A stretch of DNA of 64,000 nucleotides from an uncultured Chitinophagales bacterium (GTDB lineage: Bacteria > Bacteroidota > Ignavibacteria > UBA10030 > UBA6906): contig CAZIHJ010000003.1 in assembly GCA_964538485.1 (NCBI GenBank), positions 3,097 to 67,096 on the forward strand, read 5' to 3'. Made by a program: the position numbers and the translations under genes. Shown in pieces: positions 1 through 64,000 of the stretch (its first letter is position 1; the number at the start of each line of letters is the position of its first letter). Below the pieces are notes generated by a model. It worked only from the letters and a program-made list of their open reading frames with translations, ran no database searches and was not told the DNA's origin.

Positions 1-627
1 GCAATAAAAGAACTTGAGCGCTGCGTCAAACAACTAGGTCTTGCCGGAATAGAAATCGGTACACACGTGAACGACTGGAACCTGAATGATCCGAATCTGT
101 TCCCGGTCTTCCAGGCAGCGGAAGAACTTGGCGCTGCTGTCTTCGTCCACCCCTGGGATATGATGGGCAAGGAGCGCATGTCAAAGTACTGGCTCCCGTG
201 GCTCGTTGGTATGCCTGCGGAGGCCTCGCTTGCTATTTGTTCAATGATCTTCGGCGGCGTGTTCGAGCGTCTGCCAAAACTGCGCGTTGCATTTGCTCAC
301 GGCGGCGGCGCATTTCCCGGAACGTTTGGTCGCATTGAGCATGGCTTTAATGTCCGCCCTGACCTTGTTGCCGTTGACAATCCAATCAACCCACGCAAGT
401 ACCTGGGCCGCTTCTTCGTTGATTCACTCACGCACGATGCGGCGATGCTCAAGTATCTCATTGAGCTTGTCGGCGCAAACCGCATAGCTCTCGGTTCGGA
501 TTATCCATTCCCCCTCGGTGAACAAGAACCGGGCAAGCTGATTGAATCGCTGGGTCTCGAGCAGAAAACACAAGAGCAATTGTTGCGCGGAACGGCGTTG
601 GAGTGGCTGGGCAAAAGCAGTCTGTAG
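1..627 (+). CDS. ACMSD-like amidohydrolase (amidohydrolase_2 family), 5' end outside the window
   Basis: Frame-1 ORF runs from base 1 to the stop at 625-627. Motifs FVHPWDM and GSDYPFPLGE are typical of 2-amino-3-carboxymuconate-6-semialdehyde decarboxylase. Confidence 0.6.
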   Translation, partial: AIKELERCVKQLGLAGIEIGTHVNDWNLNDPNLFPVFQAAEELGAAVFVHPWDMMGKERMSKYWLPWLVGMPAEASLAICSMIFGGVFERLPKLRVAFAHGGGAFPGTFGRIEHGFNVRPDLVAVDNPINPRKYLGRFFVDSLTHDAAMLKYLIELVGANRIALGSDYPFPLGEQEPGKLIESLGLEQKTQEQLLRGTALEWLGKSSL

Positions 628-714
628 AGTTCGTGGAGTTCATAGAGTCTATAGAGTCATCCTCTTTGAACTCTACAGACTCCACAAACTCCATTTGAGT
701 TATCCGAGGATGAT

Positions 715-1935
715 TTGGTTCGCTGGCTTCTTGTCGATCTCAATTCCTATTTTGCTTCTGTCGAACAGCAACTGCGTCCTGAGCTTCGGCGGAAACCAGT
801 TGCCGTGGTTCCGCTGATAGCAGACACGACGTTTTGTATTGCTGCAAGCTATGAAGCCAAGGCCTTTGGTGTAAAGACTGGCACACGCGTTGCCGATGCA
901 AAGCGGATGTGCCCCGACCTCCAGCTCGTGGAAGCGCGGCACGCGAAGTACGTCGAGTATCACACAAGGATTGTCACCGCCGTTGAATCTTGTGTACCTG
1001 TTGCAGCGGTGCTGTCCATAGATGAAATGGCATGTCAGCTTACAGGCAGCCAGCGCGAAGTCGGGAAGGCTGTTGCATTGGCGGCCAAAATCAAACAAAC
1101 GATCTATACCGACGTCGGTGAAATGCTGCGCTGTTCGGTTGGCATTGCGACCAACCGCTTTCTTGCAAAGGTGGCGAGTGATATGCAGAAGCCGGATGGT
1201 CTCGTCGTTCTGACACTGGCGGATCTGCCGCAGAAACTATATCCTTTGAAGACAAGGGATTTCCCCGGCATTGGCGCGAACATGGAGAAACGACTTGCTC
1301 AGAAGGGGATAGTGACAGCCGAACAATTATTGAATCTCTCACAATCCGAGATGAAGAAAATCTGGCAAGGAATTATCGGCGAACGGTACTGGCACTGGTT
1401 GCGGGGTGAGGAGTTTTCAGAGCAACAGACCCACCGCCGCACTGTCGGACACTCACATGTGTTGCCTCCGAAAATGCGAACGCCAACAGATGCATTCGCC
1501 ATCGCACAGCAGCTGTTGCACAAGGCCGCCGCGCGACTCCGGCGCATGCATTACTGGGCATCGCACTTGAGAGTGGATGTGAAATTCATGAACCGTGCAT
1601 CGTGGACGGATCATATTTCGTTCGTTGAATGTCAGGACACACTCACGCTCCTCGAAGCGCTGCAGAAGCTCTGGAAGAATCTGCCGCAAGGCAAGCTGCT
1701 GGCAGTCGGCGTGACGTTGTTCGATCTCGTCCACGATTCTGCGCATAACTTCTCGCTCTTTTCCGACGAGGTGAAGCGCACCAGACTTTCAGATGCGATG
1801 GATAAACTCAACGCGAAATACGGAGGTCACTTGCTCCACTTTGGAGGCATGCATGCTTTACAGTCTGCCGCTCCAACCCGCATTGCTTTCACCAACATTC
1901 CCTCACCCGAGGATTTTGACTTTGATATTGAATAA
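715..1935 (+). CDS. dinB: Y-family DNA polymerase IV (DinB/DinP)
   Basis: 406-aa ORF with a probable TTG start. N-terminus LLVDLNSYFASVEQ plus the thumb and little-finger regions are typical of Pol IV. Confidence 0.75.
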   Translation: MVRWLLVDLNSYFASVEQQLRPELRRKPVAVVPLIADTTFCIAASYEAKAFGVKTGTRVADAKRMCPDLQLVEARHAKYVEYHTRIVTAVESCVPVAAVLSIDEMACQLTGSQREVGKAVALAAKIKQTIYTDVGEMLRCSVGIATNRFLAKVASDMQKPDGLVVLTLADLPQKLYPLKTRDFPGIGANMEKRLAQKGIVTAEQLLNLSQSEMKKIWQGIIGERYWHWLRGEEFSEQQTHRRTVGHSHVLPPKMRTPTDAFAIAQQLLHKAAARLRRMHYWASHLRVDVKFMNRASWTDHISFVECQDTLTLLEALQKLWKNLPQGKLLAVGVTLFDLVHDSAHNFSLFSDEVKRTRLSDAMDKLNAKYGGHLLHFGGMHALQSAAPTRIAFTNIPSPEDFDFDIE

Positions 1936-1938
1936 GCC

Positions 1939-3201
1939 ATGACACCAATACATTTCGACAAATTGTCGGCGGTTGAGCTTGACGCGCAAGACCCATGTGC
2001 TGCATACCGCTCCCGTTTTCATATTCCCAAGAGAAAAGATGGCAGCGATGTAATCTACCTGTGTGGCAACTCTCTTGGCCTGCAGCCAAAGACTGCGAGC
2101 ACATACGTTCAGCAAGAATTGGATGATTGGGCCAAGTTAGGCGTCGAGGGACATTTTCAAGCGAAGAATCCCTGGATGCCGTACCACGAATTGTTGACCG
2201 AGCAGACAGCGCGTCTTGTCGGGGCATTGCCCTCAGAAGTTGTGGTCATGAACACCCTCACCGTCAACCTCCACCTGATGATGGTATCGTTCTACAGACC
2301 CGCCTTGAATCGGCACAAGATTATTGTCGAACAACATGCGTTTCCTTCAGACCAATATGCGGTTACATCTCAGATTAAATTCCATGGACTTGATCCGACG
2401 CGTTCAATAATGGAACTTTCGCCACGCCGGGGGGAATCCACGCTCAGGGTTGAAGACATGGAAAAGGTGATTGCAGATGAAGGAGAGGCGACTGCACTCG
2501 TTCTTCTCGGAGGTGTCAACTACTACACAGGCCAAGCGTTTGACATGGAGCGGATTGTCAAGGCAGCTCACGGAAAGGGCTGCATTGTCGCGTTTGATCT
2601 TGCCCATGCGGTGGGGAATATTCCTCTTCATCTTCATGATTGGGGTGTGGACTTTGCGGTGTGGTGTTCATATAAATACTTGAATGCCGGTCCGGGCAGC
2701 ACCGCCGGCTGTTTTGTCCATGAACGCCACGCCCGGGCTTTTGATCTTCCCAGATTTTCCGGTTGGTGGGGACACAACAAGAGCACACGTTTTCAGATGC
2801 CCGCTGAGTTTGATCCGATACCGGGGACGGAGGGCTGGCAACTGAGCAATCCGTCGATTCTGCCGCTGGCGGCTTTGCGTTCCTCAATGGAGATATTTGA
2901 TGAGGTGGGTATGACAGCGCTTAGAACGAAGAGTGAGAAGCTGACGGGATACCTTGAGTTTCTCCTTAAGGAGTTGCCCGGTGTTTCGATCCTCACTCCA
3001 TCCGATCAGTCCCGGCGTGGTTGCCAGCTCTCCCTGCAGATCGGGCAGAAAGGTCGGTCGATTTTTGAGTCGTTGACACGACAGGGTGTAGTCTGCGACT
3101 GGCGTGAACCGGATGTCATTCGTGTTGCTCCGGTGCCGCTGTATAATACATTCAGCGACGTGTTTGAGTTTGTGAGGATACTGGGGAAAGAAGTCGAATG
3201 A
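1939..3201 (+). CDS. kynU: kynureninase
   Basis: 420-aa class-V-fold PLP enzyme with kynureninase-like motifs (YLCGNSLGLQPK, SYKYLNAGPG). Its stop overlaps the next start (ATGA). Confidence 0.85.
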   Translation: MTPIHFDKLSAVELDAQDPCAAYRSRFHIPKRKDGSDVIYLCGNSLGLQPKTASTYVQQELDDWAKLGVEGHFQAKNPWMPYHELLTEQTARLVGALPSEVVVMNTLTVNLHLMMVSFYRPALNRHKIIVEQHAFPSDQYAVTSQIKFHGLDPTRSIMELSPRRGESTLRVEDMEKVIADEGEATALVLLGGVNYYTGQAFDMERIVKAAHGKGCIVAFDLAHAVGNIPLHLHDWGVDFAVWCSYKYLNAGPGSTAGCFVHERHARAFDLPRFSGWWGHNKSTRFQMPAEFDPIPGTEGWQLSNPSILPLAALRSSMEIFDEVGMTALRTKSEKLTGYLEFLLKELPGVSILTPSDQSRRGCQLSLQIGQKGRSIFESLTRQGVVCDWREPDVIRVAPVPLYNTFSDVFEFVRILGKEVE

Positions 3202-4577
3202 AAGATCGTGTAACTCTTGTCGGGGCCGGGCTGGCAGGCTCGCTGCTTTCGATTTATCTTGCACAACGCGGCTTTGACGTTGATGTATATGAGCGCCGAC
3301 CCGACATGCGCAAAGTCAACATTGGGGGTGGACGTTCGATCAATCTTGCCTTATCCACACGTGGGATCCATGCGCTGAAGGAAGTCGGAGTTCTTGAACA
3401 GGTCATGAAAATCGCCATCCCGATGAAGGGAAGAATGATGCACGCAGTGTCCGGCGAGTTGACGTTTCAGCGATATGGCAAAGACGATACGGAGGTCATC
3501 TACGCAACATCGCGCAGTCAACTGAACATGGCGTTGATGGATGCAGCGGAACGGTTACCCAACGTTACGCTCCATTTCAATCGCAAGTGTACAGGAATGA
3601 ATTTTGGAACAGATGAACTCGCGCTGTTCGATGAAGTGGTTGGAAAGAGTATGAAGGTGCAAACCGGTACCGTGATTGGAACGGATGGCTCGGCTTCGGC
3701 TCTGCGGATGGAGATGGAGGGAATTCCCCAATTCCATTCATCCCAGCAATATCTTGAGTACGGTTATAAAGAACTTGCCATTCCGGCTGGGCCGATGGGA
3801 GCGTGGTTGCTCGAGAAGCATGCACTGCATATTTGGCCACGCGGCACGTTTATGTTGATCGCTCTTCCGAATATCGATGGAAGCTTCACGTGTACGTTCT
3901 TCTTCCCGCATGAGGGAGAGTTGAGCTTTAAGACATTGAACACCCGGGACCGGGTCAATACATTCTTTCACGAACATTTTCCCGATGCAATCGCACTCAT
4001 GCCCGATTTCATCGATCAGTTCTTTTCAAACCCCACGGGAGCCATGGTGACAGTCAAGTGCTCACCGTGGCACGCCGGTGGCAAGATGGCCCTACTCGGC
4101 GACGCGGCCCATGCCATTGTGCCGTTCTTCGGTCAGGGAATGAACTGTGCGTTTGAGGATTGCACCTCCCTGAACGAAATCATGGGCAAGAAATTGGAGG
4201 TGGAGAAACAGGAGATCGGAGAAGAGTGGTGGAAATCAGTGTTCGATGAGTATGAGCGGGCACGAAAGATCAATACTGACGCTATCGCCGATCTGGCCGT
4301 GGAGAATTTCGTTGAAATGCGGGACCTGGTTGCACACCCCAAATTTCTATTGAAGAAAAAAGTGGAACAGGCATTGCACCAGAGATTTCCGGAGAAATTT
4401 ATCCCCAAATACTCCATGGTGACCTTCCACCGGATTCCGTATGCCGTGGCACTCTCTCGTGGGAAAGTCCAGGAGAGGATCCTGGACGAGCTCTGTTCCA
4501 CCATTTCCACAGTGGATACACTGGATTGGGCCAGAGCGGGACAACTTATTGCAGGCCTTGAAACGCTGCATCAGTAA
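3198..4577 (+). CDS. kmo: kynurenine 3-monooxygenase (FAD-dependent)
   Basis: 459 aa with the Rossmann motif VTLVGAGLAGS at the N-terminus and GDAAHAIVPFFGQGMN. Translationally coupled to kynU. Confidence 0.85.
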   Translation: MKDRVTLVGAGLAGSLLSIYLAQRGFDVDVYERRPDMRKVNIGGGRSINLALSTRGIHALKEVGVLEQVMKIAIPMKGRMMHAVSGELTFQRYGKDDTEVIYATSRSQLNMALMDAAERLPNVTLHFNRKCTGMNFGTDELALFDEVVGKSMKVQTGTVIGTDGSASALRMEMEGIPQFHSSQQYLEYGYKELAIPAGPMGAWLLEKHALHIWPRGTFMLIALPNIDGSFTCTFFFPHEGELSFKTLNTRDRVNTFFHEHFPDAIALMPDFIDQFFSNPTGAMVTVKCSPWHAGGKMALLGDAAHAIVPFFGQGMNCAFEDCTSLNEIMGKKLEVEKQEIGEEWWKSVFDEYERARKINTDAIADLAVENFVEMRDLVAHPKFLLKKKVEQALHQRFPEKFIPKYSMVTFHRIPYAVALSRGKVQERILDELCSTISTVDTLDWARAGQLIAGLETLHQ

Positions 4578-4647
4578 GGCAACTCAAATCACCCGCCGAT
4601 TGTTCACCTTAAGCCTACATTGATCATTTATTCTTCTCAGGTGAACA

Positions 4648-6054
4648 ATGAGACCAACGCTGCGCATCGTTTCGTTTGTCATCACAATCTTCATTGCATT
4701 GATTGCCGGATGCTCCGAGAATCCTGAGGGAACGCCGCCGCCGGGACCAGCACCCGGTGTTGTTTCCACTGTCGTCAAACCTAATGAACACAACGTACTG
4801 AGTGCAATAGCCACTGTTCGTGCCGCCAATGCTGTTTCAGTATCCGTTGAATTCTGGAATGACTCTCTCGCAATGTCAGAAACAGCCGCCGTCCTTGTCG
4901 TCGACTCAGTTGCCGAGGTCCCGATTCTCGGACTGAGACCGGATCAAACGTACCAATTTCGCGCGAAAGCCCGGGCAGCCAGCGGTGAGACCGGATCGGG
5001 CGATCAGATTTCCTTTTCAACAGATCCTTTGCCCGACCACCTTCCTGGCTTTACACTCATCGGAAGTCAATCGCCCACTCCGGGCTACGTCATGATCGGG
5101 GTTTCCGGTGCTGGTGGGACGTATGGTGCGGCTGTAATACTTGACAACCTCGGACGCATTGTTTGGTACAAGAGGTTTCAAACAGCGGTGCTTGACTTCC
5201 AGCTCCAATTCACCGGCACGTACACCGCCGGCTCATTTCTTGATAGCGTCCTCGCTTTTTATGAGCTGGACCGTCTGGGCAATGTCGTTGGCCAGTACTC
5301 AACTGTTCAAGGAGAAGAAACCGGGGTGCATGAACTCCGGTTGTACAACGGCGCGTATTGCTTGTATGGCAGTGAGTACAGGGATTCAAATCTGACCGCG
5401 CTCGGCGGCCAGGCAAATGCCATTGTGCGCGGAATGACGATCGAGTATATCAGGAACGGCCAGCCGAATTTCTTTTGGAATACCTTCGACCATCTTGAGA
5501 TCACCGACGCCACCGCGGATATTAGTCTCACCGGTGTGAACGTCAACCCGTGGCATTCCAATGCAATCGAAGTTGACACCGACGGCAATGTGCTGGTGTC
5601 GTTCAAGAACATGGATGAGATCACCAAGATCAACGTACAGACAGGAGAGATCATCTGGCGGCTGGGAGGTGAAAACAATCAGTTCACGTTCGTCAACGAT
5701 CCGTTGAATGGTTTTTCGCATCAACACGGCATCCGCCGACTGGCCAATGGTAATATCATCCTGTTCGACAACGGCGCCCTCCACCAACCCCCGGTCAGTC
5801 GCGCCGTGGAGTATCGTCTCGACGAGTCAACAATGGTGGCAGAGATGGTATGGGAGTATCGTCACTCGCCCCCGCTCTTCGGCAACATTATGGGATTTGC
5901 CCAACGACTTGCGAATGGCAACACCGTGATTTGTTTTGGCTCGGCCCAACACGTTGTCGAAGTGAACAGCTCGGGAGTTGTGCAGTGGGAAGTGGCTGTC
6001 GATAATCCCGGATATAATCTATACCGGGCATTCAGGATAGAATCTTTGTACTAA
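4648..6054 (+). CDS. arylsulfotransferase (ASST)-family lipoprotein
   Basis: Lipoprotein signal (LIAGCSE). The motif NPWHSNAIEVDTDGNVLVSFKN indicates an ASST-like beta-propeller. Confidence 0.55.
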   Translation: MRPTLRIVSFVITIFIALIAGCSENPEGTPPPGPAPGVVSTVVKPNEHNVLSAIATVRAANAVSVSVEFWNDSLAMSETAAVLVVDSVAEVPILGLRPDQTYQFRAKARAASGETGSGDQISFSTDPLPDHLPGFTLIGSQSPTPGYVMIGVSGAGGTYGAAVILDNLGRIVWYKRFQTAVLDFQLQFTGTYTAGSFLDSVLAFYELDRLGNVVGQYSTVQGEETGVHELRLYNGAYCLYGSEYRDSNLTALGGQANAIVRGMTIEYIRNGQPNFFWNTFDHLEITDATADISLTGVNVNPWHSNAIEVDTDGNVLVSFKNMDEITKINVQTGEIIWRLGGENNQFTFVNDPLNGFSHQHGIRRLANGNIILFDNGALHQPPVSRAVEYRLDESTMVAEMVWEYRHSPPLFGNIMGFAQRLANGNTVICFGSAQHVVEVNSSGVVQWEVAVDNPGYNLYRAFRIESLY

Positions 6055-6067
6055 CATCATTCCGTAG

Positions 6068-6098
6068 TTGCAATACGACCACGTAGTCTGTATATTGC
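6068..6098 (+). promoter_or_regulatory. candidate Bacteroidota-type promoter (TTG-N20-TATATTGC) for the riboswitch transcript
   Basis: TTG at 6068-6070 and TATATTGC at 6091-6098 approximate the -33/-7 consensus TTG...TAnnTTTG. They sit just 5' of the TPP aptamer. Confidence 0.35.
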
Positions 6099-6107
6099 TG
6101 TCGAAAT

Positions 6108-6199
6108 CCGTTAGGGGTGTCCCGCCAATAAACGTGGGACTGAGATCACACCCTAAGAACCTGATCTGGACGATACCAGCGTAGGGAAACGGGACCTGA
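6108..6199 (+). ncRNA. TPP (THI-box) riboswitch aptamer
   Basis: Contains GGGGUGUCC...CUGAGA...ACCC...GAACCUGAUCUGGACGAUACCAGCGUAGGGAA, which matches the conserved TPP aptamer core. The P1 stem pairs gucccg with cgggac. Confidence 0.9.
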
Positions 6200-6219
6200 A
6201 TTGCTTCTATTTCTCTTCA

Positions 6220-6250
6220 GCCGTTTCTCTTACGAGAACGGCTTTTTTAT
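6220..6250 (+). terminator. riboswitch expression-platform intrinsic terminator
   Basis: Stem gccgtttctc / gagaacggc with loop ttac, followed by TTTTTTATT. It lies immediately 5' of the receptor start codon. Confidence 0.75.
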
Positions 6251-6264
6251 TGAGGAAAAGGATC

Positions 6265-8700
6265 ATGAAGGGCTTCACGGTAATTCTCTGCACGCGTGTC
6301 TTGACGTTTCTCTTAATCGGACAAGATTCATCCGCCCAACCCTTCGGGTCCATCGCAGGCACAGTGAGCGATGCGACGACACGGAGATCAATTCCCGGAA
6401 CCAACATTTCTCTCGTCGGGACAGCTCTCGGCGCCATTACGGATACCTCCGGGGGGTTTCATATCAACAACGTCACGCCGGGAATGTATGAACTGCGGGC
6501 CTCGTTTGTCGGCTACACAACGAACATACAGAGCATACACGTCTTACCGGATGATTCATCCTTTGTGAGCATCGAACTCGTACCTGAGACGATTACCATT
6601 CAACCAATTACAGTGAGTGCTACCCGCGGACGATTGCGGGAAACGCCGGCAACATTTTCTACGCTTGACAGGATGAATATTCGCGATCATTATACCACCC
6701 AGGACATTCCGGTTCTCCTGTCGGAGCTCCCTTCAACAACATATTATTCGGACGCCGGCAATGGCATCGGCTACACATACCTGAATATCCGCGGCTTTGA
6801 TGCTCGCCGCATTGCGGTAATGGTCAACGGTATTCCACAAAATGATCCGGAGGATCACAACGTCTATTGGTTGGACATTCCCGATATTGCGGGGAGTCTG
6901 GAAGATGTTCAGGTGCAACGCGGTGCCGGCAGCGCTTTCTACGGGTCACCCGCGATTGGTGGTTCAGTGAATCTCGTAACGTCCGGTTTCGGACGGGAAC
7001 GTGAGATTATCCTGTCTGCGGGGGTTGGAAGCTTCAACTCACGCAAATACTCAGCTTCGTTCAGCTCCGGACTCATTGATAACAGGTACGCACTTCATGG
7101 ACGGCTTTCCAAGATGCTGAGCAGCGGCTACCGTGACCGATCCTGGGTTGATTTCAACAGCTACTTTCTGGGGATGATCCGCTACGATGAGAATATGACC
7201 ACGCAGGTGAACTTCTATGGAGGACCGATTTCCGACCATCTTGCATACTACGGGATTCCAAAGTCGGACGTGAAGGATAGATCAAAGCGGCGCACAAACC
7301 CAATCCTCCGGGAAGAGGAAGTTGAGAATTTCTCCCAGCCCCACTATGAAGTGCTGCATGAATGGCGGCTGAGCCGGACACTTACAGTGAACAACACAGC
7401 GTTTATCATTCTTGGTGAGGGCTTCTTCGATTATGATGGGAGCTGGGCGCCATTCTCATACTACCGGCTTACACAAGGAAACGGATTCAATGTTACCGGC
7501 GATCCCGATACGATGTACTTTAGTAGTGCACTCATCCGTGCAACCGTATCGAACAAGCAGTTTGGCTGGCTGCCTCGCATTACTCTGCGTCATGATAACG
7601 GTGAATTCATCGCCGGGGCTGAGGTACGATTCCACCGTTCGCTCCACTGGGGAAAACTGCAGCGCGTTGATATGAGCCCCGTGTCCATTCCCGAAGATTA
7701 TCGCTATTATGAATACAAGGGAGCAAAAGACATCTTCTCGCTTTATGTGCACGAACTGTATTCACTCCAGTCTAATGTGAACATCATGGCGAACGTGCAA
7801 TACGTCTTCAATCGTTACCGGCTCTACGAAGAGGGATTTCTCGGGACGGACTTTGCAGTCCCATACCATTTCTTGAATCCCCGCCTTGGCGTCAACTACA
7901 ATCTTGACGAGAACTGGAACACCTACCTCAGTCTTGCTTACACTTCCCGCGAACCACGATTGAAGAACCTGTATGATGCAGCGGAAGCGAGTACCCCCGC
8001 ATCTTGGGGTGCAATTGTGCCACAGTTTGCCGTGGACGCAAATGGCCAGTTCAATTTTGACCAGCCGCTGGTAAAGCCGGAGCGACTGCTTGATATCGAG
8101 TTGGGCGCAGGATATTCCTCGCCGCGCGCGAGTACGACGGCAAATGTCTACTGGATGGAGTTCACGGATGAGATTGTGAAGAGCGGTCAGGTGGATCGTT
8201 TCGGTCAACCCGTCACCGGGAACGCTGAGAGAACACGTCACATCGGCATTGAAATTTCGGGGCTCTATACTCCCGTTGCATGGCTTGAGGTGCGCGGTAA
8301 TGCGACCCTCAGTCGGAACACATTTGTCAGACACACGGATTATTCATCGGGAGCCCCGCTCAGCCTGAGTGACAACCCGATCGCGGGATTTCCGGACGTT
8401 CTTGCAAACTTGCGGGTGACGTATCGGAAAGAAGGTCTCGCGGTGTCGGTTGCGGGCAGGTACGTCGGCAAACAGTATACGGATAACTTTAAGGACGAAG
8501 CCAATACCGTGGATGCGTACGTTGTCTGTGATGGATGGATTGCTCATACCCTGCAGAGTGTTTTTGATGATGTCAATGTCGAGGCAAAGTTACAGGTGAA
8601 TAATCTCTTTGATAAACTTTACGCCGCCTATGGCGAGGGTGACCGGTTTTTTGTTGGGGCAGAAAGAAACGTATTCTTCAATCTTTCCATACACCTTTGA
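6265..8700 (+). CDS. TonB-dependent outer-membrane receptor (predicted thiamine uptake, OMthi-like)
   Basis: Signal peptide, CarbopepD_reg-like N-terminal domain, plug, a 22-strand barrel and a C-terminal aromatic residue. The ATG at 6265 follows AGGAAAAGG. Sits downstream of the TPP riboswitch. Confidence 0.85.
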   Translation: MKGFTVILCTRVLTFLLIGQDSSAQPFGSIAGTVSDATTRRSIPGTNISLVGTALGAITDTSGGFHINNVTPGMYELRASFVGYTTNIQSIHVLPDDSSFVSIELVPETITIQPITVSATRGRLRETPATFSTLDRMNIRDHYTTQDIPVLLSELPSTTYYSDAGNGIGYTYLNIRGFDARRIAVMVNGIPQNDPEDHNVYWLDIPDIAGSLEDVQVQRGAGSAFYGSPAIGGSVNLVTSGFGREREIILSAGVGSFNSRKYSASFSSGLIDNRYALHGRLSKMLSSGYRDRSWVDFNSYFLGMIRYDENMTTQVNFYGGPISDHLAYYGIPKSDVKDRSKRRTNPILREEEVENFSQPHYEVLHEWRLSRTLTVNNTAFIILGEGFFDYDGSWAPFSYYRLTQGNGFNVTGDPDTMYFSSALIRATVSNKQFGWLPRITLRHDNGEFIAGAEVRFHRSLHWGKLQRVDMSPVSIPEDYRYYEYKGAKDIFSLYVHELYSLQSNVNIMANVQYVFNRYRLYEEGFLGTDFAVPYHFLNPRLGVNYNLDENWNTYLSLAYTSREPRLKNLYDAAEASTPASWGAIVPQFAVDANGQFNFDQPLVKPERLLDIELGAGYSSPRASTTANVYWMEFTDEIVKSGQVDRFGQPVTGNAERTRHIGIEISGLYTPVAWLEVRGNATLSRNTFVRHTDYSSGAPLSLSDNPIAGFPDVLANLRVTYRKEGLAVSVAGRYVGKQYTDNFKDEANTVDAYVVCDGWIAHTLQSVFDDVNVEAKLQVNNLFDKLYAAYGEGDRFFVGAERNVFFNLSIHL

Positions 8701-8707
8701 GTTTGCA

Positions 8708-9340
8708 ATGAAAGCACTGGTGATCTGCAATGGTGAACCTCCTTCACGCGCCTTACTTCATCGCCATGCCCGGAGGGCCGATCTGATTGTCGCCGCCGAT
8801 GGCGGGGCAAACGCTGCACGGGTGTTGGGCGTGCGTCCGCATATCATCATAGGTGACCTCGATTCTCTGAACGCTTCGACCAGGAAGCACTTCACCTCCT
8901 CCCTTATCATACACGTGAAGCGTCAGGACAACACCGATCTGGAGAAGGCGCTGGATATTCTCGCGCCACGTGTGAAGGATGTCGTGATTGTCGGCGCAGC
9001 TGGCCGCCGGCTCGATTTCACTCTTGGCAACCTCTCGGTTCTGTGGAAGTATGCCGTGAAGATGAACATTATTGTGGCTGGCGATGGATGGCAGGCGTTT
9101 CCGATACAGCGGAAGTTCACGCGACGAGCCGCTCGCGGGACGACGGTAAGCCTCATTCCATTCGGTTCGTGTTCCGGAATTACATTGCGCGGATTGAAAT
9201 ACCCGCTCACAAATGCAGCAATGGCCGTTGGGGAAATTGGAGTTTCTAATGCTGTTGTTCGCTCATCGTTCAATGTGAGTGTACGGAAAGGTAAGATGCT
9301 CCTGTTGATACTTGATCCCCGGAAGGCGAGACACAATTGA
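8708..9340 (+). CDS. thiamine pyrophosphokinase
   Basis: MKALVICNGEPP...LIVAADGGAN...GDLDSL matches the TPK catalytic domain, with a thiamine-binding C-terminal domain. The ATG at 8708 is the likely start; the track ORF beginning at 8609 overlaps the receptor. Confidence 0.8.
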   Translation: MKALVICNGEPPSRALLHRHARRADLIVAADGGANAARVLGVRPHIIIGDLDSLNASTRKHFTSSLIIHVKRQDNTDLEKALDILAPRVKDVVIVGAAGRRLDFTLGNLSVLWKYAVKMNIIVAGDGWQAFPIQRKFTRRAARGTTVSLIPFGSCSGITLRGLKYPLTNAAMAVGEIGVSNAVVRSSFNVSVRKGKMLLLILDPRKARHN

Positions 9341-10728
9341 GCGTCGCGCTTGCTCCGGTGGACCTGGTTATCATAGCCCTGTATTTTATCGCGGTCCTAG
9401 CCATAGGCTTCCTCACCAAAGGGAAATCGAACGATGCGGCCGGGTTTCTTCTCGCCGGACGCTCTCTTACTCTTCCCGTGTTTGTCATGACGCTCGTCTC
9501 CACGTGGTATGGTGGGATACTGGGCGTTGGCGAGTTTTCCTATCTCTATGGGATTTCCAACTGGGTGGTGCAGGGCATTCCGTACTACGTGTTTGCAATG
9601 TTCTTTGCCCTGTTTCTTGCCAAAAAAATCAGGGCCACGGATCTCACGACCATTCCCGATCAGCTTGAACAAAGCTATGATCGTCGAACGGCAATCGCGG
9701 GCGGCGCGCTGACATTTATTCTCACTACCCCGGCACCCTACATTCTGATGCTTGGCGTCTTGATGCAGCTTGTCACGGGATGGAGCTTGCTTCTGTGCAC
9801 CGTCATCGGAACGGTTGCGTCAACCGGCTATCTTCTGTTGGGAGGTTTCAGAGCCGACGTGAATACAGATGTGTTTGAGTTTATTGTGATGTTTCTCGGC
9901 TTCAGCATCATTCTGCCCTTTGCCTACCGGACGTTCGGCGGGTTTGAGTTCATTGCAGCCAATGTGCCCCCATTGCACCTCACCTGGAACGGTGGCAACT
10001 CGATGCAATTCGTGCTGGTCTGGTTTCTGATTGCCCTGTGGACGTTGGTTGACCCGGCATTCCATCAACGGTGTTATGCCGCACGGTCGGGTGAAGTCGC
10101 GCAGAAAGGTATTTTCATTTCCATATTGTTTTGGTTTCTGTTCGACGCGATGACAGCGACAGCGGGACTCTATGCGCGTGCGGTACTTCCGTCGCTCGAA
10201 CAGCCGGTGATGGCATTTCCACTCCTTGCCGAGATGGCCCTTCCGCCGGTTGCAAAGGGGTTGTTCTATATCGGCATGCTGGCAACCATTATGTCGACGC
10301 TCAACACGCTCACATTCGTCTCTGCAACGTCACTCGGCCGTGATATCGTCTGGCGTGTGCATGGAGCTCATGCGGGAGAATCCGAAGAACAGTATACGCG
10401 CTGGGCAATGCCAATAACTGCGTTGTTCTCGATCCTTCTTTGCGTGGCCGTTCCATCGGTGATTCGTCAATGGTACGTTATCGGAACGGTTGTGGTACCG
10501 GGGCTGCTCCTGCCGGTGCTGGCAAGCTATTTCGAACGATGGAAGATCGCTCCGCGCTATGCGTTTACGGCAATGCTGCTTGGGTGGTTCACATCCACGA
10601 GTTGGCTCTTGACCGGTTGGGCACAAGCCGGTGCAGGTGGGTATCCTTTTGGCATAGAGCCAATGTTCCCGGGCTTGTTGGTTTCGATGTTGGTGTGGTG
10701 GGGAGGGATGATGGTCAAGCGACGATAG
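9337..10728 (+). CDS. sodium:solute symporter (SSS) family permease, candidate thiamine/HMP transporter
   Basis: 463-aa polytopic membrane protein with SSS/PanF-like topology. A TTG start overlaps the TPK stop (TTGA). Confidence 0.75.
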   Translation: MSVALAPVDLVIIALYFIAVLAIGFLTKGKSNDAAGFLLAGRSLTLPVFVMTLVSTWYGGILGVGEFSYLYGISNWVVQGIPYYVFAMFFALFLAKKIRATDLTTIPDQLEQSYDRRTAIAGGALTFILTTPAPYILMLGVLMQLVTGWSLLLCTVIGTVASTGYLLLGGFRADVNTDVFEFIVMFLGFSIILPFAYRTFGGFEFIAANVPPLHLTWNGGNSMQFVLVWFLIALWTLVDPAFHQRCYAARSGEVAQKGIFISILFWFLFDAMTATAGLYARAVLPSLEQPVMAFPLLAEMALPPVAKGLFYIGMLATIMSTLNTLTFVSATSLGRDIVWRVHGAHAGESEEQYTRWAMPITALFSILLCVAVPSVIRQWYVIGTVVVPGLLLPVLASYFERWKIAPRYAFTAMLLGWFTSTSWLLTGWAQAGAGGYPFGIEPMFPGLLVSMLVWWGGMMVKRR

Positions 10729-11524
10729 CACTGCGCTGACGTTGAACTTCAAACAGGCACACAGCACTTGCGCTGGCAACGTTCAAAGAGTCCGTTTCGT
10801 TCAGCATCGGAATAGCGACGCGTTCATCGCTGAGTTGAAGAACCTCCGGTGCAATCCCGGTGTCTTCGTTTCCCAACACAATACAGATATCGTCCGTCAA
10901 GTGTGCCAGGTGAATTGCTGTGCTCTCGTGCGGTGACGTTGCAATTATCCGCAGGCGGTTCTTCATTGTTGAGAGCGTTGAGGCGAGATCCTGAACGTGT
11001 ACGACCGGAATCCTGAATACAGCGCCCATTGAATTCCGCACCGCGCGCCGAAGGTACGGACTGCACGATGTGCCACCCACGAGAATCGCCTGCACACCGA
11101 ACCCCCCGCAGTTCCGCACAATCACCCCGACATTTTCCGCATTGGCTAATCCATCCAACGCAACTATCAACAATGGCGAGTGAAGCGAAGAGAGCACTTC
11201 GCTGAGGGACTTCTCATCGGGGAGACTGCCCACGGCCATTATTCCTTGATGCAGCCGGAAGCCCACGATGGTATTGAGAAGTGATTCCTCGGCGACATAG
11301 ACATCGCAGGGTGGAGTCAGGCCGTTTGAAAAGAGTTCGTGATACCATGCGGGAGTGACAAGGATAGACACAACGGTGAGTTCCGATGCAAGCAGTCTGC
11401 GCACTACTTTCTCCCCTTCAGCAACAAAAATCCCCTGGACTTTGTGCTCTTGCTGGCGTCGTAGTGTGCGATACGGCTGTAACGCTGGAAGGTCAAACGA
11501 TGTTACGGGAACAACGCGGCTCAA
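10715..11524 (-). CDS. TrmH/SpoU-family RNA 2'-O-methyltransferase
   Basis: SpoU_methylase C-terminal domain (VVALDGLANAENVGVIVRNCGGFGV) with an N-terminal substrate-binding domain. Confidence 0.75.
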   Translation of the reverse strand: MSRVVPVTSFDLPALQPYRTLRRQQEHKVQGIFVAEGEKVVRRLLASELTVVSILVTPAWYHELFSNGLTPPCDVYVAEESLLNTIVGFRLHQGIMAVGSLPDEKSLSEVLSSLHSPLLIVALDGLANAENVGVIVRNCGGFGVQAILVGGTSCSPYLRRAVRNSMGAVFRIPVVHVQDLASTLSTMKNRLRIIATSPHESTAIHLAHLTDDICIVLGNEDTGIAPEVLQLSDERVAIPMLNETDSLNVASASAVCLFEVQRQRSAIVA

Positions 11525-12888
11525 TTCAGTTTGATCTGGTATTGTTGAATTTTGGTGTAGAGGGTTTTGAGACTGATACCGAGAATCTTGGCTGATTCCG
11601 TTTTGTTGCCACGAAAACTCCGCAACACCCCCTCAATATGCATCCGTTCGATCTCCTTGATGGGGAGAGCTGTGCCGATAATATTGTCTGCCTGTGAACC
11701 GCTTTGAAGCATCATAGGTGCATTCGGCAGGGAGAGATCACGGGTTTCAATGGTGTTGTCGTTGCAGAGAATTGCAGCACGCTCAATGACGTTTTCCAAC
11801 TCGCGCACGTTTCCCGGCCAATCATACTCCATCAAAACTTCCATTGCCTTTGCCGAAATGCTCTTCTTCACTTTGGTCTTCATTCGGGATTCGAGAAAGG
11901 ACTTCACAAGCAGTGGAATATCATCCTTTCGTTGCCGGAGTGGGGGAAGCTCGATGGTGATAACGTTGACTCTGTAGAGGAGGTCTTCCCTGAATCTTCC
12001 TTCCTTGACTTCCTCCTGCAAATTCTTGTTGGTAGCGGAGAGAATCCGGCAGTCTGCTTTGAGAACGGTATTCCCGCCGACCCTGCGGAACTCACCGCTC
12101 TGGATAAACCGGAGTATCTTTGGCTGGACGATGTGACTGATGTCCCCGATCTCGTCGAGGAAGAGTGTGCCCTTGTCGGCAATCTCAACGATGCCCTGCT
12201 TCATAGCGCGTGCGTCGGTGAAAGCCCCTTTTTCGTAGCCAAAGAGCTCGCTCTCGATTAACGTATCCGGGATGGACGCGCAGTTGAGGGTGACAAACGG
12301 TTCCGATTTCCGGTCGCTGTGTTGGTAGATAAAGTTGGCAATGAGCTCTTTGCCGGTTCCACTGGGGCCCTGTATCAACACTGTCGATTCAGTCGGTGCA
12401 ACTTTTGCAGCGAGATCCAGAACACGCCGCAATGCGTCGCTTTCTCCGACAATCTGATTTGGCCCCTGAAGCCGGTTCAATTCCGTTTTCATCACAATGT
12501 TTTCAATCATCAACTGCCGGTGCTCGATTGCGCGTGAGATTGTCGTCAGGAGATCATCTGCAGTTGTTGGTTTGGAGATATAATCATACGCGCCGAGTTT
12601 CATGCACTCGACCGCAATTTTGATGTCCGAGGTACCTGTGAGCATGACGACTGCAATACCGGGGAAGTTGGTCTTGATGAATTTCAGCGTTTCCAATCCA
12701 TCGACCTTCGGCATCTTTATATCCATCAGAACAATGTGGAAGGGCTTGGTCTGTACAGCGTTGATTGCCGCCACACCATCAATTGCTGTGTCTATGGTGT
12801 ATCCGGCACCTGAAAGAAGGGAGGAAAGCATATAACGGAACGCTTCTTCGTCGTCTACGATCAGTATGGAGACTTCTTTCTTTGTCAT
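11521..12888 (-). CDS. sigma-54-dependent response regulator (NtrC family)
   Basis: Receiver domain (DDEE...D), an AAA+ sigma-54 interaction domain (GPSGTGKE, GAFTDA, ESELFGYEKGAFTDA) and a C-terminal Fis-type HTH. Confidence 0.85.
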   Translation of the reverse strand: MTKKEVSILIVDDEEAFRYMLSSLLSGAGYTIDTAIDGVAAINAVQTKPFHIVLMDIKMPKVDGLETLKFIKTNFPGIAVVMLTGTSDIKIAVECMKLGAYDYISKPTTADDLLTTISRAIEHRQLMIENIVMKTELNRLQGPNQIVGESDALRRVLDLAAKVAPTESTVLIQGPSGTGKELIANFIYQHSDRKSEPFVTLNCASIPDTLIESELFGYEKGAFTDARAMKQGIVEIADKGTLFLDEIGDISHIVQPKILRFIQSGEFRRVGGNTVLKADCRILSATNKNLQEEVKEGRFREDLLYRVNVITIELPPLRQRKDDIPLLVKSFLESRMKTKVKKSISAKAMEVLMEYDWPGNVRELENVIERAAILCNDNTIETRDLSLPNAPMMLQSGSQADNIIGTALPIKEIERMHIEGVLRSFRGNKTESAKILGISLKTLYTKIQQYQIKLN

Positions 12889-13052
12889 TGGTGGGGCCAG
12901 GTTGTGGAAGGAATGTGATTAGAATAGAGAAAAGCCCGCCGAAAGTCAACTCGAAATCTCGCGAACCTATTGAATTTATTGACTCTTTGGAGTGTTGTTC
13001 TTACCTTGACCTCAACGCCGTTATCTTGTACATCCATCCAGAGTGCCTCACC

Positions 13053-14141
13053 ATGCGACTATCCGAACGATTCATTCAGACAATCCCCAAAGTACTTCTC
13101 CATGATCACCTTGATGGCGGGGTACGACCCCAGACGGTCATCGACCTGGCAAAAGATATCGGTTACGACCAACTTCCGACGTCGGATGCGGGCGAACTTG
13201 AAGAATGGTTCCATCGGGGGGCAAAGCGCGGCAGTTTGCCTCTCTACCTTGAGGGTTTTGCTCACACATGCGGGGTGATGCAAACCGAAGAAGCCTTGGA
13301 GCGCGTGGCGTATGAGATGATGGAAGATATGTACAACGACGGCGTTGTCTACGTTGAAACCCGTTTCTCTCCGATCTTCCATACTGATCGGGGCTTGCAC
13401 TGGGATGATGTCGTGAATGCTGTGCTGAAAGGATTGGAACGCGGGTATCGCGATTTTGGTGTGGAATTCGGTCTGATCATTTGCGCGATGCGCAACCTGA
13501 CGCTCTCCCAGGAAATGGCGGAGCTGGCGGTGGATTATCGTGAACGTGGAGTCGTCGGATTCGATCTTGCCGGCGAAGAGGGGGGATTCCCGCCGAAGAA
13601 GCATGTTGACGCGTTTCATTACATTCAGCGCGAGAATTTCAATATCACCATTCATGCGGGTGAGGCATTCGGCAAGGAGAGCATCTGGCAAGCCATTCAA
13701 TGGTGCGGGGCACACAGAATCGGACACGCCACACGGCTGATTGAAGATGTTGGTTTGGACAAGCGCGAAACCCACAAGATTATCAAAATGGGATATCTTG
13801 CGCAGTACGTCCTCGATAAGCGAATCCCGCTTGAGATCTGTCTCACCAGTAACGTGGATACCGGCGCAGTAAAGAGTCTGGAGGAACATCCGTTCGGCAT
13901 TTTTCACAAGTATAAATTCCGTGTTACACTGAATACTGACGACAGGTTGATGAGCGATACGACGATGACGAAGGAGTTCAAGATCGCTCATCAGGTCTTC
14001 AAACTCTCGTTGGACGATCTGGAGAAAATTACCATCAACTCCATGAAGAGTGCCTTCATTCCCTACAACAAGCGTATCCGGTTGATCTATGATGTGATAA
14101 AGCCTGGATACCAGAAGGCACGTCAGCGACTAAAGAAGTAA
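13053..14141 (+). CDS. add: adenosine deaminase
   Basis: MRLSERF...PKVLLHDHLDGG, SLTSNVDT and HAGE motifs. The ATG at 13053 is the likely start; the track ORF from 12765 extends into the divergent gene. Confidence 0.85.
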   Translation: MRLSERFIQTIPKVLLHDHLDGGVRPQTVIDLAKDIGYDQLPTSDAGELEEWFHRGAKRGSLPLYLEGFAHTCGVMQTEEALERVAYEMMEDMYNDGVVYVETRFSPIFHTDRGLHWDDVVNAVLKGLERGYRDFGVEFGLIICAMRNLTLSQEMAELAVDYRERGVVGFDLAGEEGGFPPKKHVDAFHYIQRENFNITIHAGEAFGKESIWQAIQWCGAHRIGHATRLIEDVGLDKRETHKIIKMGYLAQYVLDKRIPLEICLTSNVDTGAVKSLEEHPFGIFHKYKFRVTLNTDDRLMSDTTMTKEFKIAHQVFKLSLDDLEKITINSMKSAFIPYNKRIRLIYDVIKPGYQKARQRLKK

Positions 14142-14148
14142 CCCCGCC

Positions 14149-14658
14149 ATGAAGCGCATCCCTACGGTATGGGCGCTCCTCGCAACCGGTACCATGGTGC
14201 TGGCCGGTTGTGCAACAACGGTTCCCTACCGGGCGCTCAACGACGACTGCAATTGTGAGTCCTACACTGCCCGGGATCCGGACGGGAAGATGACCTCCAC
14301 AGTATCCGCTTCATATCGAATTGATGACGGTATCACAACCTATATTACGATTCTGATGAAGAATACGGGGAGTGACACATTGGATCTTTCTCTTGCATAC
14401 GTGAAAATTTCCTCCCGCAATATTCCCTACCATTCCAATAATAAGTCGATCCCCCTTGATATTCTCTTCGTGTTGCCCGGGAATGAAGAAACGTTGCGAT
14501 TGGAAGGGCACGTTGATCAGGGAAAAATCGGAGACCCGTGGCTGAAGATTGCGGGAGAAGAACTTGAGATTACGCTCAAAGGAATGCGGGTGGGTCATCG
14601 TGAACTGGCACCACAGGTGGTGCGATTCATTCCTCATAATCCAAACATCGGAATGTGA
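14149..14658 (+). CDS. lipoprotein of unknown function
   Basis: Signal peptide plus lipobox (LAGC). No recognisable domain. Confidence 0.45.
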   Translation: MKRIPTVWALLATGTMVLAGCATTVPYRALNDDCNCESYTARDPDGKMTSTVSASYRIDDGITTYITILMKNTGSDTLDLSLAYVKISSRNIPYHSNNKSIPLDILFVLPGNEETLRLEGHVDQGKIGDPWLKIAGEELEITLKGMRVGHRELAPQVVRFIPHNPNIGM

Positions 14659-14667
14659 CGAGAAACT

Positions 14668-15189
14668 ATGAACCTGTATCTTGCGCGACATGCTGAAGCG
14701 GTACCTGTTGGTGGGCGCATTCTGAAGGACGCCGACCGCACTCTCAGTCCGGTGGGCGAAGCTCACGCCGAACAGATGGGCAAGGTCCTCGCGAAAATTG
14801 ATCCGGGTATTCATGTTGTTGCGACAAGTCCGTTGGTACGTGCTGTACACACGGGGGAGATCATCGGTCATCAAGTGAGCGACCGCCCGGTGTTTCACGT
14901 GACGGAGCATCTCGCGCCCGGTTTTCGTGAAATGAGATTACTCGAAACCCTCTATGCGTTGAGTGGTGGTGGAAGCATCGTTGCAGTGGGACATCAACCG
15001 GACGTGAGTGCATTTGTTTCATACTTGATTGCAGGCGCGATGTCCGCAGCAGTGGCATTTCCTCCCGGGGCAGTCGCATGTCTGAGTATACAGCAGGTCT
15101 CCTCGCGCCCGGAAGCACATTTGTGCTGGCTTCTTACACCTGATGTTGTCAAGAGTCTCCAGCCCGAACGGACACAGAGATCATCATGA
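14668..15189 (+). CDS. sixA: phosphohistidine phosphatase SixA-like (histidine phosphatase superfamily)
   Basis: LYLARHAEA...RH motif near the N-terminus; about 170 aa. Confidence 0.65.
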   Translation: MNLYLARHAEAVPVGGRILKDADRTLSPVGEAHAEQMGKVLAKIDPGIHVVATSPLVRAVHTGEIIGHQVSDRPVFHVTEHLAPGFREMRLLETLYALSGGGSIVAVGHQPDVSAFVSYLIAGAMSAAVAFPPGAVACLSIQQVSSRPEAHLCWLLTPDVVKSLQPERTQRSS

Positions 15190-15824
15190 ATCGAATTATT
15201 TCTCTCAAGGTTTCATTCACTTTCATGTTCCTGCTCATCAGCTTCATTCTTATTCCGGGTTGCGGGAAGCACGGCGGCACGCCCGTGGTCCGTGTCGATA
15301 CGCTCTCAACCGAGCAGGATCAGTTGCTCATGATCAATTTTCTTCCCCTCGATCTTTCTTATGGCGGGGTGAAAGAACGATTCCCGTCGCTTGGTGAAGT
15401 GAAGGCGGGTGCGGTTCCGGGTGGCACGTTGACCGGGACAGCGACGGGAAAAATGAAGACGCCGGGCGGTTATGAATCAATCGCGGAGCTGGAATTTGAA
15501 CACAACGCCCTCACACGTTATTCTTTTATTGTCATCGCCGAAAGTGTGGTGACGGCAATGATGTATCAACGGCTGCAATCATTCTATACCATGCGATACG
15601 GCAACTATCATCAGGAGCTGCGCGAGGAGGGGGCGCAACGATGGGGAAGAAGCTATTGGACCTCGGATATTTTTGCTGTTGTGGTTACACTACAGGACTC
15701 CGCGGGCACCCATTCGCTTCGGTGGGGATTTGAAAAATTACGCGAGAGTAACCCGGAGCAGCCTGAAGCTCATGCTATTCGATCAACTCAGTCACCCTTT
15801 GCCACTACAGCGGAGTATCCATGA
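15186..15824 (+). CDS. lipoprotein of unknown function
   Basis: Signal peptide plus lipobox (IPGCG). Overlaps the sixA stop and the next start. Confidence 0.45.
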   Translation: MNRIISLKVSFTFMFLLISFILIPGCGKHGGTPVVRVDTLSTEQDQLLMINFLPLDLSYGGVKERFPSLGEVKAGAVPGGTLTGTATGKMKTPGGYESIAELEFEHNALTRYSFIVIAESVVTAMMYQRLQSFYTMRYGNYHQELREEGAQRWGRSYWTSDIFAVVVTLQDSAGTHSLRWGFEKLRESNPEQPEAHAIRSTQSPFATTAEYP

Positions 15825-17101
15825 CCTCCCTCGCTACACGACGAACATTTCTTCGCACCTTTGCCGGTGGCGCATTCGGCGGAGCGGTGCTATACGCATT
15901 TCCCGCAGATGCGCGCGCAAAATACATCCTTAGCCAGGACCAGCACGTGCCGGAAGATGATGAACATTTTTGGCGCATCGTGCGCGATCAGTTTCCGCTG
16001 AAGCGGGAGCCGGTGTTTCTCAACAATGGTACAATGGGTCCGTCGCCGTACGTGGTGATTGACGCCGTGAAGACGGAAATGGAAGAAGTAGACCGCACGG
16101 CGCGTTATGGTGGATGGGAAGATGTGCGGGTGAAGATCGCACGGTTCATCAATGCAAGCGTGGAAGAGATTTCACTCACCCACAACGTTACCGAGGGAAT
16201 CAATGTTGTTGCGTGCGGATTGCCATTAAAGCGCGGTGATGAAGTAATCCTGACGAACCACGAACATGGCGGTAATGCAATCCCGTGGCTTGCCCGTGCG
16301 CGCCGGGATGGCATCGTGGTCAAACCCGTCATGCTCGCATCCACTGCAGATGAAATCCTCAACCGTATCAATGATCTCATCACTCCTCGTACAAAAGCCA
16401 TTGCCGTCCCGCATATCACGTGTACCATCGGACAGGTGCTTCCTGCAAAGGCGATATGCCAGCTCGGACATGAGAAGGGATTGCGCGTGATGCTCGATGC
16501 TGCACATACGCCCGGTATGTTGCCGTTGGACGTGAAGGAACTCGGCTGTGATTTTCTTGCAACCTGCGGCCATAAATGGATGTTGGGACCGAAGGGGACG
16601 GGGTTTCTTTACGTGAGAAAGGAAGTTCAGGACGAAGTGGAGCCATACTGGACGGGTGCGCTTTCAGATACGGGATGGGATTTGCAGAAGGGAACACTGG
16701 AGTTTCGCAAGGATGCGCACAAGTACGATTTCGCCACACAAAATTCGGCACTGTACGTTGGACTGGGCGCGGCAATCGACTTCCTGCACCATCTCGGAAT
16801 GGAGAATGTCACGCGACGCGGCCAGGCGCTTGCATCAGCACTTCGGTCAGAGTTGCAGTCGATGGGCGATAAAGTGGAAATACTGACTCCCGATGAGGCC
16901 GGTGGGTACGGTTCCGTGTTGGGATTCAGATTAAAGAATATTGCGTATGATGTTCTGCAGAAGACATTATTGGAGAAACATAAAATTATCACACGGATGG
17001 TGCCGGAGAACGGCCTGAATTGCAACCGGATTTCCACCCACATCTATAACAGTCGGGAGGAAGTGCAGAAGTTAGTTGAGGCGCTGAAATCGTTGGCCTA
17101 A
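15821..17101 (+). CDS. TAT-signal class-V-fold PLP-dependent enzyme (cysteine desulfurase / isopenicillin-N-epimerase-like)
   Basis: Twin-arginine motif TRRTFLRTFAGGA...ADARA. PLP-lysine motif ATCGHKWMLGPKGTGFLYV and a class V aminotransferase fold. Confidence 0.7.
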   Translation: MTSLATRRTFLRTFAGGAFGGAVLYAFPADARAKYILSQDQHVPEDDEHFWRIVRDQFPLKREPVFLNNGTMGPSPYVVIDAVKTEMEEVDRTARYGGWEDVRVKIARFINASVEEISLTHNVTEGINVVACGLPLKRGDEVILTNHEHGGNAIPWLARARRDGIVVKPVMLASTADEILNRINDLITPRTKAIAVPHITCTIGQVLPAKAICQLGHEKGLRVMLDAAHTPGMLPLDVKELGCDFLATCGHKWMLGPKGTGFLYVRKEVQDEVEPYWTGALSDTGWDLQKGTLEFRKDAHKYDFATQNSALYVGLGAAIDFLHHLGMENVTRRGQALASALRSELQSMGDKVEILTPDEAGGYGSVLGFRLKNIAYDVLQKTLLEKHKIITRMVPENGLNCNRISTHIYNSREEVQKLVEALKSLA

Positions 17102-17129
17102 CTGTCGTGATACTCACATGGAGGAACAC

Positions 17130-17465
17130 ATGAATCGATCATCGTTGTTGAAAACAGTTGCCACCATTCTCTTCTGCGGTCTGCTGGCCGGGCCGGCAGC
17201 ATTCGCGCAAAAATCTCAGAAGACGGAGAAACCAAAAACGACACAATCGGCTGGGACATTCAAGGAGATGCTTTCGAAGCACGTCGGCAAGCAAACCAAC
17301 CTGGGTAAACTGATAAAAGTGGGTCCGGACTATGTTGCGGTTGAATCCGAAGAGGTGCAGACGATGATTCAACTGCAGGCAATCCAGTCATTCAGGGTTG
17401 TGGTCATTAAAGATGAAGAAACCTCCGAAGAGCGTTTGGAGATTACACTGCTCGCCGGAGACTGA
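17130..17465 (+). CDS. small secreted protein of unknown function
   Basis: Signal peptide (LLAGPAAFAQ) with GGAGG 5 nt upstream of the ATG at 17130. No recognisable domain. Confidence 0.4.
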   Translation: MNRSSLLKTVATILFCGLLAGPAAFAQKSQKTEKPKTTQSAGTFKEMLSKHVGKQTNLGKLIKVGPDYVAVESEEVQTMIQLQAIQSFRVVVIKDEETSEERLEITLLAGD

Positions 17466-17467
17466 TC

Positions 17468-17947
17468 ATGAAACGAATTGCAGTGATGTTGATGCTGTCC
17501 CTGCTCTTTGGATGCACGGATGAGGAGGAAATACGATCGATTGTTCAAGAGGAAATGTCCCGGTACGAGGGTAAACAGATTGTGAAACCAGTTGATGTGA
17601 TCGGGCCGTACAGTCCCGCGGTGCGGGTTGGCCCGTTCCTCTTCGTCTCCGGACAGATTGCCCTCGACCAGGCAACCGGCGTACTGCGCAACGAGAGTAT
17701 CGAAGCGGAAACGCGGCAGGTTTTGGACAACCTCATGCACATTCTACGCGCTGCCGGTTATGATTCGTCTCACGTTATCAACGCAACGGTTTATCTCAAG
17801 AACATGAATGACTACCCGAAGATGAACCTGATCTATGGCGGCTATTTTCCCGAAGAGAGTTATCCTGCCCGCACAGCCGTTGCCGTGAGTGAGTTGCCAC
17901 GACAGGCGAATGTGGAAATTGCCGTTGTAGCGTGGAAGGCGGAGTGA
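17468..17947 (+). CDS. RidA/YjgF-family reactive-intermediate deaminase with lipoprotein signal
   Basis: Lipobox LLFGC, then a full RidA fold (GPYSPAVRVGPFLFVSGQ...PARTAVAVSELP). Confidence 0.75.
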   Translation: MKRIAVMLMLSLLFGCTDEEEIRSIVQEEMSRYEGKQIVKPVDVIGPYSPAVRVGPFLFVSGQIALDQATGVLRNESIEAETRQVLDNLMHILRAAGYDSSHVINATVYLKNMNDYPKMNLIYGGYFPEESYPARTAVAVSELPRQANVEIAVVAWKAE

Positions 17948-18045
17948 GAGGGTTTGACTAAAGCCCTCAGCGTTTTTCTGGCTTTCGGCAATCCACGAGC
18001 TAAAGCTCGTGGCGAGTCAATAGAGAATTCAATGGAGTAGTACTC

Positions 18046-19710
18046 ATGCAGCATAATGTAACAACGAAGAATATCAAAGCCCTTCGCGGCACCACCCTCT
18101 CCTGCAAAGGCTGGATACAGGAAGCCGCGCTGCGTATGCTGATGAATAATCTTGACCCCGACGTTGCAGAAAAGCCCGATGAGTTGATCGTCTATGGCGG
18201 TGTGGGTAAAGCTGCGCGCAATTGGGAATGCTACGATGCAATCGTGCGAACCTTAAAGAACTTGGAAAACGATGAGACCCTGCTCGTCCAATCCGGCAAG
18301 CCGGTGGGTATTTTCAAAACGCACGAGAACGCTCCCCGAGTGCTTATCTCCAACAGTATGCTCGTCCCCAAATGGGCGACATGGGATGAGTTCCGTCGAC
18401 TCGAAGCTCTCGGTCTCACGATGTACGGTCAGATGACCGCAGGAAGCTGGATTTACATCGGCACACAGGGGATTCTGCAAGGGACGTATGAGACCTTTGC
18501 AGCGTGCGCTGAGAGATACTTCGGTGGAACCCTTGCAGGCAGACTCCTCGTCACTGCCGGACTCGGCGGCATGGGCGGCGCGCAACCTCTCGCTGCAACG
18601 ATGAATGGTGCTGCATGCCTTGCGATTGAAGTTGATCGCTCACGCATCGAGAAGAGACTGAAGACTGGATACGTCGATGAGATGGCAACATCGCTCGATG
18701 AGGCGTTGCTCATTCTGCAGACGGCCAAAGAGCTGAAGGAAGCCAAGTCCGTTGCTCTGCTTGCGAATGCTGCCGAAGTGTTGCCGGAGCTCCTTGCCCG
18801 TAACATCGCAGTAGATATTCTCACCGATCAAACTTCTGCGCATGATACACTCAACGGTTACGTCCCTGCCCACATATCGTATGAAGCAGCGCTTGGCCTC
18901 CGCAAATCAGATCCTAAGAAGTATGTGCAACTTGCTCAGGAGTCCATCGTTGAACATGTACAGGCCATGCTGGGCCTACAGAGAAAAGGGGCAATAACGT
19001 TCGATTACGGCAATAATATCCGCGGTGAAGCTCTGGCCAACGGCTTGACCAATGCGTTTGATATCCCGGGCTTCGTGCCTGAGTATATTCGACCGCTGTT
19101 TTGCGACGGCAAAGGGCCGTTCCGTTGGGCCGCTTTGTCCGGTGAGCCGGAGGATATTTATCGAACCGACCGGGCAATTCTCGAGACGTTTCCGGAGAAC
19201 AAGCCCCTCTGTCGCTGGATAGAGAAAGCACAGAAGCAGATACACTTCCAGGGGTTGCCGGCGCGGATTTGCTGGCTCGGTTACGGTGAGCGGGCAAAGA
19301 TGGGGAAGATATTCAACGATCTTGTCGCGCGGGGCGAAGTGAAAGCACCGATTGTTATCGGCCGCGATCATCTGGACTGTGGCTCCGTTGCTTCTCCGAA
19401 CCGCGAGACCGAGAAGATGAAAGACGGTAGTGATGCCATTGCCGATTGGCCCATCCTGAATGCTTTGCTCAATGCCGTCGGTGGAGCAAGCTGGGTAAGT
19501 GTGCATCACGGTGGCGGCGTAGGCATGGGGCTTTCGATTCACGCGGGCATGGTTGTCGTCGCCGATGGCACCAAAGAAGCAGAGGCAAGATTGCAGCGTG
19601 TGCTGACATATGATCCTGGAATGGGAATTATCCGTCATGCGGATGCAGGATATGAACGAGCGATTGAAAATGCGAAGAGTCAGGGTGTGAACGTGCCGAT
19701 GATGAAATGA
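18046..19710 (+). CDS. hutU: urocanate hydratase
   Basis: 554 aa with the conserved urocanase NAD-binding region ([12 protein letters not shown]). Confidence 0.9.
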
Positions 19711-19728
19711 TCCACGAAGGACACGAAG
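19711..19728 (+). repeat. left arm of a perfect 18-bp inverted repeat (TCCACGAAGGACACGAAG) flanking the GxxExxY gene
   Basis: Its reverse complement is present at 20173-20190. The left arm lies inside a three-fold CACGAAG iteration. Confidence 0.8.
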
Positions 19729-19753
19729 AAGCACGAAGGTGTAGAATAACGAT

Positions 19754-20152
19754 ATGTCGACCACGAACACTTCAGATGTTCATTTACTGTTTAAGGAAGA
19801 AGTGTTTAGTCTGATCGGGGCGGCAATTGACGTGCATAGAGAACTCGGCACAGGATTTCTGGAAGCTGTCTATCACGAAGCACTTGAGATCGAATTACGT
19901 TCACGGAACATTCCATATGAATCTCAGAAGTGCCTACCGATCTCTTATAAAGGGACTCGACTGCGTAAGGAGTATGTCGCTGACTTCCTTATCTTTGATA
20001 AGATAATTGTTGAACTGAAGGCGCTCGACCGACTATCAGGCATTGAAGAAGCTCAGATATTAAATTATCTCAAAGCATCAGGCTTGAAGGTTGGGGTACT
20101 CATCAACTTTGGATCAGTGGGGAAACTCGAATGGAAACGTTTCATCAAATAA
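19754..20152 (+). CDS. GxxExxY protein (PD-(D/E)XK-like, TIGR04256 family)
   Basis: GTGFLEAVYHEAL motif, 132 aa. The gene is visibly AT-richer than its flanks. Confidence 0.8.
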   Translation: MSTTNTSDVHLLFKEEVFSLIGAAIDVHRELGTGFLEAVYHEALEIELRSRNIPYESQKCLPISYKGTRLRKEYVADFLIFDKIIVELKALDRLSGIEEAQILNYLKASGLKVGVLINFGSVGKLEWKRFIK

Positions 20153-20172
20153 TCCCATTTGTCTTTGTGTCC

Positions 20173-20190
20173 CTTCGTGTCCTTCGTGGA
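20173..20190 (-). repeat. right arm of the 18-bp inverted repeat
   Basis: CTTCGTGTCCTTCGTGGA is the reverse complement of 19711-19728. Confidence 0.8.
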
Positions 20191-20379
20191 AAAGCTCATG
20201 TCGAGTGACAATGTTGGGCTATGCCGTCTGTGCCGGTATGTAGATACTATCATGAGTCCCAGAGGAAGTACATTCTATCTATGTACTCTCTCCCAAACGG
20301 ACACACGCTTCCCCAGGTATCCCCGTCTACCGATGCTGGAGTGTCCGGGTTTTGAACGACAGAATACAATCGAAAGCAA

Positions 20380-21738
20380 ATGAAACCACTCGCCAGGGTC
20401 GGAACATATCTCAAGAAGGAAGCCGGGGAAATCCAATCCTCGGTACAAGGCGTCGTCTCCGACGCGAAGCAATCGTGGCAACGGCAGTCGGCAGATACGG
20501 TTGGTAAGCGACTCAATAGTCCGCCGTTCATTGATCCGATCAAGCTTAGAAGGATCATCCTCACTATCATCAAGGTGCTTATTGCGTTGGAAATTATCGG
20601 TGCGATTGCAGAGGGGGCAAGCACTGACAATTGGTCTCGCTTCGGATTTGATCTGATCATAGCCGGTATTCTCTATTTCATGTGGGAGAGGATAACGGTG
20701 ATCGCAAAGCAAAAGAAGGAGGCGTATCGACGTAAAATGGAATCCCCCAGCAGCCAGACGAAGCTCTGGGACGCGTTCGTCTTTTCCCTCCTCTGGACTG
20801 ATGAGATTTATGCTGACTTTCCCGATGACAGAAAGCGCCTTGTTGCGATAAGCTACACGCTCATAACTCTTGGCCTCATTGTGGCCTATCTTGAGATAGG
20901 CACTGGTTTGATGGCACTGATTGTCGCCGGTTGTCTGGTACTCGGTGCAGTCAATCTGCTCAGTTGGGTGGTGTCGCGGGAACGAGGCGAGCGCGAGACT
21001 CTGCAAACAGAACTCAAGCTCGCCCACGATGTGCAGGTCTCTTTGATGCCGGCGCACTGTCCCCCGGTCTCCGGTTTTGATATTGCAGGAAAGTCGCTTC
21101 CAGCGAAGGTGGTGGGCGGCGATCATTTCGACTTCTCCCACCTTGGTGGTGGAACTACAGACTTCGGCATCAGTATCTTTGACGTTTCGGGAAAAGGGAT
21201 GCATGCGGCAATGTCGGCGGTGTTCACAACAGGTGCATTTGTCAGTGAATCCCGACAAGCATCCTCGCCTGCAGAAATCCTCACCCGCTTGAACAAATCC
21301 GTGTACAAGTATTCACGCCGCGGCCATTTTGTGACGTTCCTCCTCGGACTGATTGATGTAGCCCCAAAGTCGTTCACGTTTGCAAATGCTGGACAGATTA
21401 AACCTCTGCTCTGTCGAGACGGCACAGTTGAGTGGCTCAATGCCAACGGCGCAACATTCCCTCTGGGGATGACTGAAGACGCGACGTATCAGGAACGTTC
21501 AATACAACTCACTCCGGGGAGTATCTTGCTCCTTATGACGGATGGATTCACTGAGGCGATGAATATCAGAGATGAGCAATACGGATCCGAACGTCTCGAT
21601 CAATTTGTAAAACAACTTGCGGCCTCGACTCTTTCGGCTGGCCAGATACTTGAAGCAATCACGAAGGAAGTGCAGGCATTCGTTGGTCAAGCTGAACAAC
21701 ACGACGATATGACGATGGTGGTGGTAAAAGTGGAGTAA
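20380..21738 (+). CDS. membrane-anchored PP2C-family serine phosphatase (SpoIIE/RsbU-like)
   Basis: Several N-terminal TM helices, then a PPM domain (GGDHFDF, DVSGKGMHAAM, LLLMTDGFTEA, HDDMTMVVV). Confidence 0.75.
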   Translation: MKPLARVGTYLKKEAGEIQSSVQGVVSDAKQSWQRQSADTVGKRLNSPPFIDPIKLRRIILTIIKVLIALEIIGAIAEGASTDNWSRFGFDLIIAGILYFMWERITVIAKQKKEAYRRKMESPSSQTKLWDAFVFSLLWTDEIYADFPDDRKRLVAISYTLITLGLIVAYLEIGTGLMALIVAGCLVLGAVNLLSWVVSRERGERETLQTELKLAHDVQVSLMPAHCPPVSGFDIAGKSLPAKVVGGDHFDFSHLGGGTTDFGISIFDVSGKGMHAAMSAVFTTGAFVSESRQASSPAEILTRLNKSVYKYSRRGHFVTFLLGLIDVAPKSFTFANAGQIKPLLCRDGTVEWLNANGATFPLGMTEDATYQERSIQLTPGSILLLMTDGFTEAMNIRDEQYGSERLDQFVKQLAASTLSAGQILEAITKEVQAFVGQAEQHDDMTMVVVKVE

Positions 21739-21742
21739 TGGA

Positions 21743-22897
21743 ATGAATTGGGGCAATAGAGAATTGGAAAGATGGAGTGATGGGATACTATGTGTGATGT
21801 CCGTGTGTGTGTTCCTTTCTTCTTATGCGGTCTCTGCACAGACCAACTCGAACTTTGATGTCAGACTCTCGCTCAACATGGAGTCGGCAGAAAAGACTGT
21901 GGAGTTGTATGAAGGACGTTCAGGAAGACCGGAGGATGTGGCGACGCTCAGAGGCAGCATGGTCGCGTTGGCAACGGCGGAACTTCTGGCACAGAAGACG
22001 TTCGGCATTGATCATCTGATCGAGAATCTCACGGATGCGAAGTTTGGTCAACGCTCCGAAGGAGATGTCTACGGAATGGGCGAGGCAAGAATCCAGGCAC
22101 CTGCGATGAGGGAATTGTTGGATGAAATCAAGCGCCGGAATTTCGGACGTCGTGTTGTGGGGACGGTGGAGCAGTTGTTTCCCGTCGATACTGAAATCTC
22201 CACGTCGATTCCGGTCTTCTTTGTTGCGTTTGGTCACGCCAACATTGACGCGTTCGTTCGTCGTGTTGTCTGGCGCGGAGACGTACCAGTCTTTGTTGGT
22301 GAAGGGGAAGGTGAACTGACCATCGTGGTGAATCTCGGCAAGGCAGTTCACTATGGCAGAAACCTCGAAGAGAGGTTCGTTGGGACGCTTGCGGTTGTTG
22401 CGCACGAGGTGTTTCATGCCGCATTCGGTGTGTTGCAGGACTCATCCCCGGTCTGGAAAAAGTACTATGCCACGCACGACACGTATCTGGACCGGCTTCT
22501 CGAACTCACACACAATGAAGGCATCGCGCATTATCTTTCATTCGAGCAGCGTTCGCGTGGATATCTTCCCCAGGATTGGGATCAACGTATCAATTCCTCT
22601 TTCGAGGAATTCAACAAGAATGCGTCCGAGTTGCTTTCTGCCCGAACATCCCCGCGACGCGCTGGTGAGATCATCCGTGCATCCAACACATCTGAGTACT
22701 GGGAAAGTTACGGTGCCATTACCGGGTTGTTTGTAGCCCGACAAATCGATCTGACACTGGGACGCCAGGCCCTTGCCGCGTCTACAGCGCTTGGACCCGG
22801 AGAATTCTTCGGCAAGTATATCGAATTGACACAATCCAATAACGGCCTTCCAAAGCTCTCACCAGTGATTGTACAGCGGCTAAAAGCGTCCCCGTAA
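21743..22897 (+). CDS. secreted HExxH protein, Peptidase_MA_2/DUF2268-like putative zinc peptidase
   Basis: Signal peptide; VVAHEVFHAAF ... NEGIAHY arranged like a gluzincin. Begins 5 nt after the phosphatase stop. Confidence 0.45.
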   Translation: MNWGNRELERWSDGILCVMSVCVFLSSYAVSAQTNSNFDVRLSLNMESAEKTVELYEGRSGRPEDVATLRGSMVALATAELLAQKTFGIDHLIENLTDAKFGQRSEGDVYGMGEARIQAPAMRELLDEIKRRNFGRRVVGTVEQLFPVDTEISTSIPVFFVAFGHANIDAFVRRVVWRGDVPVFVGEGEGELTIVVNLGKAVHYGRNLEERFVGTLAVVAHEVFHAAFGVLQDSSPVWKKYYATHDTYLDRLLELTHNEGIAHYLSFEQRSRGYLPQDWDQRINSSFEEFNKNASELLSARTSPRRAGEIIRASNTSEYWESYGAITGLFVARQIDLTLGRQALAASTALGPGEFFGKYIELTQSNNGLPKLSPVIVQRLKASP

Positions 22898-23002
22898 GCG
22901 GTTCATCTGTTTGCTGTTGCCACCCTTTTTCGTATCTTTCTATCGTGTTTCATCGACCCCGAACCTGAGGTTCGGGCATTCACTCCCGTTGATTAAGGCG
23001 CG

Positions 23003-24247
23003 TTGAACCTATTCATCAAGAACATTTCCCAGCTCGTCACAGTTGCATCTGGCGGTCAGCGTGTCAAAACCGGTAATGCAATGCGCGATGTTGGCGTGAT
23101 CAGGAATGCCGGTGTATTATGTACCGGAGGGAAAATTACCTGGGTCGGCGAAATGAGCGCATTCCCCCAATCGCTTGCTGGGAATACTCCAGAACTGGAT
23201 GCAACGGGCAAGGTGGTTTTTCCGGGGTTCGTGGATTCACACACGCATATGATGTTTGCCGGAAACCGCGCTCATGAGTTTGCACTGAGGACAACAGGAG
23301 CGACATATCAGCAAATAGCAGATCAGGGTGGAGGCATCCTCAACACCATCACGCATGTCCGGACAGCAACAAAGAGGGAGCTCAAACGCTCCACCGCACG
23401 GTACCTCACCGAGATGATGAAACATGGAACGACAACGGTTGAAATCAAGTCGGGGTACGGGCTGACCATGGACGCCGAGATCAAAATGCTTGAGGCGATC
23501 AACGAACTCAAGACCGAAGAAATGATGACCGTGGTGCCGACATTTATCGGGGCGCATGCAGTTCCGCCGGAGTACAAGCAGAACAAGGCGGAGTATGTCC
23601 GACTTGTGGTCGAACAAATGATTCCTTATGTCGGACGCAAAGGGCTCGCCACGTTCAGCGACGTGTTCTGCGAAAAAGGATATTTTGAGATTGAAGACAC
23701 GGAGCGCATTGCGATTGCTTCGAAGCAGAACGGTATGGCCGTCAAGCTTCATGCCGAGGAACTCTCCTCGCTTGGAGGTGCTGAACTCGCAGCGCGCCTT
23801 GAGGCGACCTCGGCAGACCACCTTGAGCATGTAACACCCGAGGGCATTGCCGCGCTCAGGAAGGCGGGCGTTGTGGCAACATTGCTTCCCGGTGTCTCGT
23901 TTTTCCTGAACCACGGCTATGCTCCGGCCCGCGCACTGATTGACGGGGGCGCGCCAGTCGCTATTGCAAGCGATTTCAATCCGGGTTCGTGTATGTCGTT
24001 TTCTATGCCGTTGATGATGACCATTGCTTGCACACAAATGCGTATGACCCCGGAAGAGGCAATCACGGCCTCCACGTTGAATGCCGCCGCGGCGCTGAAT
24101 CTATCCGCTACGACAGGAAGTATTGAAGTCGGGAAAAATGCTGATCTGGCAATTGCGGACATCCCTGACTATACCTTCCTTGCATATCATTTTGGGATGA
24201 ATCATGTAGTCACGGTGGTCAAGAACGGCACCATTCTCGAACTGTAA
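23003..24247 (+). CDS. hutI: imidazolonepropionase
   Basis: 414-aa amidohydrolase with GFVDSHTHMMFAG and KLHAEE motifs. Probable TTG start. Confidence 0.85.
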   Translation: MNLFIKNISQLVTVASGGQRVKTGNAMRDVGVIRNAGVLCTGGKITWVGEMSAFPQSLAGNTPELDATGKVVFPGFVDSHTHMMFAGNRAHEFALRTTGATYQQIADQGGGILNTITHVRTATKRELKRSTARYLTEMMKHGTTTVEIKSGYGLTMDAEIKMLEAINELKTEEMMTVVPTFIGAHAVPPEYKQNKAEYVRLVVEQMIPYVGRKGLATFSDVFCEKGYFEIEDTERIAIASKQNGMAVKLHAEELSSLGGAELAARLEATSADHLEHVTPEGIAALRKAGVVATLLPGVSFFLNHGYAPARALIDGGAPVAIASDFNPGSCMSFSMPLMMTIACTQMRMTPEEAITASTLNAAAALNLSATTGSIEVGKNADLAIADIPDYTFLAYHFGMNHVVTVVKNGTILEL

Positions 24248-24264
24248 ACCATAACGGAATTGTT

Positions 24265-25284
24265 ATGCCACGCATAGTTGAATGTGTCCCCAATTTCAGC
24301 GAAGGACAGAACATCAAGATCATCAATGCGATTGGTGGGGCAATCAGTTCCGTTGCCGGGGTGAAGTTCATAAGTGCTGAACCCGACAAGGATTACAATC
24401 GTACCGTTGTCACGTTCATTGGCGAGCCGGATGCTGTTGTTGATGCAGCGTTTGCAGCGACACGGAAGGCAGCGGAGTTGATTGACATGACAACCCAGAA
24501 GGGGAAGCACCCGCGCCTCGGTGCCACCGATGTCGTACCCTTCGTCCCGATCTCCGGTGTAACGATGGAAGAATGTGTTCAACTTGCTCATCGTTTCGGA
24601 AAGCGGGTGGGGGAAGAACTGAAGATTCCGGTCTATTTGTATGAAGAAGCAGCGACGCGACCGGAACGCCGCAACCTTTCCACAATCCGCAAAGGCGAAT
24701 ACGAGGGCCTTGCAGCGAAACTTCAGGACCCGGTGTGGGTTCCGGATTATGGAGCGGCCGCATTCAATGCGAAATCAGGCGCAACGGTGACGGGTGCGAG
24801 AATGTTCCTCATCGCGTATAATGTTAACCTGGATACTGCTGATGCAGAGATCGCACAAGAGATTGCGTTGACGATTCGTGAAAGCGGACGTGTGAAAAAG
24901 GATGATGCGGGCAATCCAATTGTGGATGCTCAGGGAAGGAAAGTGAGCATTCCCGGAACACTCAAAGCCATCAAGGCCATGGGAGTACCCCTCGAGGCGC
25001 ATAACATCGCTCAGGTGTCGGTGAATGTCGTGAATTATCACATCACACCTCCGCATATTGTCTTTGAAGAAGTGAAGAAACACGCTGCCAAACTTGGTGT
25101 GAAGGTTACCGGAAGCGAAATAGTCGGGCTAACACCGATGGAAGCTCTGGTGATTGCAGGAAGACACTATACCCCGCAGGCGTCAAGTGATGACGAGTGT
25201 ATCACGAGTGCAAACGCTCATCTCGGACTGAGCCAATTGGAGCAGTTCGATCCGAAGAAGAAAATCATCGAATACCAATTGTAG
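24265..25284 (+). CDS. ftcD: glutamate formimidoyltransferase
   Basis: MPRIVECVPNFSEG N-terminus and FTCD transferase N and C subdomains. Confidence 0.85.
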   Translation: MPRIVECVPNFSEGQNIKIINAIGGAISSVAGVKFISAEPDKDYNRTVVTFIGEPDAVVDAAFAATRKAAELIDMTTQKGKHPRLGATDVVPFVPISGVTMEECVQLAHRFGKRVGEELKIPVYLYEEAATRPERRNLSTIRKGEYEGLAAKLQDPVWVPDYGAAAFNAKSGATVTGARMFLIAYNVNLDTADAEIAQEIALTIRESGRVKKDDAGNPIVDAQGRKVSIPGTLKAIKAMGVPLEAHNIAQVSVNVVNYHITPPHIVFEEVKKHAAKLGVKVTGSEIVGLTPMEALVIAGRHYTPQASSDDECITSANAHLGLSQLEQFDPKKKIIEYQL

Positions 25285-25292
25285 GAATTGCC

Positions 25293-25925
25293 ATGCTTGT
25301 GAACAAAACAGTGACATCGTTTCTCAATGAACTTGCCTCTCATTCGCCGGCACCGGGTGGCGGAAGCGTTGCCGCCCTTTCCGGTGCCCTTGGTGCCGCC
25401 CTGACCTCAATGGTCTGCAACCTTACCATCGGCAAGAAAAAATACGCCGATGTTGAGGGAGACATGAAAAAAGTACTCGCACAATCGGAGTCTCTCCGTG
25501 CGAAGTTCACATCGCTGGTCGACAAGGATACCGATGCATTCAACAAAGTGATGGAGGCCTACGGTCTGCCCAAGGACAATGAGTCGCAGAAAGCGCTACG
25601 TTCGGCGGCCATCCGCGAGGCAACCAAGGAAGCAACGCTGATTCCTTTGGAAGTGATGAAGCACTGCATCGACGCCATGGCACTGGTGCAGGAAGTGACC
25701 GCCAACGGGAATGCCAATTCGGTCAGTGACGCGGGAGTCAGTGCGCTGATGTTGCATGCTGCTTGCGAAGGTGCTGCACTCAACGTGCAAATCAATCTCA
25801 ACGGTCTCAACGATGCTGAATTTGTCGGTTGGAAATCAGAGGAAGTGGAATCGCTGCTCAAAACCAGCAAGATGATGCTGGAGGAAACAATGGAGGTGGT
25901 GGGAGAGAAGACAAAGAAGGAGTAA
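25293..25925 (+). CDS. formiminotetrahydrofolate cyclodeaminase (FTCD C-terminal domain homolog)
   Basis: LNELASHSPAPGGGSVAALSGALGAAL is an FTCD_C motif. The ATG at 25293 lies 8 nt after the ftcD stop; the track ORF from 25197 is an out-of-frame extension. Confidence 0.75.
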   Translation: MLVNKTVTSFLNELASHSPAPGGGSVAALSGALGAALTSMVCNLTIGKKKYADVEGDMKKVLAQSESLRAKFTSLVDKDTDAFNKVMEAYGLPKDNESQKALRSAAIREATKEATLIPLEVMKHCIDAMALVQEVTANGNANSVSDAGVSALMLHAACEGAALNVQINLNGLNDAEFVGWKSEEVESLLKTSKMMLEETMEVVGEKTKKE

Positions 25926-25927
25926 CG

Positions 25928-26707
25928 TTAACGCACTTTCCCGTCAGGTCTCATCCTGGGCGGGTCAACAGCCGACTGTGACACTTTGTTTAATGCGATC
26001 ATCCCACCCCTGATTTCCATGTGCCGTTTATGGTGCAGTACCTCATCCGAGAAGAATTCCCGTGCGTGTTTTCGTGGAACGAGCGCCGCACCGCGATTGG
26101 CTATCATCTTGACGGTATCAAGAATTTTCCGCTTTATTGATGTCTTGTCGTTGCCAACAATTCCCACCACCTCAAACTCAGGGTAGTTGCTAACAATAAA
26201 TCGCATCGCCCTCCGGATTTCCGGCCATCCGCAATCATCGAAGACAATATAGCCGCCAACTCTGACCATTTTGCTCAGGTAGAGGAAGTTCATGATGGTA
26301 AGATCGAACACATGGCCGCCGTCAACAAATGCAAGATCAAACGACCTTCCCCCGGCCATGAGCTCGGGTAACGCAATCTCTGAGGGTTTTTCAATGAACT
26401 CATAGAATCCAAAACCGGCGCGATCGAGATTTGCTATTCCAACGCCATGCCAATAAGATGATTGATAGGGATCAAGAATGACGTGATGAGGTTGCGCTTT
26501 CGTCGACAGTGCGTCGCAGATGTGCAGGGAGGAAATACCGAACGCGCACCCGACCTCAATGGTCTTCTCGATGTTCTTTGTTCGGATGAGGTTCCACAGG
26601 AAATCCCCCTCCTCCTGAGAAATCTCGCCTCGCAGTGCGTAGGAATTGCCGGTTTTATCTAGGACAGTTTTGGAAGAGACGATCTGTGTGAGTAAAGGGT
26701 GAACCAT
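25928..26707 (-). CDS. class I SAM-dependent methyltransferase (O-methyltransferase family 3 / Methyltransf_24-like)
   Basis: EVGCAFGISS (motif I) and VFDDCGW. Confidence 0.65.
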   Translation of the reverse strand: MVHPLLTQIVSSKTVLDKTGNSYALRGEISQEEGDFLWNLIRTKNIEKTIEVGCAFGISSLHICDALSTKAQPHHVILDPYQSSYWHGVGIANLDRAGFGFYEFIEKPSEIALPELMAGGRSFDLAFVDGGHVFDLTIMNFLYLSKMVRVGGYIVFDDCGWPEIRRAMRFIVSNYPEFEVVGIVGNDKTSIKRKILDTVKMIANRGAALVPRKHAREFFSDEVLHHKRHMEIRGGMIALNKVSQSAVDPPRMRPDGKVR

Positions 26708-26788
26708 TGCAGATCCCGTCGGGATGCTGAATGAGATCTTTGTTGATTCAAGAAACGTAAGCGGGAATACATAATCAACAGTGAACGG

Positions 26789-27496
26789 CTATGTGGTTCG
26801 AAGAGTGATCCCCGTTGCTATAATAGCTGCTGTTTCTGTGCGCAAACGCCGCTTTCCCAAACTTACCGGCTGGAATCCCGTGCCCATGGCGGCCTGAATT
26901 TCGTCCTCTGAAAATCCTCCTTCAGGCCCAATACAGATGAATACTTCACGAGCCAGGGGATTGGTCACATCGAACAAATACGGTGTGCTGATTGCTTCGT
27001 GTGGAATGAGTCTGAGTGTGTCCGCTGGGGCAGATCGCAATACATCGTCAAGTGTTGTCAGTGAATCGATCGTGGGGAGGACACACCGACCGGATTGTTT
27101 CATTGCGGCAAAGGCCAGTTTCTGCCATCGTTCTGTACGCGCATGGTGAGGAATGGTGCGTTGCGTGATGATTGGGATAATCCGGTTGACGCCGAGTTCA
27201 GTGCATTTCTCCACAAGAAAATCATAGTTGGATGCATTCTTGAGGACCGCAACGGCAAGTGTAAGATTGATCTCCGGTTCATGTAGTCGCCAGTGATGCT
27301 TATGTATGTCGCAGGAGGCAGAGTGTTTGTCGATGGTGATAATGAGTACGTCGTAAGCGTTGCCCCTGCCATCCACCACCGTGGTTGTGTCTCCAACCTT
27401 TCTTCGCATCACCTGCGTCAGGTGGGAGAATTCATCATCCACGATATCAAGAGTTGATCCGGAAATATGGTCAGGGGGTGTATAGAAATACTCCAT
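26789..27496 (-). CDS. rsmE: 16S rRNA (uracil1498-N3)-methyltransferase
   Basis: RsmE family, PUA-like N-terminal domain plus methyltransferase domain (GPEGGFSEDE). Confidence 0.8.
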   Translation of the reverse strand: MEYFYTPPDHISGSTLDIVDDEFSHLTQVMRRKVGDTTTVVDGRGNAYDVLIITIDKHSASCDIHKHHWRLHEPEINLTLAVAVLKNASNYDFLVEKCTELGVNRIIPIITQRTIPHHARTERWQKLAFAAMKQSGRCVLPTIDSLTTLDDVLRSAPADTLRLIPHEAISTPYLFDVTNPLAREVFICIGPEGGFSEDEIQAAMGTGFQPVSLGKRRLRTETAAIIATGITLRTT

Positions 27497-27498
27497 TG

Positions 27499-28830
27499 CT
27501 AGAATGCCCCGCGCAGGTCAAGGACAAACTGCCCTTTGCGATACTCGTTGAACGCATAGTGCGTCCGAATGACAACGCTATAGGGAAGTAGGAAGTCGAG
27601 GCCGCCACCGTACCCCGAGTGGAATGACCCGATCTGAATGTGCTCTCCGCGAAACCACGTTGATCCGGTTTCACCGAAGATTGCCAGACTGATACCGAAC
27701 CTCCAGACAGAGAATTGCTCGGGGACCGGAAGTGCGGTAAAGCGAATCGTCTGCGGCTTCACGAGAGGATAACGCAATTCAATTGAGGCGCCGAGCATAT
27801 TCTCTCCCTCGAACACCGTGTTGTAATATCCGCGAATACGTTCCGCGTATCCGAAGTAAAGGAGGTGATATGTGGGAACATCGCCGCCGGAGGTTATTGC
27901 ACCATGGAAGCGGGTGGCAAACGTCAGGTCAAGAGGCAGAGGTGTATAGGTGCGAAGATCCGCACTCAGGCGCGCAAAATCGAGATCGGATGTTCCAAAT
28001 CCATACTTGCGCGCGTTTACTGAAAAGGAACGGCCTTTGGACGGGTACTCGCGCAAATCCCTGGAATCGTACGAATATGTAACCTGGGCGAGGATATAGG
28101 AATCCTTCCCCGTTGGCGAGATGGTCCGTCCCGGACGGTAGTCATCGATGTGGACCACCTGATACCCCACATTGAGGCCGGCGGTTTCATATAGCGAAAA
28201 CCGTCTGCCCAGCGTCGCATTGATATCATAATGAAGCTCGTCGAAATCTCCCGTGACGGCTGAAGCGGTCTTGCTCTTGTTCCGAATGCGGGAATATGAT
28301 ATAGCTCCGGCAAAGTAGAGACTGAATTCCCGATCCAGTTGCGGGTCGGAAAAGAACATATCGAACGATGGATTACTTCCCAGAACAACCGACCCGAAGA
28401 GTCTTTGGTTTCTTCCGCCGACATTATTATGCAGCAATCCCGCCCCGAAATACGGACGCTTTGGATCTCCGTCGCGAAAACCGAAAAGTGGTACGGGAAT
28501 CAAATACCAGCGCTCGTGGACTTCGACGTAGAGAAAGCGCAGTCCCTGCAGACTGTCGTAGTAGATTTCCACGCTATTAAACAGCTTGAGACTGTATATT
28601 CTATTCTTGTCAAATTCCATCGCCTCCCATGTGACAAGATCGCCGGCCCGGAGCGTCATCTCATCAGAAATAACGTATGACTTGGTCTTCTCGTTGCCTG
28701 CGATGATGACAGTATCGATAATGCCGAGAGGAAAGGAAAAAGCCCGGAGGGAATCAGGCCCTTGTGAATGAAGAGCGGTTGGAAAACAAAGAAAAACAAA
28801 TGTGCAGGCGGCAAACTTCAACAACGGCAT
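27499..28830 (-). CDS. Omp85/BamA-family outer-membrane protein (single POTRA plus surface-antigen barrel)
   Basis: Signal peptide, one POTRA-like segment, a barrel ending in an aromatic residue, and glycine/aromatic-rich beta strands. Confidence 0.55.
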   Translation of the reverse strand: MPLLKFAACTFVFLCFPTALHSQGPDSLRAFSFPLGIIDTVIIAGNEKTKSYVISDEMTLRAGDLVTWEAMEFDKNRIYSLKLFNSVEIYYDSLQGLRFLYVEVHERWYLIPVPLFGFRDGDPKRPYFGAGLLHNNVGGRNQRLFGSVVLGSNPSFDMFFSDPQLDREFSLYFAGAISYSRIRNKSKTASAVTGDFDELHYDINATLGRRFSLYETAGLNVGYQVVHIDDYRPGRTISPTGKDSYILAQVTYSYDSRDLREYPSKGRSFSVNARKYGFGTSDLDFARLSADLRTYTPLPLDLTFATRFHGAITSGGDVPTYHLLYFGYAERIRGYYNTVFEGENMLGASIELRYPLVKPQTIRFTALPVPEQFSVWRFGISLAIFGETGSTWFRGEHIQIGSFHSGYGGGLDFLLPYSVVIRTHYAFNEYRKGQFVLDLRGAF

Positions 28831-28877
28831 TGTTCCTCAAGTGAAGAAAACAGGGCGACCGGCAGACAGCGGAACGG

Positions 28878-31760
28878 TCAACGCACTGGTTCTCCGGTTT
28901 CTTCTGCATACGATTCAATCGGAGGACAGACACACATGATATTACGGTCGCCGAACGAGTTGTTGATGCGCCCGACACTCGGCCAGAATTTATGATGACG
29001 AAGATATGGAAGCGGGTAGACGGCTTCGTACCGGGTGTAGGGATGGTCCCAAATTTCACTCAATGCGGAATGAGCAGTATGCGGGGCGTTCTTGAGGACG
29101 TTGTTTGTTTTCTCTGACTTGCCATCCATGATGTTCTGAATCTCGCCACGGATCGCAATGAGCGCATCTGCAAATCGATCCAGCTCCGCTTTTGACTCAC
29201 TTTCCGTGGGCTCGATCATCAGGGTTCCGGCAACAGGGAAAGAGACAGTCGGAGCGTGGAAACCATAGTCCATTAATCGTTTGGCAACATCTTCGGCCTC
29301 AATGCCGGTACTCTCTTTGAATCCCCGCAAGTCAATGATAAACTCATGGGCGCAACGTCCATTCTTTCCAACATACAGTACGGGATAGTGCCTATCAAGA
29401 CGGTTCTTCAGGTAATTCGCATTCAGGATCGCAGTCCGGGTGGAATCTGTCACCCCCCGCGCCCCCAACATCTTGATATATCCATAGGAGATCAGAAGAA
29501 TACTTGCACTACCCCATGGGGCAGACGCCACTGCGGTAATGGCCTTCTCGCCGCCTGTCTTGATCACAGGATGTCCGGGAAGAAACGGCGCAAGGTGTTT
29601 CGCAACGCAGATGGGGCCCATTCCGGGTCCGCCTCCACCATGCGGTATACTGAAAGTCTTGTGCAAGTTGATATGACACACGTCCGCACCAATGGCGGCG
29701 GGACTTGTCAAGCCCACTTGCGCATTGAGGTTTGCGCCGTCCATATAGACCTGTCCACCATGTTGATGGATGATGGCGCAGATTTCTTGAATTGTCTCTT
29801 CAAAGATTCCGTGAGTGGACGGATACGTGACCATCAAAGCAGCGAGGTGATCCTTGTGGGCCTGTGCCTGCTTTCGCAGGTCCGCCACATCAATATTGCC
29901 ATGTTCATCGGATCGTACTACAACCACCTTCATTCCAGCCATCACAGCACTCGCCGGATTTGTGCCATGAGCCGAGGAGGGAATGAGAGCGATATTCCGC
30001 TGGTGATCGTCTCGGGATTCGTGGTAGGCCCGAATAACCATCAGGCCTGCATACTCGCCCTGTGCGCCTGAATTCGGTTGCAACGATGTTGCTGCAAATC
30101 CGGTAATGACGCACAGCGCCGATTCCAATTCACGGAACACCTCCTGATAACCGGGAACCTGTTCAACAGGAACAAAAGGGTGTACCGAGGAAAACTCCCT
30201 CCAGCTGATTGGCATCAACTCGGACGCGGCGTTCAGTTTCATGGTGCATGAACCAAGCGCGATCATCGAATGCGTGAGCGAAAGGTCTTTGTTTTCCAGT
30301 CGCTTGATGTATCGCATCATCTCTGTTTCGGAATGATAGGTGTTAAAGACCGGGTGGGTCAAATACCCGCTTGTACGTCCCAACGATGGCCGACTTCCGT
30401 GGTGCTCTCCATTAGACGGCGGTGTTGCCCCAACAGCTTTCGCCAGAACATGAATAATTGCCTGAATATCACCTTGGGACGTTGTTTCATTCACACTGAT
30501 ACCGATGTGCCGGTCGTCGATGTACCGGAAGTTGATGAGTGCTTCTTCTGCAATTTTCCTGATGGCTTTTGAAGGAACGGGAGTTTCGATCCGCAGCGTG
30601 TCAAAAAAGACGGAGTTTGTCTGGCGGTAACCGATGGTTTCCAATTGTACGGAAAGAGTGTGTGCCCGGTCGTGTACACGTTCAGCAATTTGTTTTATGC
30701 CGCGTGGTCCATGGTATACAGCATACATGCCCGCCATGATTGCGAGCAGGGCCTGTGCAGTGCAGATATTCGATGTTGCCTTCTCGCGGCGGATATGCTG
30801 CTCGCGCGTCTGCAGAGTCATGCGGAATGCCGTCCCTCCCTGGGCGTCAATCGAAACGCCGATGATTCTCCCCGGCATATAACGCACAAACTCTGCTCGC
30901 GTTGCAAAGAATGCCGCGTGAGGGCCGCCATAGCCGAGAGGAACGCCGAATCGTTGTGCGGATCCTAGAGCAATATCGGCACCCAGTTCACCCGGCGGTT
31001 GCAGCAAAGCAAGAGCGAGCAGATCTGTCGCCATGGCAATGAGCAGTCCATTTGCATGGGCTGTTTCGATGAATGATCGATAGTCGTGTACAGCGCCATC
31101 GTGTGCCGGGTACTGCAATAATGCGCCGAAAAAGTCTTGTCCCAGCACGGCTGATGCATGGTTGCCGACAACAATCTTCATTCCGAGCGGCGTTGCCCGC
31201 GTACGCAGCACGTCAATGGTGGAAGGAAGACATGTGTCTGAAACAAAAAACTTGTCCGCATGCTGCTTGCCGTCGTTCTTTGAGACAATCCCATGCATCA
31301 TTGTCATTGCTTCAGCCGCGGCAGTTCCTTCGTCAAGAAGAGAGGCGTTTGCCACGTCAAGTTTTGTCAAATCCGTGATCATCGTTTGGAAATTCAGGAG
31401 TGCTTCGAGCCGCCCTTGGGCAATCTCTGCCTGGTATGGAGTGTACTGGGTATACCATCCGGGATTCTCAAGAATGTTACGCTGGATGACGGGTGGGGTG
31501 ATGCAGTCATGAAATCCCAAGCCGATGTACGTGGCAAACAGCCGGTTTTTTGCGGCGATGCCACGCAATTGCTTCAAGTAGTCATACTCGCTTATGGCAG
31601 CATTGAGTGCAAGCTCAGTATTCAGTCGAATTGCCGCTGGCACAGTCTGGTCAATCAACTCATCGAGCGATGCCAGGCCCAGAGCAGCGACCATCTGTTG
31701 TTGTTCTTCGGGTTCGGGACCGATGTGTCGTGACTGAAACTGCTCTTCGTGCATGAACAA
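28878..31760 (-). CDS. gcvP: glycine dehydrogenase (decarboxylating), single-chain P protein
   Basis: 960 aa covering both the GcvPA-like and GcvPB-like halves, with the PLP-lysine region. Confidence 0.9.
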
Positions 31761-31776
31761 AGTCTCTCTTCCTCAG

Positions 31777-32565
31777 TTAAGTGGTTGTACGTTCAAGGTG
31801 TTCAAGCGCCTGACTCGCTGCTGCCTGTTCGGCTTCTTTCTTGTTTTTGCCCGCTCCGGAGCCCCTGTGCTCATTATTCAACAGGACGTCGACCGTGAAA
31901 GTTCGGTCGTGGTCCGGCCCCTCTTCTTTGATAATCACATAGCGGGGAATGCCCAGGCCATGTGATTGTGCGTATTCCAACAACATGCTTTTGTAGTTCT
32001 CGTCTTTTGTGATAACAGAGCCGGTCTTCAGTGCAGCATGCACCTGTCGTTCCACAAACTTACGGGCGGCGTCATATCCGCCATCAAGATAAATTGCTGC
32101 AATAACCGCTTCATAGGTGTCTGCGATTATCGTTTCTGATCCTTTGCCGATGGATTGGGCCGCACTATTGCTCATCAGAATGAAGTCCGACAATTTGATA
32201 TCTTTTGCATATGCGGCCAATGCCTTTCTGTTGACGAGCCTCGATCGGACCTTGGTGAGTTCTCCTTCTTCAGCATCCGGGTAGTTATGGTAGAGATACT
32301 CCGCCACGATAAGATTGAGGATGGAATCGCCCAGAAACTCCAGGCGTTCATTGGAACGGATCGGGCGATTTACGCGCGTCAGAAATGATCTGTGCAGAAG
32401 TGCTTGCACGAATACTTCCTGATTCCTGATCGGATAGCCAATCAGACGTTGGAACTTCTTCGTATTGCTGCGGAGGAGATCTTTCTGTGCTTCTTCCTGA
32501 TCCTCAGAACGGGCGCTCTGAGGCGTTCCCGAGAGCTTCTCAAGAAGCTCCTTCACCCAACCCAT
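31777..32565 (-). CDS. rnc: ribonuclease III
   Basis: ERLEFLGDSILN catalytic motif and a C-terminal dsRBD. Confidence 0.9.
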   Translation of the reverse strand: MGWVKELLEKLSGTPQSARSEDQEEAQKDLLRSNTKKFQRLIGYPIRNQEVFVQALLHRSFLTRVNRPIRSNERLEFLGDSILNLIVAEYLYHNYPDAEEGELTKVRSRLVNRKALAAYAKDIKLSDFILMSNSAAQSIGKGSETIIADTYEAVIAAIYLDGGYDAARKFVERQVHAALKTGSVITKDENYKSMLLEYAQSHGLGIPRYVIIKEEGPDHDRTFTVDVLLNNEHRGSGAGKNKKEAEQAAASQALEHLERTTT

Positions 32566-32572
32566 GCATGTC

Positions 32573-33820
32573 TCACGTTGTGGAGTACTTCTTCACGAGT
32601 ATCGTTGCGTTGTGTCCACCGAACCCGAACGTATTGCTCAATGCGTAATTGACCACGCGGTGTTGCGCAGTGTTGGGGGTATAGTTAAGATCGCACTGCG
32701 GATCGGGGAACTCGTAATTGATGGTTGGGGGGATTGTATCATGCACACATGCCAGGATCGCGGCAATCGCTTCTACGCCCCCCGCAGCGCCGAGCAAGTG
32801 CCCCGTCATGGATTTCGTGGAGCTGATATTCATCTTCTTTGCGTGCTCGCCAAAGGTGGTCTTGATTGCGAGTGTTTCACTAATATCGCCGAGTGGAGTT
32901 GAAGTGCCATGAACATTCACGTAGTCTACTTGCTCGGGCTGGATTCCCGCATCGCGGAGAGAGCGCTGCATGGATCGTACGGCGCCTTCTCCCCCTTGCG
33001 GGGGTGCCGTAATATGGTGTGCATCCGCGGTGAACCCGATACCGACGATTTCCGCATAAATACGAGCCCCGCGCTTCGTTGCATGCTCAAGTTCTTCAAT
33101 GACCAGAGTTCCTGCTCCTTCTCCCATCACAAACCCGTCGCGCTGCGCATCGAAAGGTCGGCTTGCTCTTTCCGGTGCATCGTTGCGCGTTGACATTGCC
33201 TTCATTGCATTGAAGCCGCCCATTCCCATCGGTGTGATCGGTGCCTCGGATCCACCACATACCATGACATCAGCGTCGCCGTACTGGACGATGCGAAATG
33301 CATCACCAATGGCGTGAGATGCCGTTGCACATGCTGAAACGGTTGCGTAGTTCGGTCCTTTGAGTCCGTGCCTGATGGAAATGTATCCGGCTGCAATATC
33401 CGGGATGAGCATCGGAATGAAGAAGGGACTGATGCGCCCGGGTCCCCCGCCCATATAGTTCTGGAACTGGGTATCGTATGTGGTCATACCACCAATGCCG
33501 GAACCGTATACGACACCGAGGCGGTCTGGATCCAACTCCTTGACCGACAAGCCGGAGTCCTTCATCGCCATATCGGAAGAGATCACCGCAAACTGAGCGA
33601 ATGGGTCCATACGCTGGGCGGACTTCCGATCCATGTAGTCGGTGGCGGTGAATCCTTTGAGTTGACACGCAAAACGAGTGTCATAGGCCGCTGCATCGAA
33701 ATACGTTACCGGGCCGGCCCCGCTTTTTCCGGCGACAAGGTTCTTCCAGAACTCTTCGATGCCCAGACCGACAGGCGTCAACGCACCTAATCCTGTAACC
33801 ACGACTCTTCGTTTACTCAT
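32573..33820 (-). CDS. fabF: 3-oxoacyl-ACP synthase II
   Basis: KAS II thiolase fold with the active-site Cys region ([14 protein letters not shown]) and His/His motifs. Confidence 0.9.
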
Positions 33821-33868
33821 AGAACTGCTCAGGCTTCGCCTCCGTCAAACAAACTGAAGGAATTGGAA

Positions 33869-34102
33869 TTATGCGCTTTTGGATGTGATATACTTGATGG
33901 CGTCACCAACCGTGGTGATCTTCTCGGCATCCTCATCGGGAATCTGGAGATTGAATGCTTTTTCAAACTCCATCACAAGTTCGACGGTATCAAGAGAGTC
34001 TGCGCCGAGGTCGTTAGTGAATGAAGCTTCGGGTGTAATCTGTCCATCATCAACACCGAGCTTGTTGATAATAATTTCTTTCACTTTGGCACCAATATCC
34101 AT
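33869..34102 (-). CDS. acpP: acyl carrier protein
   Basis: 77 aa with the [13 protein letters not shown] phosphopantetheine site. Confidence 0.9.
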
Positions 34103-34150
34103 GGTGATAGCCTCCTGTAGGATTATGAAAGTATGAATCAGTTGTTCTAT

Positions 34151-34897
34151 TTACATTGTCATTCCACCGTCCACACACAAGACCTGGCCGGTGATATAGT
34201 CTGCCTCTGCTGAAGCAAGAAATCTCACCACGCCGGCGATTTCAGACGGTTGCGCAGTGCGCTTCAAAGGAATATATTCGGTTAATGCTTTTCGTTGTTC
34301 TTCATTCAACTTGGCGGTCATATCGGTTTCAACGTATCCCGGAGCAACCGCGTTGACCTGAATATTGCGAGAACCAAGCTCTTTTGCAACTGATTTCGTA
34401 AACCCGATGATGCCGGCCTTTGATGCCGCATAGTTTGCCTGTCCGGCATTTCCCGTTACACCCACTACGGACGTGATGTTGATGATCTTTCCGGATCGTT
34501 GCCCCATCATTGGCCGGCATGCCGCTTTGGTGAAATTGTAGACACTCTTGAGGTTACTTGCTATGACTATGTCCCAGTCTTCTTCGCTCATACGCATGAG
34601 CAAACCATCCTTGGTAACCCCCGCGTTGTTGACTAGAATATCCAAACGGCCGAGTTCCTTTACCACGGTATCCACTGCCTGCGCAGCTGCCGTCGTTAAC
34701 GTAGCATCAGACTGGATGCCGATGACGTTGCTTCCCAGTGCTTTCAGTTCACCCACAAGAGTCTCCGCAGCTGATGCAGAGCTGCGATACGTAAATGCCA
34801 CTGAAGCGCCGGCCTGAGCAAGGGCAACCACGATAGCGCGTCCGATTCCCTTGCCACCGCCTGTAACGAGGGCTGTCTTCCCTGCAAGCCCGCTCAT
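34151..34897 (-). CDS. fabG: 3-oxoacyl-ACP reductase
   Basis: SDR protein with TGGGKGIGRA and the Y/K dyad (YAASKAG). Confidence 0.9.
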   Translation of the reverse strand: MSGLAGKTALVTGGGKGIGRAIVVALAQAGASVAFTYRSSASAAETLVGELKALGSNVIGIQSDATLTTAAAQAVDTVVKELGRLDILVNNAGVTKDGLLMRMSEEDWDIVIASNLKSVYNFTKAACRPMMGQRSGKIINITSVVGVTGNAGQANYAASKAGIIGFTKSVAKELGSRNIQVNAVAPGYVETDMTAKLNEEQRKALTEYIPLKRTAQPSEIAGVVRFLASAEADYITGQVLCVDGGMTM

Positions 34898-35511
34898 TGT
34901 TCGATCCTTGCTATTGCTGCCGGAATAGTCGCCTGTTTCGCATTGTAGTATTCCTGCATCGCGCGGAATCCGTCTTCACCGAGCAGGTGAACGAGTTCGT
35001 CTTTGCATGCCTCGAACAGCGGCACGTCAAAATTCGTGCTTACAGAACAGCAAGTGGCGTCGTCCTGAAGGAGATCGTCAAACCCGATAACCTTGTTGGT
35101 AATTTCAACGGGGAAGAGGATGCAGAACAGCGGCTTGAGGCTCCACCTTCCCATGCCTTCCGTTGTTGTCGCCAATTGAATCGAGCACCTGCCCATGGTA
35201 TCTAGGAACACACATTTGTTGTTGTGAACCGTGGTGCCGACAGCACGACCTGACGGGAAATCCGCATCGTCAAATTCATGATCATCAAACCACTGGGAGT
35301 CATCGGTTACCTGTGTTTCATCCATATACTTCTTGATCATTTCCTTATGGCCGAGAATCTTCTCCCGTTCGGTAACATCGGCATAAACGCCGCCGGAGCA
35401 ACAGATCGAAGTACAGGTGCACGGCCCCGCCCCCGGGGCATATCCTTTTGAGAACAGCTCGGGAGAAATCGAGAAGCCTTTTACTTCCAATAACGGTTCA
35501 TTGTCAGCCAC
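34894..35511 (-). CDS. Cys-rich protein of unknown function (DUF3109-like) embedded in the fab operon
   Basis: 205 aa with CTCTSICCSGG, CVFLDTMGRC and ATCCSVS clusters. Its stop overlaps the fabG start. Confidence 0.55.
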   Translation of the reverse strand: MADNEPLLEVKGFSISPELFSKGYAPGAGPCTCTSICCSGGVYADVTEREKILGHKEMIKKYMDETQVTDDSQWFDDHEFDDADFPSGRAVGTTVHNNKCVFLDTMGRCSIQLATTTEGMGRWSLKPLFCILFPVEITNKVIGFDDLLQDDATCCSVSTNFDVPLFEACKDELVHLLGEDGFRAMQEYYNAKQATIPAAIARIEQ

Positions 35512-35518
35512 AACACTC

Positions 35519-36430
35519 CTAAGCCGGTTGAAGATCGGTAAATTTGTCGAATCCTGATACTGCTACTTCCGGCACTGTGCGCTTCACAAGACCCTGAAGC
35601 ACTTTTCCGGGACCAATTTCATAAAATTGCGTGCATCCATCGCGTACCATATTCTTTACTGTTTCTTCCCATCGAACAGGACATGTTAATTGTTGATGAA
35701 GAAGGTCTCGTATCTCTGACGCTTTCGTCACCGGTTCGGCTGTGACGTTTGCATAGACGGGAATCCGGGCATCCTGAATGAACGTCTCATCGAGTTTTCT
35801 TCGCAGACCGTCTTTGGCGCTTGCCATCAGAGGGGAATGGAATGCCCCGCTCACGACAAGTTCCTTCACGAGCTTGGCACCGCGTTGTTTTGCCAGTTCC
35901 ATTCCTTTGCGAACGCCTTCTATTGATCCGGAGATGACGATTTGTCCCGGCGAATTGAAGTTGGCCGGTTGGACAATACCGTCCGCTGTTGCTTCCGCAC
36001 AGACATCCTCAACTGTTGCCGCTTCCAATCCGACAATCGCTGCCATCGTTCCTTTGGATGCCTCCCCCGCCTGCTGCATCAATTCTCCCCTGAGCCGAAC
36101 GAGGAGAAGACCGTCATCAAACGACAAGGCCCCGGCGGCAACAAGGGCGGAGTATTCGCCCAAAGAGTGACCTGCGACCATGTCCGCTCTGAGATCAACA
36201 ACGCGTTGTGCAACGACCATGCTGTGAAGAAAGATTGCCGGCTGTGTATTCTTTGTTTGCCGGAGTTCCCCCTCCGGTCCATCGAAACATATCCGGCTGA
36301 TGGGCGCGTGCAACAGTGCATCTGCATGCCCGAACAAAGCACGCGAGCGTTCATCATTCTCAAAATATTCCTTCCCCATCCCGACATATTGGGATCCCTG
36401 TCCGGGAAATATGAACGCTGTTTTCCCCAT
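35519..36430 (-). CDS. fabD: malonyl CoA-ACP transacylase
   Basis: MGKTAFIFPGQGSQYVGMG and GHSLGEYSALV motifs. The ATG at 36430 sits 2 nt after the fabH stop; the track ORF to 36478 overlaps fabH. Confidence 0.85.
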   Translation of the reverse strand: MGKTAFIFPGQGSQYVGMGKEYFENDERSRALFGHADALLHAPISRICFDGPEGELRQTKNTQPAIFLHSMVVAQRVVDLRADMVAGHSLGEYSALVAAGALSFDDGLLLVRLRGELMQQAGEASKGTMAAIVGLEAATVEDVCAEATADGIVQPANFNSPGQIVISGSIEGVRKGMELAKQRGAKLVKELVVSGAFHSPLMASAKDGLRRKLDETFIQDARIPVYANVTAEPVTKASEIRDLLHQQLTCPVRWEETVKNMVRDGCTQFYEIGPGKVLQGLVKRTVPEVAVSGFDKFTDLQPA

Positions 36431-36432
36431 GG

Positions 36433-37443
36433 CTATTGTGCATTCTCCGCTGACCATCGTACGAGGGCGGCGCCCCAAGTATACCCAGCGCCAAAGCTTG
36501 CCAGAACGATTGTTTGTCCTTTCCGCAGCTTGCCGCTACTCCACCACTCTGAAAGACAAAGAGGAATAGTCGCGGCTGTGGTATTACCGTAACGATCAAT
36601 ATTGATCATGACTTTCGATTTGTCGAGGCCCATGCGTTCCGCGCATGCGTCAATAATTCTGAGATTCGCCTGGTGGGGAACAAGCCAATCCACATCTCTG
36701 GCCGTCAGGTTATTGCGTTCCATGATTTCGGCAGAAACATCGGCCATTCCCATCACAGCGACCTTAAACACTGACTTCCCGTCCTGAAAGAGGAAATGCA
36801 TACCTTTGTCGACCGTCTCATGTGTGGCAGGATTGAGGCTTCCACCACCGAGCATATGAAGGGCCCTGCGTCCGGAACCATCGGCGTAGAGTTTGTGATC
36901 AAGGACGCCAACGGAGAGATCAGTGGTGGGTTCCAGCAATACCGCCGCCGCGCCATCACCGAACAGGATACTCGTATTACGATCCTTGTAGTCAGTAATG
37001 GAACTCATCTTGTCTGCCCCGACAACGATCACTTTCTTGTATGCCCCATTCTCGACAAACTGACTGGCAATGACAAGGGAGTAAAGAAATCCTGAACATG
37101 CCGCAGAAACATCGAACCCCCACGCCTTCTTCGCACCAAGCTTTTCCTGAATAAGACACGCTGTGGATGGAAAGAACATATCCGGAGAAATTGTTCCGAC
37201 GACGATCAAATCAATCTCGGAAGCATCGATCCCGCGGTTGACAAGACAAGACTGAATTGCCTTGACTGCCATATCTGATGTCGCACCGTTCTCAAGAATA
37301 CGCCGTTCCGAAATACCTGTTCTTGTCCTGATCCACTCATCGGAGGTATCAACCATTTTTTCGAGATCGGCGTTTGATAGCACCTTGTCGGGAACAAAGT
37401 GCCCGACAGCCGTGATAGCAGCCCGGAGTTTCTTTTCTGTCAT
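36433..37443 (-). CDS. fabH: 3-oxoacyl-ACP synthase III
   Basis: KAS III with the active-site region DVSAACSGFLYSL. Confidence 0.9.
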   Translation of the reverse strand: MTEKKLRAAITAVGHFVPDKVLSNADLEKMVDTSDEWIRTRTGISERRILENGATSDMAVKAIQSCLVNRGIDASEIDLIVVGTISPDMFFPSTACLIQEKLGAKKAWGFDVSAACSGFLYSLVIASQFVENGAYKKVIVVGADKMSSITDYKDRNTSILFGDGAAAVLLEPTTDLSVGVLDHKLYADGSGRRALHMLGGGSLNPATHETVDKGMHFLFQDGKSVFKVAVMGMADVSAEIMERNNLTARDVDWLVPHQANLRIIDACAERMGLDKSKVMINIDRYGNTTAATIPLCLSEWWSSGKLRKGQTIVLASFGAGYTWGAALVRWSAENAQ

Positions 37444-37455
37444 ACAATCCTGCTC

Positions 37456-38502
37456 TTATGAAGCATACCGTACCATTGCTTCCTGAATGCGCACATTGAT
37501 CTTGTGTCGGACCATTTCTTCGGCCCTGTAGATCATGTTCTTAATTGCCTTGGGAGTCGAGCCCCCATGTCCGATAATTGACACGCCATTGACGCCGAGG
37601 AGTGGTACGCCGCCATGCTCCTGGTAGTCAAGTTCCTTGAGTACACTTCTCATACCCTTGCGCGCAAACAACACCATCATCTTGTTGATAAAACTCTGTT
37701 GTGCAAATGAGGTGAATCTGGCTTTGAGAAACCCGGGTATGCTTTCCCCAAACTTCAGGAGAATGTTGCCTACGAATCCGTCACAAACGACAACATCGAC
37801 TTTGCCGAGAAGAATATCGCGCCCTTCAATATTGCCGACAAAATTGAGTCCGCTCTTTTTTAAGAGTGAAAATGCTTCCAGGCTTGCTTCATTTCCCTTG
37901 CTTTCCTCTTCGCCAATACTTAGCATCCCGATGCTGGGGTTGTTCTTCCCGCGCAACGAAGCCATGTAAATTGACCCCATAACGCCGAACTCAAACAGAT
38001 GCTGTGCGCGACAATCCACGCTGGCTCCGGCATCGAGAAGCAAGCAGGGGTTTGCTGTGGCGGTGGGAATGAGTGCTCCGATGGTAGGCCGACTGATCCC
38101 GGCAATTCTCCCCAGGAGAAGAGTTGATGCTGAAAGGACGGCTCCGGTGTTTCCTGCGCTGACAAACGCGTCCACTTTGCCTTCCCGATGAAGGTTCATG
38201 CCAACCGTGATGGAAGAATCCTTCTTGGTTTTGAGAGCAGCATTTGGGGTGTCATTCATGGTGATCACCTCGGAGGCATGGGCAATGGTGAACGCTTCAT
38301 GATGACCGGAGTTACTTCGCATCAAGGACTCGATTCTGTCCTGCTGTCCCACAAGCACAAGTGAAAATCTTCCACGTGTTTCGCGAAGCGCATCAAGCGC
38401 ACCAGCCACGACATTCTCGGGTGCATGGTCTCCCCCCATAGCGTCCACGGCGATGCGTATGTTATGGGTGTCTGAAGACAAGGGATAATGAATGAAATCC
38501 AT
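37456..38502 (-). CDS. plsX: phosphate acyltransferase
   Basis: PlsX family (IAVDAMGGDHAP). Confidence 0.9.
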   Translation of the reverse strand: MDFIHYPLSSDTHNIRIAVDAMGGDHAPENVVAGALDALRETRGRFSLVLVGQQDRIESLMRSNSGHHEAFTIAHASEVITMNDTPNAALKTKKDSSITVGMNLHREGKVDAFVSAGNTGAVLSASTLLLGRIAGISRPTIGALIPTATANPCLLLDAGASVDCRAQHLFEFGVMGSIYMASLRGKNNPSIGMLSIGEEESKGNEASLEAFSLLKKSGLNFVGNIEGRDILLGKVDVVVCDGFVGNILLKFGESIPGFLKARFTSFAQQSFINKMMVLFARKGMRSVLKELDYQEHGGVPLLGVNGVSIIGHGGSTPKAIKNMIYRAEEMVRHKINVRIQEAMVRYAS

Positions 38503-38534
38503 AAGAGGGTATCGGCCCTCTTATCATCCACCGT

Positions 38535-38717
38535 TTAGGATGACTTCGGTACTTTGATGGAGCGTCCGTTGTAGTAGCCGCAATTTGGGCAGGCACGGTG
38601 AGGAAGCTTTTGCGTGTGGCAATTCGGGCACTCAGCGACTGCCGCCGCGGTGGCTTTGTAGTGCGTCCGTCGCTTCCGTCCACGTGTTTTGGAATGTCTT
38701 CGTTTGGGATTTGGCAT
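38535..38717 (-). CDS. rpmF: 50S ribosomal protein L32
   Basis: 60 aa with a CxxC...CxxC zinc ribbon and MPNPKRRHSKTR at the N-terminus. Confidence 0.9.
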   Translation of the reverse strand: MPNPKRRHSKTRGRKRRTHYKATAAAVAECPNCHTQKLPHRACPNCGYYNGRSIKVPKSS

Positions 38718-38751
38718 AACAGAATACTCCTCGGTTCGTAAACTCTACCCG

Positions 38752-39249
38752 TCAGTTTGTTCTCAGTTTGCGCAATTGCTCCCACCGGGTATCCACGACT
38801 TCTTCCTTACAGTCGCATGACGCTTCGTTGAGATTTCTGGCGCAGTGGGGACACAAGCCCGCACAGTTTTCGCGACACAACAGTTTCAAAGGGACAGCCA
38901 ACAATACTGTTTGTCGGACATCCTCATCTATATCAATAACGGAAAATCCGGGCGAAAGAACTTGCACCTCTGCAGGATCGTACATTTCGTACTCCGCCTG
39001 GTCGGTAACGTAGTGCATTTGGTAAGAGGGAGTGAGCGCTGTGTGAAACAGAGACGCACACCGATCGCACGTAAAATCACCCTGTGCCAGAATCTGTGCC
39101 TGGAGAAAAAACTGGTTTCCGACTTTCTCAAGGACAGCCCGGACACTTACATCCTTTGCAAACTGGTTTCCCAGTGCCAGACCTTCAGCTCCCACCGTAA
39201 ACTCATAGTGGTGAACTCCCTCCGAAAGCCCTCCAACTTGAATTCTCAT
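38752..39249 (-). CDS. yceD: YceD/DUF177 family protein (large-subunit ribosomal accumulation factor)
   Basis: DUF177 with a C-terminal CPHC...CDC cluster, in the conserved position upstream of rpmF-plsX. Confidence 0.75.
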   Translation of the reverse strand: MRIQVGGLSEGVHHYEFTVGAEGLALGNQFAKDVSVRAVLEKVGNQFFLQAQILAQGDFTCDRCASLFHTALTPSYQMHYVTDQAEYEMYDPAEVQVLSPGFSVIDIDEDVRQTVLLAVPLKLLCRENCAGLCPHCARNLNEASCDCKEEVVDTRWEQLRKLRTN

Positions 39250-39444
39250 TTCGCTGATGCCCCTACGAGGTTGTATGAAATATCACCAGATGTGGCAAAA
39301 AAGACAGCACTTTGAGTCAAATCGGAGAAAAATGTGAAGAAATATATTTAAAATTACCACGAGAGTCAAGCAATGCGGGAGGGTGGTAATGTTACAGGTG
39401 CAACATTACCGGAAGGGTCTGAGCGGAAGCTAAAAACCAAGAGA

Positions 39445-39482
39445 GGCATCCGGCGACGGCGAAATGCCTCTCTTGTCGTTAA
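39445..39482 (-). terminator. intrinsic terminator after the DUF3276 gene
   Basis: Stem aagagaggcat / atgcctctctt (11 bp) with a GC-rich loop. On the minus strand it is followed by a T-run (GGTTTTTAG). Confidence 0.55.
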
Positions 39483-39487
39483 TCGGC

Positions 39488-39766
39488 CTATGCTGATTCT
39501 TGTTTTTCTGCCATCAACGGTTCGAGAAGTTGACTTTGTACATACTCAACTGTCTCTCCGAGGGCATCCCGGAATTTTTCAAAATCCTCTTTATACAGGA
39601 AGATCTTGTGTTTCTCGTAGTCATCATCACCGACACGCTTGCTTTCAGTAATGGTGATATAGAAATCCTTCTCAGACTTCGTGGACTTTACATCAAAGAA
39701 GTATGTTCGCTTTCCAGCCCGCACGCGTTTTGTAAAGATCTCATCTTTGTAGCCGTTTGTGTCCAA
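39488..39766 (-). CDS. DUF3276-family protein (PUR-alpha-like nucleic-acid-binding fold)
   Basis: 92 aa, KRTYFFDVKSTKSEKDFYITITESK. A visibly AT-rich small gene. Confidence 0.6.
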   Translation of the reverse strand: MDTNGYKDEIFTKRVRAGKRTYFFDVKSTKSEKDFYITITESKRVGDDDYEKHKIFLYKEDFEKFRDALGETVEYVQSQLLEPLMAEKQESA

Positions 39767-39914
39767 GGTCTACCCCTCCTTGTGCTTGTATGAGTGATTA
39801 TCTCGTCTTCTCATGAGTGGCCCCACTGCTTTTGTGTCCGACGTGACTTGATGTACCGGAGACCCGGATCACGTGGGGCATACATCAGCGAACAAACATC
39901 CTTCAGTCCATATC

Positions 39915-42212
39915 CTACCTCCTCACGACGGCTACTTTACCAGTGGCAACTTTGCTGCCGTCTTCCGAATACGCGACCACAATATACACACCCGTTGCAA
40001 CGTCCTTGCCGGAATCATCCTGACCATCCCAGAAACCTATTCGCCCCCCCGGCGTTGTCAGATTGCGCACGAGGCGCCCGTCAATAGAAAGAACCTTGAT
40101 ACTAGAATTTTCAACAAGACCATCAACCGTCAATAGTGTTGTGTTGGGTACGACAAACGGGTTTGGAGAGAAGACCAACTCGTCAAAGGACGACTTAGGT
40201 GCTGCCCCTGTGGTGGTGAGGCTCGCGAGCCCGTTGGTACTCCCAAAATACACTGTGCCGCTCTTGGTGTCAATGGCAATGCTCTTCACATCGTTATCAA
40301 TGAGCTTTCCACCGGTACTTTCGACGGTGTAAGAGGCGATTTGTTGGGTGCCGTCCTGTGAAAGAAGAATAACCCCTTCGTTCGTTCCAACCCATTTCTG
40401 ATTTAACGCATCCACGGCAATAGTATTGATGACGAGTCCGTTAAGTGGACGATATGCGGCAATTGCACCGGACCTTGTCGGGCGGTCTGGATCAAGGACG
40501 ATGGCGATGCCACGGTCTGTGCCGATCCAGACATCATTGTCCCTGTCAACGACAATGGTCTTGATGTCATTGCTGGGGAGGCCGTTCGCTTCGGTGAGAT
40601 AGTAATCGACAGAATCGTCCAGCGTGCCTCTGTTTCCGAGCGAGAAAACCCCCTTGAACGAACCATCGCGTGAGGCAGCCCAGAGATTCCCGGATGCATC
40701 GACTGCAAACGTCCTGTCCACGGGCGTGTTATCGAGCAGGGTGTTCACGCGCGATGAGCCAAGCTTCAAAGGAAGAATGGACCATGAATCATCTGCCTTA
40801 TGCACTGCAAGGATATTTCTGTCGCTTGCCGAATTAATTGTCATCCACGTGTTGCCTTGCTGGTCACACTGCACACTGCTGATCACGATATAGTCCGGAT
40901 TTACACTGAGGCCAAGCATTCCAACATTCCTGCCATAGAGGTTCTCTTGACTAATAGCTGCAGCTCCGTGCGGCACTTCGACAACCCCTGATCCCCATGA
41001 ACTCGCCCAGACTGATCCGCCGCATCCGATTGAGATTCGGAAGTAATCATTGGTCGGCAGTGGGCTGTTTCCGGTAGTGAATGATTTCCATTCCGATCCA
41101 TCGTACTTGTAAAAGCCGCTGCCGTTGCCAGAATAGCCCGAAGCACCCCAGACGATGCCATCCTGATCCACCGCCACACTTATGAATTGGTTGGACTGTG
41201 GTCCGTTGGGAATGAACGATTCCCAAGCAGTACCAAACTGAAGAATTCCCCCGTTCGTTGAACCGATAATCGGTTGATGGGTTGCGTTGATGGCAATGGA
41301 AGTGGGGAGGTAGGGAAGGGGCAGACCGAAGGGGACAACATTATTCTGAACATCGATAATCGAAACAGCAAGACTGGAAGTGCATACTGCGAGTCCGGTC
41401 TCAAAAGGTGTGCAGCGAATGACATTCTGTCCATCAAGCGATGGAACACCGGTCCAAGGCCCGGTACCATTCCAGTACAATCCCCGCGATGTTCCAGCGT
41501 ACACTGATCCATTGAAGACAGCGAGCGAGCGCACTTGTCCAAGGGTTGGTTCAACAGTCTGAAGTGACCAGGATTCGGGGGGAAGAAGGTTAGGATTGGC
41601 AAGACTTGCTACTGCAACGTAATTGGTGTTTTGTCCTGTGCCTACGGCAACCCAAATGTTCCCGGAATGAAGTATTGCATCATACACCGACACTCTGCTT
41701 GTTGCGGGGAGGGTCCCAAATCGTGAGTAGGTATCACCAAACTGGCCACGATCATTATCGTACACGCTTACACCAAAATCAGTGCAGACGAGAACGGTAT
41801 CACCATACACAACCAGGCGGTGAACGCGTTTGTTGGTCTGTCCTGACAGTTCAATATCAAGAATGTATCGCCAGGTATGTTGTGCAGGGGAATAAATCTG
41901 AATGACACCAGTGGAAGTGCCGCTCCAGATATCTCCGCGATGATCAACTGCTATTGCTGTCAGATCAACGTTCCGAAGGCCCTCGGCATTGGTGAAGCGT
42001 TGGAATTCGGAGGAACCTTCGCGCCACGCAAACAGACCGCCACTAGTGGCGGCCCAGTAGATGTCACCTGCCCGGACAATGTCACGGACAGCTTTCATGG
42101 AGGTATAGTTCCGCCAAGTTCCTACGGCCGCTATTGCCAAATGGGGGACCACCAGCAATATCACACACCACACACTCTTCTTCATCGTCATCCTCGTGAT
42201 AAGAACCCCCAT
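39915..42212 (-). CDS. secreted two-component-regulator-propeller (Reg_prop) repeat protein with a T9SS C-terminal sorting domain
   Basis: Signal peptide; repeated W/V-x-G-T-x-x-G motifs (IWSGTSTGV, VWIGTDRGI, WVGTNEGV). C-terminal Por_Secre_tail-like segment SPNPFVV...GVYIVVAYSEDG. Confidence 0.6.
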   Translation of the reverse strand: MGVLITRMTMKKSVWCVILLVVPHLAIAAVGTWRNYTSMKAVRDIVRAGDIYWAATSGGLFAWREGSSEFQRFTNAEGLRNVDLTAIAVDHRGDIWSGTSTGVIQIYSPAQHTWRYILDIELSGQTNKRVHRLVVYGDTVLVCTDFGVSVYDNDRGQFGDTYSRFGTLPATSRVSVYDAILHSGNIWVAVGTGQNTNYVAVASLANPNLLPPESWSLQTVEPTLGQVRSLAVFNGSVYAGTSRGLYWNGTGPWTGVPSLDGQNVIRCTPFETGLAVCTSSLAVSIIDVQNNVVPFGLPLPYLPTSIAINATHQPIIGSTNGGILQFGTAWESFIPNGPQSNQFISVAVDQDGIVWGASGYSGNGSGFYKYDGSEWKSFTTGNSPLPTNDYFRISIGCGGSVWASSWGSGVVEVPHGAAAISQENLYGRNVGMLGLSVNPDYIVISSVQCDQQGNTWMTINSASDRNILAVHKADDSWSILPLKLGSSRVNTLLDNTPVDRTFAVDASGNLWAASRDGSFKGVFSLGNRGTLDDSVDYYLTEANGLPSNDIKTIVVDRDNDVWIGTDRGIAIVLDPDRPTRSGAIAAYRPLNGLVINTIAVDALNQKWVGTNEGVILLSQDGTQQIASYTVESTGGKLIDNDVKSIAIDTKSGTVYFGSTNGLASLTTTGAAPKSSFDELVFSPNPFVVPNTTLLTVDGLVENSSIKVLSIDGRLVRNLTTPGGRIGFWDGQDDSGKDVATGVYIVVAYSEDGSKVATGKVAVVRR

Positions 42213-42230
42213 GCGCAGCCGGGATTCCTG

Positions 42231-42722
42231 TCAGTTCTTCGTTCGCTTCTTCACTTTGGTGAGTTGATTCCTGATCTGCACGAGTTCGATGGCAGTCATT
42301 GCAGCATCCCAGCCCTTGTTGCCTGCCTTGGCTCCGGCCCGTTCGAGTGCCTGGGTAAGATTCTCTGTGGTGAGCACACCAAACGCCGTGGGGACGCCTG
42401 TGAGGAAGGGCACCTGTGCCACACCTTTTGTAACCTCTGATGCAATGTAATCGAAGTGCGGTGTTTCGCCGCGAATAACGCATCCAAGACAAATGATTGC
42501 ATCGTGTTGACCTGTCTGCGCCAGTTGCATTGCGACTTGCGGAATTTCAAACGACCCGGGGCAATGCACCACGGTAACAGCATTCTCGCTTGCTCCGTGT
42601 CGGAGCAAACAATCCAATGCACCTTCGAGGAGTTGATTGGTAACCAGATTGTTAAATCGGCTGACCACTATGCCGAACGAACGTCCCTCAGCCGAGAGGT
42701 GACCCTGAAGAGTATGTACCAT
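42231..42722 (-). CDS. ribH: 6,7-dimethyl-8-ribityllumazine synthase
   Basis: 163 aa; GIVVSRFN and GAFEIP motifs. Confidence 0.9.
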   Translation of the reverse strand: MVHTLQGHLSAEGRSFGIVVSRFNNLVTNQLLEGALDCLLRHGASENAVTVVHCPGSFEIPQVAMQLAQTGQHDAIICLGCVIRGETPHFDYIASEVTKGVAQVPFLTGVPTAFGVLTTENLTQALERAGAKAGNKGWDAAMTAIELVQIRNQLTKVKKRTKN

Positions 42723-42746
42723 GGGAGTCCTTTGATCGGCGTGCAG

Positions 42747-43595
42747 TTATTGCAACTGATGCCGCATCATGTCGATGTGTTTTTCGGAAATATAGTACTT
42801 GCCAAGAACTTCGAGATCGTTTCGCTTTCCGCCGTGGAAATCCGATCCACCGCTTGCAAGGAGAAAATATTCGCTTACAATACCATTGTAGTACGCGATC
42901 CGCTCCGGGGAATGTGAAGGGTGGATCACTTCGATGCCATCAACACCTTCGCGAATAAGTGTAAGAAGCAACTTTTCATCAATGTTGTTGCCGGGATGGG
43001 CGACGAAGGAAAGTCCACCCGCATCGGCAATCAACTCGACCGCTTCCCGGGGAGAGATCTGGTACTTCTTCTCGTATGCCGGCCTGCCGTAGCCGATGTA
43101 CTTCAGGAATGCCTCGTGATACGTTCCGGTTAGCCCTTCTTCGACGAGAGCGTTGGCTATGTGCGGACGGCCAACAGAGCCGGCCCCGGCTTTGTCCATT
43201 ACCGCCTCCATAGTGAGCGGAATTTTCATATCGTTTAGTTTTTCCACGATACGCTCGGCACGCTTGACGCGCTCGACGCGGAAAAGCGAGAGGTATTCCT
43301 GGAGTTTCGGGCTGGTGTGATCGAAGAAATAGCCAAGGATGTGGATGTCTTGATCGCCGACGTTTGCACTGATTTCCATTCCGGGGATCACGTCAACCCC
43401 GCATTGTTTACCGACGGCGATGGCCTCGTCGATGCCGCTGGCATTGTCATGGTCTGTGATGCTGATCGTGTTCAGCCCTGCTTCCCCGGTACGTCTGACA
43501 AGTGCTTCAATTGACAGCACGCCATCGGAGTACGTGGAATGCATGTGGAGATCCGCTTTACCCTCCATGCACGACCCGCCAGGAACAGGAAACAA
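42747..43595 (-). CDS. PHP-domain (polymerase/histidinol-phosphatase-like) metal-dependent phosphoesterase
   Basis: ADLHMHSTYSDG...ISITDHD...HP motifs. Confidence 0.7.
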   Translation of the reverse strand: MFPVPGGSCMEGKADLHMHSTYSDGVLSIEALVRRTGEAGLNTISITDHDNASGIDEAIAVGKQCGVDVIPGMEISANVGDQDIHILGYFFDHTSPKLQEYLSLFRVERVKRAERIVEKLNDMKIPLTMEAVMDKAGAGSVGRPHIANALVEEGLTGTYHEAFLKYIGYGRPAYEKKYQISPREAVELIADAGGLSFVAHPGNNIDEKLLLTLIREGVDGIEVIHPSHSPERIAYYNGIVSEYFLLASGGSDFHGGKRNDLEVLGKYYISEKHIDMMRHQLQ

Positions 43596-43603
43596 ACGCT
43601 CCC

Positions 43604-44230
43604 CTACAAATATCTGCTCTTGAACTTTTCATAGTCATTAATGATGAGCTTGCCCCGCTCAAGCTCCAGGTGCCCCTCGCGGATAAACGAATGGATCATG
43701 CGTGAGATCGTCTCACGTGATGTTCCGGCCATATTTGCGAGATCTTGCTGAAGCGGCAACTCATCGATCTCAACCCGTCCCTTACGGATCTTGCCGATAT
43801 CGTCTGCCAACTGGAGAATTACGTTGGCGACACGTCCCGCGGCATCCTTCAGAGAAAGACTTTTTATCTGCGCATCTGCTTTTCGCAGGCGCATAGTCAA
43901 TTCCTTTAAGAGGGCAATTGCAACAGAGGGAAAGTCGTGGAGAAGTTTCAGGAAGTCACGGCGGTGAATCATGAACAACTCGGACTTCGAGATGGCAACG
44001 ACGCTCGCGGAGCGGGCAAGTCCGTCGAGAATTGCCATCTCACCGAAAAAATCACTTTCGCCGAGAATGGAGAGGATCACCTCACGGCCATCATCGTCCA
44101 TTCTGACGATCTTTACTTTGCCGGAAATGATGACGAAGAGTGCCGCTCCGGCCTCCTCCTCCAGGAGAATGATACTGCCTTTCTTGTATTTCTTTCGGAC
44201 ACCGACTTTCGCAATGGTTTCAAGATCCAT
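43604..44230 (-). CDS. Crp/Fnr-family transcriptional regulator
   Basis: cNMP-binding domain (FFGEMAILDG) plus a C-terminal HTH (RETISRMI). Confidence 0.85.
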   Translation of the reverse strand: MDLETIAKVGVRKKYKKGSIILLEEEAGAALFVIISGKVKIVRMDDDGREVILSILGESDFFGEMAILDGLARSASVVAISKSELFMIHRRDFLKLLHDFPSVAIALLKELTMRLRKADAQIKSLSLKDAAGRVANVILQLADDIGKIRKGRVEIDELPLQQDLANMAGTSRETISRMIHSFIREGHLELERGKLIINDYEKFKSRYL

Positions 44231-44433
44231 TGCCTCAAGGTCGCAGAGGATGGGAACATTCCTGAGAAATTCGATTTCTTCTTTGGCGATTGTCGTCAGA
44301 GTGACCTCATTGGGTAGTTGTATCGGCTGGAGGCGCAGTCACATTTATGCAAAATACCATCAGAAATATAGTTTCTTGTGTGATGAAAGTCAAGGGAAGG
44401 AACGTTCACATGCCAGCCAATTCAGACGACGCT

Positions 44434-45228
44434 TCAGTCGGCCAGGATGAAGTATGTAAACAGACCAAGACTGACCTGCGTTGCTGCGATACAGAGCGCG
44501 GCCGCAGTGTCGAAACGATTCGTGCGGTCAAGCAATGCCGGGTCGCGCGTAAAGCGATATACTGCGTAGTTGTCATCGGCTTTGAGTTTGAAGTGCGCCG
44601 CGAGAGCACCCGATATCACCGCCCCTGCCCCGGCAATGTATAACCGGAGTGGCGAGGCGCCTGCATCATTGGAATAATTTATAAGGAGATTTTCCATCGG
44701 TGCTACAAGTGGATCGCGCTCGAGCTTCACCGATAGCGCGCCGGTTCCTGCAGAACGGAAATCAATCACCATGCTCTCATACCCCGGTTTTCTCACGTGC
44801 AGTATTGCGTCACGGATCGAGCCGGGAGCATCAAATACCAGCGGGGTGGTTCCGAGAAGTGAATCGTCGAGAAAAACTTCCGCGTTGAATGGCTCCGATG
44901 TGATGAATGCTCTTGAGGCAAATGTATAATACAGGGTCTCCGGCATTGCTGCGAAGACGCCAATCGTATCTTGGATGTTCTCGCGGAGCCAGCTTTCATA
45001 TTCGGGGTGAATAAGTGAAAGAGTGTATTGTCCCTCAGCCAGTTCGACCCGGATCGGAGTTGTTCCCTGTTGCACGCCATCAACAAAAACCATGGCACCG
45101 TCGGTGTCGGTAACAATTGTGCGCGGATAAATACAACGCTCGTACGTCATAGTCGAATCCTGACCCCGTAGCATTGATGATGCTGTACACAAGAAAAACA
45201 GCGTAACGCAAAAGAAGTAGTGTTTCAT
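44434..45228 (-). CDS. PEGA-domain protein with signal peptide and C-terminal TM helix
   Basis: Two PEGA-like segments (VFVDGVQQGTTPIRVEL, AEVFLDDSLLGTTPLVF) and a C-terminal hydrophobic helix. Confidence 0.5.
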   Translation of the reverse strand: MKHYFFCVTLFFLCTASSMLRGQDSTMTYERCIYPRTIVTDTDGAMVFVDGVQQGTTPIRVELAEGQYTLSLIHPEYESWLRENIQDTIGVFAAMPETLYYTFASRAFITSEPFNAEVFLDDSLLGTTPLVFDAPGSIRDAILHVRKPGYESMVIDFRSAGTGALSVKLERDPLVAPMENLLINYSNDAGASPLRLYIAGAGAVISGALAAHFKLKADDNYAVYRFTRDPALLDRTNRFDTAAALCIAATQVSLGLFTYFILAD

Positions 45229-46376
45229 TTCCTTGCTTCTCCAAAAGCCAGCACGAGCTTTTCGTCCGTTGCGATGAAGATTCTACCCTCGGAAAGTGCA
45301 GGTGAGGACTTAATGCGGCCGGGAACGGTTTCCCGCCAAAGAACTGTCCCGGTGGCAACATCAAGGGCAAGGAACTCCTTCTTAAGTGTTCCAACAAATA
45401 CCGTTTGTCCGGATATCGCTGCGGAAGCATTCACCACTCCGCCAACATCGGTACTCCATGCAACGGTGCCGTCATGCCGGTGAATTGCGATCATCTGTCC
45501 GGCGGTTGTACCGAGAATGACACGGTCGTCTATTAATGCAGGAGTGGAATAGACGCTCGCGCCTGTTTCATGCTTCCAGCGTGCAGAGCCATCATGTACA
45601 TTTACGGCAATAATGGCACCGCCGGTATTTCCAACGAACACAATTCCTTCGGCGATGCACGGGCTTGCCATGATGGCAGATCCCGAGTTCACACTCCATT
45701 GGAGCAGTCCCTTTTGCGCGTCGAGCGCATACAGCACGCCGTCATCGGCTCCAAACACCACCACCGCGCCGTCGCTGGACGGCGAGGAACGTATTCCTTT
45801 GCGAGTTGTGTTCTTCTCCAATTCAAACTTCCAGAGTTGATCCCCTGATTGGGCATCCACACAAAAGAAAGCTCCGCGCGTATTGCCGATATAAAGTCTG
45901 TTATCCAGCAACAGAGGAGAGACTTCTATATCGCCATAGTTTCTTTTCCATATCGCTTTTCCTTCGTTGAGATCAAAGGCAACCAGCGATTCATCGCTAT
46001 TGGAGATGGGGATATACGCGATACCGGCTTCGTAGACAGGGGTGCCGTTGATTGCATCGCCAATATCAATCCAGCCGACTCTTTTCCCGGTCCGTATGTT
46101 GATTGCGTGCAACTCACCGCGAAGATTACCAAGAATCAAAAAACTATCGATAACTATTGGAGAACCGTTTCCCACCCCGCTGGTCACGTCATGCTCCCAG
46201 AGTTTAGAAAGGGGAGGAGTAACGGACGAAGTTGCATTACCGGTGCGGGTTGCCGTGCGTGCAAACGTCGGCCAGTCGGTATCATCAACAACGGGTCGTT
46301 CCTGCAAGCGCAAACCGCCACAGCCGGAGAACACTGCAAGTATGACAATGAGTCTTCTCAATGCTAGAAATCCCAT
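45225..46376 (-). CDS. PQQ-repeat beta-propeller lipoprotein (BamB-like)
   Basis: Lipobox VFSGCGG. Eight PQQ-like blades (LYALDAQKGLLQWS, AIIAVNVHDGSARWK and others). Confidence 0.65.
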   Translation of the reverse strand: MGFLALRRLIVILAVFSGCGGLRLQERPVVDDTDWPTFARTATRTGNATSSVTPPLSKLWEHDVTSGVGNGSPIVIDSFLILGNLRGELHAINIRTGKRVGWIDIGDAINGTPVYEAGIAYIPISNSDESLVAFDLNEGKAIWKRNYGDIEVSPLLLDNRLYIGNTRGAFFCVDAQSGDQLWKFELEKNTTRKGIRSSPSSDGAVVVFGADDGVLYALDAQKGLLQWSVNSGSAIMASPCIAEGIVFVGNTGGAIIAVNVHDGSARWKHETGASVYSTPALIDDRVILGTTAGQMIAIHRHDGTVAWSTDVGGVVNASAAISGQTVFVGTLKKEFLALDVATGTVLWRETVPGRIKSSPALSEGRIFIATDEKLVLAFGEARK

Positions 46377-49204
46377 CCGAAAAACAACTGATGAAACAGT
46401 CCGCTTTGCATCGTGTGGAAATTATCCTCGATCCTCTTCCCGACATCATACCGCAGCACAAGGAAGCCCCCGAGATTCATGCGCAGTCCGCCCCCCACGC
46501 TTCCCAGGGTCTCGGTATACTCGTCGTCCCACGCGTTTCCGGCATCAAAAAATAGCGCGCCGCGAATCGACCAGAAGCTCAACCCCACGAACGGAAAGCG
46601 GATCGCCAACTGGTCGATAAACGGAAAGCGAAGTTCCTGACTTGCCAGCCAGAGTTTTTCCCCGCGAATCGACCAGCGCGGAAAACCGCGCAAGTCCCAA
46701 CTCCCGCCCATCACAAACCGGCGCGATTCCTTTCCATCATTATAGAAGAGCCATGCACGCGATGCAAATGTGCTGCGTTGCGACAGTCTGAAATAGTGCC
46801 GGTAGTCGATAATGGCCGTGTAGTAATTGACATTGGAGTATTGAATGTCAGAAGTAAAGGCAAGGGTCAGGTTGAACCTGCTGCCATCCAGTGGTCCGCT
46901 TGGTCCCCACAAGGAGTTGTCATGAGTGAATGAAACCGAATTCGAGAGGAGCAGTGCCTTCCTGTCCTCAATGATGATGTCAACATCCTTGTTGGAATTG
47001 CTCAAGCTCACCGCGGTTTCGATCCGCTGGAATTTTGTGAGTGGATAACTCAATGCGAAGTATCCGCCAAATACGCGCTCAAAATAAAATTCGTCCTTGT
47101 CTGTCAGATCGTAACGCCTGCCACTGAAACGATAAATGCCATAGGCGTAGTTTGTCCGCTGGCTCAGTGACACGCGCGAGATTGCCACATTAAAGCTGGA
47201 GAGAAGCTCGTCCTGCGATTGCGCGGTATTATACAGCAGGAAATAATACTGGTCGTTCCCGAGCAAATCGCTGAGCCCGACAAACGCGCCGCCGGATGTT
47301 CCGAACACCGGATCCGTGGAGATGGCGCTCTGGGCTATATCCAGACTGTATTCGCCTTGGTACTTCAATGTCTTGACTTCCGAAACACCTGCAATGGACC
47401 TGGCCTCCCAGGGTTTTTCCCGGTTGTAGAGATCAACAAGGCGCACAGTCGTTGATGTGTCGAACGTCGCTTCAATGTTCTTCAACATGCGTATCTGGAA
47501 ACTGAATTTCTCAAACGCGGCGAAGACCAGGTCGCCGTCTTTTGTCCAGGTCGGGTCAAATGCTGCTGTGGTAAAGTGTGTCACCTTGGTCATGGAGCGC
47601 ATGCCGCCAGGGTGTCTCTTCTCCATATCCATCATCCAGATATTCTGTGCACCATCGGTGTCGCATGTAAATGCCAGCCGGGTTCCGTCCTTTGACCAGG
47701 CGGGTGATCCGGTATTTTCGTTGCCGAACGTGAGATAGTCGATCGTACCGGATACCATGTCATAGAGAAACAGATTGTGTTTGCCGTTCTTGCCATGCGG
47801 ACTTCGATCCGAACTGAAGGCGATCTTATCGCCATGCGGCGACCAGGCCGGATCCCGATCGTCATAATAGTCATTGGTGAGTTTGCGAAGGTTGCGGCTC
47901 TCGATATCAAGCACATACAAATCGTTATTGCCGCTCATGTCAATGGAAGAGAAAGCGATGCGCTTGCCGTCGGGTGACCAGGATGTTGAGCCGATGCCGA
48001 CCAACTGCCGGAAGCGGAATGTCTCAATGATCCTCTCCTGCATAAGGTCATACAAATGCAGTACATCGCTTTCGCCACTCTTGGTAACGAATGCCAGCAC
48101 ACCTTCACGCGAAATATCCATGCGCGTGCGGAAAGGATGGAACGTTTCAAAGTCATCCGACTTCTCTCCCTGCAGGACGTTTGTTGCAGAAGCATCGGGT
48201 CGTTCATCGTTCAGCGATTTCTTGAAGATGCCGGTGTAGCCTGTCTGGTTGCCGATAAAGTAGACGTCCCGCGTCGAGTCCCGTTCGAACACCACGGGCT
48301 TGGCATTGAATCCTTCCTTCACCACGTTGATCGTTGTGCTGCTTGGCGTATCGTATTTGGCAAGGAGCGGGTAGTATTTTTTCTTGAGCGCATACAACCA
48401 CTCTTCATCAAACTCCTTGTAGTTCTTCCCGAGCGTCATCTTGAACACTTCGCTGAAGCTGCCCACCTTCCAGAAGTTTTCCATGAGCAACAGAATTTTC
48501 TCTTTGCCATACTTCTCGCCGATGTACTCCAGCACTGCCTGTCCTTCCTTGTACATCAGGAACGAACCGTAAATGCGATCCATGTCGTCAACGCCCACGA
48601 CGATATCGCTCAACACGGCATCCCGCATCACCATTTCGGCCTGGGTATCCCATTCTGTTGACCAATATTCTGCAAGGCCCTCGGTAAACCAGAGAGGTGG
48701 AAAGCGGTCCTGCGTTTTGCGGTGATCAATAAGGACGCGAGAAATCTTGCTGTGCATGAACACATGCACGAGCTCGTGGCGTATCACGTGTCGGAATTGG
48801 AACGTTGAACCGTCGGAGGGAATGACGACGCGGCCTTTGAGGAATTCAAAGAAGCCGCCCACGCCTTCGGGGATGAAGCCACCTGTGGTATTCGTTTGTT
48901 GGAAATGGAGGTGCGAACTGTAGAAGATGAGCGGAACGCGGTTGTTGAGTGAGTGATTGAATTTTGTTTCGAGTTCTTTGAAGGCCTCCTCGGCGAAAAA
49001 CGCGCCGCGCTCAGCGAGGTCTTTCATCTCCGGATAATAATAGATATCGAAGTGCTCGGTCTTGAGAACATGCCAGTCGAATGCCGTGTACTGCACCTTG
49101 TTGCGGCCGAAATAAAAGAATTGCGCCACGGCGGTGGAAGAAGAGAGAAGGAGGAGAACGGCGAACAACAGCTGGAAACGACGCATCACAGTCCCGTCAG
49201 TCAC
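46364..49204 (-). CDS. 946-aa outer-membrane fusion protein: Peptidase_MA_2-like HExxH domain + TolB/PD40 beta-propeller + Omp85-type beta-barrel
   Basis: Signal peptide; HELVHVFMH...TEGLAEYW. PD40 repeats (WSPDGKRIAFSS, PAWSPHGDKIAFSSDRS, SPAWSKDGTRLAFTCD). C-terminal barrel ending ...FFGWDF. Confidence 0.6.
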   Translation of the reverse strand: MTDGTVMRRFQLLFAVLLLLSSSTAVAQFFYFGRNKVQYTAFDWHVLKTEHFDIYYYPEMKDLAERGAFFAEEAFKELETKFNHSLNNRVPLIFYSSHLHFQQTNTTGGFIPEGVGGFFEFLKGRVVIPSDGSTFQFRHVIRHELVHVFMHSKISRVLIDHRKTQDRFPPLWFTEGLAEYWSTEWDTQAEMVMRDAVLSDIVVGVDDMDRIYGSFLMYKEGQAVLEYIGEKYGKEKILLLMENFWKVGSFSEVFKMTLGKNYKEFDEEWLYALKKKYYPLLAKYDTPSSTTINVVKEGFNAKPVVFERDSTRDVYFIGNQTGYTGIFKKSLNDERPDASATNVLQGEKSDDFETFHPFRTRMDISREGVLAFVTKSGESDVLHLYDLMQERIIETFRFRQLVGIGSTSWSPDGKRIAFSSIDMSGNNDLYVLDIESRNLRKLTNDYYDDRDPAWSPHGDKIAFSSDRSPHGKNGKHNLFLYDMVSGTIDYLTFGNENTGSPAWSKDGTRLAFTCDTDGAQNIWMMDMEKRHPGGMRSMTKVTHFTTAAFDPTWTKDGDLVFAAFEKFSFQIRMLKNIEATFDTSTTVRLVDLYNREKPWEARSIAGVSEVKTLKYQGEYSLDIAQSAISTDPVFGTSGGAFVGLSDLLGNDQYYFLLYNTAQSQDELLSSFNVAISRVSLSQRTNYAYGIYRFSGRRYDLTDKDEFYFERVFGGYFALSYPLTKFQRIETAVSLSNSNKDVDIIIEDRKALLLSNSVSFTHDNSLWGPSGPLDGSRFNLTLAFTSDIQYSNVNYYTAIIDYRHYFRLSQRSTFASRAWLFYNDGKESRRFVMGGSWDLRGFPRWSIRGEKLWLASQELRFPFIDQLAIRFPFVGLSFWSIRGALFFDAGNAWDDEYTETLGSVGGGLRMNLGGFLVLRYDVGKRIEDNFHTMQSGLFHQLFFGWDF

Positions 49205-49731
49205 GAATAGCCAATGGAGGAAGATGAGGATGGTGGTTCATTAAAAGTATAGGAAGAATGGAGGGAAGTTGCAAGGAGGGTGCGGCGTTGTTATATCTGT
49301 ATAGTGCGGTTAGGCGACATTATGTCGTTATTCTCGAATGTGGGTCATGCCGAATATAGCCGAACTTGCAAAGGAAGGCACCCGAATCTTACAGAGTTTT
49401 CTGCGGAGAGTCAAGAAAATGGTTGTCACTTTCTTTCCGAGAAAGAAAGTGACCAAAGAAATCCTTCCGCAATCGCAACACACAGCAAATGTAACACCGT
49501 CGTGGTTAAGGTGCGATTCTGGTTGTCGAACGTATTGGGTTCTTTAGTGTTTAGTGTAATGTCACCAGAATCGCAAAGCTCGGTCTGAATCTCCTCGCAC
49601 ACAGCCAGCGATTGCGGACATCTGGGATAAAAGGAGACAAGCCGTCAAACTTCTTGCCAAGAGAGATTAGGGTGAGTTCTAATCTATCCATCAGCATCTT
49701 GGCGATACTTTGCGTCTTTGCGTGAGGCCTA

Positions 49732-50706
49732 CTACGGCTCGTCGAGCGTGGCGGCTACCACTGCGTGGCCTCTGCTCGACAAATGCATATGGTCGCCGTA
49801 CAAGAATAATTCGCGCGATGCCACTCCTGATCCGGCAAACTGGTCGAAGAGATCAATGACCGGGATGCCATTCTGTTTCATTGCAGATCGAATCATCTCT
49901 TGTGGCAACAGCAACGATGTAGTCTTCATCCTCACCTGATACTCGTACGGGATCAATACCACAGTCACGGGAAGGCCACTCTGCTCAATGCTCTTGACAA
50001 GCTCAACAAGTTCAGTCATTGCTCGTGTTGCTTCTGATGTCCCTCGCTCATAATATCCAAAGTCATACTCGAAATATGTCTTGCTCCGGTCAAACAAAAT
50101 ATTCTTCAACCAAAGATAGAGCTTTGAATAGTTACGGAAGAATGCGAGATATTCATTTGATCCGACAGCAAGCGGTTCAGTGCCATAAAAATCGTTGAGG
50201 GAGTAGCAGATGAGAACGCGACGAATTGTCGGGTCATGGCGCAGCACCGTTGTAGCGACGTCCGCGTATTCATGTACGGAGTATCCCACAGCGCCGGTAT
50301 TGATGACACGCCATTGAGGATGTGCGTGCTGGACGCGTCCAGCGAACGTACTTTCCGCCTCAACACCGACACCGAACAGCACCGAGTCACCAATCAACAG
50401 CAGTGTTGAGTCTGCCGTTGCCGGCGCGCCAATATCGCGAAACCCCTCATGGTTGATACGCACTTCGGTGCCGAATGACACACCTGTTGCATCGGGTTGC
50501 CAGCCAAACGTTGAACCGAAGGCATGTTCGCGAACGAGATGACGTTCCGTCCCCTGGAAATTGATCCCGGGAAAGAACAGGCGGACAATAAACTCTGCCA
50601 ACAGAAGGATGATGACAACAAAAAGGAAGGAATAGAGTGAAAGGAGGAGTTTGCTTCTCACAGATTCGTCCGACTGTACAGCCAACGGATCACCATGACG
50701 TCCCAT
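49732..50706 (-). CDS. SGNH/GDSL-family hydrolase with N-terminal TM anchor
   Basis: GDSVLFG (GDS block) and DHMHLSSRGH (DxxH block). Confidence 0.65.
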   Translation of the reverse strand: MGRHGDPLAVQSDESVRSKLLLSLYSFLFVVIILLLAEFIVRLFFPGINFQGTERHLVREHAFGSTFGWQPDATGVSFGTEVRINHEGFRDIGAPATADSTLLLIGDSVLFGVGVEAESTFAGRVQHAHPQWRVINTGAVGYSVHEYADVATTVLRHDPTIRRVLICYSLNDFYGTEPLAVGSNEYLAFFRNYSKLYLWLKNILFDRSKTYFEYDFGYYERGTSEATRAMTELVELVKSIEQSGLPVTVVLIPYEYQVRMKTTSLLLPQEMIRSAMKQNGIPVIDLFDQFAGSGVASRELFLYGDHMHLSSRGHAVVAATLDEP

Positions 50707-50848
50707 CGCGGAACACGTTTACCCAGACGAGAATAATCAGCATGACGATTGCGACGAGAATGGAGATTTTATGTTCTTTGGATAAGCTCATAGGACTTCC
50801 AGGATGCGGATGTTGAATTGAGACCGTGATGCATCATTTTGTGGTTGC

Positions 50849-51898
50849 TCAAATTTTAGAGAGTTCGTTCTTGAGATGATCAATTACCGCAACGGGCATC
50901 GGGTCCTCTTTGTGGAGGATTGCGAGGTAATAGCTCACCCAGTCGCCGAGATACACGAGTGAAAACATTCGTGCCAGCAGTGACGTTCCCTCGCTCCAAA
51001 CTTCGGTTATGCGCGTAGTGTGTTCGCCGATGATTTGCTTTGTAATGTCCATGCGATACGCGATGCGTTTGTGATCGCCTTTGTCCCGGAGGAAGAAGAC
51101 TTGCGTCTCTCGCATCATCTCGGAGAGTACCTTCCAGCCAACGAGTTCGTTGTGGTTCATTTCAGGGAGGACGTGACCGAAGAGCAATGATTTGGCATTC
51201 TCTGCGATCTGTCCGCGCCAGCGTGTGTTCACAGCATCAAATCGCTCGGTCGATGAATAGACAACACCCGGTCGTCCCTTCAATTGCGCAGCAAGCTGCA
51301 GCGCCATATTCGTTGATTCATCAGGCGTACCATATTCCGTCGACTTCTCCTCGAGTAGTTTGATGGTTTCCCGAATGTCCCGGGTTTTGTTCTTGATGAA
51401 CCCCATCTTGCCCAATGCGATAAGAAGAGGGAAGAACGAATACCCCAGCGCGCATCGCGGTGGCAAACCACCGGGGATGGTAATTAGCGGTGTACGCTTT
51501 GCCTTCGCCAGTTTTGCAGTCACCCCATTGGAAGAGATACAGAGAATTTTTGCCCGTCGTTTGATTGCCTCCCGATGCGCGGCGTTTGTTTCTTCCGTGT
51601 TGCCCGAGTAGCTCGAAATAATGACAAGAGTCTTCGTACCGACGAATTTCGGCAGCGAATAACTCCTGTTTACTGTAAACGGGACGGTAAGTTCATCAGC
51701 GAGATAACTCTTGAGCAAATCGCCGCCGATTGCCGAACCACCCAAACCGCACAAGACGATATTCTCAATTCCTTTTGACGGTAACCTGACGTTTGCAGCA
51801 TTGCCGATCTTGGCTGCTTCTTGCGCCTGTGAAGGAAATTGTTTGATGAGATTGTACACATTGGAAACATCGACAGCAAAGATTTCTTCAAACCTCAT
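50849..51898 (-). CDS. bifunctional phosphoglucose/phosphomannose isomerase (SIS-domain, archaeal-type PGI/PMI)
   Basis: Two SIS-like halves with GLGGSAIGGD and GYSGNTEET. Confidence 0.7.
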   Translation of the reverse strand: MRFEEIFAVDVSNVYNLIKQFPSQAQEAAKIGNAANVRLPSKGIENIVLCGLGGSAIGGDLLKSYLADELTVPFTVNRSYSLPKFVGTKTLVIISSYSGNTEETNAAHREAIKRRAKILCISSNGVTAKLAKAKRTPLITIPGGLPPRCALGYSFFPLLIALGKMGFIKNKTRDIRETIKLLEEKSTEYGTPDESTNMALQLAAQLKGRPGVVYSSTERFDAVNTRWRGQIAENAKSLLFGHVLPEMNHNELVGWKVLSEMMRETQVFFLRDKGDHKRIAYRMDITKQIIGEHTTRITEVWSEGTSLLARMFSLVYLGDWVSYYLAILHKEDPMPVAVIDHLKNELSKI

Positions 51899-51923
51899 TG
51901 GACTCGCCTCTTTATTGTTCGCA

Positions 51924-53693
51924 CTATTCTTCTATAGGTATATCGGGGAGTTTGCTCTTGACAAACTCGGCAAGGTATCCCCGGATTTCATTTTCTGTGG
52001 AGAACGTAAGCACCTTGTCGGCCACGCGTTTTGCTTCTTTGTATTTGATGGAACGAATGATCTTCTTGATCTCCGGCAGGATCGAAGGGATGACGCTGAA
52101 TTCATCGAGTCCCATACCAACCAGTAAGACTGTGGCAAGAGGATCGCCAGCCATTTCACCACACATTCCCACCCATTTATTTCTTTTGTGACCGGCGGTG
52201 ATAATAGACTTGATCGTGCGGACGACTGCGGGATTAAATTCCTGATATAGTGAAGCAACAGCAGCGTTGCCGCGATCAACTGCAAGCAGATACTGGATCA
52301 AGTCGTTTGTGCCTATGCTCAGGAAGTCCGCTTCTTCGGCGATTTCTTCGGCGAGGAGCGCTGCCGCAGGTACTTCGATCATCACACCGATCTGAACATT
52401 TGCATCGAAGGGGATATTCTTTGCAGCAAGTTCTCCTTTTGCCTGTGCAAGCAGCTCCCGGGCCTTACGGACTTCCTGCAGACTGGATATCATCGGAAAC
52501 AAAATGCGGACATTTTTTTTCACACTGGCCCTGAGCAATGCGCGTAAGTGCGTCAGGAACATATCCGGGCGGTCGAGGCAAATGCGAATCCCGCGCCAGC
52601 CAAGAAAGGGGTTTTCTTCGTGGAGCGATTCACCGGCGATCTTATCGCCTCCGATATCGAATGTTCTGAAAATGACAGGGTGAGGGAACGTTCCTTCGGC
52701 GATTGCCTTGTATTCGAGATACTGCTCATCTTCGGTAGGGAAGGTCGTCCTTCCCATCAATTGACTCTCGGTCCTGTACAGACCGATTCCTGCGGAACCC
52801 TGCTCACGGGCAAATGCGAGTTCGTTCTCAAATTCAAGGTTTGCCGAAAGCTCAATCTGGCGGTGATCAAGAGTCTCGGCAGCAAGCCCGGAGATTCCGG
52901 AGAGATGTTGCTCAAAATCCTTGAAGCGCTGCATCTTCCTTTGCAAACTCTTTATTGTCTCTTCGCCGGGATTGATGACAACAATACCGCCATAGCCATC
53001 GATAGCTATATGATCACCGGTATGAATCTGCTGCGTCGCAGTTCTTAGCGCGACCACCGCGGGGGTTTTCAGTGAGCGTGAAAGCAGGGCTGCGTGAGAT
53101 GCCGTGCCGCCGAAATCCGTTGCATAGCCGAGAATCTGGTTCCTGCTGAAGATCACGGTATCTGCCGGTGTGAGGGATTCCGAGACGACGATGGACTCGC
53201 CCTCAAGTTTGGAGAAGAGTTTCTGATCCTGAATATTCCGGATGATTCTGTTCATCACGTCATCGACGTCATTTGCACGCTCGTGCATGTACTCATCCGG
53301 CGCAGCAAGCATGAGGCGTTTGTACTTGCCGATTTCGTCCATGACGACATACTCGGAGTTTTTCAATTCCTCCGTGATTCGTTTTTCGATCTCACCCATC
53401 AAGATTTGATCGTGGAGGATCATGATCTGTGCTTCGAAGATCTTTGCGCTTTGCGTGCCCAGCTTCTGCTCCGCAAATGAGAGGATCTTTTGCAACTCCC
53501 TTTCCGATCGTTCAAGCGCCGCATGCAGGCGATCGATCTCGGCGTCGACATCCGGAGCAAGAATACTCTTGAGTCTGACGCGAGGGACATGCTTGCTGTA
53601 GAGGTACGCCGGACCTATGGCAATGCCCGGTGCCGCCGGGATGCCTTTGAGAATAATCTCCTGTGGTTCGGGGATGGGTTGTTCGATGGTCAT
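51924..53693 (-). CDS. ptsI: phosphoenolpyruvate-protein phosphotransferase (PTS enzyme I)
   Basis: 589 aa with the His-domain GGxxSHAAL motif (GGTASHAALLSR) and a PEP-utilising C-terminal domain. Confidence 0.9.
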   Translation of the reverse strand: MTIEQPIPEPQEIILKGIPAAPGIAIGPAYLYSKHVPRVRLKSILAPDVDAEIDRLHAALERSERELQKILSFAEQKLGTQSAKIFEAQIMILHDQILMGEIEKRITEELKNSEYVVMDEIGKYKRLMLAAPDEYMHERANDVDDVMNRIIRNIQDQKLFSKLEGESIVVSESLTPADTVIFSRNQILGYATDFGGTASHAALLSRSLKTPAVVALRTATQQIHTGDHIAIDGYGGIVVINPGEETIKSLQRKMQRFKDFEQHLSGISGLAAETLDHRQIELSANLEFENELAFAREQGSAGIGLYRTESQLMGRTTFPTEDEQYLEYKAIAEGTFPHPVIFRTFDIGGDKIAGESLHEENPFLGWRGIRICLDRPDMFLTHLRALLRASVKKNVRILFPMISSLQEVRKARELLAQAKGELAAKNIPFDANVQIGVMIEVPAAALLAEEIAEEADFLSIGTNDLIQYLLAVDRGNAAVASLYQEFNPAVVRTIKSIITAGHKRNKWVGMCGEMAGDPLATVLLVGMGLDEFSVIPSILPEIKKIIRSIKYKEAKRVADKVLTFSTENEIRGYLAEFVKSKLPDIPIEE

Positions 53694-53965
53694 TGTTCGT
53701 CGAATCCACGTTCGAATAATTCCACAACCGCCGCCGCTGCGGCTTCCTCATCCTCTCCCTCAAAGCGCAGCATCAAGGTTGATCCCTGTTCTGCCGCCAG
53801 CGTCATCACTCCAATGATGCTCTTGCCGTTGATCTCGAAGCCATCCTTCTGAATCAGGAATTCCGCCTTAAACCGGGCGGCTGTTTTGACGAGTGTTGCT
53901 GCCGGTCGTGTATGCAAGCCGGCTCTGTTCTTTATTGTTACTTCGCGTTCGATCACCCTATGCAC
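53690..53965 (-). CDS. ptsH: phosphocarrier protein HPr
   Basis: GLHTRPAA (His15) and GKSIIGVMTL (Ser46). A GTG start at 53965 lies 2 nt after the upstream stop; the 160-aa track ORF is an upstream extension. Confidence 0.65.
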   Translation of the reverse strand: MHRVIEREVTIKNRAGLHTRPAATLVKTAARFKAEFLIQKDGFEINGKSIIGVMTLAAEQGSTLMLRFEGEDEEAAAAAVVELFERGFDEQ

Positions 53966-54962
53966 TCCGGTGCAGCAGGTGTTCGGAAAACCATTTGAGC
54001 ATATGTGTTGCGCGATTCTGTGGAAGCCCGGCAAGTGCCCGCACGGCCGCACGTGTTTCCCTATCAATCTGCACGCGTGCCGCCTCGATGACGCCGTATT
54101 TTTCATAGATCGAAGTAACGGTAGCCACTCTTCGTTTCCGGTTGGCGGCAGACAGGGTCTTGTTGCCGCCATCGGTCATGACACGGGCGAGCAGCTCCTT
54201 GTCGCCGCCCCGCGCGCGCTGCCAGGCAGTGAGAAGCAAAAAGGTCTTCTTGCCTTCCGTAATATCACCACCGACTTTCTTGCCGAACGCCTTCTCATCC
54301 GCAACGACATCGAGCAGATCATCCTGGAGTTGAAACGCTCTGCCAAGCGCGTGGCCGAACTTGCGAAGCTGACGGATTTGTATCGCTGTTCCTCCGCCGA
54401 TAATGCCCCCAAGTTCTGTCGACATCGAGAGGAGACGCGCTGTTTTCTTTCCGGTCATCATAAAGTATTCTTTGAGAGACACTGTTGCGCGCCGTTCGAA
54501 CTCAAGATCAAGCGCCTGCCCTTCGCAGACTTCGAGTAATCCGCTTGTCAGCAGCGAAACGATGCGATGTGTCTCGCCCGTGCGTTTTGCTGTCATGCTC
54601 TTGTATGCAAGACCGAGCAACACATCACCCACGAGAAGAGCGGTACTGACATTCCATTTACGGTGCACTGTTGGTCGACCGCGCCTCGCGTCGGCATTGT
54701 CCATGATATCGTCATGCACGAGTGTGAAATTATGCATGATTTCCACGGCAGCCCCTGCATGAACAGCATCACGTACCCGGCCTCCGACGGCTTCGCACGA
54801 AAGGAGAAGCAAAACAGCGCGGACCCGTTTCCCGCCTGCCGCAAGCACATAGTTGCACCCCTCTTCAATGTCGCGCGATTCCCAAACGCCGGCAAGATTT
54901 TTGACTCGACTGTCGATCAGTTTCCTGAGGGATGTGTAGCGGCGGTCAAACTCTTTATGCAT
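53958..54962 (-). CDS. polyprenyl (geranylgeranyl/farnesyl) diphosphate synthase
   Basis: FARM LVHDDIMD and SARM DDLLD motifs. Confidence 0.85.
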   Translation of the reverse strand: MHKEFDRRYTSLRKLIDSRVKNLAGVWESRDIEEGCNYVLAAGGKRVRAVLLLLSCEAVGGRVRDAVHAGAAVEIMHNFTLVHDDIMDNADARRGRPTVHRKWNVSTALLVGDVLLGLAYKSMTAKRTGETHRIVSLLTSGLLEVCEGQALDLEFERRATVSLKEYFMMTGKKTARLLSMSTELGGIIGGGTAIQIRQLRKFGHALGRAFQLQDDLLDVVADEKAFGKKVGGDITEGKKTFLLLTAWQRARGGDKELLARVMTDGGNKTLSAANRKRRVATVTSIYEKYGVIEAARVQIDRETRAAVRALAGLPQNRATHMLKWFSEHLLHRSA

Positions 54963-56013
54963 GCGATGTGTATTTGACGAGTTGGGCGCGCTGTAATTCG
55001 GTAATGGTTCGAGAGCCGGTGAGGAACATTGCCCCTTTCAATTCTTGCTCCCACAACGCTATCAGATCCAGTGCTCCCTTTGCGCCGCGTTTGAACAGCG
55101 CCTGCAACACGGGTCGCGCAGATGACGCAATATCGGCTCCAAGTGCGATGGATTTTCCGATATCGAGACCGTTCTCGATTCCCCCAGAGGCTATTAATGT
55201 GAATATTCGTCCACCGGATTTAAGCGCGGCTGTTTCCCGAACAGCATGTGCAGTCGGTATTCCCCAATCCCAAAAGGTTCTTGTGAAGTCGCTCCTTTTT
55301 CTGCGCAGGATTTCCACTCCGGCCCAACTTGTCCCCCCGGCACCGGCAATATCAATGTAGCGAACACCAACATCAAGCAAACGTGCAGAAACAGCGGCTG
55401 AGAGCCCGGCACCGATCTCCTTCACGATAATTGGAACCTGCAGTCCTCTCACAAGGCGTTCGATCCCCGCAAGGACGCCAGCAAAGTCGGTGGATCCTTC
55501 CGGTTGAAGGAACTCCTGGAGCGGGTTAAGATGCACCGCAAACCCATCGGCGTTGATAAGATCGACGAGTCGTTGGGCCGGTTCGGCAGACTGAAGCTTT
55601 GCGACTTCAGCCGCTCCGATATTCCCAATGATCGGGATTGATGGGGCAACTTCTCGAACGATGCTGAATGTCTTGTGGTATAGCGTGTCTTCCAGGGCCT
55701 GTCGTTGACTCCCTACGCCCATCGGTATTCCAACCGACTCACATACTTCCGCCAATTGCCTGTTTATTGTGAGTGCGTTAGGATAGCCCCCCGTCATACA
55801 GGAGACCATAAATGGAAGTGCAATTCTGTGTGAAAGAAACTCGCTGGATGTGTCGAGATCGGAGAAATTGAACTCCGGTAAAGCGTTATGAACGAACTCC
55901 AGGTCGCCTAGGCCTGTAGTTTTCGATTGAAAACGTACATCTTTGTTGACCGTAAGTTCTACGTGTTGTTGTTTGCGGGATGAAGTGCTCCGCTGCGAGG
56001 TCTTCTTTGGCAT
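54955..56013 (-). CDS. fni: isopentenyl-diphosphate delta-isomerase, type 2 (FMN-dependent)
   Basis: TIM-barrel FMN enzyme with VSCMTGG and GGIENGLD motifs. Confidence 0.85.
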   Translation of the reverse strand: MPKKTSQRSTSSRKQQHVELTVNKDVRFQSKTTGLGDLEFVHNALPEFNFSDLDTSSEFLSHRIALPFMVSCMTGGYPNALTINRQLAEVCESVGIPMGVGSQRQALEDTLYHKTFSIVREVAPSIPIIGNIGAAEVAKLQSAEPAQRLVDLINADGFAVHLNPLQEFLQPEGSTDFAGVLAGIERLVRGLQVPIIVKEIGAGLSAAVSARLLDVGVRYIDIAGAGGTSWAGVEILRRKRSDFTRTFWDWGIPTAHAVRETAALKSGGRIFTLIASGGIENGLDIGKSIALGADIASSARPVLQALFKRGAKGALDLIALWEQELKGAMFLTGSRTITELQRAQLVKYTSHA

Positions 56014-56257
56014 TGCCTGTCATGGTAGGAATTCTGTGCAAAAAATTAACCAATTCGATTTAGAGAAGCAAGGTAAGTCGCGGACTTTGGAAATACGATT
56101 GAGTGTTGAATCATGGAAGGAGCATTGAGTGTGCATAATTGAGTCGCCTGTGTTCGGGCGCACCATCTTTTGTTGCTTCTCTTAGTATAGTTGTGTACCT
56201 TTATTGTCAAATTTTCTGCAAATCAGGCGTTATTGACCACATTTTAGAACCCATGCA

Positions 56258-57235
56258 ATGAGAGCTATCATTCCGGTCGCCGGCGTTGGCAGTAGATTAC
56301 GTCCGCATACATATATGTTGCCCAAAGTGCTGCTGAATGTTGCCGGCAAGCCCATCCTCGGTCACATTCTCGACAAGATTATTGGAGAGGGAATACACGA
56401 AGCAACACTCGTTGTTGGCCACATGGGGGATAAGATTCGTGAGTATGTGTCGCAGGCCTACCCAAAATTTCGAGCTGACTATGTTGAGCAGGAGGAACGC
56501 CTCGGGCTTGGGCACGCAATCTATCTTTCCCGCCAGACACTGGGCAGTGAGCCTGTTCTCATCATCCTCGGTGACACGATCTTCGATGTTGATCTCGGCC
56601 CAGTCTTAAAGGCAAAAACATCATCTCTTGGCGTCAAACATGTCGATGATCCGCGTCGTTTCGGTGTCGCCGAAATTAAGAATGGTCAGATCCACCGCCT
56701 CGTGGAAAAGCCGGAAAAGCCGATCAGCAATCTTGCGATCGTCGGTCTGTACTACTTGTTGAATACTCCACTCCTTGTGTCCTGCTTGAATGAACTCGTC
56801 GACAAGGATCTACGCACCAAAGGTGAGTACCAGTTGACGGATGCCCTGCAGATGATGATAGAGCGGGGGGAAAAAATGACGACATTCGATGTCGATGGCT
56901 GGTTTGACTGCGGCAAGCCGGAGACTCTTCTTTCTACGAATCGCGCGCTCCTCGAAAAGAAATCCACTTCTCGTAAGATGGAAGGTGTTGTTGTGAACGA
57001 ACCGGTCTACATTTCTCCCAAGGCCATGCTCAAAGATTGCATCATCGGTCCCTACACCACCGTGGGTGATAACGCACAGATTTCCGAATCGGTAATCAGA
57101 AATTCGATTATCGGTGAAGAGGCGCATGTCCAGCGTGCAATGCTTGACAGTTCAATTGTAGGGAACGGCTCAGTCGTCAAGGGGGGGTACAAGCGCATCA
57201 ATGTTGGTGGTTCGTCGGAGATTGATTTCTATTAG
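56258..57235 (+). CDS. sugar-1-phosphate nucleotidyltransferase with a C-terminal left-handed beta-helix
   Basis: MRAIIPVAGVGSRLRP...KVLL NTP-transferase motif, plus C-terminal hexapeptide repeats. Confidence 0.75.
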   Translation: MRAIIPVAGVGSRLRPHTYMLPKVLLNVAGKPILGHILDKIIGEGIHEATLVVGHMGDKIREYVSQAYPKFRADYVEQEERLGLGHAIYLSRQTLGSEPVLIILGDTIFDVDLGPVLKAKTSSLGVKHVDDPRRFGVAEIKNGQIHRLVEKPEKPISNLAIVGLYYLLNTPLLVSCLNELVDKDLRTKGEYQLTDALQMMIERGEKMTTFDVDGWFDCGKPETLLSTNRALLEKKSTSRKMEGVVVNEPVYISPKAMLKDCIIGPYTTVGDNAQISESVIRNSIIGEEAHVQRAMLDSSIVGNGSVVKGGYKRINVGGSSEIDFY

Positions 57236-57307
57236 CGACGGGCGTGAGCTGTCTGTCGTTGTTCGTAAAGATTAGATAACTCATTAAAGTACATTTTCGA
57301 GGTTGAC

Positions 57308-58471
57308 ATGTCGTATTTATTCACTTCTGAGTCTGTTTCTGAAGGACATCCCGATAAGGTCGCAGACCAGATTTCTGATGCGGTTCTTGATGAAATGTTA
57401 AGGCAGGATCCCCATTCGCGGGTTGCCTGCGAAACACTGGTGACAACAGGACAAGTTGTGGTTGCGGGGGAGGTCACAACAAACGCATGGGTGAATATCC
57501 CCGATGTTGTACGTCGAGTTATCCGTGAGATCGGTTACACAAAAGCCGAGTATATGTTTGAAGCCAACTCGTGCGGTATTCTTACAGCATTACACTCCCA
57601 ATCACCTGATATTGCCCAGGGCGTTGATGTCAACAAGAAGAAGAAAAAGAAACAGGGAGCGGGCGACCAGGGAATGATGTTCGGTTACGCCACAGACGAA
57701 ACCCCCGAATTCATGCCGATGGCTCTCCAGTATTCTCACAAGCTGGTAAAACGTCTTGCCGATATACGAAAGAACAATCCCAAGTTGATGCCATATCTCC
57801 GTCCCGATGCAAAGTCTCAAGTAACAGTGGAGTACCGCGGCCGCAAGCCGGTTCGTGTCCACACCGTCGTTATCTCCACACAACACGATGCCAATATTTC
57901 CCAGCAGAAAATTCGTCGGGATGTAACGAAGCATGTTGTTGAGCATGTTATTCCCAAGCACCTCCGCGACAGTTCGCTGATCATACACGTCAACCCCACA
58001 GGGAAATTCGAGATTGGTGGACCACACGGAGACAGCGGGCTTACGGGCCGGAAGATCATTGTAGATACATACGGGGGGCGAGCGCCGCATGGTGGCGGGG
58101 CTTTTTCTGGAAAAGACCCTTCGAAAGTGGACCGCAGCGCAGCGTATGCGGCGCGCCACATAGCAAAGAACGTAGTCGGCGCGGGTTTGGCCAACGAGTG
58201 TCTGATTCAGGTCGCTTATGCCATTGGTGTTGCCGAGCCTGTGTCAATTCATGTGGACACGATCGGTACGGGACGCATTCCGGACGCTGAGCTTGAGAGA
58301 GTGATCAAGAAAGAAATTGACATGACGCCCGCAGGGTTGATTGCACGATTACAATTGCGGCGCCCGATTTACAGGAAGACTGCCGCCTATGGCCACTTCG
58401 GACGGAATGAAAAGGATTTTACCTGGGAGCAGCTAGATCTTGTCAAAACGCTCCAGCGAGCTATTCGATAA
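57308..58471 (+). CDS. metK: S-adenosylmethionine synthase
   Basis: [16 protein letters not shown] and GGGAFSGKD motifs. Confidence 0.9.
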
Positions 58472-58510
58472 CAACACAGCCATCACATTCATCATATTAC
58501 GCAGGGAACA

Positions 58511-59791
58511 ATGGATTACAAAGCAGGGAAGTACAAGGTCGCCGATCTCAAACTCGCAGATGAAGGACAAAAGCTCGTTGAGTGGGCAGAAACGCGTATG
58601 CCGGTGCTTATGGCGTTGCGCGCAAAATACCGGAAGACAAAACCGTTGAAGGGGTACCGCATTGCCGGGTGTCTTCATGTTACCAAGGAAACGGCGGTTC
58701 TCGTCAAGACATTTGTTGAAGCTGGTGCAGAAGTAAGCTGGAGTGGATGCAACCCGCTTTCTACCAATGATGCTGTTGCGGCTGCTCTCGCCGCCGATGG
58801 AACTTCCATCTTTGCATGGCATGGCATGGATGTAAAGGATTTTTATTGGTGCATTGAGGAGACGCTGAAATTTCATCCAAATCTCACGCTGGACGATGGA
58901 GCGGATTTGATTTTTACAATTCACAACAAACATCCGGAATTTGCCGAGAAGTATGTGATTGGAGGGACGGAGGAAACAACGACCGGAGTCCATCGTCTGC
59001 GGGCAATGGCTGCTGATGGTGCATTGAAGTATCCTGTCATCGCAGTAAACGACGCCGAAACCAAATGGGATTTTGATAACGTGTTTGGCACCGGACAGTC
59101 CACGCTCGATGGTGTTCTGCGTGCAACCAGTGTTCTGCTTGCCGGCAAGAACGTCGTGGTTGCCGGCTACGGACATTGTGGACGCGGAGTTGCATCAAGA
59201 GCAAAGGGTCTTGGAGCGAACGTGATCGTTACGGAAATCAAACCGACTGCCGCATTGAAAGCAACTCTCGACGGTATACGGGTGATGACGATGGATGAGG
59301 CTGCAAAGGTTGGCGACATCTTTATCACGGCAACCGGTGTAAAGGATATCATAGTAAAACGCCACTTCCAGTCAATGAAGGACGGTGCCATCGTATGTAA
59401 CACGGGCCACTACGACTGCGAGTTGAACCTGAATGATCTCGCCAAGATTACCAAGTCAAAACGAGAGGTGCGGGCGAATAACGAAGAATATGTGCTGAAA
59501 AACGGTCGACGCGTTTACGTTCTTGCACAAGGCAGACTTGTGAATCTCGCGGCTGCTGAAGGGCATCCTTCCGAAGTCATGGACATGTCATTTGCAAACC
59601 AGTTCATGTCGCAACTTCGGTTGGCGGAGGCACACAAGAAGGGGAAACGTCTCGAAAATACAGTACACGATATCCCGGCCGCGCAGGACCAGGAGATTGC
59701 CCGCGTCAAGCTTGCTACCCAGGGACTTTCCATTGATGAACTTTCAACGGATCAGCTCAAATATATGAATGACTACAGTTCCGGAACGTAG
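58511..59791 (+). CDS. ahcY: adenosylhomocysteinase
   Basis: 426 aa with the NAD-binding GYGHCGRG motif and the HxTxE region. Confidence 0.9.
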   Translation: MDYKAGKYKVADLKLADEGQKLVEWAETRMPVLMALRAKYRKTKPLKGYRIAGCLHVTKETAVLVKTFVEAGAEVSWSGCNPLSTNDAVAAALAADGTSIFAWHGMDVKDFYWCIEETLKFHPNLTLDDGADLIFTIHNKHPEFAEKYVIGGTEETTTGVHRLRAMAADGALKYPVIAVNDAETKWDFDNVFGTGQSTLDGVLRATSVLLAGKNVVVAGYGHCGRGVASRAKGLGANVIVTEIKPTAALKATLDGIRVMTMDEAAKVGDIFITATGVKDIIVKRHFQSMKDGAIVCNTGHYDCELNLNDLAKITKSKREVRANNEEYVLKNGRRVYVLAQGRLVNLAAAEGHPSEVMDMSFANQFMSQLRLAEAHKKGKRLENTVHDIPAAQDQEIARVKLATQGLSIDELSTDQLKYMNDYSSGT

Positions 59792-59810
59792 TCATCGAAC
59801 GTCTGTAAAC

Positions 59811-59846
59811 AAAAAAGGCGACCTTGTCTGGTCGCCTTTTTTTTGT
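59811..59846. terminator. bidirectional intrinsic terminator between convergent ahcY and the response regulator
   Basis: AAAAAAGGCGACC-ttgtct-GGTCGCCTTTTTTTT, with A- and T-tracts on either side. Confidence 0.65.
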
Positions 59847-59864
59847 TTTGGTCGCTGAGGTTAT

Positions 59865-60239
59865 CTATGCCGAACCGAGTATTCTTTTTATAGACGCAAC
59901 AAGATAATCCATGTTATACGGCTTGGTGATATAATCATCTGCTCCAAGTCTCAGGCTTTCAATTGCCACCGAAAGACCAACCACCCCGGTGAGGATAATT
60001 ACGCGGCACTCGGGAGAATTCTGCTTGACGAATGTCAACACATCCAACCCTGATTTTCCGGGCATGGTAATATCCAGCAGCAGCAAGTCGTACTGAGAGT
60101 GTTTGAGTTTTTCTATTGCGACCAAACCATCTTCAGCTTCATCAATTGCAAACCCCGCAAGCCCCAACTGCTCTTTCACAATCAGGCGCAGCTCGGCATC
60201 ATCATCCACAAAGAGTATGTTATTCTTTTCTGTTTTCAT
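59865..60239 (-). CDS. stand-alone response-regulator receiver (CheY-like)
   Basis: 124 aa with DDD...D57-like (LLLDITMPG)...T...K (ITKP) receiver residues and no output domain. Confidence 0.8.
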   Translation of the reverse strand: MKTEKNNILFVDDDAELRLIVKEQLGLAGFAIDEAEDGLVAIEKLKHSQYDLLLLDITMPGKSGLDVLTFVKQNSPECRVIILTGVVGLSVAIESLRLGADDYITKPYNMDYLVASIKRILGSA

Positions 60240-60384
60240 GTGTTGTCAAGGACTGCCAAAATAACCCAATCTTGTCAAGAAAGTCAATAATTTCCCCTGC
60301 CGAAAATTCCCTATTGCAAGTCTATCCTGGAGTTATTATATATCGCAGTAAATTTCTACGTGACATTCTCCTTCTATTCGCGTC

Positions 60385-63300
60385 ATGAAGCTCCTGCGGT
60401 TGGTTGCCCTTGTTGCTGCAGCAACGCCTTCTACGTTTTCGCAGTTTCCGTATGCTGAAAACTTTGATCTTGTTTTTCCTCCGGAACTCCCGACTGGCTG
60501 GATATCATCGCAGAACCGGACACCCGGCACGAACGACTTTACCACGACCATCTCTACTCCACGCTCTTTCCCTAATACAGCCATAAGTACCAACGCCACT
60601 ATTGGGCAGGAACTTCACTCACGAGTCCTCGATTTTAGCGGCACGCAACCCGACAGTGTGGTATTTTATACTCGACGGTCATCGTCACACAATGCAAGGT
60701 TGGTCGTTGAAGCCTCACTAGATAGCGGAGCGACATATACGGTTCCCATCGGTGATACTTTGAGAAACGCAGGTTCCACGAACTTCGTTCTTCACGGGTT
60801 TGCGTTGCCTGACACACTCTCGACTAGCGCAAATGTGCGTTTGCGATGGCGAGTACTTCCTGATCCGGCCGGAGCAACAGGTACACTCAGAATTGACGAC
60901 ATTCTCGTGACAACCAAGGTCATGCACGACCTGGAGATGTATAGGATCTCTTTTTCGCCCGCAGCAGCAACGGAATCAGACAGTGTTGTCGCGCTTGCCG
61001 CAGTACGTAATAGCGGGTTGAGCCCTGCAGAAAATTTTGTTGTGGAATTCTATCATGATTCAAACAACGACTCAATACCCCAATCGCCCGAATTCCTGAC
61101 GAGCTCGTCTGTGGCAAGTACCCTTGTCCCATCCGAGACCCTCCAAGTATTCATTCCGCTTGGGAGCTGGCCTCCCGGAAGCCACTCTATTATCGCTGTG
61201 GCGGTATATCCGCCTGATCAGAGTCTCGAGAACAACCGGGAGATTGCACAACTGCGTGTTGGGTATAGGCCGCAGAGCATTGTTATCAATGAAATACTCT
61301 ATGCCCCGATAAGTGGCGAGCCGGAGTGGGTGGAGCTTTACAATAATCGTCCGGACTCAATTTCCTTGCGAGGATGGCTGGTGTCAGATAATCTCGTTTC
61401 AGCAAAGAAGCTGATCACTTCCGTGGAACGGTACGTTCCACCATTTGGTTTCGTTGTGCTCACAAAAGATTCCGCGGGGCTTGTTGATCTTTATCCCGGT
61501 ATTGCTTCTATGACTATCGATGTGTCAGCATTGCCGACACTCAACAATTCCGGGGATGCGGCTGTGTTGTACGATGACCGTGCGGCCACTATGGATTCCG
61601 TGAGTTATCTGCCGGTATGGGGAGGGAATAGCGGGGGTAACTCGCTCGATCGGATCGACCCGCTTGGAAGTTCAACGCACTCTCTCAACTGGGGAACTTC
61701 TCGTTTAAAAACGCCGGGGAAGAAGAACAGTCTGACACGTAAAGAGTTCGATATTGTTCTCGACACAGTATGGATTCAGCCGGGACAACCGATATCTGGT
61801 GAAGATGTTGCGTTCACCGTTGGAGTCAGGAATGTGGGGCTTCAAGTTTCACCACAACAAATGGTGTTGTTGTATGAAGACACCAACAGTGATTCTCTTG
61901 CCCAGTATCATGAGCTGATTGATTCTGCGATGGTGGCGGCTCTATCCCCGCTCGACTCGGCATCATGTCTTGTTCAAATTGATGGACATGGGGCGGGGAG
62001 GTATGACTTCATTGTTACCGTCAAGTGGGAGATGGACGAGGACTCGGTAAATAACACACTCAGAAGTTCTCTTGTTATTGGCTATCCTTCCGGAACTGTT
62101 TGTATCAACGAGATCATGTATGCACCATCCGCCGGCGTTCCGGAGTGGGCAGAGTTTGTCAATGTTGGAGCAGACACCATCGTGATGGAGGGCTGGAAAC
62201 TTGGAAATAGAAGCGGCACCCCCCGATATGTGATCTCTCAACTCCCGATAACGCTTTCACCCAACGCTCTGTTGGTTGTTACCAAAGATACTGCGCTGCT
62301 TCGCACTGCTTATCCCGGGATTCCGGGCGCAGTTGTGCAATCCGCCGCGCTGCCGACGTTTCTCTGGAATAATTCCGGTGATGCGGTTGTCCTCGTTGAC
62401 AATAGGAATGCAGTGATGGACACAGTGCAATACCATCCGGCATGGGGCGGATTCGGAGGCATGTCATTGGAGCGGATTGATCCGTTGGGTGATCCGCAGG
62501 ATTCCCTTAATTGGTCATCGAGTGTGGATTCCATGAACGCAACTCCCGGCCGTCCCAATTCCATCGTTGTCGTTGATCATGATATGAGGATGCTGCGCGT
62601 ACCGATGCTGAGTGTGACACCGGGTGAACCTGCAGTATTCATTGTGACAGTACAAAATGCCGGCCGGCTTCCAACAAGTGCATTCAACGTCGGTTTGTAC
62701 CACGATACAAATAGAGACTCTGTTGCGGAGATTGGGGAGCGTGTGGCAGAAACAACGGTAACACAATCGCTGGTATATAGAGAGACATTACAAGTGGAAA
62801 TTGTATGGCCAAGCCCGTCTTCGGGATTGTTGCCTGTGCTGGTGCAGATTGGCTATCCGGACGATGAGCGTCTGCGCAATAATGATTCATGGACAACGAT
62901 AAAAGTGGGATATGCAACACGTTCCCTGGTAATCAATGAAATTATGTATGCGCCGTTTTCGGGGAAAGCCGAGTATGTCGAACTGCTGAATATCTCGGAC
63001 CACGTTGTGGATGCTGCCTATTGGACCGTGTCGGATATGCCGTCCGCGACGGGATCGTTTACGACCCTCAGTCTCGGGGCAAATCGCAGGGAGATTGCGC
63101 CCGGTGCGTTCATGCTACTGGCATCCGATTCGTCCATACTTGCATCTTATCCCACGGTACAAGAAATGGACACCGCTCATGTGCTTGTCGCGCGGAGTAC
63201 GTGGCCGGGCCTTAACAATGACGGAGACGCAGTCGTTTTGCGAGATCCCATCGGTCAACTGATTGATAGTGTCCAGTATCATCCTTCCTGGCATAATCCC

Positions 63301-63768
63301 GGAGTGGCTGATAATGTGAACCGTTCACTTGAGAAAATAAATCCGCGACTTGGAAGCAATGATAAGCGGGGGTGGAGTACATGTGCCCATTTTATTGGTG
63401 GAACACCAGGTCGGCAGAACAGTATTTTCACCACCGTTACTCCTTCATCGTCGTCGGTTTCCTTCTCTCCCAATCCGTTCTCCCCCGATGGAGACGGATG
63501 GGAGGACTTTACCCTCATTCACTTTGAGTTACCGCTCCGGGTGTCGGTAATAAGAATAACAATCTTCGATGTGAAAGGGAGGTTGATCCGCACTCTTGCC
63601 AACAATGAGCCGGCTGGTGCAACGGGCAATATTGTGTGGGATGGCAATGATGACGATGGTCGGAAAGCACGTATCGGCATGTATGTAGTGATTCTGGAAG
63701 GAGTCGATCAGGGGGGCGGCGTTGTCGAAACCGCGAAGGGTGTGGTCGTGCTTGCTGCAAAACTCTGA
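60385..63768 (+). CDS. secreted 1127-aa protein with three lamin-tail-domain (LTD) repeats and a T9SS-type C-terminal sorting domain
   Basis: Signal peptide. Three repeated INEI(L/M)YAP...EW(V/A)E(L/F) LTD cores at about 61284, 62104 and 62931. C-terminal FSPNPFSPDGDG...GMYVVILEG tail. Confidence 0.7.
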   Translation: MKLLRLVALVAAATPSTFSQFPYAENFDLVFPPELPTGWISSQNRTPGTNDFTTTISTPRSFPNTAISTNATIGQELHSRVLDFSGTQPDSVVFYTRRSSSHNARLVVEASLDSGATYTVPIGDTLRNAGSTNFVLHGFALPDTLSTSANVRLRWRVLPDPAGATGTLRIDDILVTTKVMHDLEMYRISFSPAAATESDSVVALAAVRNSGLSPAENFVVEFYHDSNNDSIPQSPEFLTSSSVASTLVPSETLQVFIPLGSWPPGSHSIIAVAVYPPDQSLENNREIAQLRVGYRPQSIVINEILYAPISGEPEWVELYNNRPDSISLRGWLVSDNLVSAKKLITSVERYVPPFGFVVLTKDSAGLVDLYPGIASMTIDVSALPTLNNSGDAAVLYDDRAATMDSVSYLPVWGGNSGGNSLDRIDPLGSSTHSLNWGTSRLKTPGKKNSLTRKEFDIVLDTVWIQPGQPISGEDVAFTVGVRNVGLQVSPQQMVLLYEDTNSDSLAQYHELIDSAMVAALSPLDSASCLVQIDGHGAGRYDFIVTVKWEMDEDSVNNTLRSSLVIGYPSGTVCINEIMYAPSAGVPEWAEFVNVGADTIVMEGWKLGNRSGTPRYVISQLPITLSPNALLVVTKDTALLRTAYPGIPGAVVQSAALPTFLWNNSGDAVVLVDNRNAVMDTVQYHPAWGGFGGMSLERIDPLGDPQDSLNWSSSVDSMNATPGRPNSIVVVDHDMRMLRVPMLSVTPGEPAVFIVTVQNAGRLPTSAFNVGLYHDTNRDSVAEIGERVAETTVTQSLVYRETLQVEIVWPSPSSGLLPVLVQIGYPDDERLRNNDSWTTIKVGYATRSLVINEIMYAPFSGKAEYVELLNISDHVVDAAYWTVSDMPSATGSFTTLSLGANRREIAPGAFMLLASDSSILASYPTVQEMDTAHVLVARSTWPGLNNDGDAVVLRDPIGQLIDSVQYHPSWHNPGVADNVNRSLEKINPRLGSNDKRGWSTCAHFIGGTPGRQNSIFTTVTPSSSSVSFSPNPFSPDGDGWEDFTLIHFELPLRVSVIRITIFDVKGRLIRTLANNEPAGATGNIVWDGNDDDGRKARIGMYVVILEGVDQGGGVVETAKGVVVLAAKL

Positions 63769-63775
63769 TGGTTGT

Positions 63776-64000
63776 CTACATCCAACTCCCTGCGTATCTG
63801 CCGAAGAGGAGTCTGTCGATGAACTTCACCATCCGTGTCGGGTCAACGAACTTGCTCAGGTAGTAATTCCTTTCCGGATCGGCGTCGCGTACTTGCCGTG
63901 AATCCTCCTCAAATGTAGAGAGGAAGACAAACTTGGTCCGCTTGTATCGTTCGACTTCCCGGACAAAACTAAACAGCTTCATCCCGTCGAATCCGGGCAT
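63776..64000 (-). CDS. response-regulator receiver domain, C-terminal part only (start lies beyond the window)
   Basis: MPGFDGMKLFSFVRE...FVFLS...LSKFVDP matches the C-terminal half of a receiver domain. The ORF is open at the window edge. Confidence 0.5.
   Translation of the reverse strand: MPGFDGMKLFSFVREVERYKRTKFVFLSTFEEDSRQVRDADPERNYYLSKFVDPTRMVKFIDRLLFGRYAGSWM

Follow-up and report, generated by a model that had tools for sequence, protein, structure and literature searches.

We lean toward the view that the seven genes at positions 13053 to 17947 of the window (the whole stretch of 64,000 nucleotides analyzed here) are a probably co-transcribed string of mixed, unrelated functions in a Bacteroidota-related (FCB) genome and not a dedicated system. 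A dedicated two-enzyme system, built on a Tat-exported PLP enzyme and a lipoprotein RidA, is unsupported because the two genes are neighbors in one lineage only.

In the ORF list, all seven genes lie on the + strand, in the order add, lipoprotein 1, SixA-like phosphatase, lipoprotein 2, Tat-signal class-V PLP enzyme, small secreted protein and lipobox RidA. With the small secreted gene started at 17130, the successive gaps are 7, 9, -4, -4, 28 and 2 nt, which bears out the first-pass annotation of seven packed plus-strand genes with gaps of -4 to 28 nt. Its description of an operon of exported proteins fits the five of the seven products with export signals and does not fit Add and the SixA-like protein, which have none. 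Among the 37 other co-directional junctions in the window, 49% are also of 28 nt or less; a run of six such junctions is tighter than this background (0.49^6, approximately 0.013), but junctions just as tight connect plainly unrelated genes in this window. The presumed promoter region of the string is the divergent intergenic region (12889..13052, no strand assigned) between add and a sigma-54 response-regulator gene (11521-12888, - strand) that diverges from it. On the + strand of this region a convincing sigma-70 site was not found, and the region holds zero copies of the Bacteroidetes -7 motif TAnnTTTG, which occurs across the whole window at chance level (20 found versus 20.9 expected). 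Directly 3' of the ridA stop and 98 nt before hutU lies a terminator-like hairpin, GAGGGTTTGACTAAAGCCCTC, with a T-rich tail (17948..17978, + strand), which probably marks where the transcription unit ends. Terminator-like sites in the region show no excess over the shuffled expectation (7 versus 6.1), and the hairpin is therefore only suggestive of a terminator. No terminator-like site was seen at any junction inside the string, and judged from the sequence the seven genes are probably co-transcribed.

The fifth gene (15821..17101, + strand) encodes the class-V (fold type I) PLP enzyme of 426 aa, which matched Aminotran_5 at E = 1e-59 (202.8 bits versus a gathering score of 21.5). Sequence comparison places the enzyme in the SufS / C-DES / PvdN-like branch. 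Its family profile matched SufS (239 bits), C-DES (203 bits) and PvdN (196 bits) in the PDB, and the best Foldseek match of its AF2 model (pLDDT 85) was SufS, with a TM of 0.78 at 28% identity. The enzyme scored under the cutoff in all NCBIfam models, including sufS (TIGR01979; 203.3 bits versus 475.1, with only residues 98-424 matched) and PvdN (NF051467; 127.4 bits versus 650, aligned over the full length, residues 6-423). Assignment as a PvdN equivalog was rejected on that score and on context: pvdMNO, the pyoverdine context, is absent, and the neighbors are add, sixA, lipoproteins, ridA and hutU. Residues H149, D226, K252 and R403 are invariant among orthologues. Lys252 (codon at 16574..16576, + strand) is the Schiff-base lysine in a CGHKW motif that is invariant in alignments A1 and A2, and it aligns with the PLP lysine in the HK motif of SufS. 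The enzyme thus retains K252 as the PLP lysine, H149 as the stacking His, D226 as the N1 Asp and R403 as the arginine for the substrate alpha-carboxylate.

The first-pass annotation had entertained desulfurase activity for this enzyme and proposed a comparison of PLP-fold clades, and that comparison went against an IscS/SufS type. In both phmmer and profile alignments, Cys361 of B. subtilis SufS falls in a SufS-only insertion of 8-9 residues, and the query Cys401, near the lost loop, is S, A or G in orthologues. Deletion of the catalytic-Cys loop means that the enzyme is not a persulfide-forming desulfurase of the IscS/SufS type; the SufS-type (group II) assignment was rejected on this deletion, on the lack of a conserved Cys instead and on the sufS score. 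From the retention of R403 and the other residues, together with the loss of the SufS Cys loop, we infer that the most likely substrate of the enzyme is an alpha-amino acid, free or N-terminal, and its most likely reaction that of a lyase, transaminase or decarboxylase.

The N-terminus of the PLP enzyme, MTSLATRRTFLRTFAGGAFGGAVLYAFPADARA|K, has the features of a twin-arginine signal peptide (residues 1-33, TRRTFLR ... ADARA|K; 15821..15919, + strand): the Tat consensus T-R-R-T-F-L-R, a 17-residue uncharged stretch and the AxA site A-R-A|K. The motif RRxF[L/I/F] was present in 110/110 full-length homologues among the top 120; a narrower Tat pattern missed 8/110, all of them RRxFF. RR is invariant in the 25-30 aligned orthologues, which range from 94% to 31% identity, and orthologues at 31-59% identity have RR or R-N-R. 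The first internal Met, M72, falls inside the conserved core, where the enzyme can be aligned with SufS and PvdN, which makes an internal start impossible. Residues 1-32 of the AF2 model have pLDDT < 50, consistent with a predicted disordered presequence. The Tat signal thus appears genuine by conservation, as had been proposed for this gene, and the downstream-start alternative is ruled out by the position of M72. By analogy with characterized enzymes, transport would take place together with the cofactor. To our knowledge, PvdN and PtaA are the only characterized PLP enzymes exported by Tat. The earlier remark that such an enzyme is uncommon holds for the characterized literature only, given that PvdN (PMC6206403) and PtaA (PMC6085387) are both established and that the family occurs in several phyla. 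We found its members in Bacteroidota, Ignavibacteriota, Gemmatimonadota and Phycisphaeraceae MAGs.

The last gene of the string (17468..17947, + strand) encodes the 159-aa lipoprotein RidA, which exceeded the TIGR00004 cutoff (126.5 bits versus 106.25). The protein consists of a signal ending at Cys16 (LFGC), a tether of about 25 residues and a canonical RidA domain at residues 40-157. This domain aligns end to end with RidA structures of 124-128 aa, and the PAR arginine is kept, its motif lining up with the one in PH0854 and ST0811, RidA proteins of solved structure; by these sequence features it is a bona fide member of the RidA subfamily. The predicted lipoprotein signal peptide with its lipidated Cys16, MKRIAVMLMLSLLFG|C, is followed by the acidic stretch TDEEE (17468..17515, + strand). 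The lipobox pattern [LVI][ASTVIF][GAS]C was matched by 113/118 close homologues, and four of the other five have an atypical box with a cysteine; the cysteine is therefore present in 117/118, the exception being the 224-aa homologue P0127, with no Cys within its first 45 residues. The N-terminal extension, with its hydrophobic segment and Cys, is conserved and the internal Met30 is not, in agreement with the lipoprotein N-terminus that the first-pass annotation had assigned. These features suggest a membrane-tethered, extracytoplasmic protein, which would reside in the periplasm or perhaps on the cell surface. After the Cys, the clade consensus reads (R/G)(P/S)x(E/D)(E/D)(D/E)(V/I)R, a sequence similar in character to the lipoprotein export signal that PMC5080379 describes for Bacteroidetes. 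The predicted lipid-anchored clade is large, with over 110 sequence clusters at >=62% identity. It appears to be undescribed; in the Rid family survey PMC4433059, signal peptides, periplasm and lipoproteins go unmentioned.

The remaining genes differ in how widely they are conserved. The adenosine deaminase gene add (13053..14141, + strand; Pfam A_deaminase E = 1.3e-102; NF006847 489 bits versus a cutoff of 412) encodes a cytoplasmic protein without a signal peptide and is a conserved backbone gene, present in all syntenic loci. The cytoplasmic SixA-like histidine phosphatase (14668..15189, + strand; TIGR00249 75.6 bits versus a cutoff of 74.5; His_Phos_1 E = 2.9e-11) was likewise found at each syntenic locus. 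Lipoprotein 1 (14149..14658, + strand; 169 aa) has the signal MKRIPTVWALLATGTMVLAG|C with lipobox LAGC at Cys21, yielded no Pfam or NCBIfam match even at E <= 1, and has homologues restricted to some syntenic loci (L001, L007, L026, L027, L052, L054 and L055). Lipoprotein 2 (15186..15824, + strand; 212 aa), whose gene overlaps both sixA and the PLP gene by 4 nt, has a signal ending ...FILIPG|C with lipobox IPGC at Cys26, the Pro at -2 being atypical, and matched no Pfam or NCBIfam family. It occurs only at the window locus, L001 and L010, which cluster on the hutU tree, and in most other loci its slot is occupied by a gene for a cytoplasmic PF04008 "adenosine specific kinase." The small secreted protein (17130..17465, + strand; 111 aa) could also start at an upstream ATG at 17118, but Met 17130 aligns with residue 1 of 37 homologues. 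A Sec signal that ends in AFA|Q is followed by a linker rich in Lys, Thr and Pro and then by a beta-barrel domain of some 65 aa; the signal and the C-terminal domain are conserved in the homologue alignment. The AF2 model has pLDDT 91-97 for blocks over residues 51-110, with one helix and five strands. No fold match was found in the PDB at E < 0.1, and DUF2642 matched only below threshold. The family is narrow, with 43 representatives at E <= 1e-3 among 1.84 billion proteins. The gene lies directly upstream of ridA in most loci and is absent in L002, L003 and L005.

Comparison of gene neighborhoods bears most directly on whether the PLP enzyme and RidA belong together. The PLP and RidA genes are adjacent in 16 loci, and within the clade the PLP gene, when present, is always directly upstream of the small gene-ridA unit; in L002, L003 and L005 the spacing between it and ridA itself is nil or 8 nt, as would be expected of translational or functional coupling. 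The RidA-linked PLP genes sit in a block that is syntenic from the solute symporter through SpoIIE, with a backbone of SSS transporter, sigma-54 regulator, add, sixA, ridA, hutU and SpoIIE. In the tree, all ridA-linked PLP genes fall into one clade, and the adjacency therefore amounts to one evolutionary event. Counted at the locus, so that genomes without the PLP gene here may encode it elsewhere, the PLP gene was present in 6/19 informative RidA-seeded loci and absent in 13/19, while RidA was present in 9/23 PLP-seeded loci and absent in 14/23. RidA was found beside none of the more distant PLP orthologues, whose neighbors are ThiL, an MFS transporter, an S9 peptidase, a GNAT acetyltransferase or unknown proteins. 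PLP-bearing and PLP-less loci interleave on the hutU and add trees, both of which are NJ trees without support values. In the locus matrix, all four presence/absence combinations of the PLP gene and an M19 dipeptidase gene occur, and in L010 an IS200-like transposase takes the place of ridA. On these counts we rejected co-occurrence of the pair beyond lineages of shared synteny, and the conserved pairing of an exported PLP enzyme with a lipoprotein RidA that the first-pass annotation had envisaged is confined to one fully syntenic clade.

The reading that we favor, a string of mixed functions, would account for the locus as follows. The PLP enzyme would acquire both its fold and its PLP in the cytoplasm, cross the inner membrane via Tat in the manner of PvdN and PtaA, and be freed into the periplasm by cleavage at ADARA|K. 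RidA, a true imine/enamine deaminase domain, would be held at the membrane by its N-terminal lipid and is part of a conserved locus backbone (add, sixA, ridA and hutU). Slots around this backbone would be occupied facultatively, by the PLP gene, the genes for the small secreted protein and both lipoproteins, and the M19 dipeptidase gene, and the PLP-RidA adjacency would therefore be synteny inherited from a single arrangement in one lineage. The role of RidA would then be independent of this PLP enzyme. Several observations count against a string of mixed functions: the constant place of the PLP gene directly upstream of the small gene-ridA unit within the clade, and against ridA itself in three loci; the export of both products, together with the origin of known RidA substrates in PLP-dependent eliminations; and a run of six tight junctions that background would give at only about the 0.013 computed above.

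A possible, if unlikely, alternative is a lineage-specific extracytoplasmic deamination module of a Tat-exported PLP eliminase and the lipid-anchored RidA. Known RidA substrates are products of PLP-dependent eliminations, and quenching by RidA of the enamine or imine from an exported eliminase is chemically sensible. The PLP enzyme would carry out beta- or gamma-elimination on an amino acid outside the cytoplasm, a candidate being a C-DES-like C-S lyase acting on cystine, the oxidized form expected in the periplasm; RidA would hydrolyze the resulting 2-aminoacrylate or imine to keto acid and ammonium, guarding the enzyme's PLP and feeding N and C uptake, and in sister lineages another exported enzyme would supply its substrate. 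Such a module is favored by the 16 loci with adjacent genes, three of them with direct abutment, by the conserved export signals on both proteins, by the catalytic Arg of RidA, and by a PLP enzyme that, like C-DES, lacks the desulfurase cysteine and keeps the carboxylate-binding Arg; an extracytoplasmic RidA-like subunit working with an amino-acid-deaminating enzyme has a precedent (PMC5053998). However, the adjacency stems from one clade, the PLP gene and RidA each lack the other in most of the sampled loci, and four of the PLP-less RidA-seeded loci (L036/37, L039, L041 and L042) are also without M19 and yet keep the exported RidA. Moreover, decarboxylation or transamination of the PvdN type would need no RidA, and if the post-Cys acidic motif drives surface exposure, the two proteins would reside in different compartments.

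Quite unlikely, in our estimate, is the broader proposition that the anchored extracytoplasmic RidA is a dedicated partner of exported enamine/imine makers, here a Tat PLP lyase and in sister lineages an M19 dehydropeptidase, forming an undescribed envelope system that deaminates external amino acids or peptides and shields exported PLP from 2-aminoacrylate.

We consider it decidedly improbable that the exported RidA partners the small beta-barrel protein or the sister-lineage M19 dipeptidase, with the PLP enzyme an unrelated passenger. The small gene does lie 2-60 nt upstream of ridA in most loci, whether or not the PLP gene is present, and in L028 and L052-L054 an M19 gene with a hydrophobic N-terminal signal overlaps ridA or starts no more than 8 nt after it. 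Renal dehydropeptidase I, an M19 family member, cleaves dehydropeptides, and RidA could, for example, hydrolyze enamines from dehydro-dipeptides cut by an exported dehydropeptidase-type M19. Neither gene is constant, however, because each is missing from some loci, the small gene from the three in which the PLP gene abuts ridA and M19 from the window and many others; the small protein has no recognizable fold relative or family, and a literature link between M19 and RidA was not found. Finally, it is hardly credible that the export signals are annotation artefacts, with true starts downstream and both enzymes cytoplasmic: a start at Met30 of RidA would yield a canonical 130-aa protein, but the lack of conservation of Met30 beside a conserved hydrophobic segment and Cys, a ridA start 2 nt from the preceding stop codon, the RR motif invariant across the aligned PLP orthologues and the location of M72 in the core all argue otherwise.

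Work on RidA has dealt with its roles in the cytoplasm, mitochondria and plastids. A large and coherent lipid-anchored RidA clade would place enamine/imine stress, or deliberate imine hydrolysis, in the bacterial envelope as well, and the exported PLP family is widespread in FCB-group and other environmental bacteria. Cooperation between the PLP enzyme and RidA, if real, would give abundant bacteria of soil and sediment a way to deaminate amino acids outside the cell. The comparative data suggest that there is no such cooperation, and in that case the locus is a caution against taking the tight gene spacing of a compact genome, on its own, as the sign of a functional module.

Several known systems resemble parts of this locus. 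PvdN, the periplasmic pyoverdine-tailoring PLP enzyme of Pseudomonas (PDB 5I90 and 5HH9), shares the class-V fold, the twin-arginine signal and export in a folded state with PLP, and is the only solved relative that matches the whole query length including the N-terminus (query 7-422). The enzyme of the window differs in lacking a pyoverdine/NRPS context, in its FCB-group rather than Pseudomonas host and in its score (127 versus 650 bits). The group-II desulfurases SufS / CsdB are the best sequence and structure matches and have the PLP Lys, stacking His, Asp and carboxylate-binding Arg in common with it, whereas the window's enzyme lacks the catalytic-Cys loop (C361 in B. subtilis, C364 in E. 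coli), is exported and is without SufE/SufU/SufBCD partners. C-DES, the L-cystine C-S lyase of Synechocystis (PDB 1ELQ and 1N2T), belongs to the same branch and matched the profile at 203 bits with query 57-424 aligned. C-DES works without a catalytic cysteine, by a beta-elimination that yields an aminoacrylate. Unlike the window's enzyme, however, C-DES is cytoplasmic, and that enzyme is no closer to C-DES, which has no curated model, than to SufS or PvdN. The window's RidA resembles the RidA subfamily of Rid/YjgF/UK114 (Salmonella and E. coli RidA, Pyrococcus PH0854) in its TIGR00004 score above cutoff, its end-to-end domain and its PAR arginine, and differs in adding a conserved lipoprotein signal and the tether of about 25 residues. 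Finally, the periplasmic L-amino-acid oxidase of Chlamydomonas combines a catalytic M-alpha with a RidA-like M-beta, and Gluconacetobacter diazotrophicus has a Tat-signal LAAO-RidA-cytochrome c cluster (PMC5053998). In these systems a RidA-type protein accompanies an extracytoplasmic amino-acid-deaminating enzyme, which is a flavin oxidase and not a PLP enzyme; the likeness to the window is one of analogy only, with no homology to its PLP enzyme implied.

The ORF list and family scans bore out the seven packed plus-strand genes at 13053-17947 described in the first-pass annotation. They are add (13053-14141; NF006847, 489 bits against a cutoff of 412), lipoprotein 1 (14149-14658; lipobox LAG-C, no family), a SixA-like phosphatase gene (14668-15189; TIGR00249, 75.6 against 74.5), lipoprotein 2 (15186-15824; IPG-C, no family), the class-V PLP enzyme gene (15821-17101; Aminotran_5, E = 1e-59), a gene for a small secreted protein (17130-17465; start set by alignment with 37 homologues) and ridA (17468-17947; TIGR00004, 126.5 against 106.25). 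From add to ridA, the intergenic gaps are 7, 9, -4, -4, 28 and 2 nt. Junctions of ≤28 nt make up 49% of the 37 other co-directional junctions in the window, a background from which six in a row would arise by chance with a probability of ~0.013; the run is therefore unusual. Unrelated genes in the window are joined just as tightly (for example, dinB-like/kynureninase and SpoIIE/DUF5700). A hairpin and T-run (17948-17978) lie directly 3' of ridA, whose stop is 98 nt from the hutU start. Upstream of add, a sigma-70 scan gave no convincing site, and the Bacteroidetes -7 motif TAnnTTTG occurred at chance frequency in the window, with no copy upstream of add. The description of these genes as encoding exported proteins held for five of the seven products, which carry signals, but not for Add and SixA, which have no signal peptides.

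Genes of amino-acid catabolism abound on the plus strand of the window (1939-4577, 18046-19710 and 23003-25284); they encode kynureninase and a kynurenine-monooxygenase-like FAD enzyme, HutU, an imidazolonepropionase-like amidohydrolase and glutamate formiminotransferase. The histidine-utilization genes are spread among unrelated genes, with no single hut operon in the window. After a lipoprotein with arylsulfotransferase (ASST) domains (4648-6054) comes a TonB-dependent receptor whose N-terminal domain is CarboxypepD_reg (6250-8700).

We compared the window with loci from other genomes (L001 and so on), comprising 25 genome loci found with the PLP enzyme as seed and 23 metagenome loci plus 7 long contigs found with RidA as seed; presence or absence was scored by tblastn and ORF inspection. 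A long syntenic block is common to one clade of MAGs, whose labels are Bacteroidota, Ignavibacteriota or "Chitinophagales" (facultative genes in square brackets): solute symporter, sigma-54 regulator (minus strand), add, [lipoprotein 1], sixA, [PF04008 adenosine-kinase-like or lipoprotein 2], [PLP], [small], ridA, [M19 dipeptidase], hutU and SpoIIE. In the relatives, TonB receptor and thiamine pyrophosphokinase genes precede the symporter. The slot that follows sixA, ahead of the PLP or small gene, is variable and, close to the adenosine deaminase gene, holds in most relatives a gene for a cytoplasmic PF04008 "adenosine specific kinase" (E = 1e-72; for example, L028:6074-6556). Lipoprotein 2 is limited to the window, L001 and L010. 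Neither lipoprotein has detectable relatives outside the clade or a Pfam match at E ≤ 1. A GxxExxY/PDDEXK_3 nuclease-family gene follows hutU in the window (19754-20152) and in L007 (12676-13074) and lies between the PLP gene and ridA in L055 (5468-5890); this shifting position suggests a mobile or often-inserted small gene.

Within this framework, an adjoining ridA was present at nine PLP-seeded loci (L001-L007, L015 and L016) and absent from 14, a count that leaves out L018 (too short) and L025 (weak partial match). Among the RidA-seeded loci, the PLP gene was found in six (L030-L034 and L055) and was missing from 13 (L026-28, L035-39, L041, L042 and L052-54). At L010, which is otherwise syntenic and keeps the PLP and small genes, an IS200-like Y1 transposase gene (3492-3929; PF01797, E = 4e-26) stands in place of ridA, and the PLP gene is broken by an N run or frameshift. 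Distant PLP orthologues neighbor genes for ThiL, an MFS transporter, an S9 peptidase, a GNAT acetyltransferase or unknown proteins. In the PLP tree, all ridA-linked genes fall into one clade, and PLP-bearing and PLP-less loci interleave in hutU and add trees (neighbor joining, without support values). Given these trees and the counts across loci, the adjacency is best treated as a single ancestral arrangement from which the PLP gene was later lost or relocated several times. RidA stays fixed in the block, and its housekeeping neighbors are kept even more faithfully. The conserved neighborhood of an exported PLP enzyme and a lipoprotein RidA, which the first-pass annotation had set as its own test, was thus not recovered beyond this clade, and the pairing reflects synteny within one lineage instead of a conserved system.

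A functional coupling of the two proteins peculiar to this lineage seems unlikely against these 14 and 13 unpaired loci. In its favor, the PLP gene directly abuts ridA in L002, L003 and L005, both proteins carry export signals, and the Chlamydomonas L-amino-acid oxidase complex offers a precedent (PMC5053998).

The family of the small secreted protein is narrow, with 43 representatives in 1.84 billion proteins. The protein combines a Sec signal, a low-complexity, variable linker rich in Lys, Pro and Gln, and a C-terminal part confidently predicted to form a five-stranded beta-barrel; a fold search of the model against the PDB gave a best match of E = 0.18, with no solved structural relative. 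Its gene is usually, not always, directly upstream of ridA, and its absence from L002, L003 and L005 rules it out as a constant partner. In many sister loci, a Peptidase_M19 gene (renal dipeptidase/dehydropeptidase family), whose product has an N-terminal hydrophobic signal, begins -13 to +8 nt after the lipoprotein ridA (L026-L028 and L052-L054, e.g., L028:7474-8754 and L052:6495-7721; also L006, L030 and L033); the window has no M19 gene. We infer that an M19 dehydropeptidase would release an enamine, a substrate of RidA; no M19-RidA link was found in the literature. M19 does not stand in for the PLP gene: loci with both genes, with one or the other alone and with neither were all seen, and L036/37, L039, L041 and L042 keep an exported RidA without either gene.

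The lipobox signal proposed for RidA was upheld at the level of sequence conservation. A start at the internal Met30 would yield a canonical cytoplasmic protein; this Met is not conserved among ten syntenic orthologues, all of which keep the hydrophobic segment and Cys. The lipobox pattern was matched by 113 of 118 close homologues; four others have the Cys in an atypical box, and one (P0127, 224 aa) has no Cys in its first 45 residues. In relatives from L038 and L041-L043, an AxA-type signal replaces the lipobox, so export appears to be kept even without the lipid anchor. Residues 40-157 align end to end with solved RidA proteins of 124-128 aa and keep the PAR arginine. The mature N-terminus, C-TDEEE in the window (17513-17540, from Cys16 onward), is strongly conserved in the lipoprotein clade as C-(R/G)-(P/S)-x-(E/D)(E/D)(D/E)-(V/I)-R (window plus 117 homologues). 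In having a polar or positively charged residue ahead of an acidic stretch, this N-terminus is similar to the Bacteroidetes lipoprotein export signal (PMC5080379), and by this resemblance RidA may be displayed at the cell surface and not face the periplasm. This large clade is the most interesting remainder of the finding; no description of a periplasmic or lipoprotein RidA was found in the literature.

The N-terminus of the PLP enzyme is MTSLATRRTFLRTFAGGAFGGAVLYAFPADARA, then K. Among its 120 best homologues, all 110 full-length proteins carry RRxF[L/I/F]; a narrower pattern missed eight, all of them RRxFF. Orthologues at 31-59% identity, drawn from MAGs of Ignavibacteriales, Bacteroidales, Gemmatimonadota and Phycisphaeraceae, have RR or R-N-R in this position. 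In both orthologue alignments (A1 and A2), R7 and F10 do not vary; R8 is likewise constant in A2. The first internal Met, M72, already falls within the conserved core alignable to SufS and PvdN, which rules out a downstream start. Judged by conservation, the predicted Tat signal is real. Export of a PLP-loaded enzyme, called uncommon in the first-pass annotation, has indeed seldom been reported but is not without precedent, PvdN and PtaA being established Tat-exported examples (PMC6206403, PMC6085387). We found no description of Tat-exported class-V enzymes in Bacteroidota.

All curated NCBIfam models scored the PLP enzyme below their own cutoffs; the sufS model reached 203 against 475, over residues 98-424 only. 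Against PDB sequences, the family profile gave 239 bits for SufS, 203 for C-DES, 196 for PvdN and 171 for CsdA, and the C-terminal 95 residues gave only chance ribosomal-protein matches. The AlphaFold model (pLDDT 85; signal peptide disordered) superposed best on SufS (TM 0.78, 28% identity). In alignments to the PLP enzyme, the SufS catalytic Cys (B. subtilis C361) falls in an insertion found only in SufS; C401, the sole nearby Cys of the PLP enzyme, gives way to S, A or G among the orthologues. H149, D226, K252 and R403 are invariant. Taken together, these features indicate that the protein is a Cys-less member of the SufS/C-DES/PvdN branch, predicted from sequence and model to be built for binding an alpha-amino acid, and argue that it is no persulfide-forming desulfurase. 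It may be a lyase, a transaminase or a decarboxylase. The earlier interpretation is partly supported: the export signals are real and conserved, and chemistry joining an exported PLP enzyme to RidA is plausible, but its desulfurase option is excluded. Bacteroidales orthologues (L019:6412-12272, L020 and L024; 37% identity, signal NRNRF) lie in a different conserved trio, in which the PLP gene overlaps an upstream gene of ~530 aa and is followed by one of ~770 aa, neither with a Pfam family; this trio may be a better place to seek the function of the PLP family.

In comparison with known systems, the PLP enzyme differs from SufS in having no 8-9 residue catalytic Cys loop, and its match to the PvdN model, full length in coverage, scores only 127 against a cutoff of 650. 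The likeness offered by the Chlamydomonas complex is that of an extracytoplasmic RidA-like subunit alongside a deaminating enzyme (PMC5053998).
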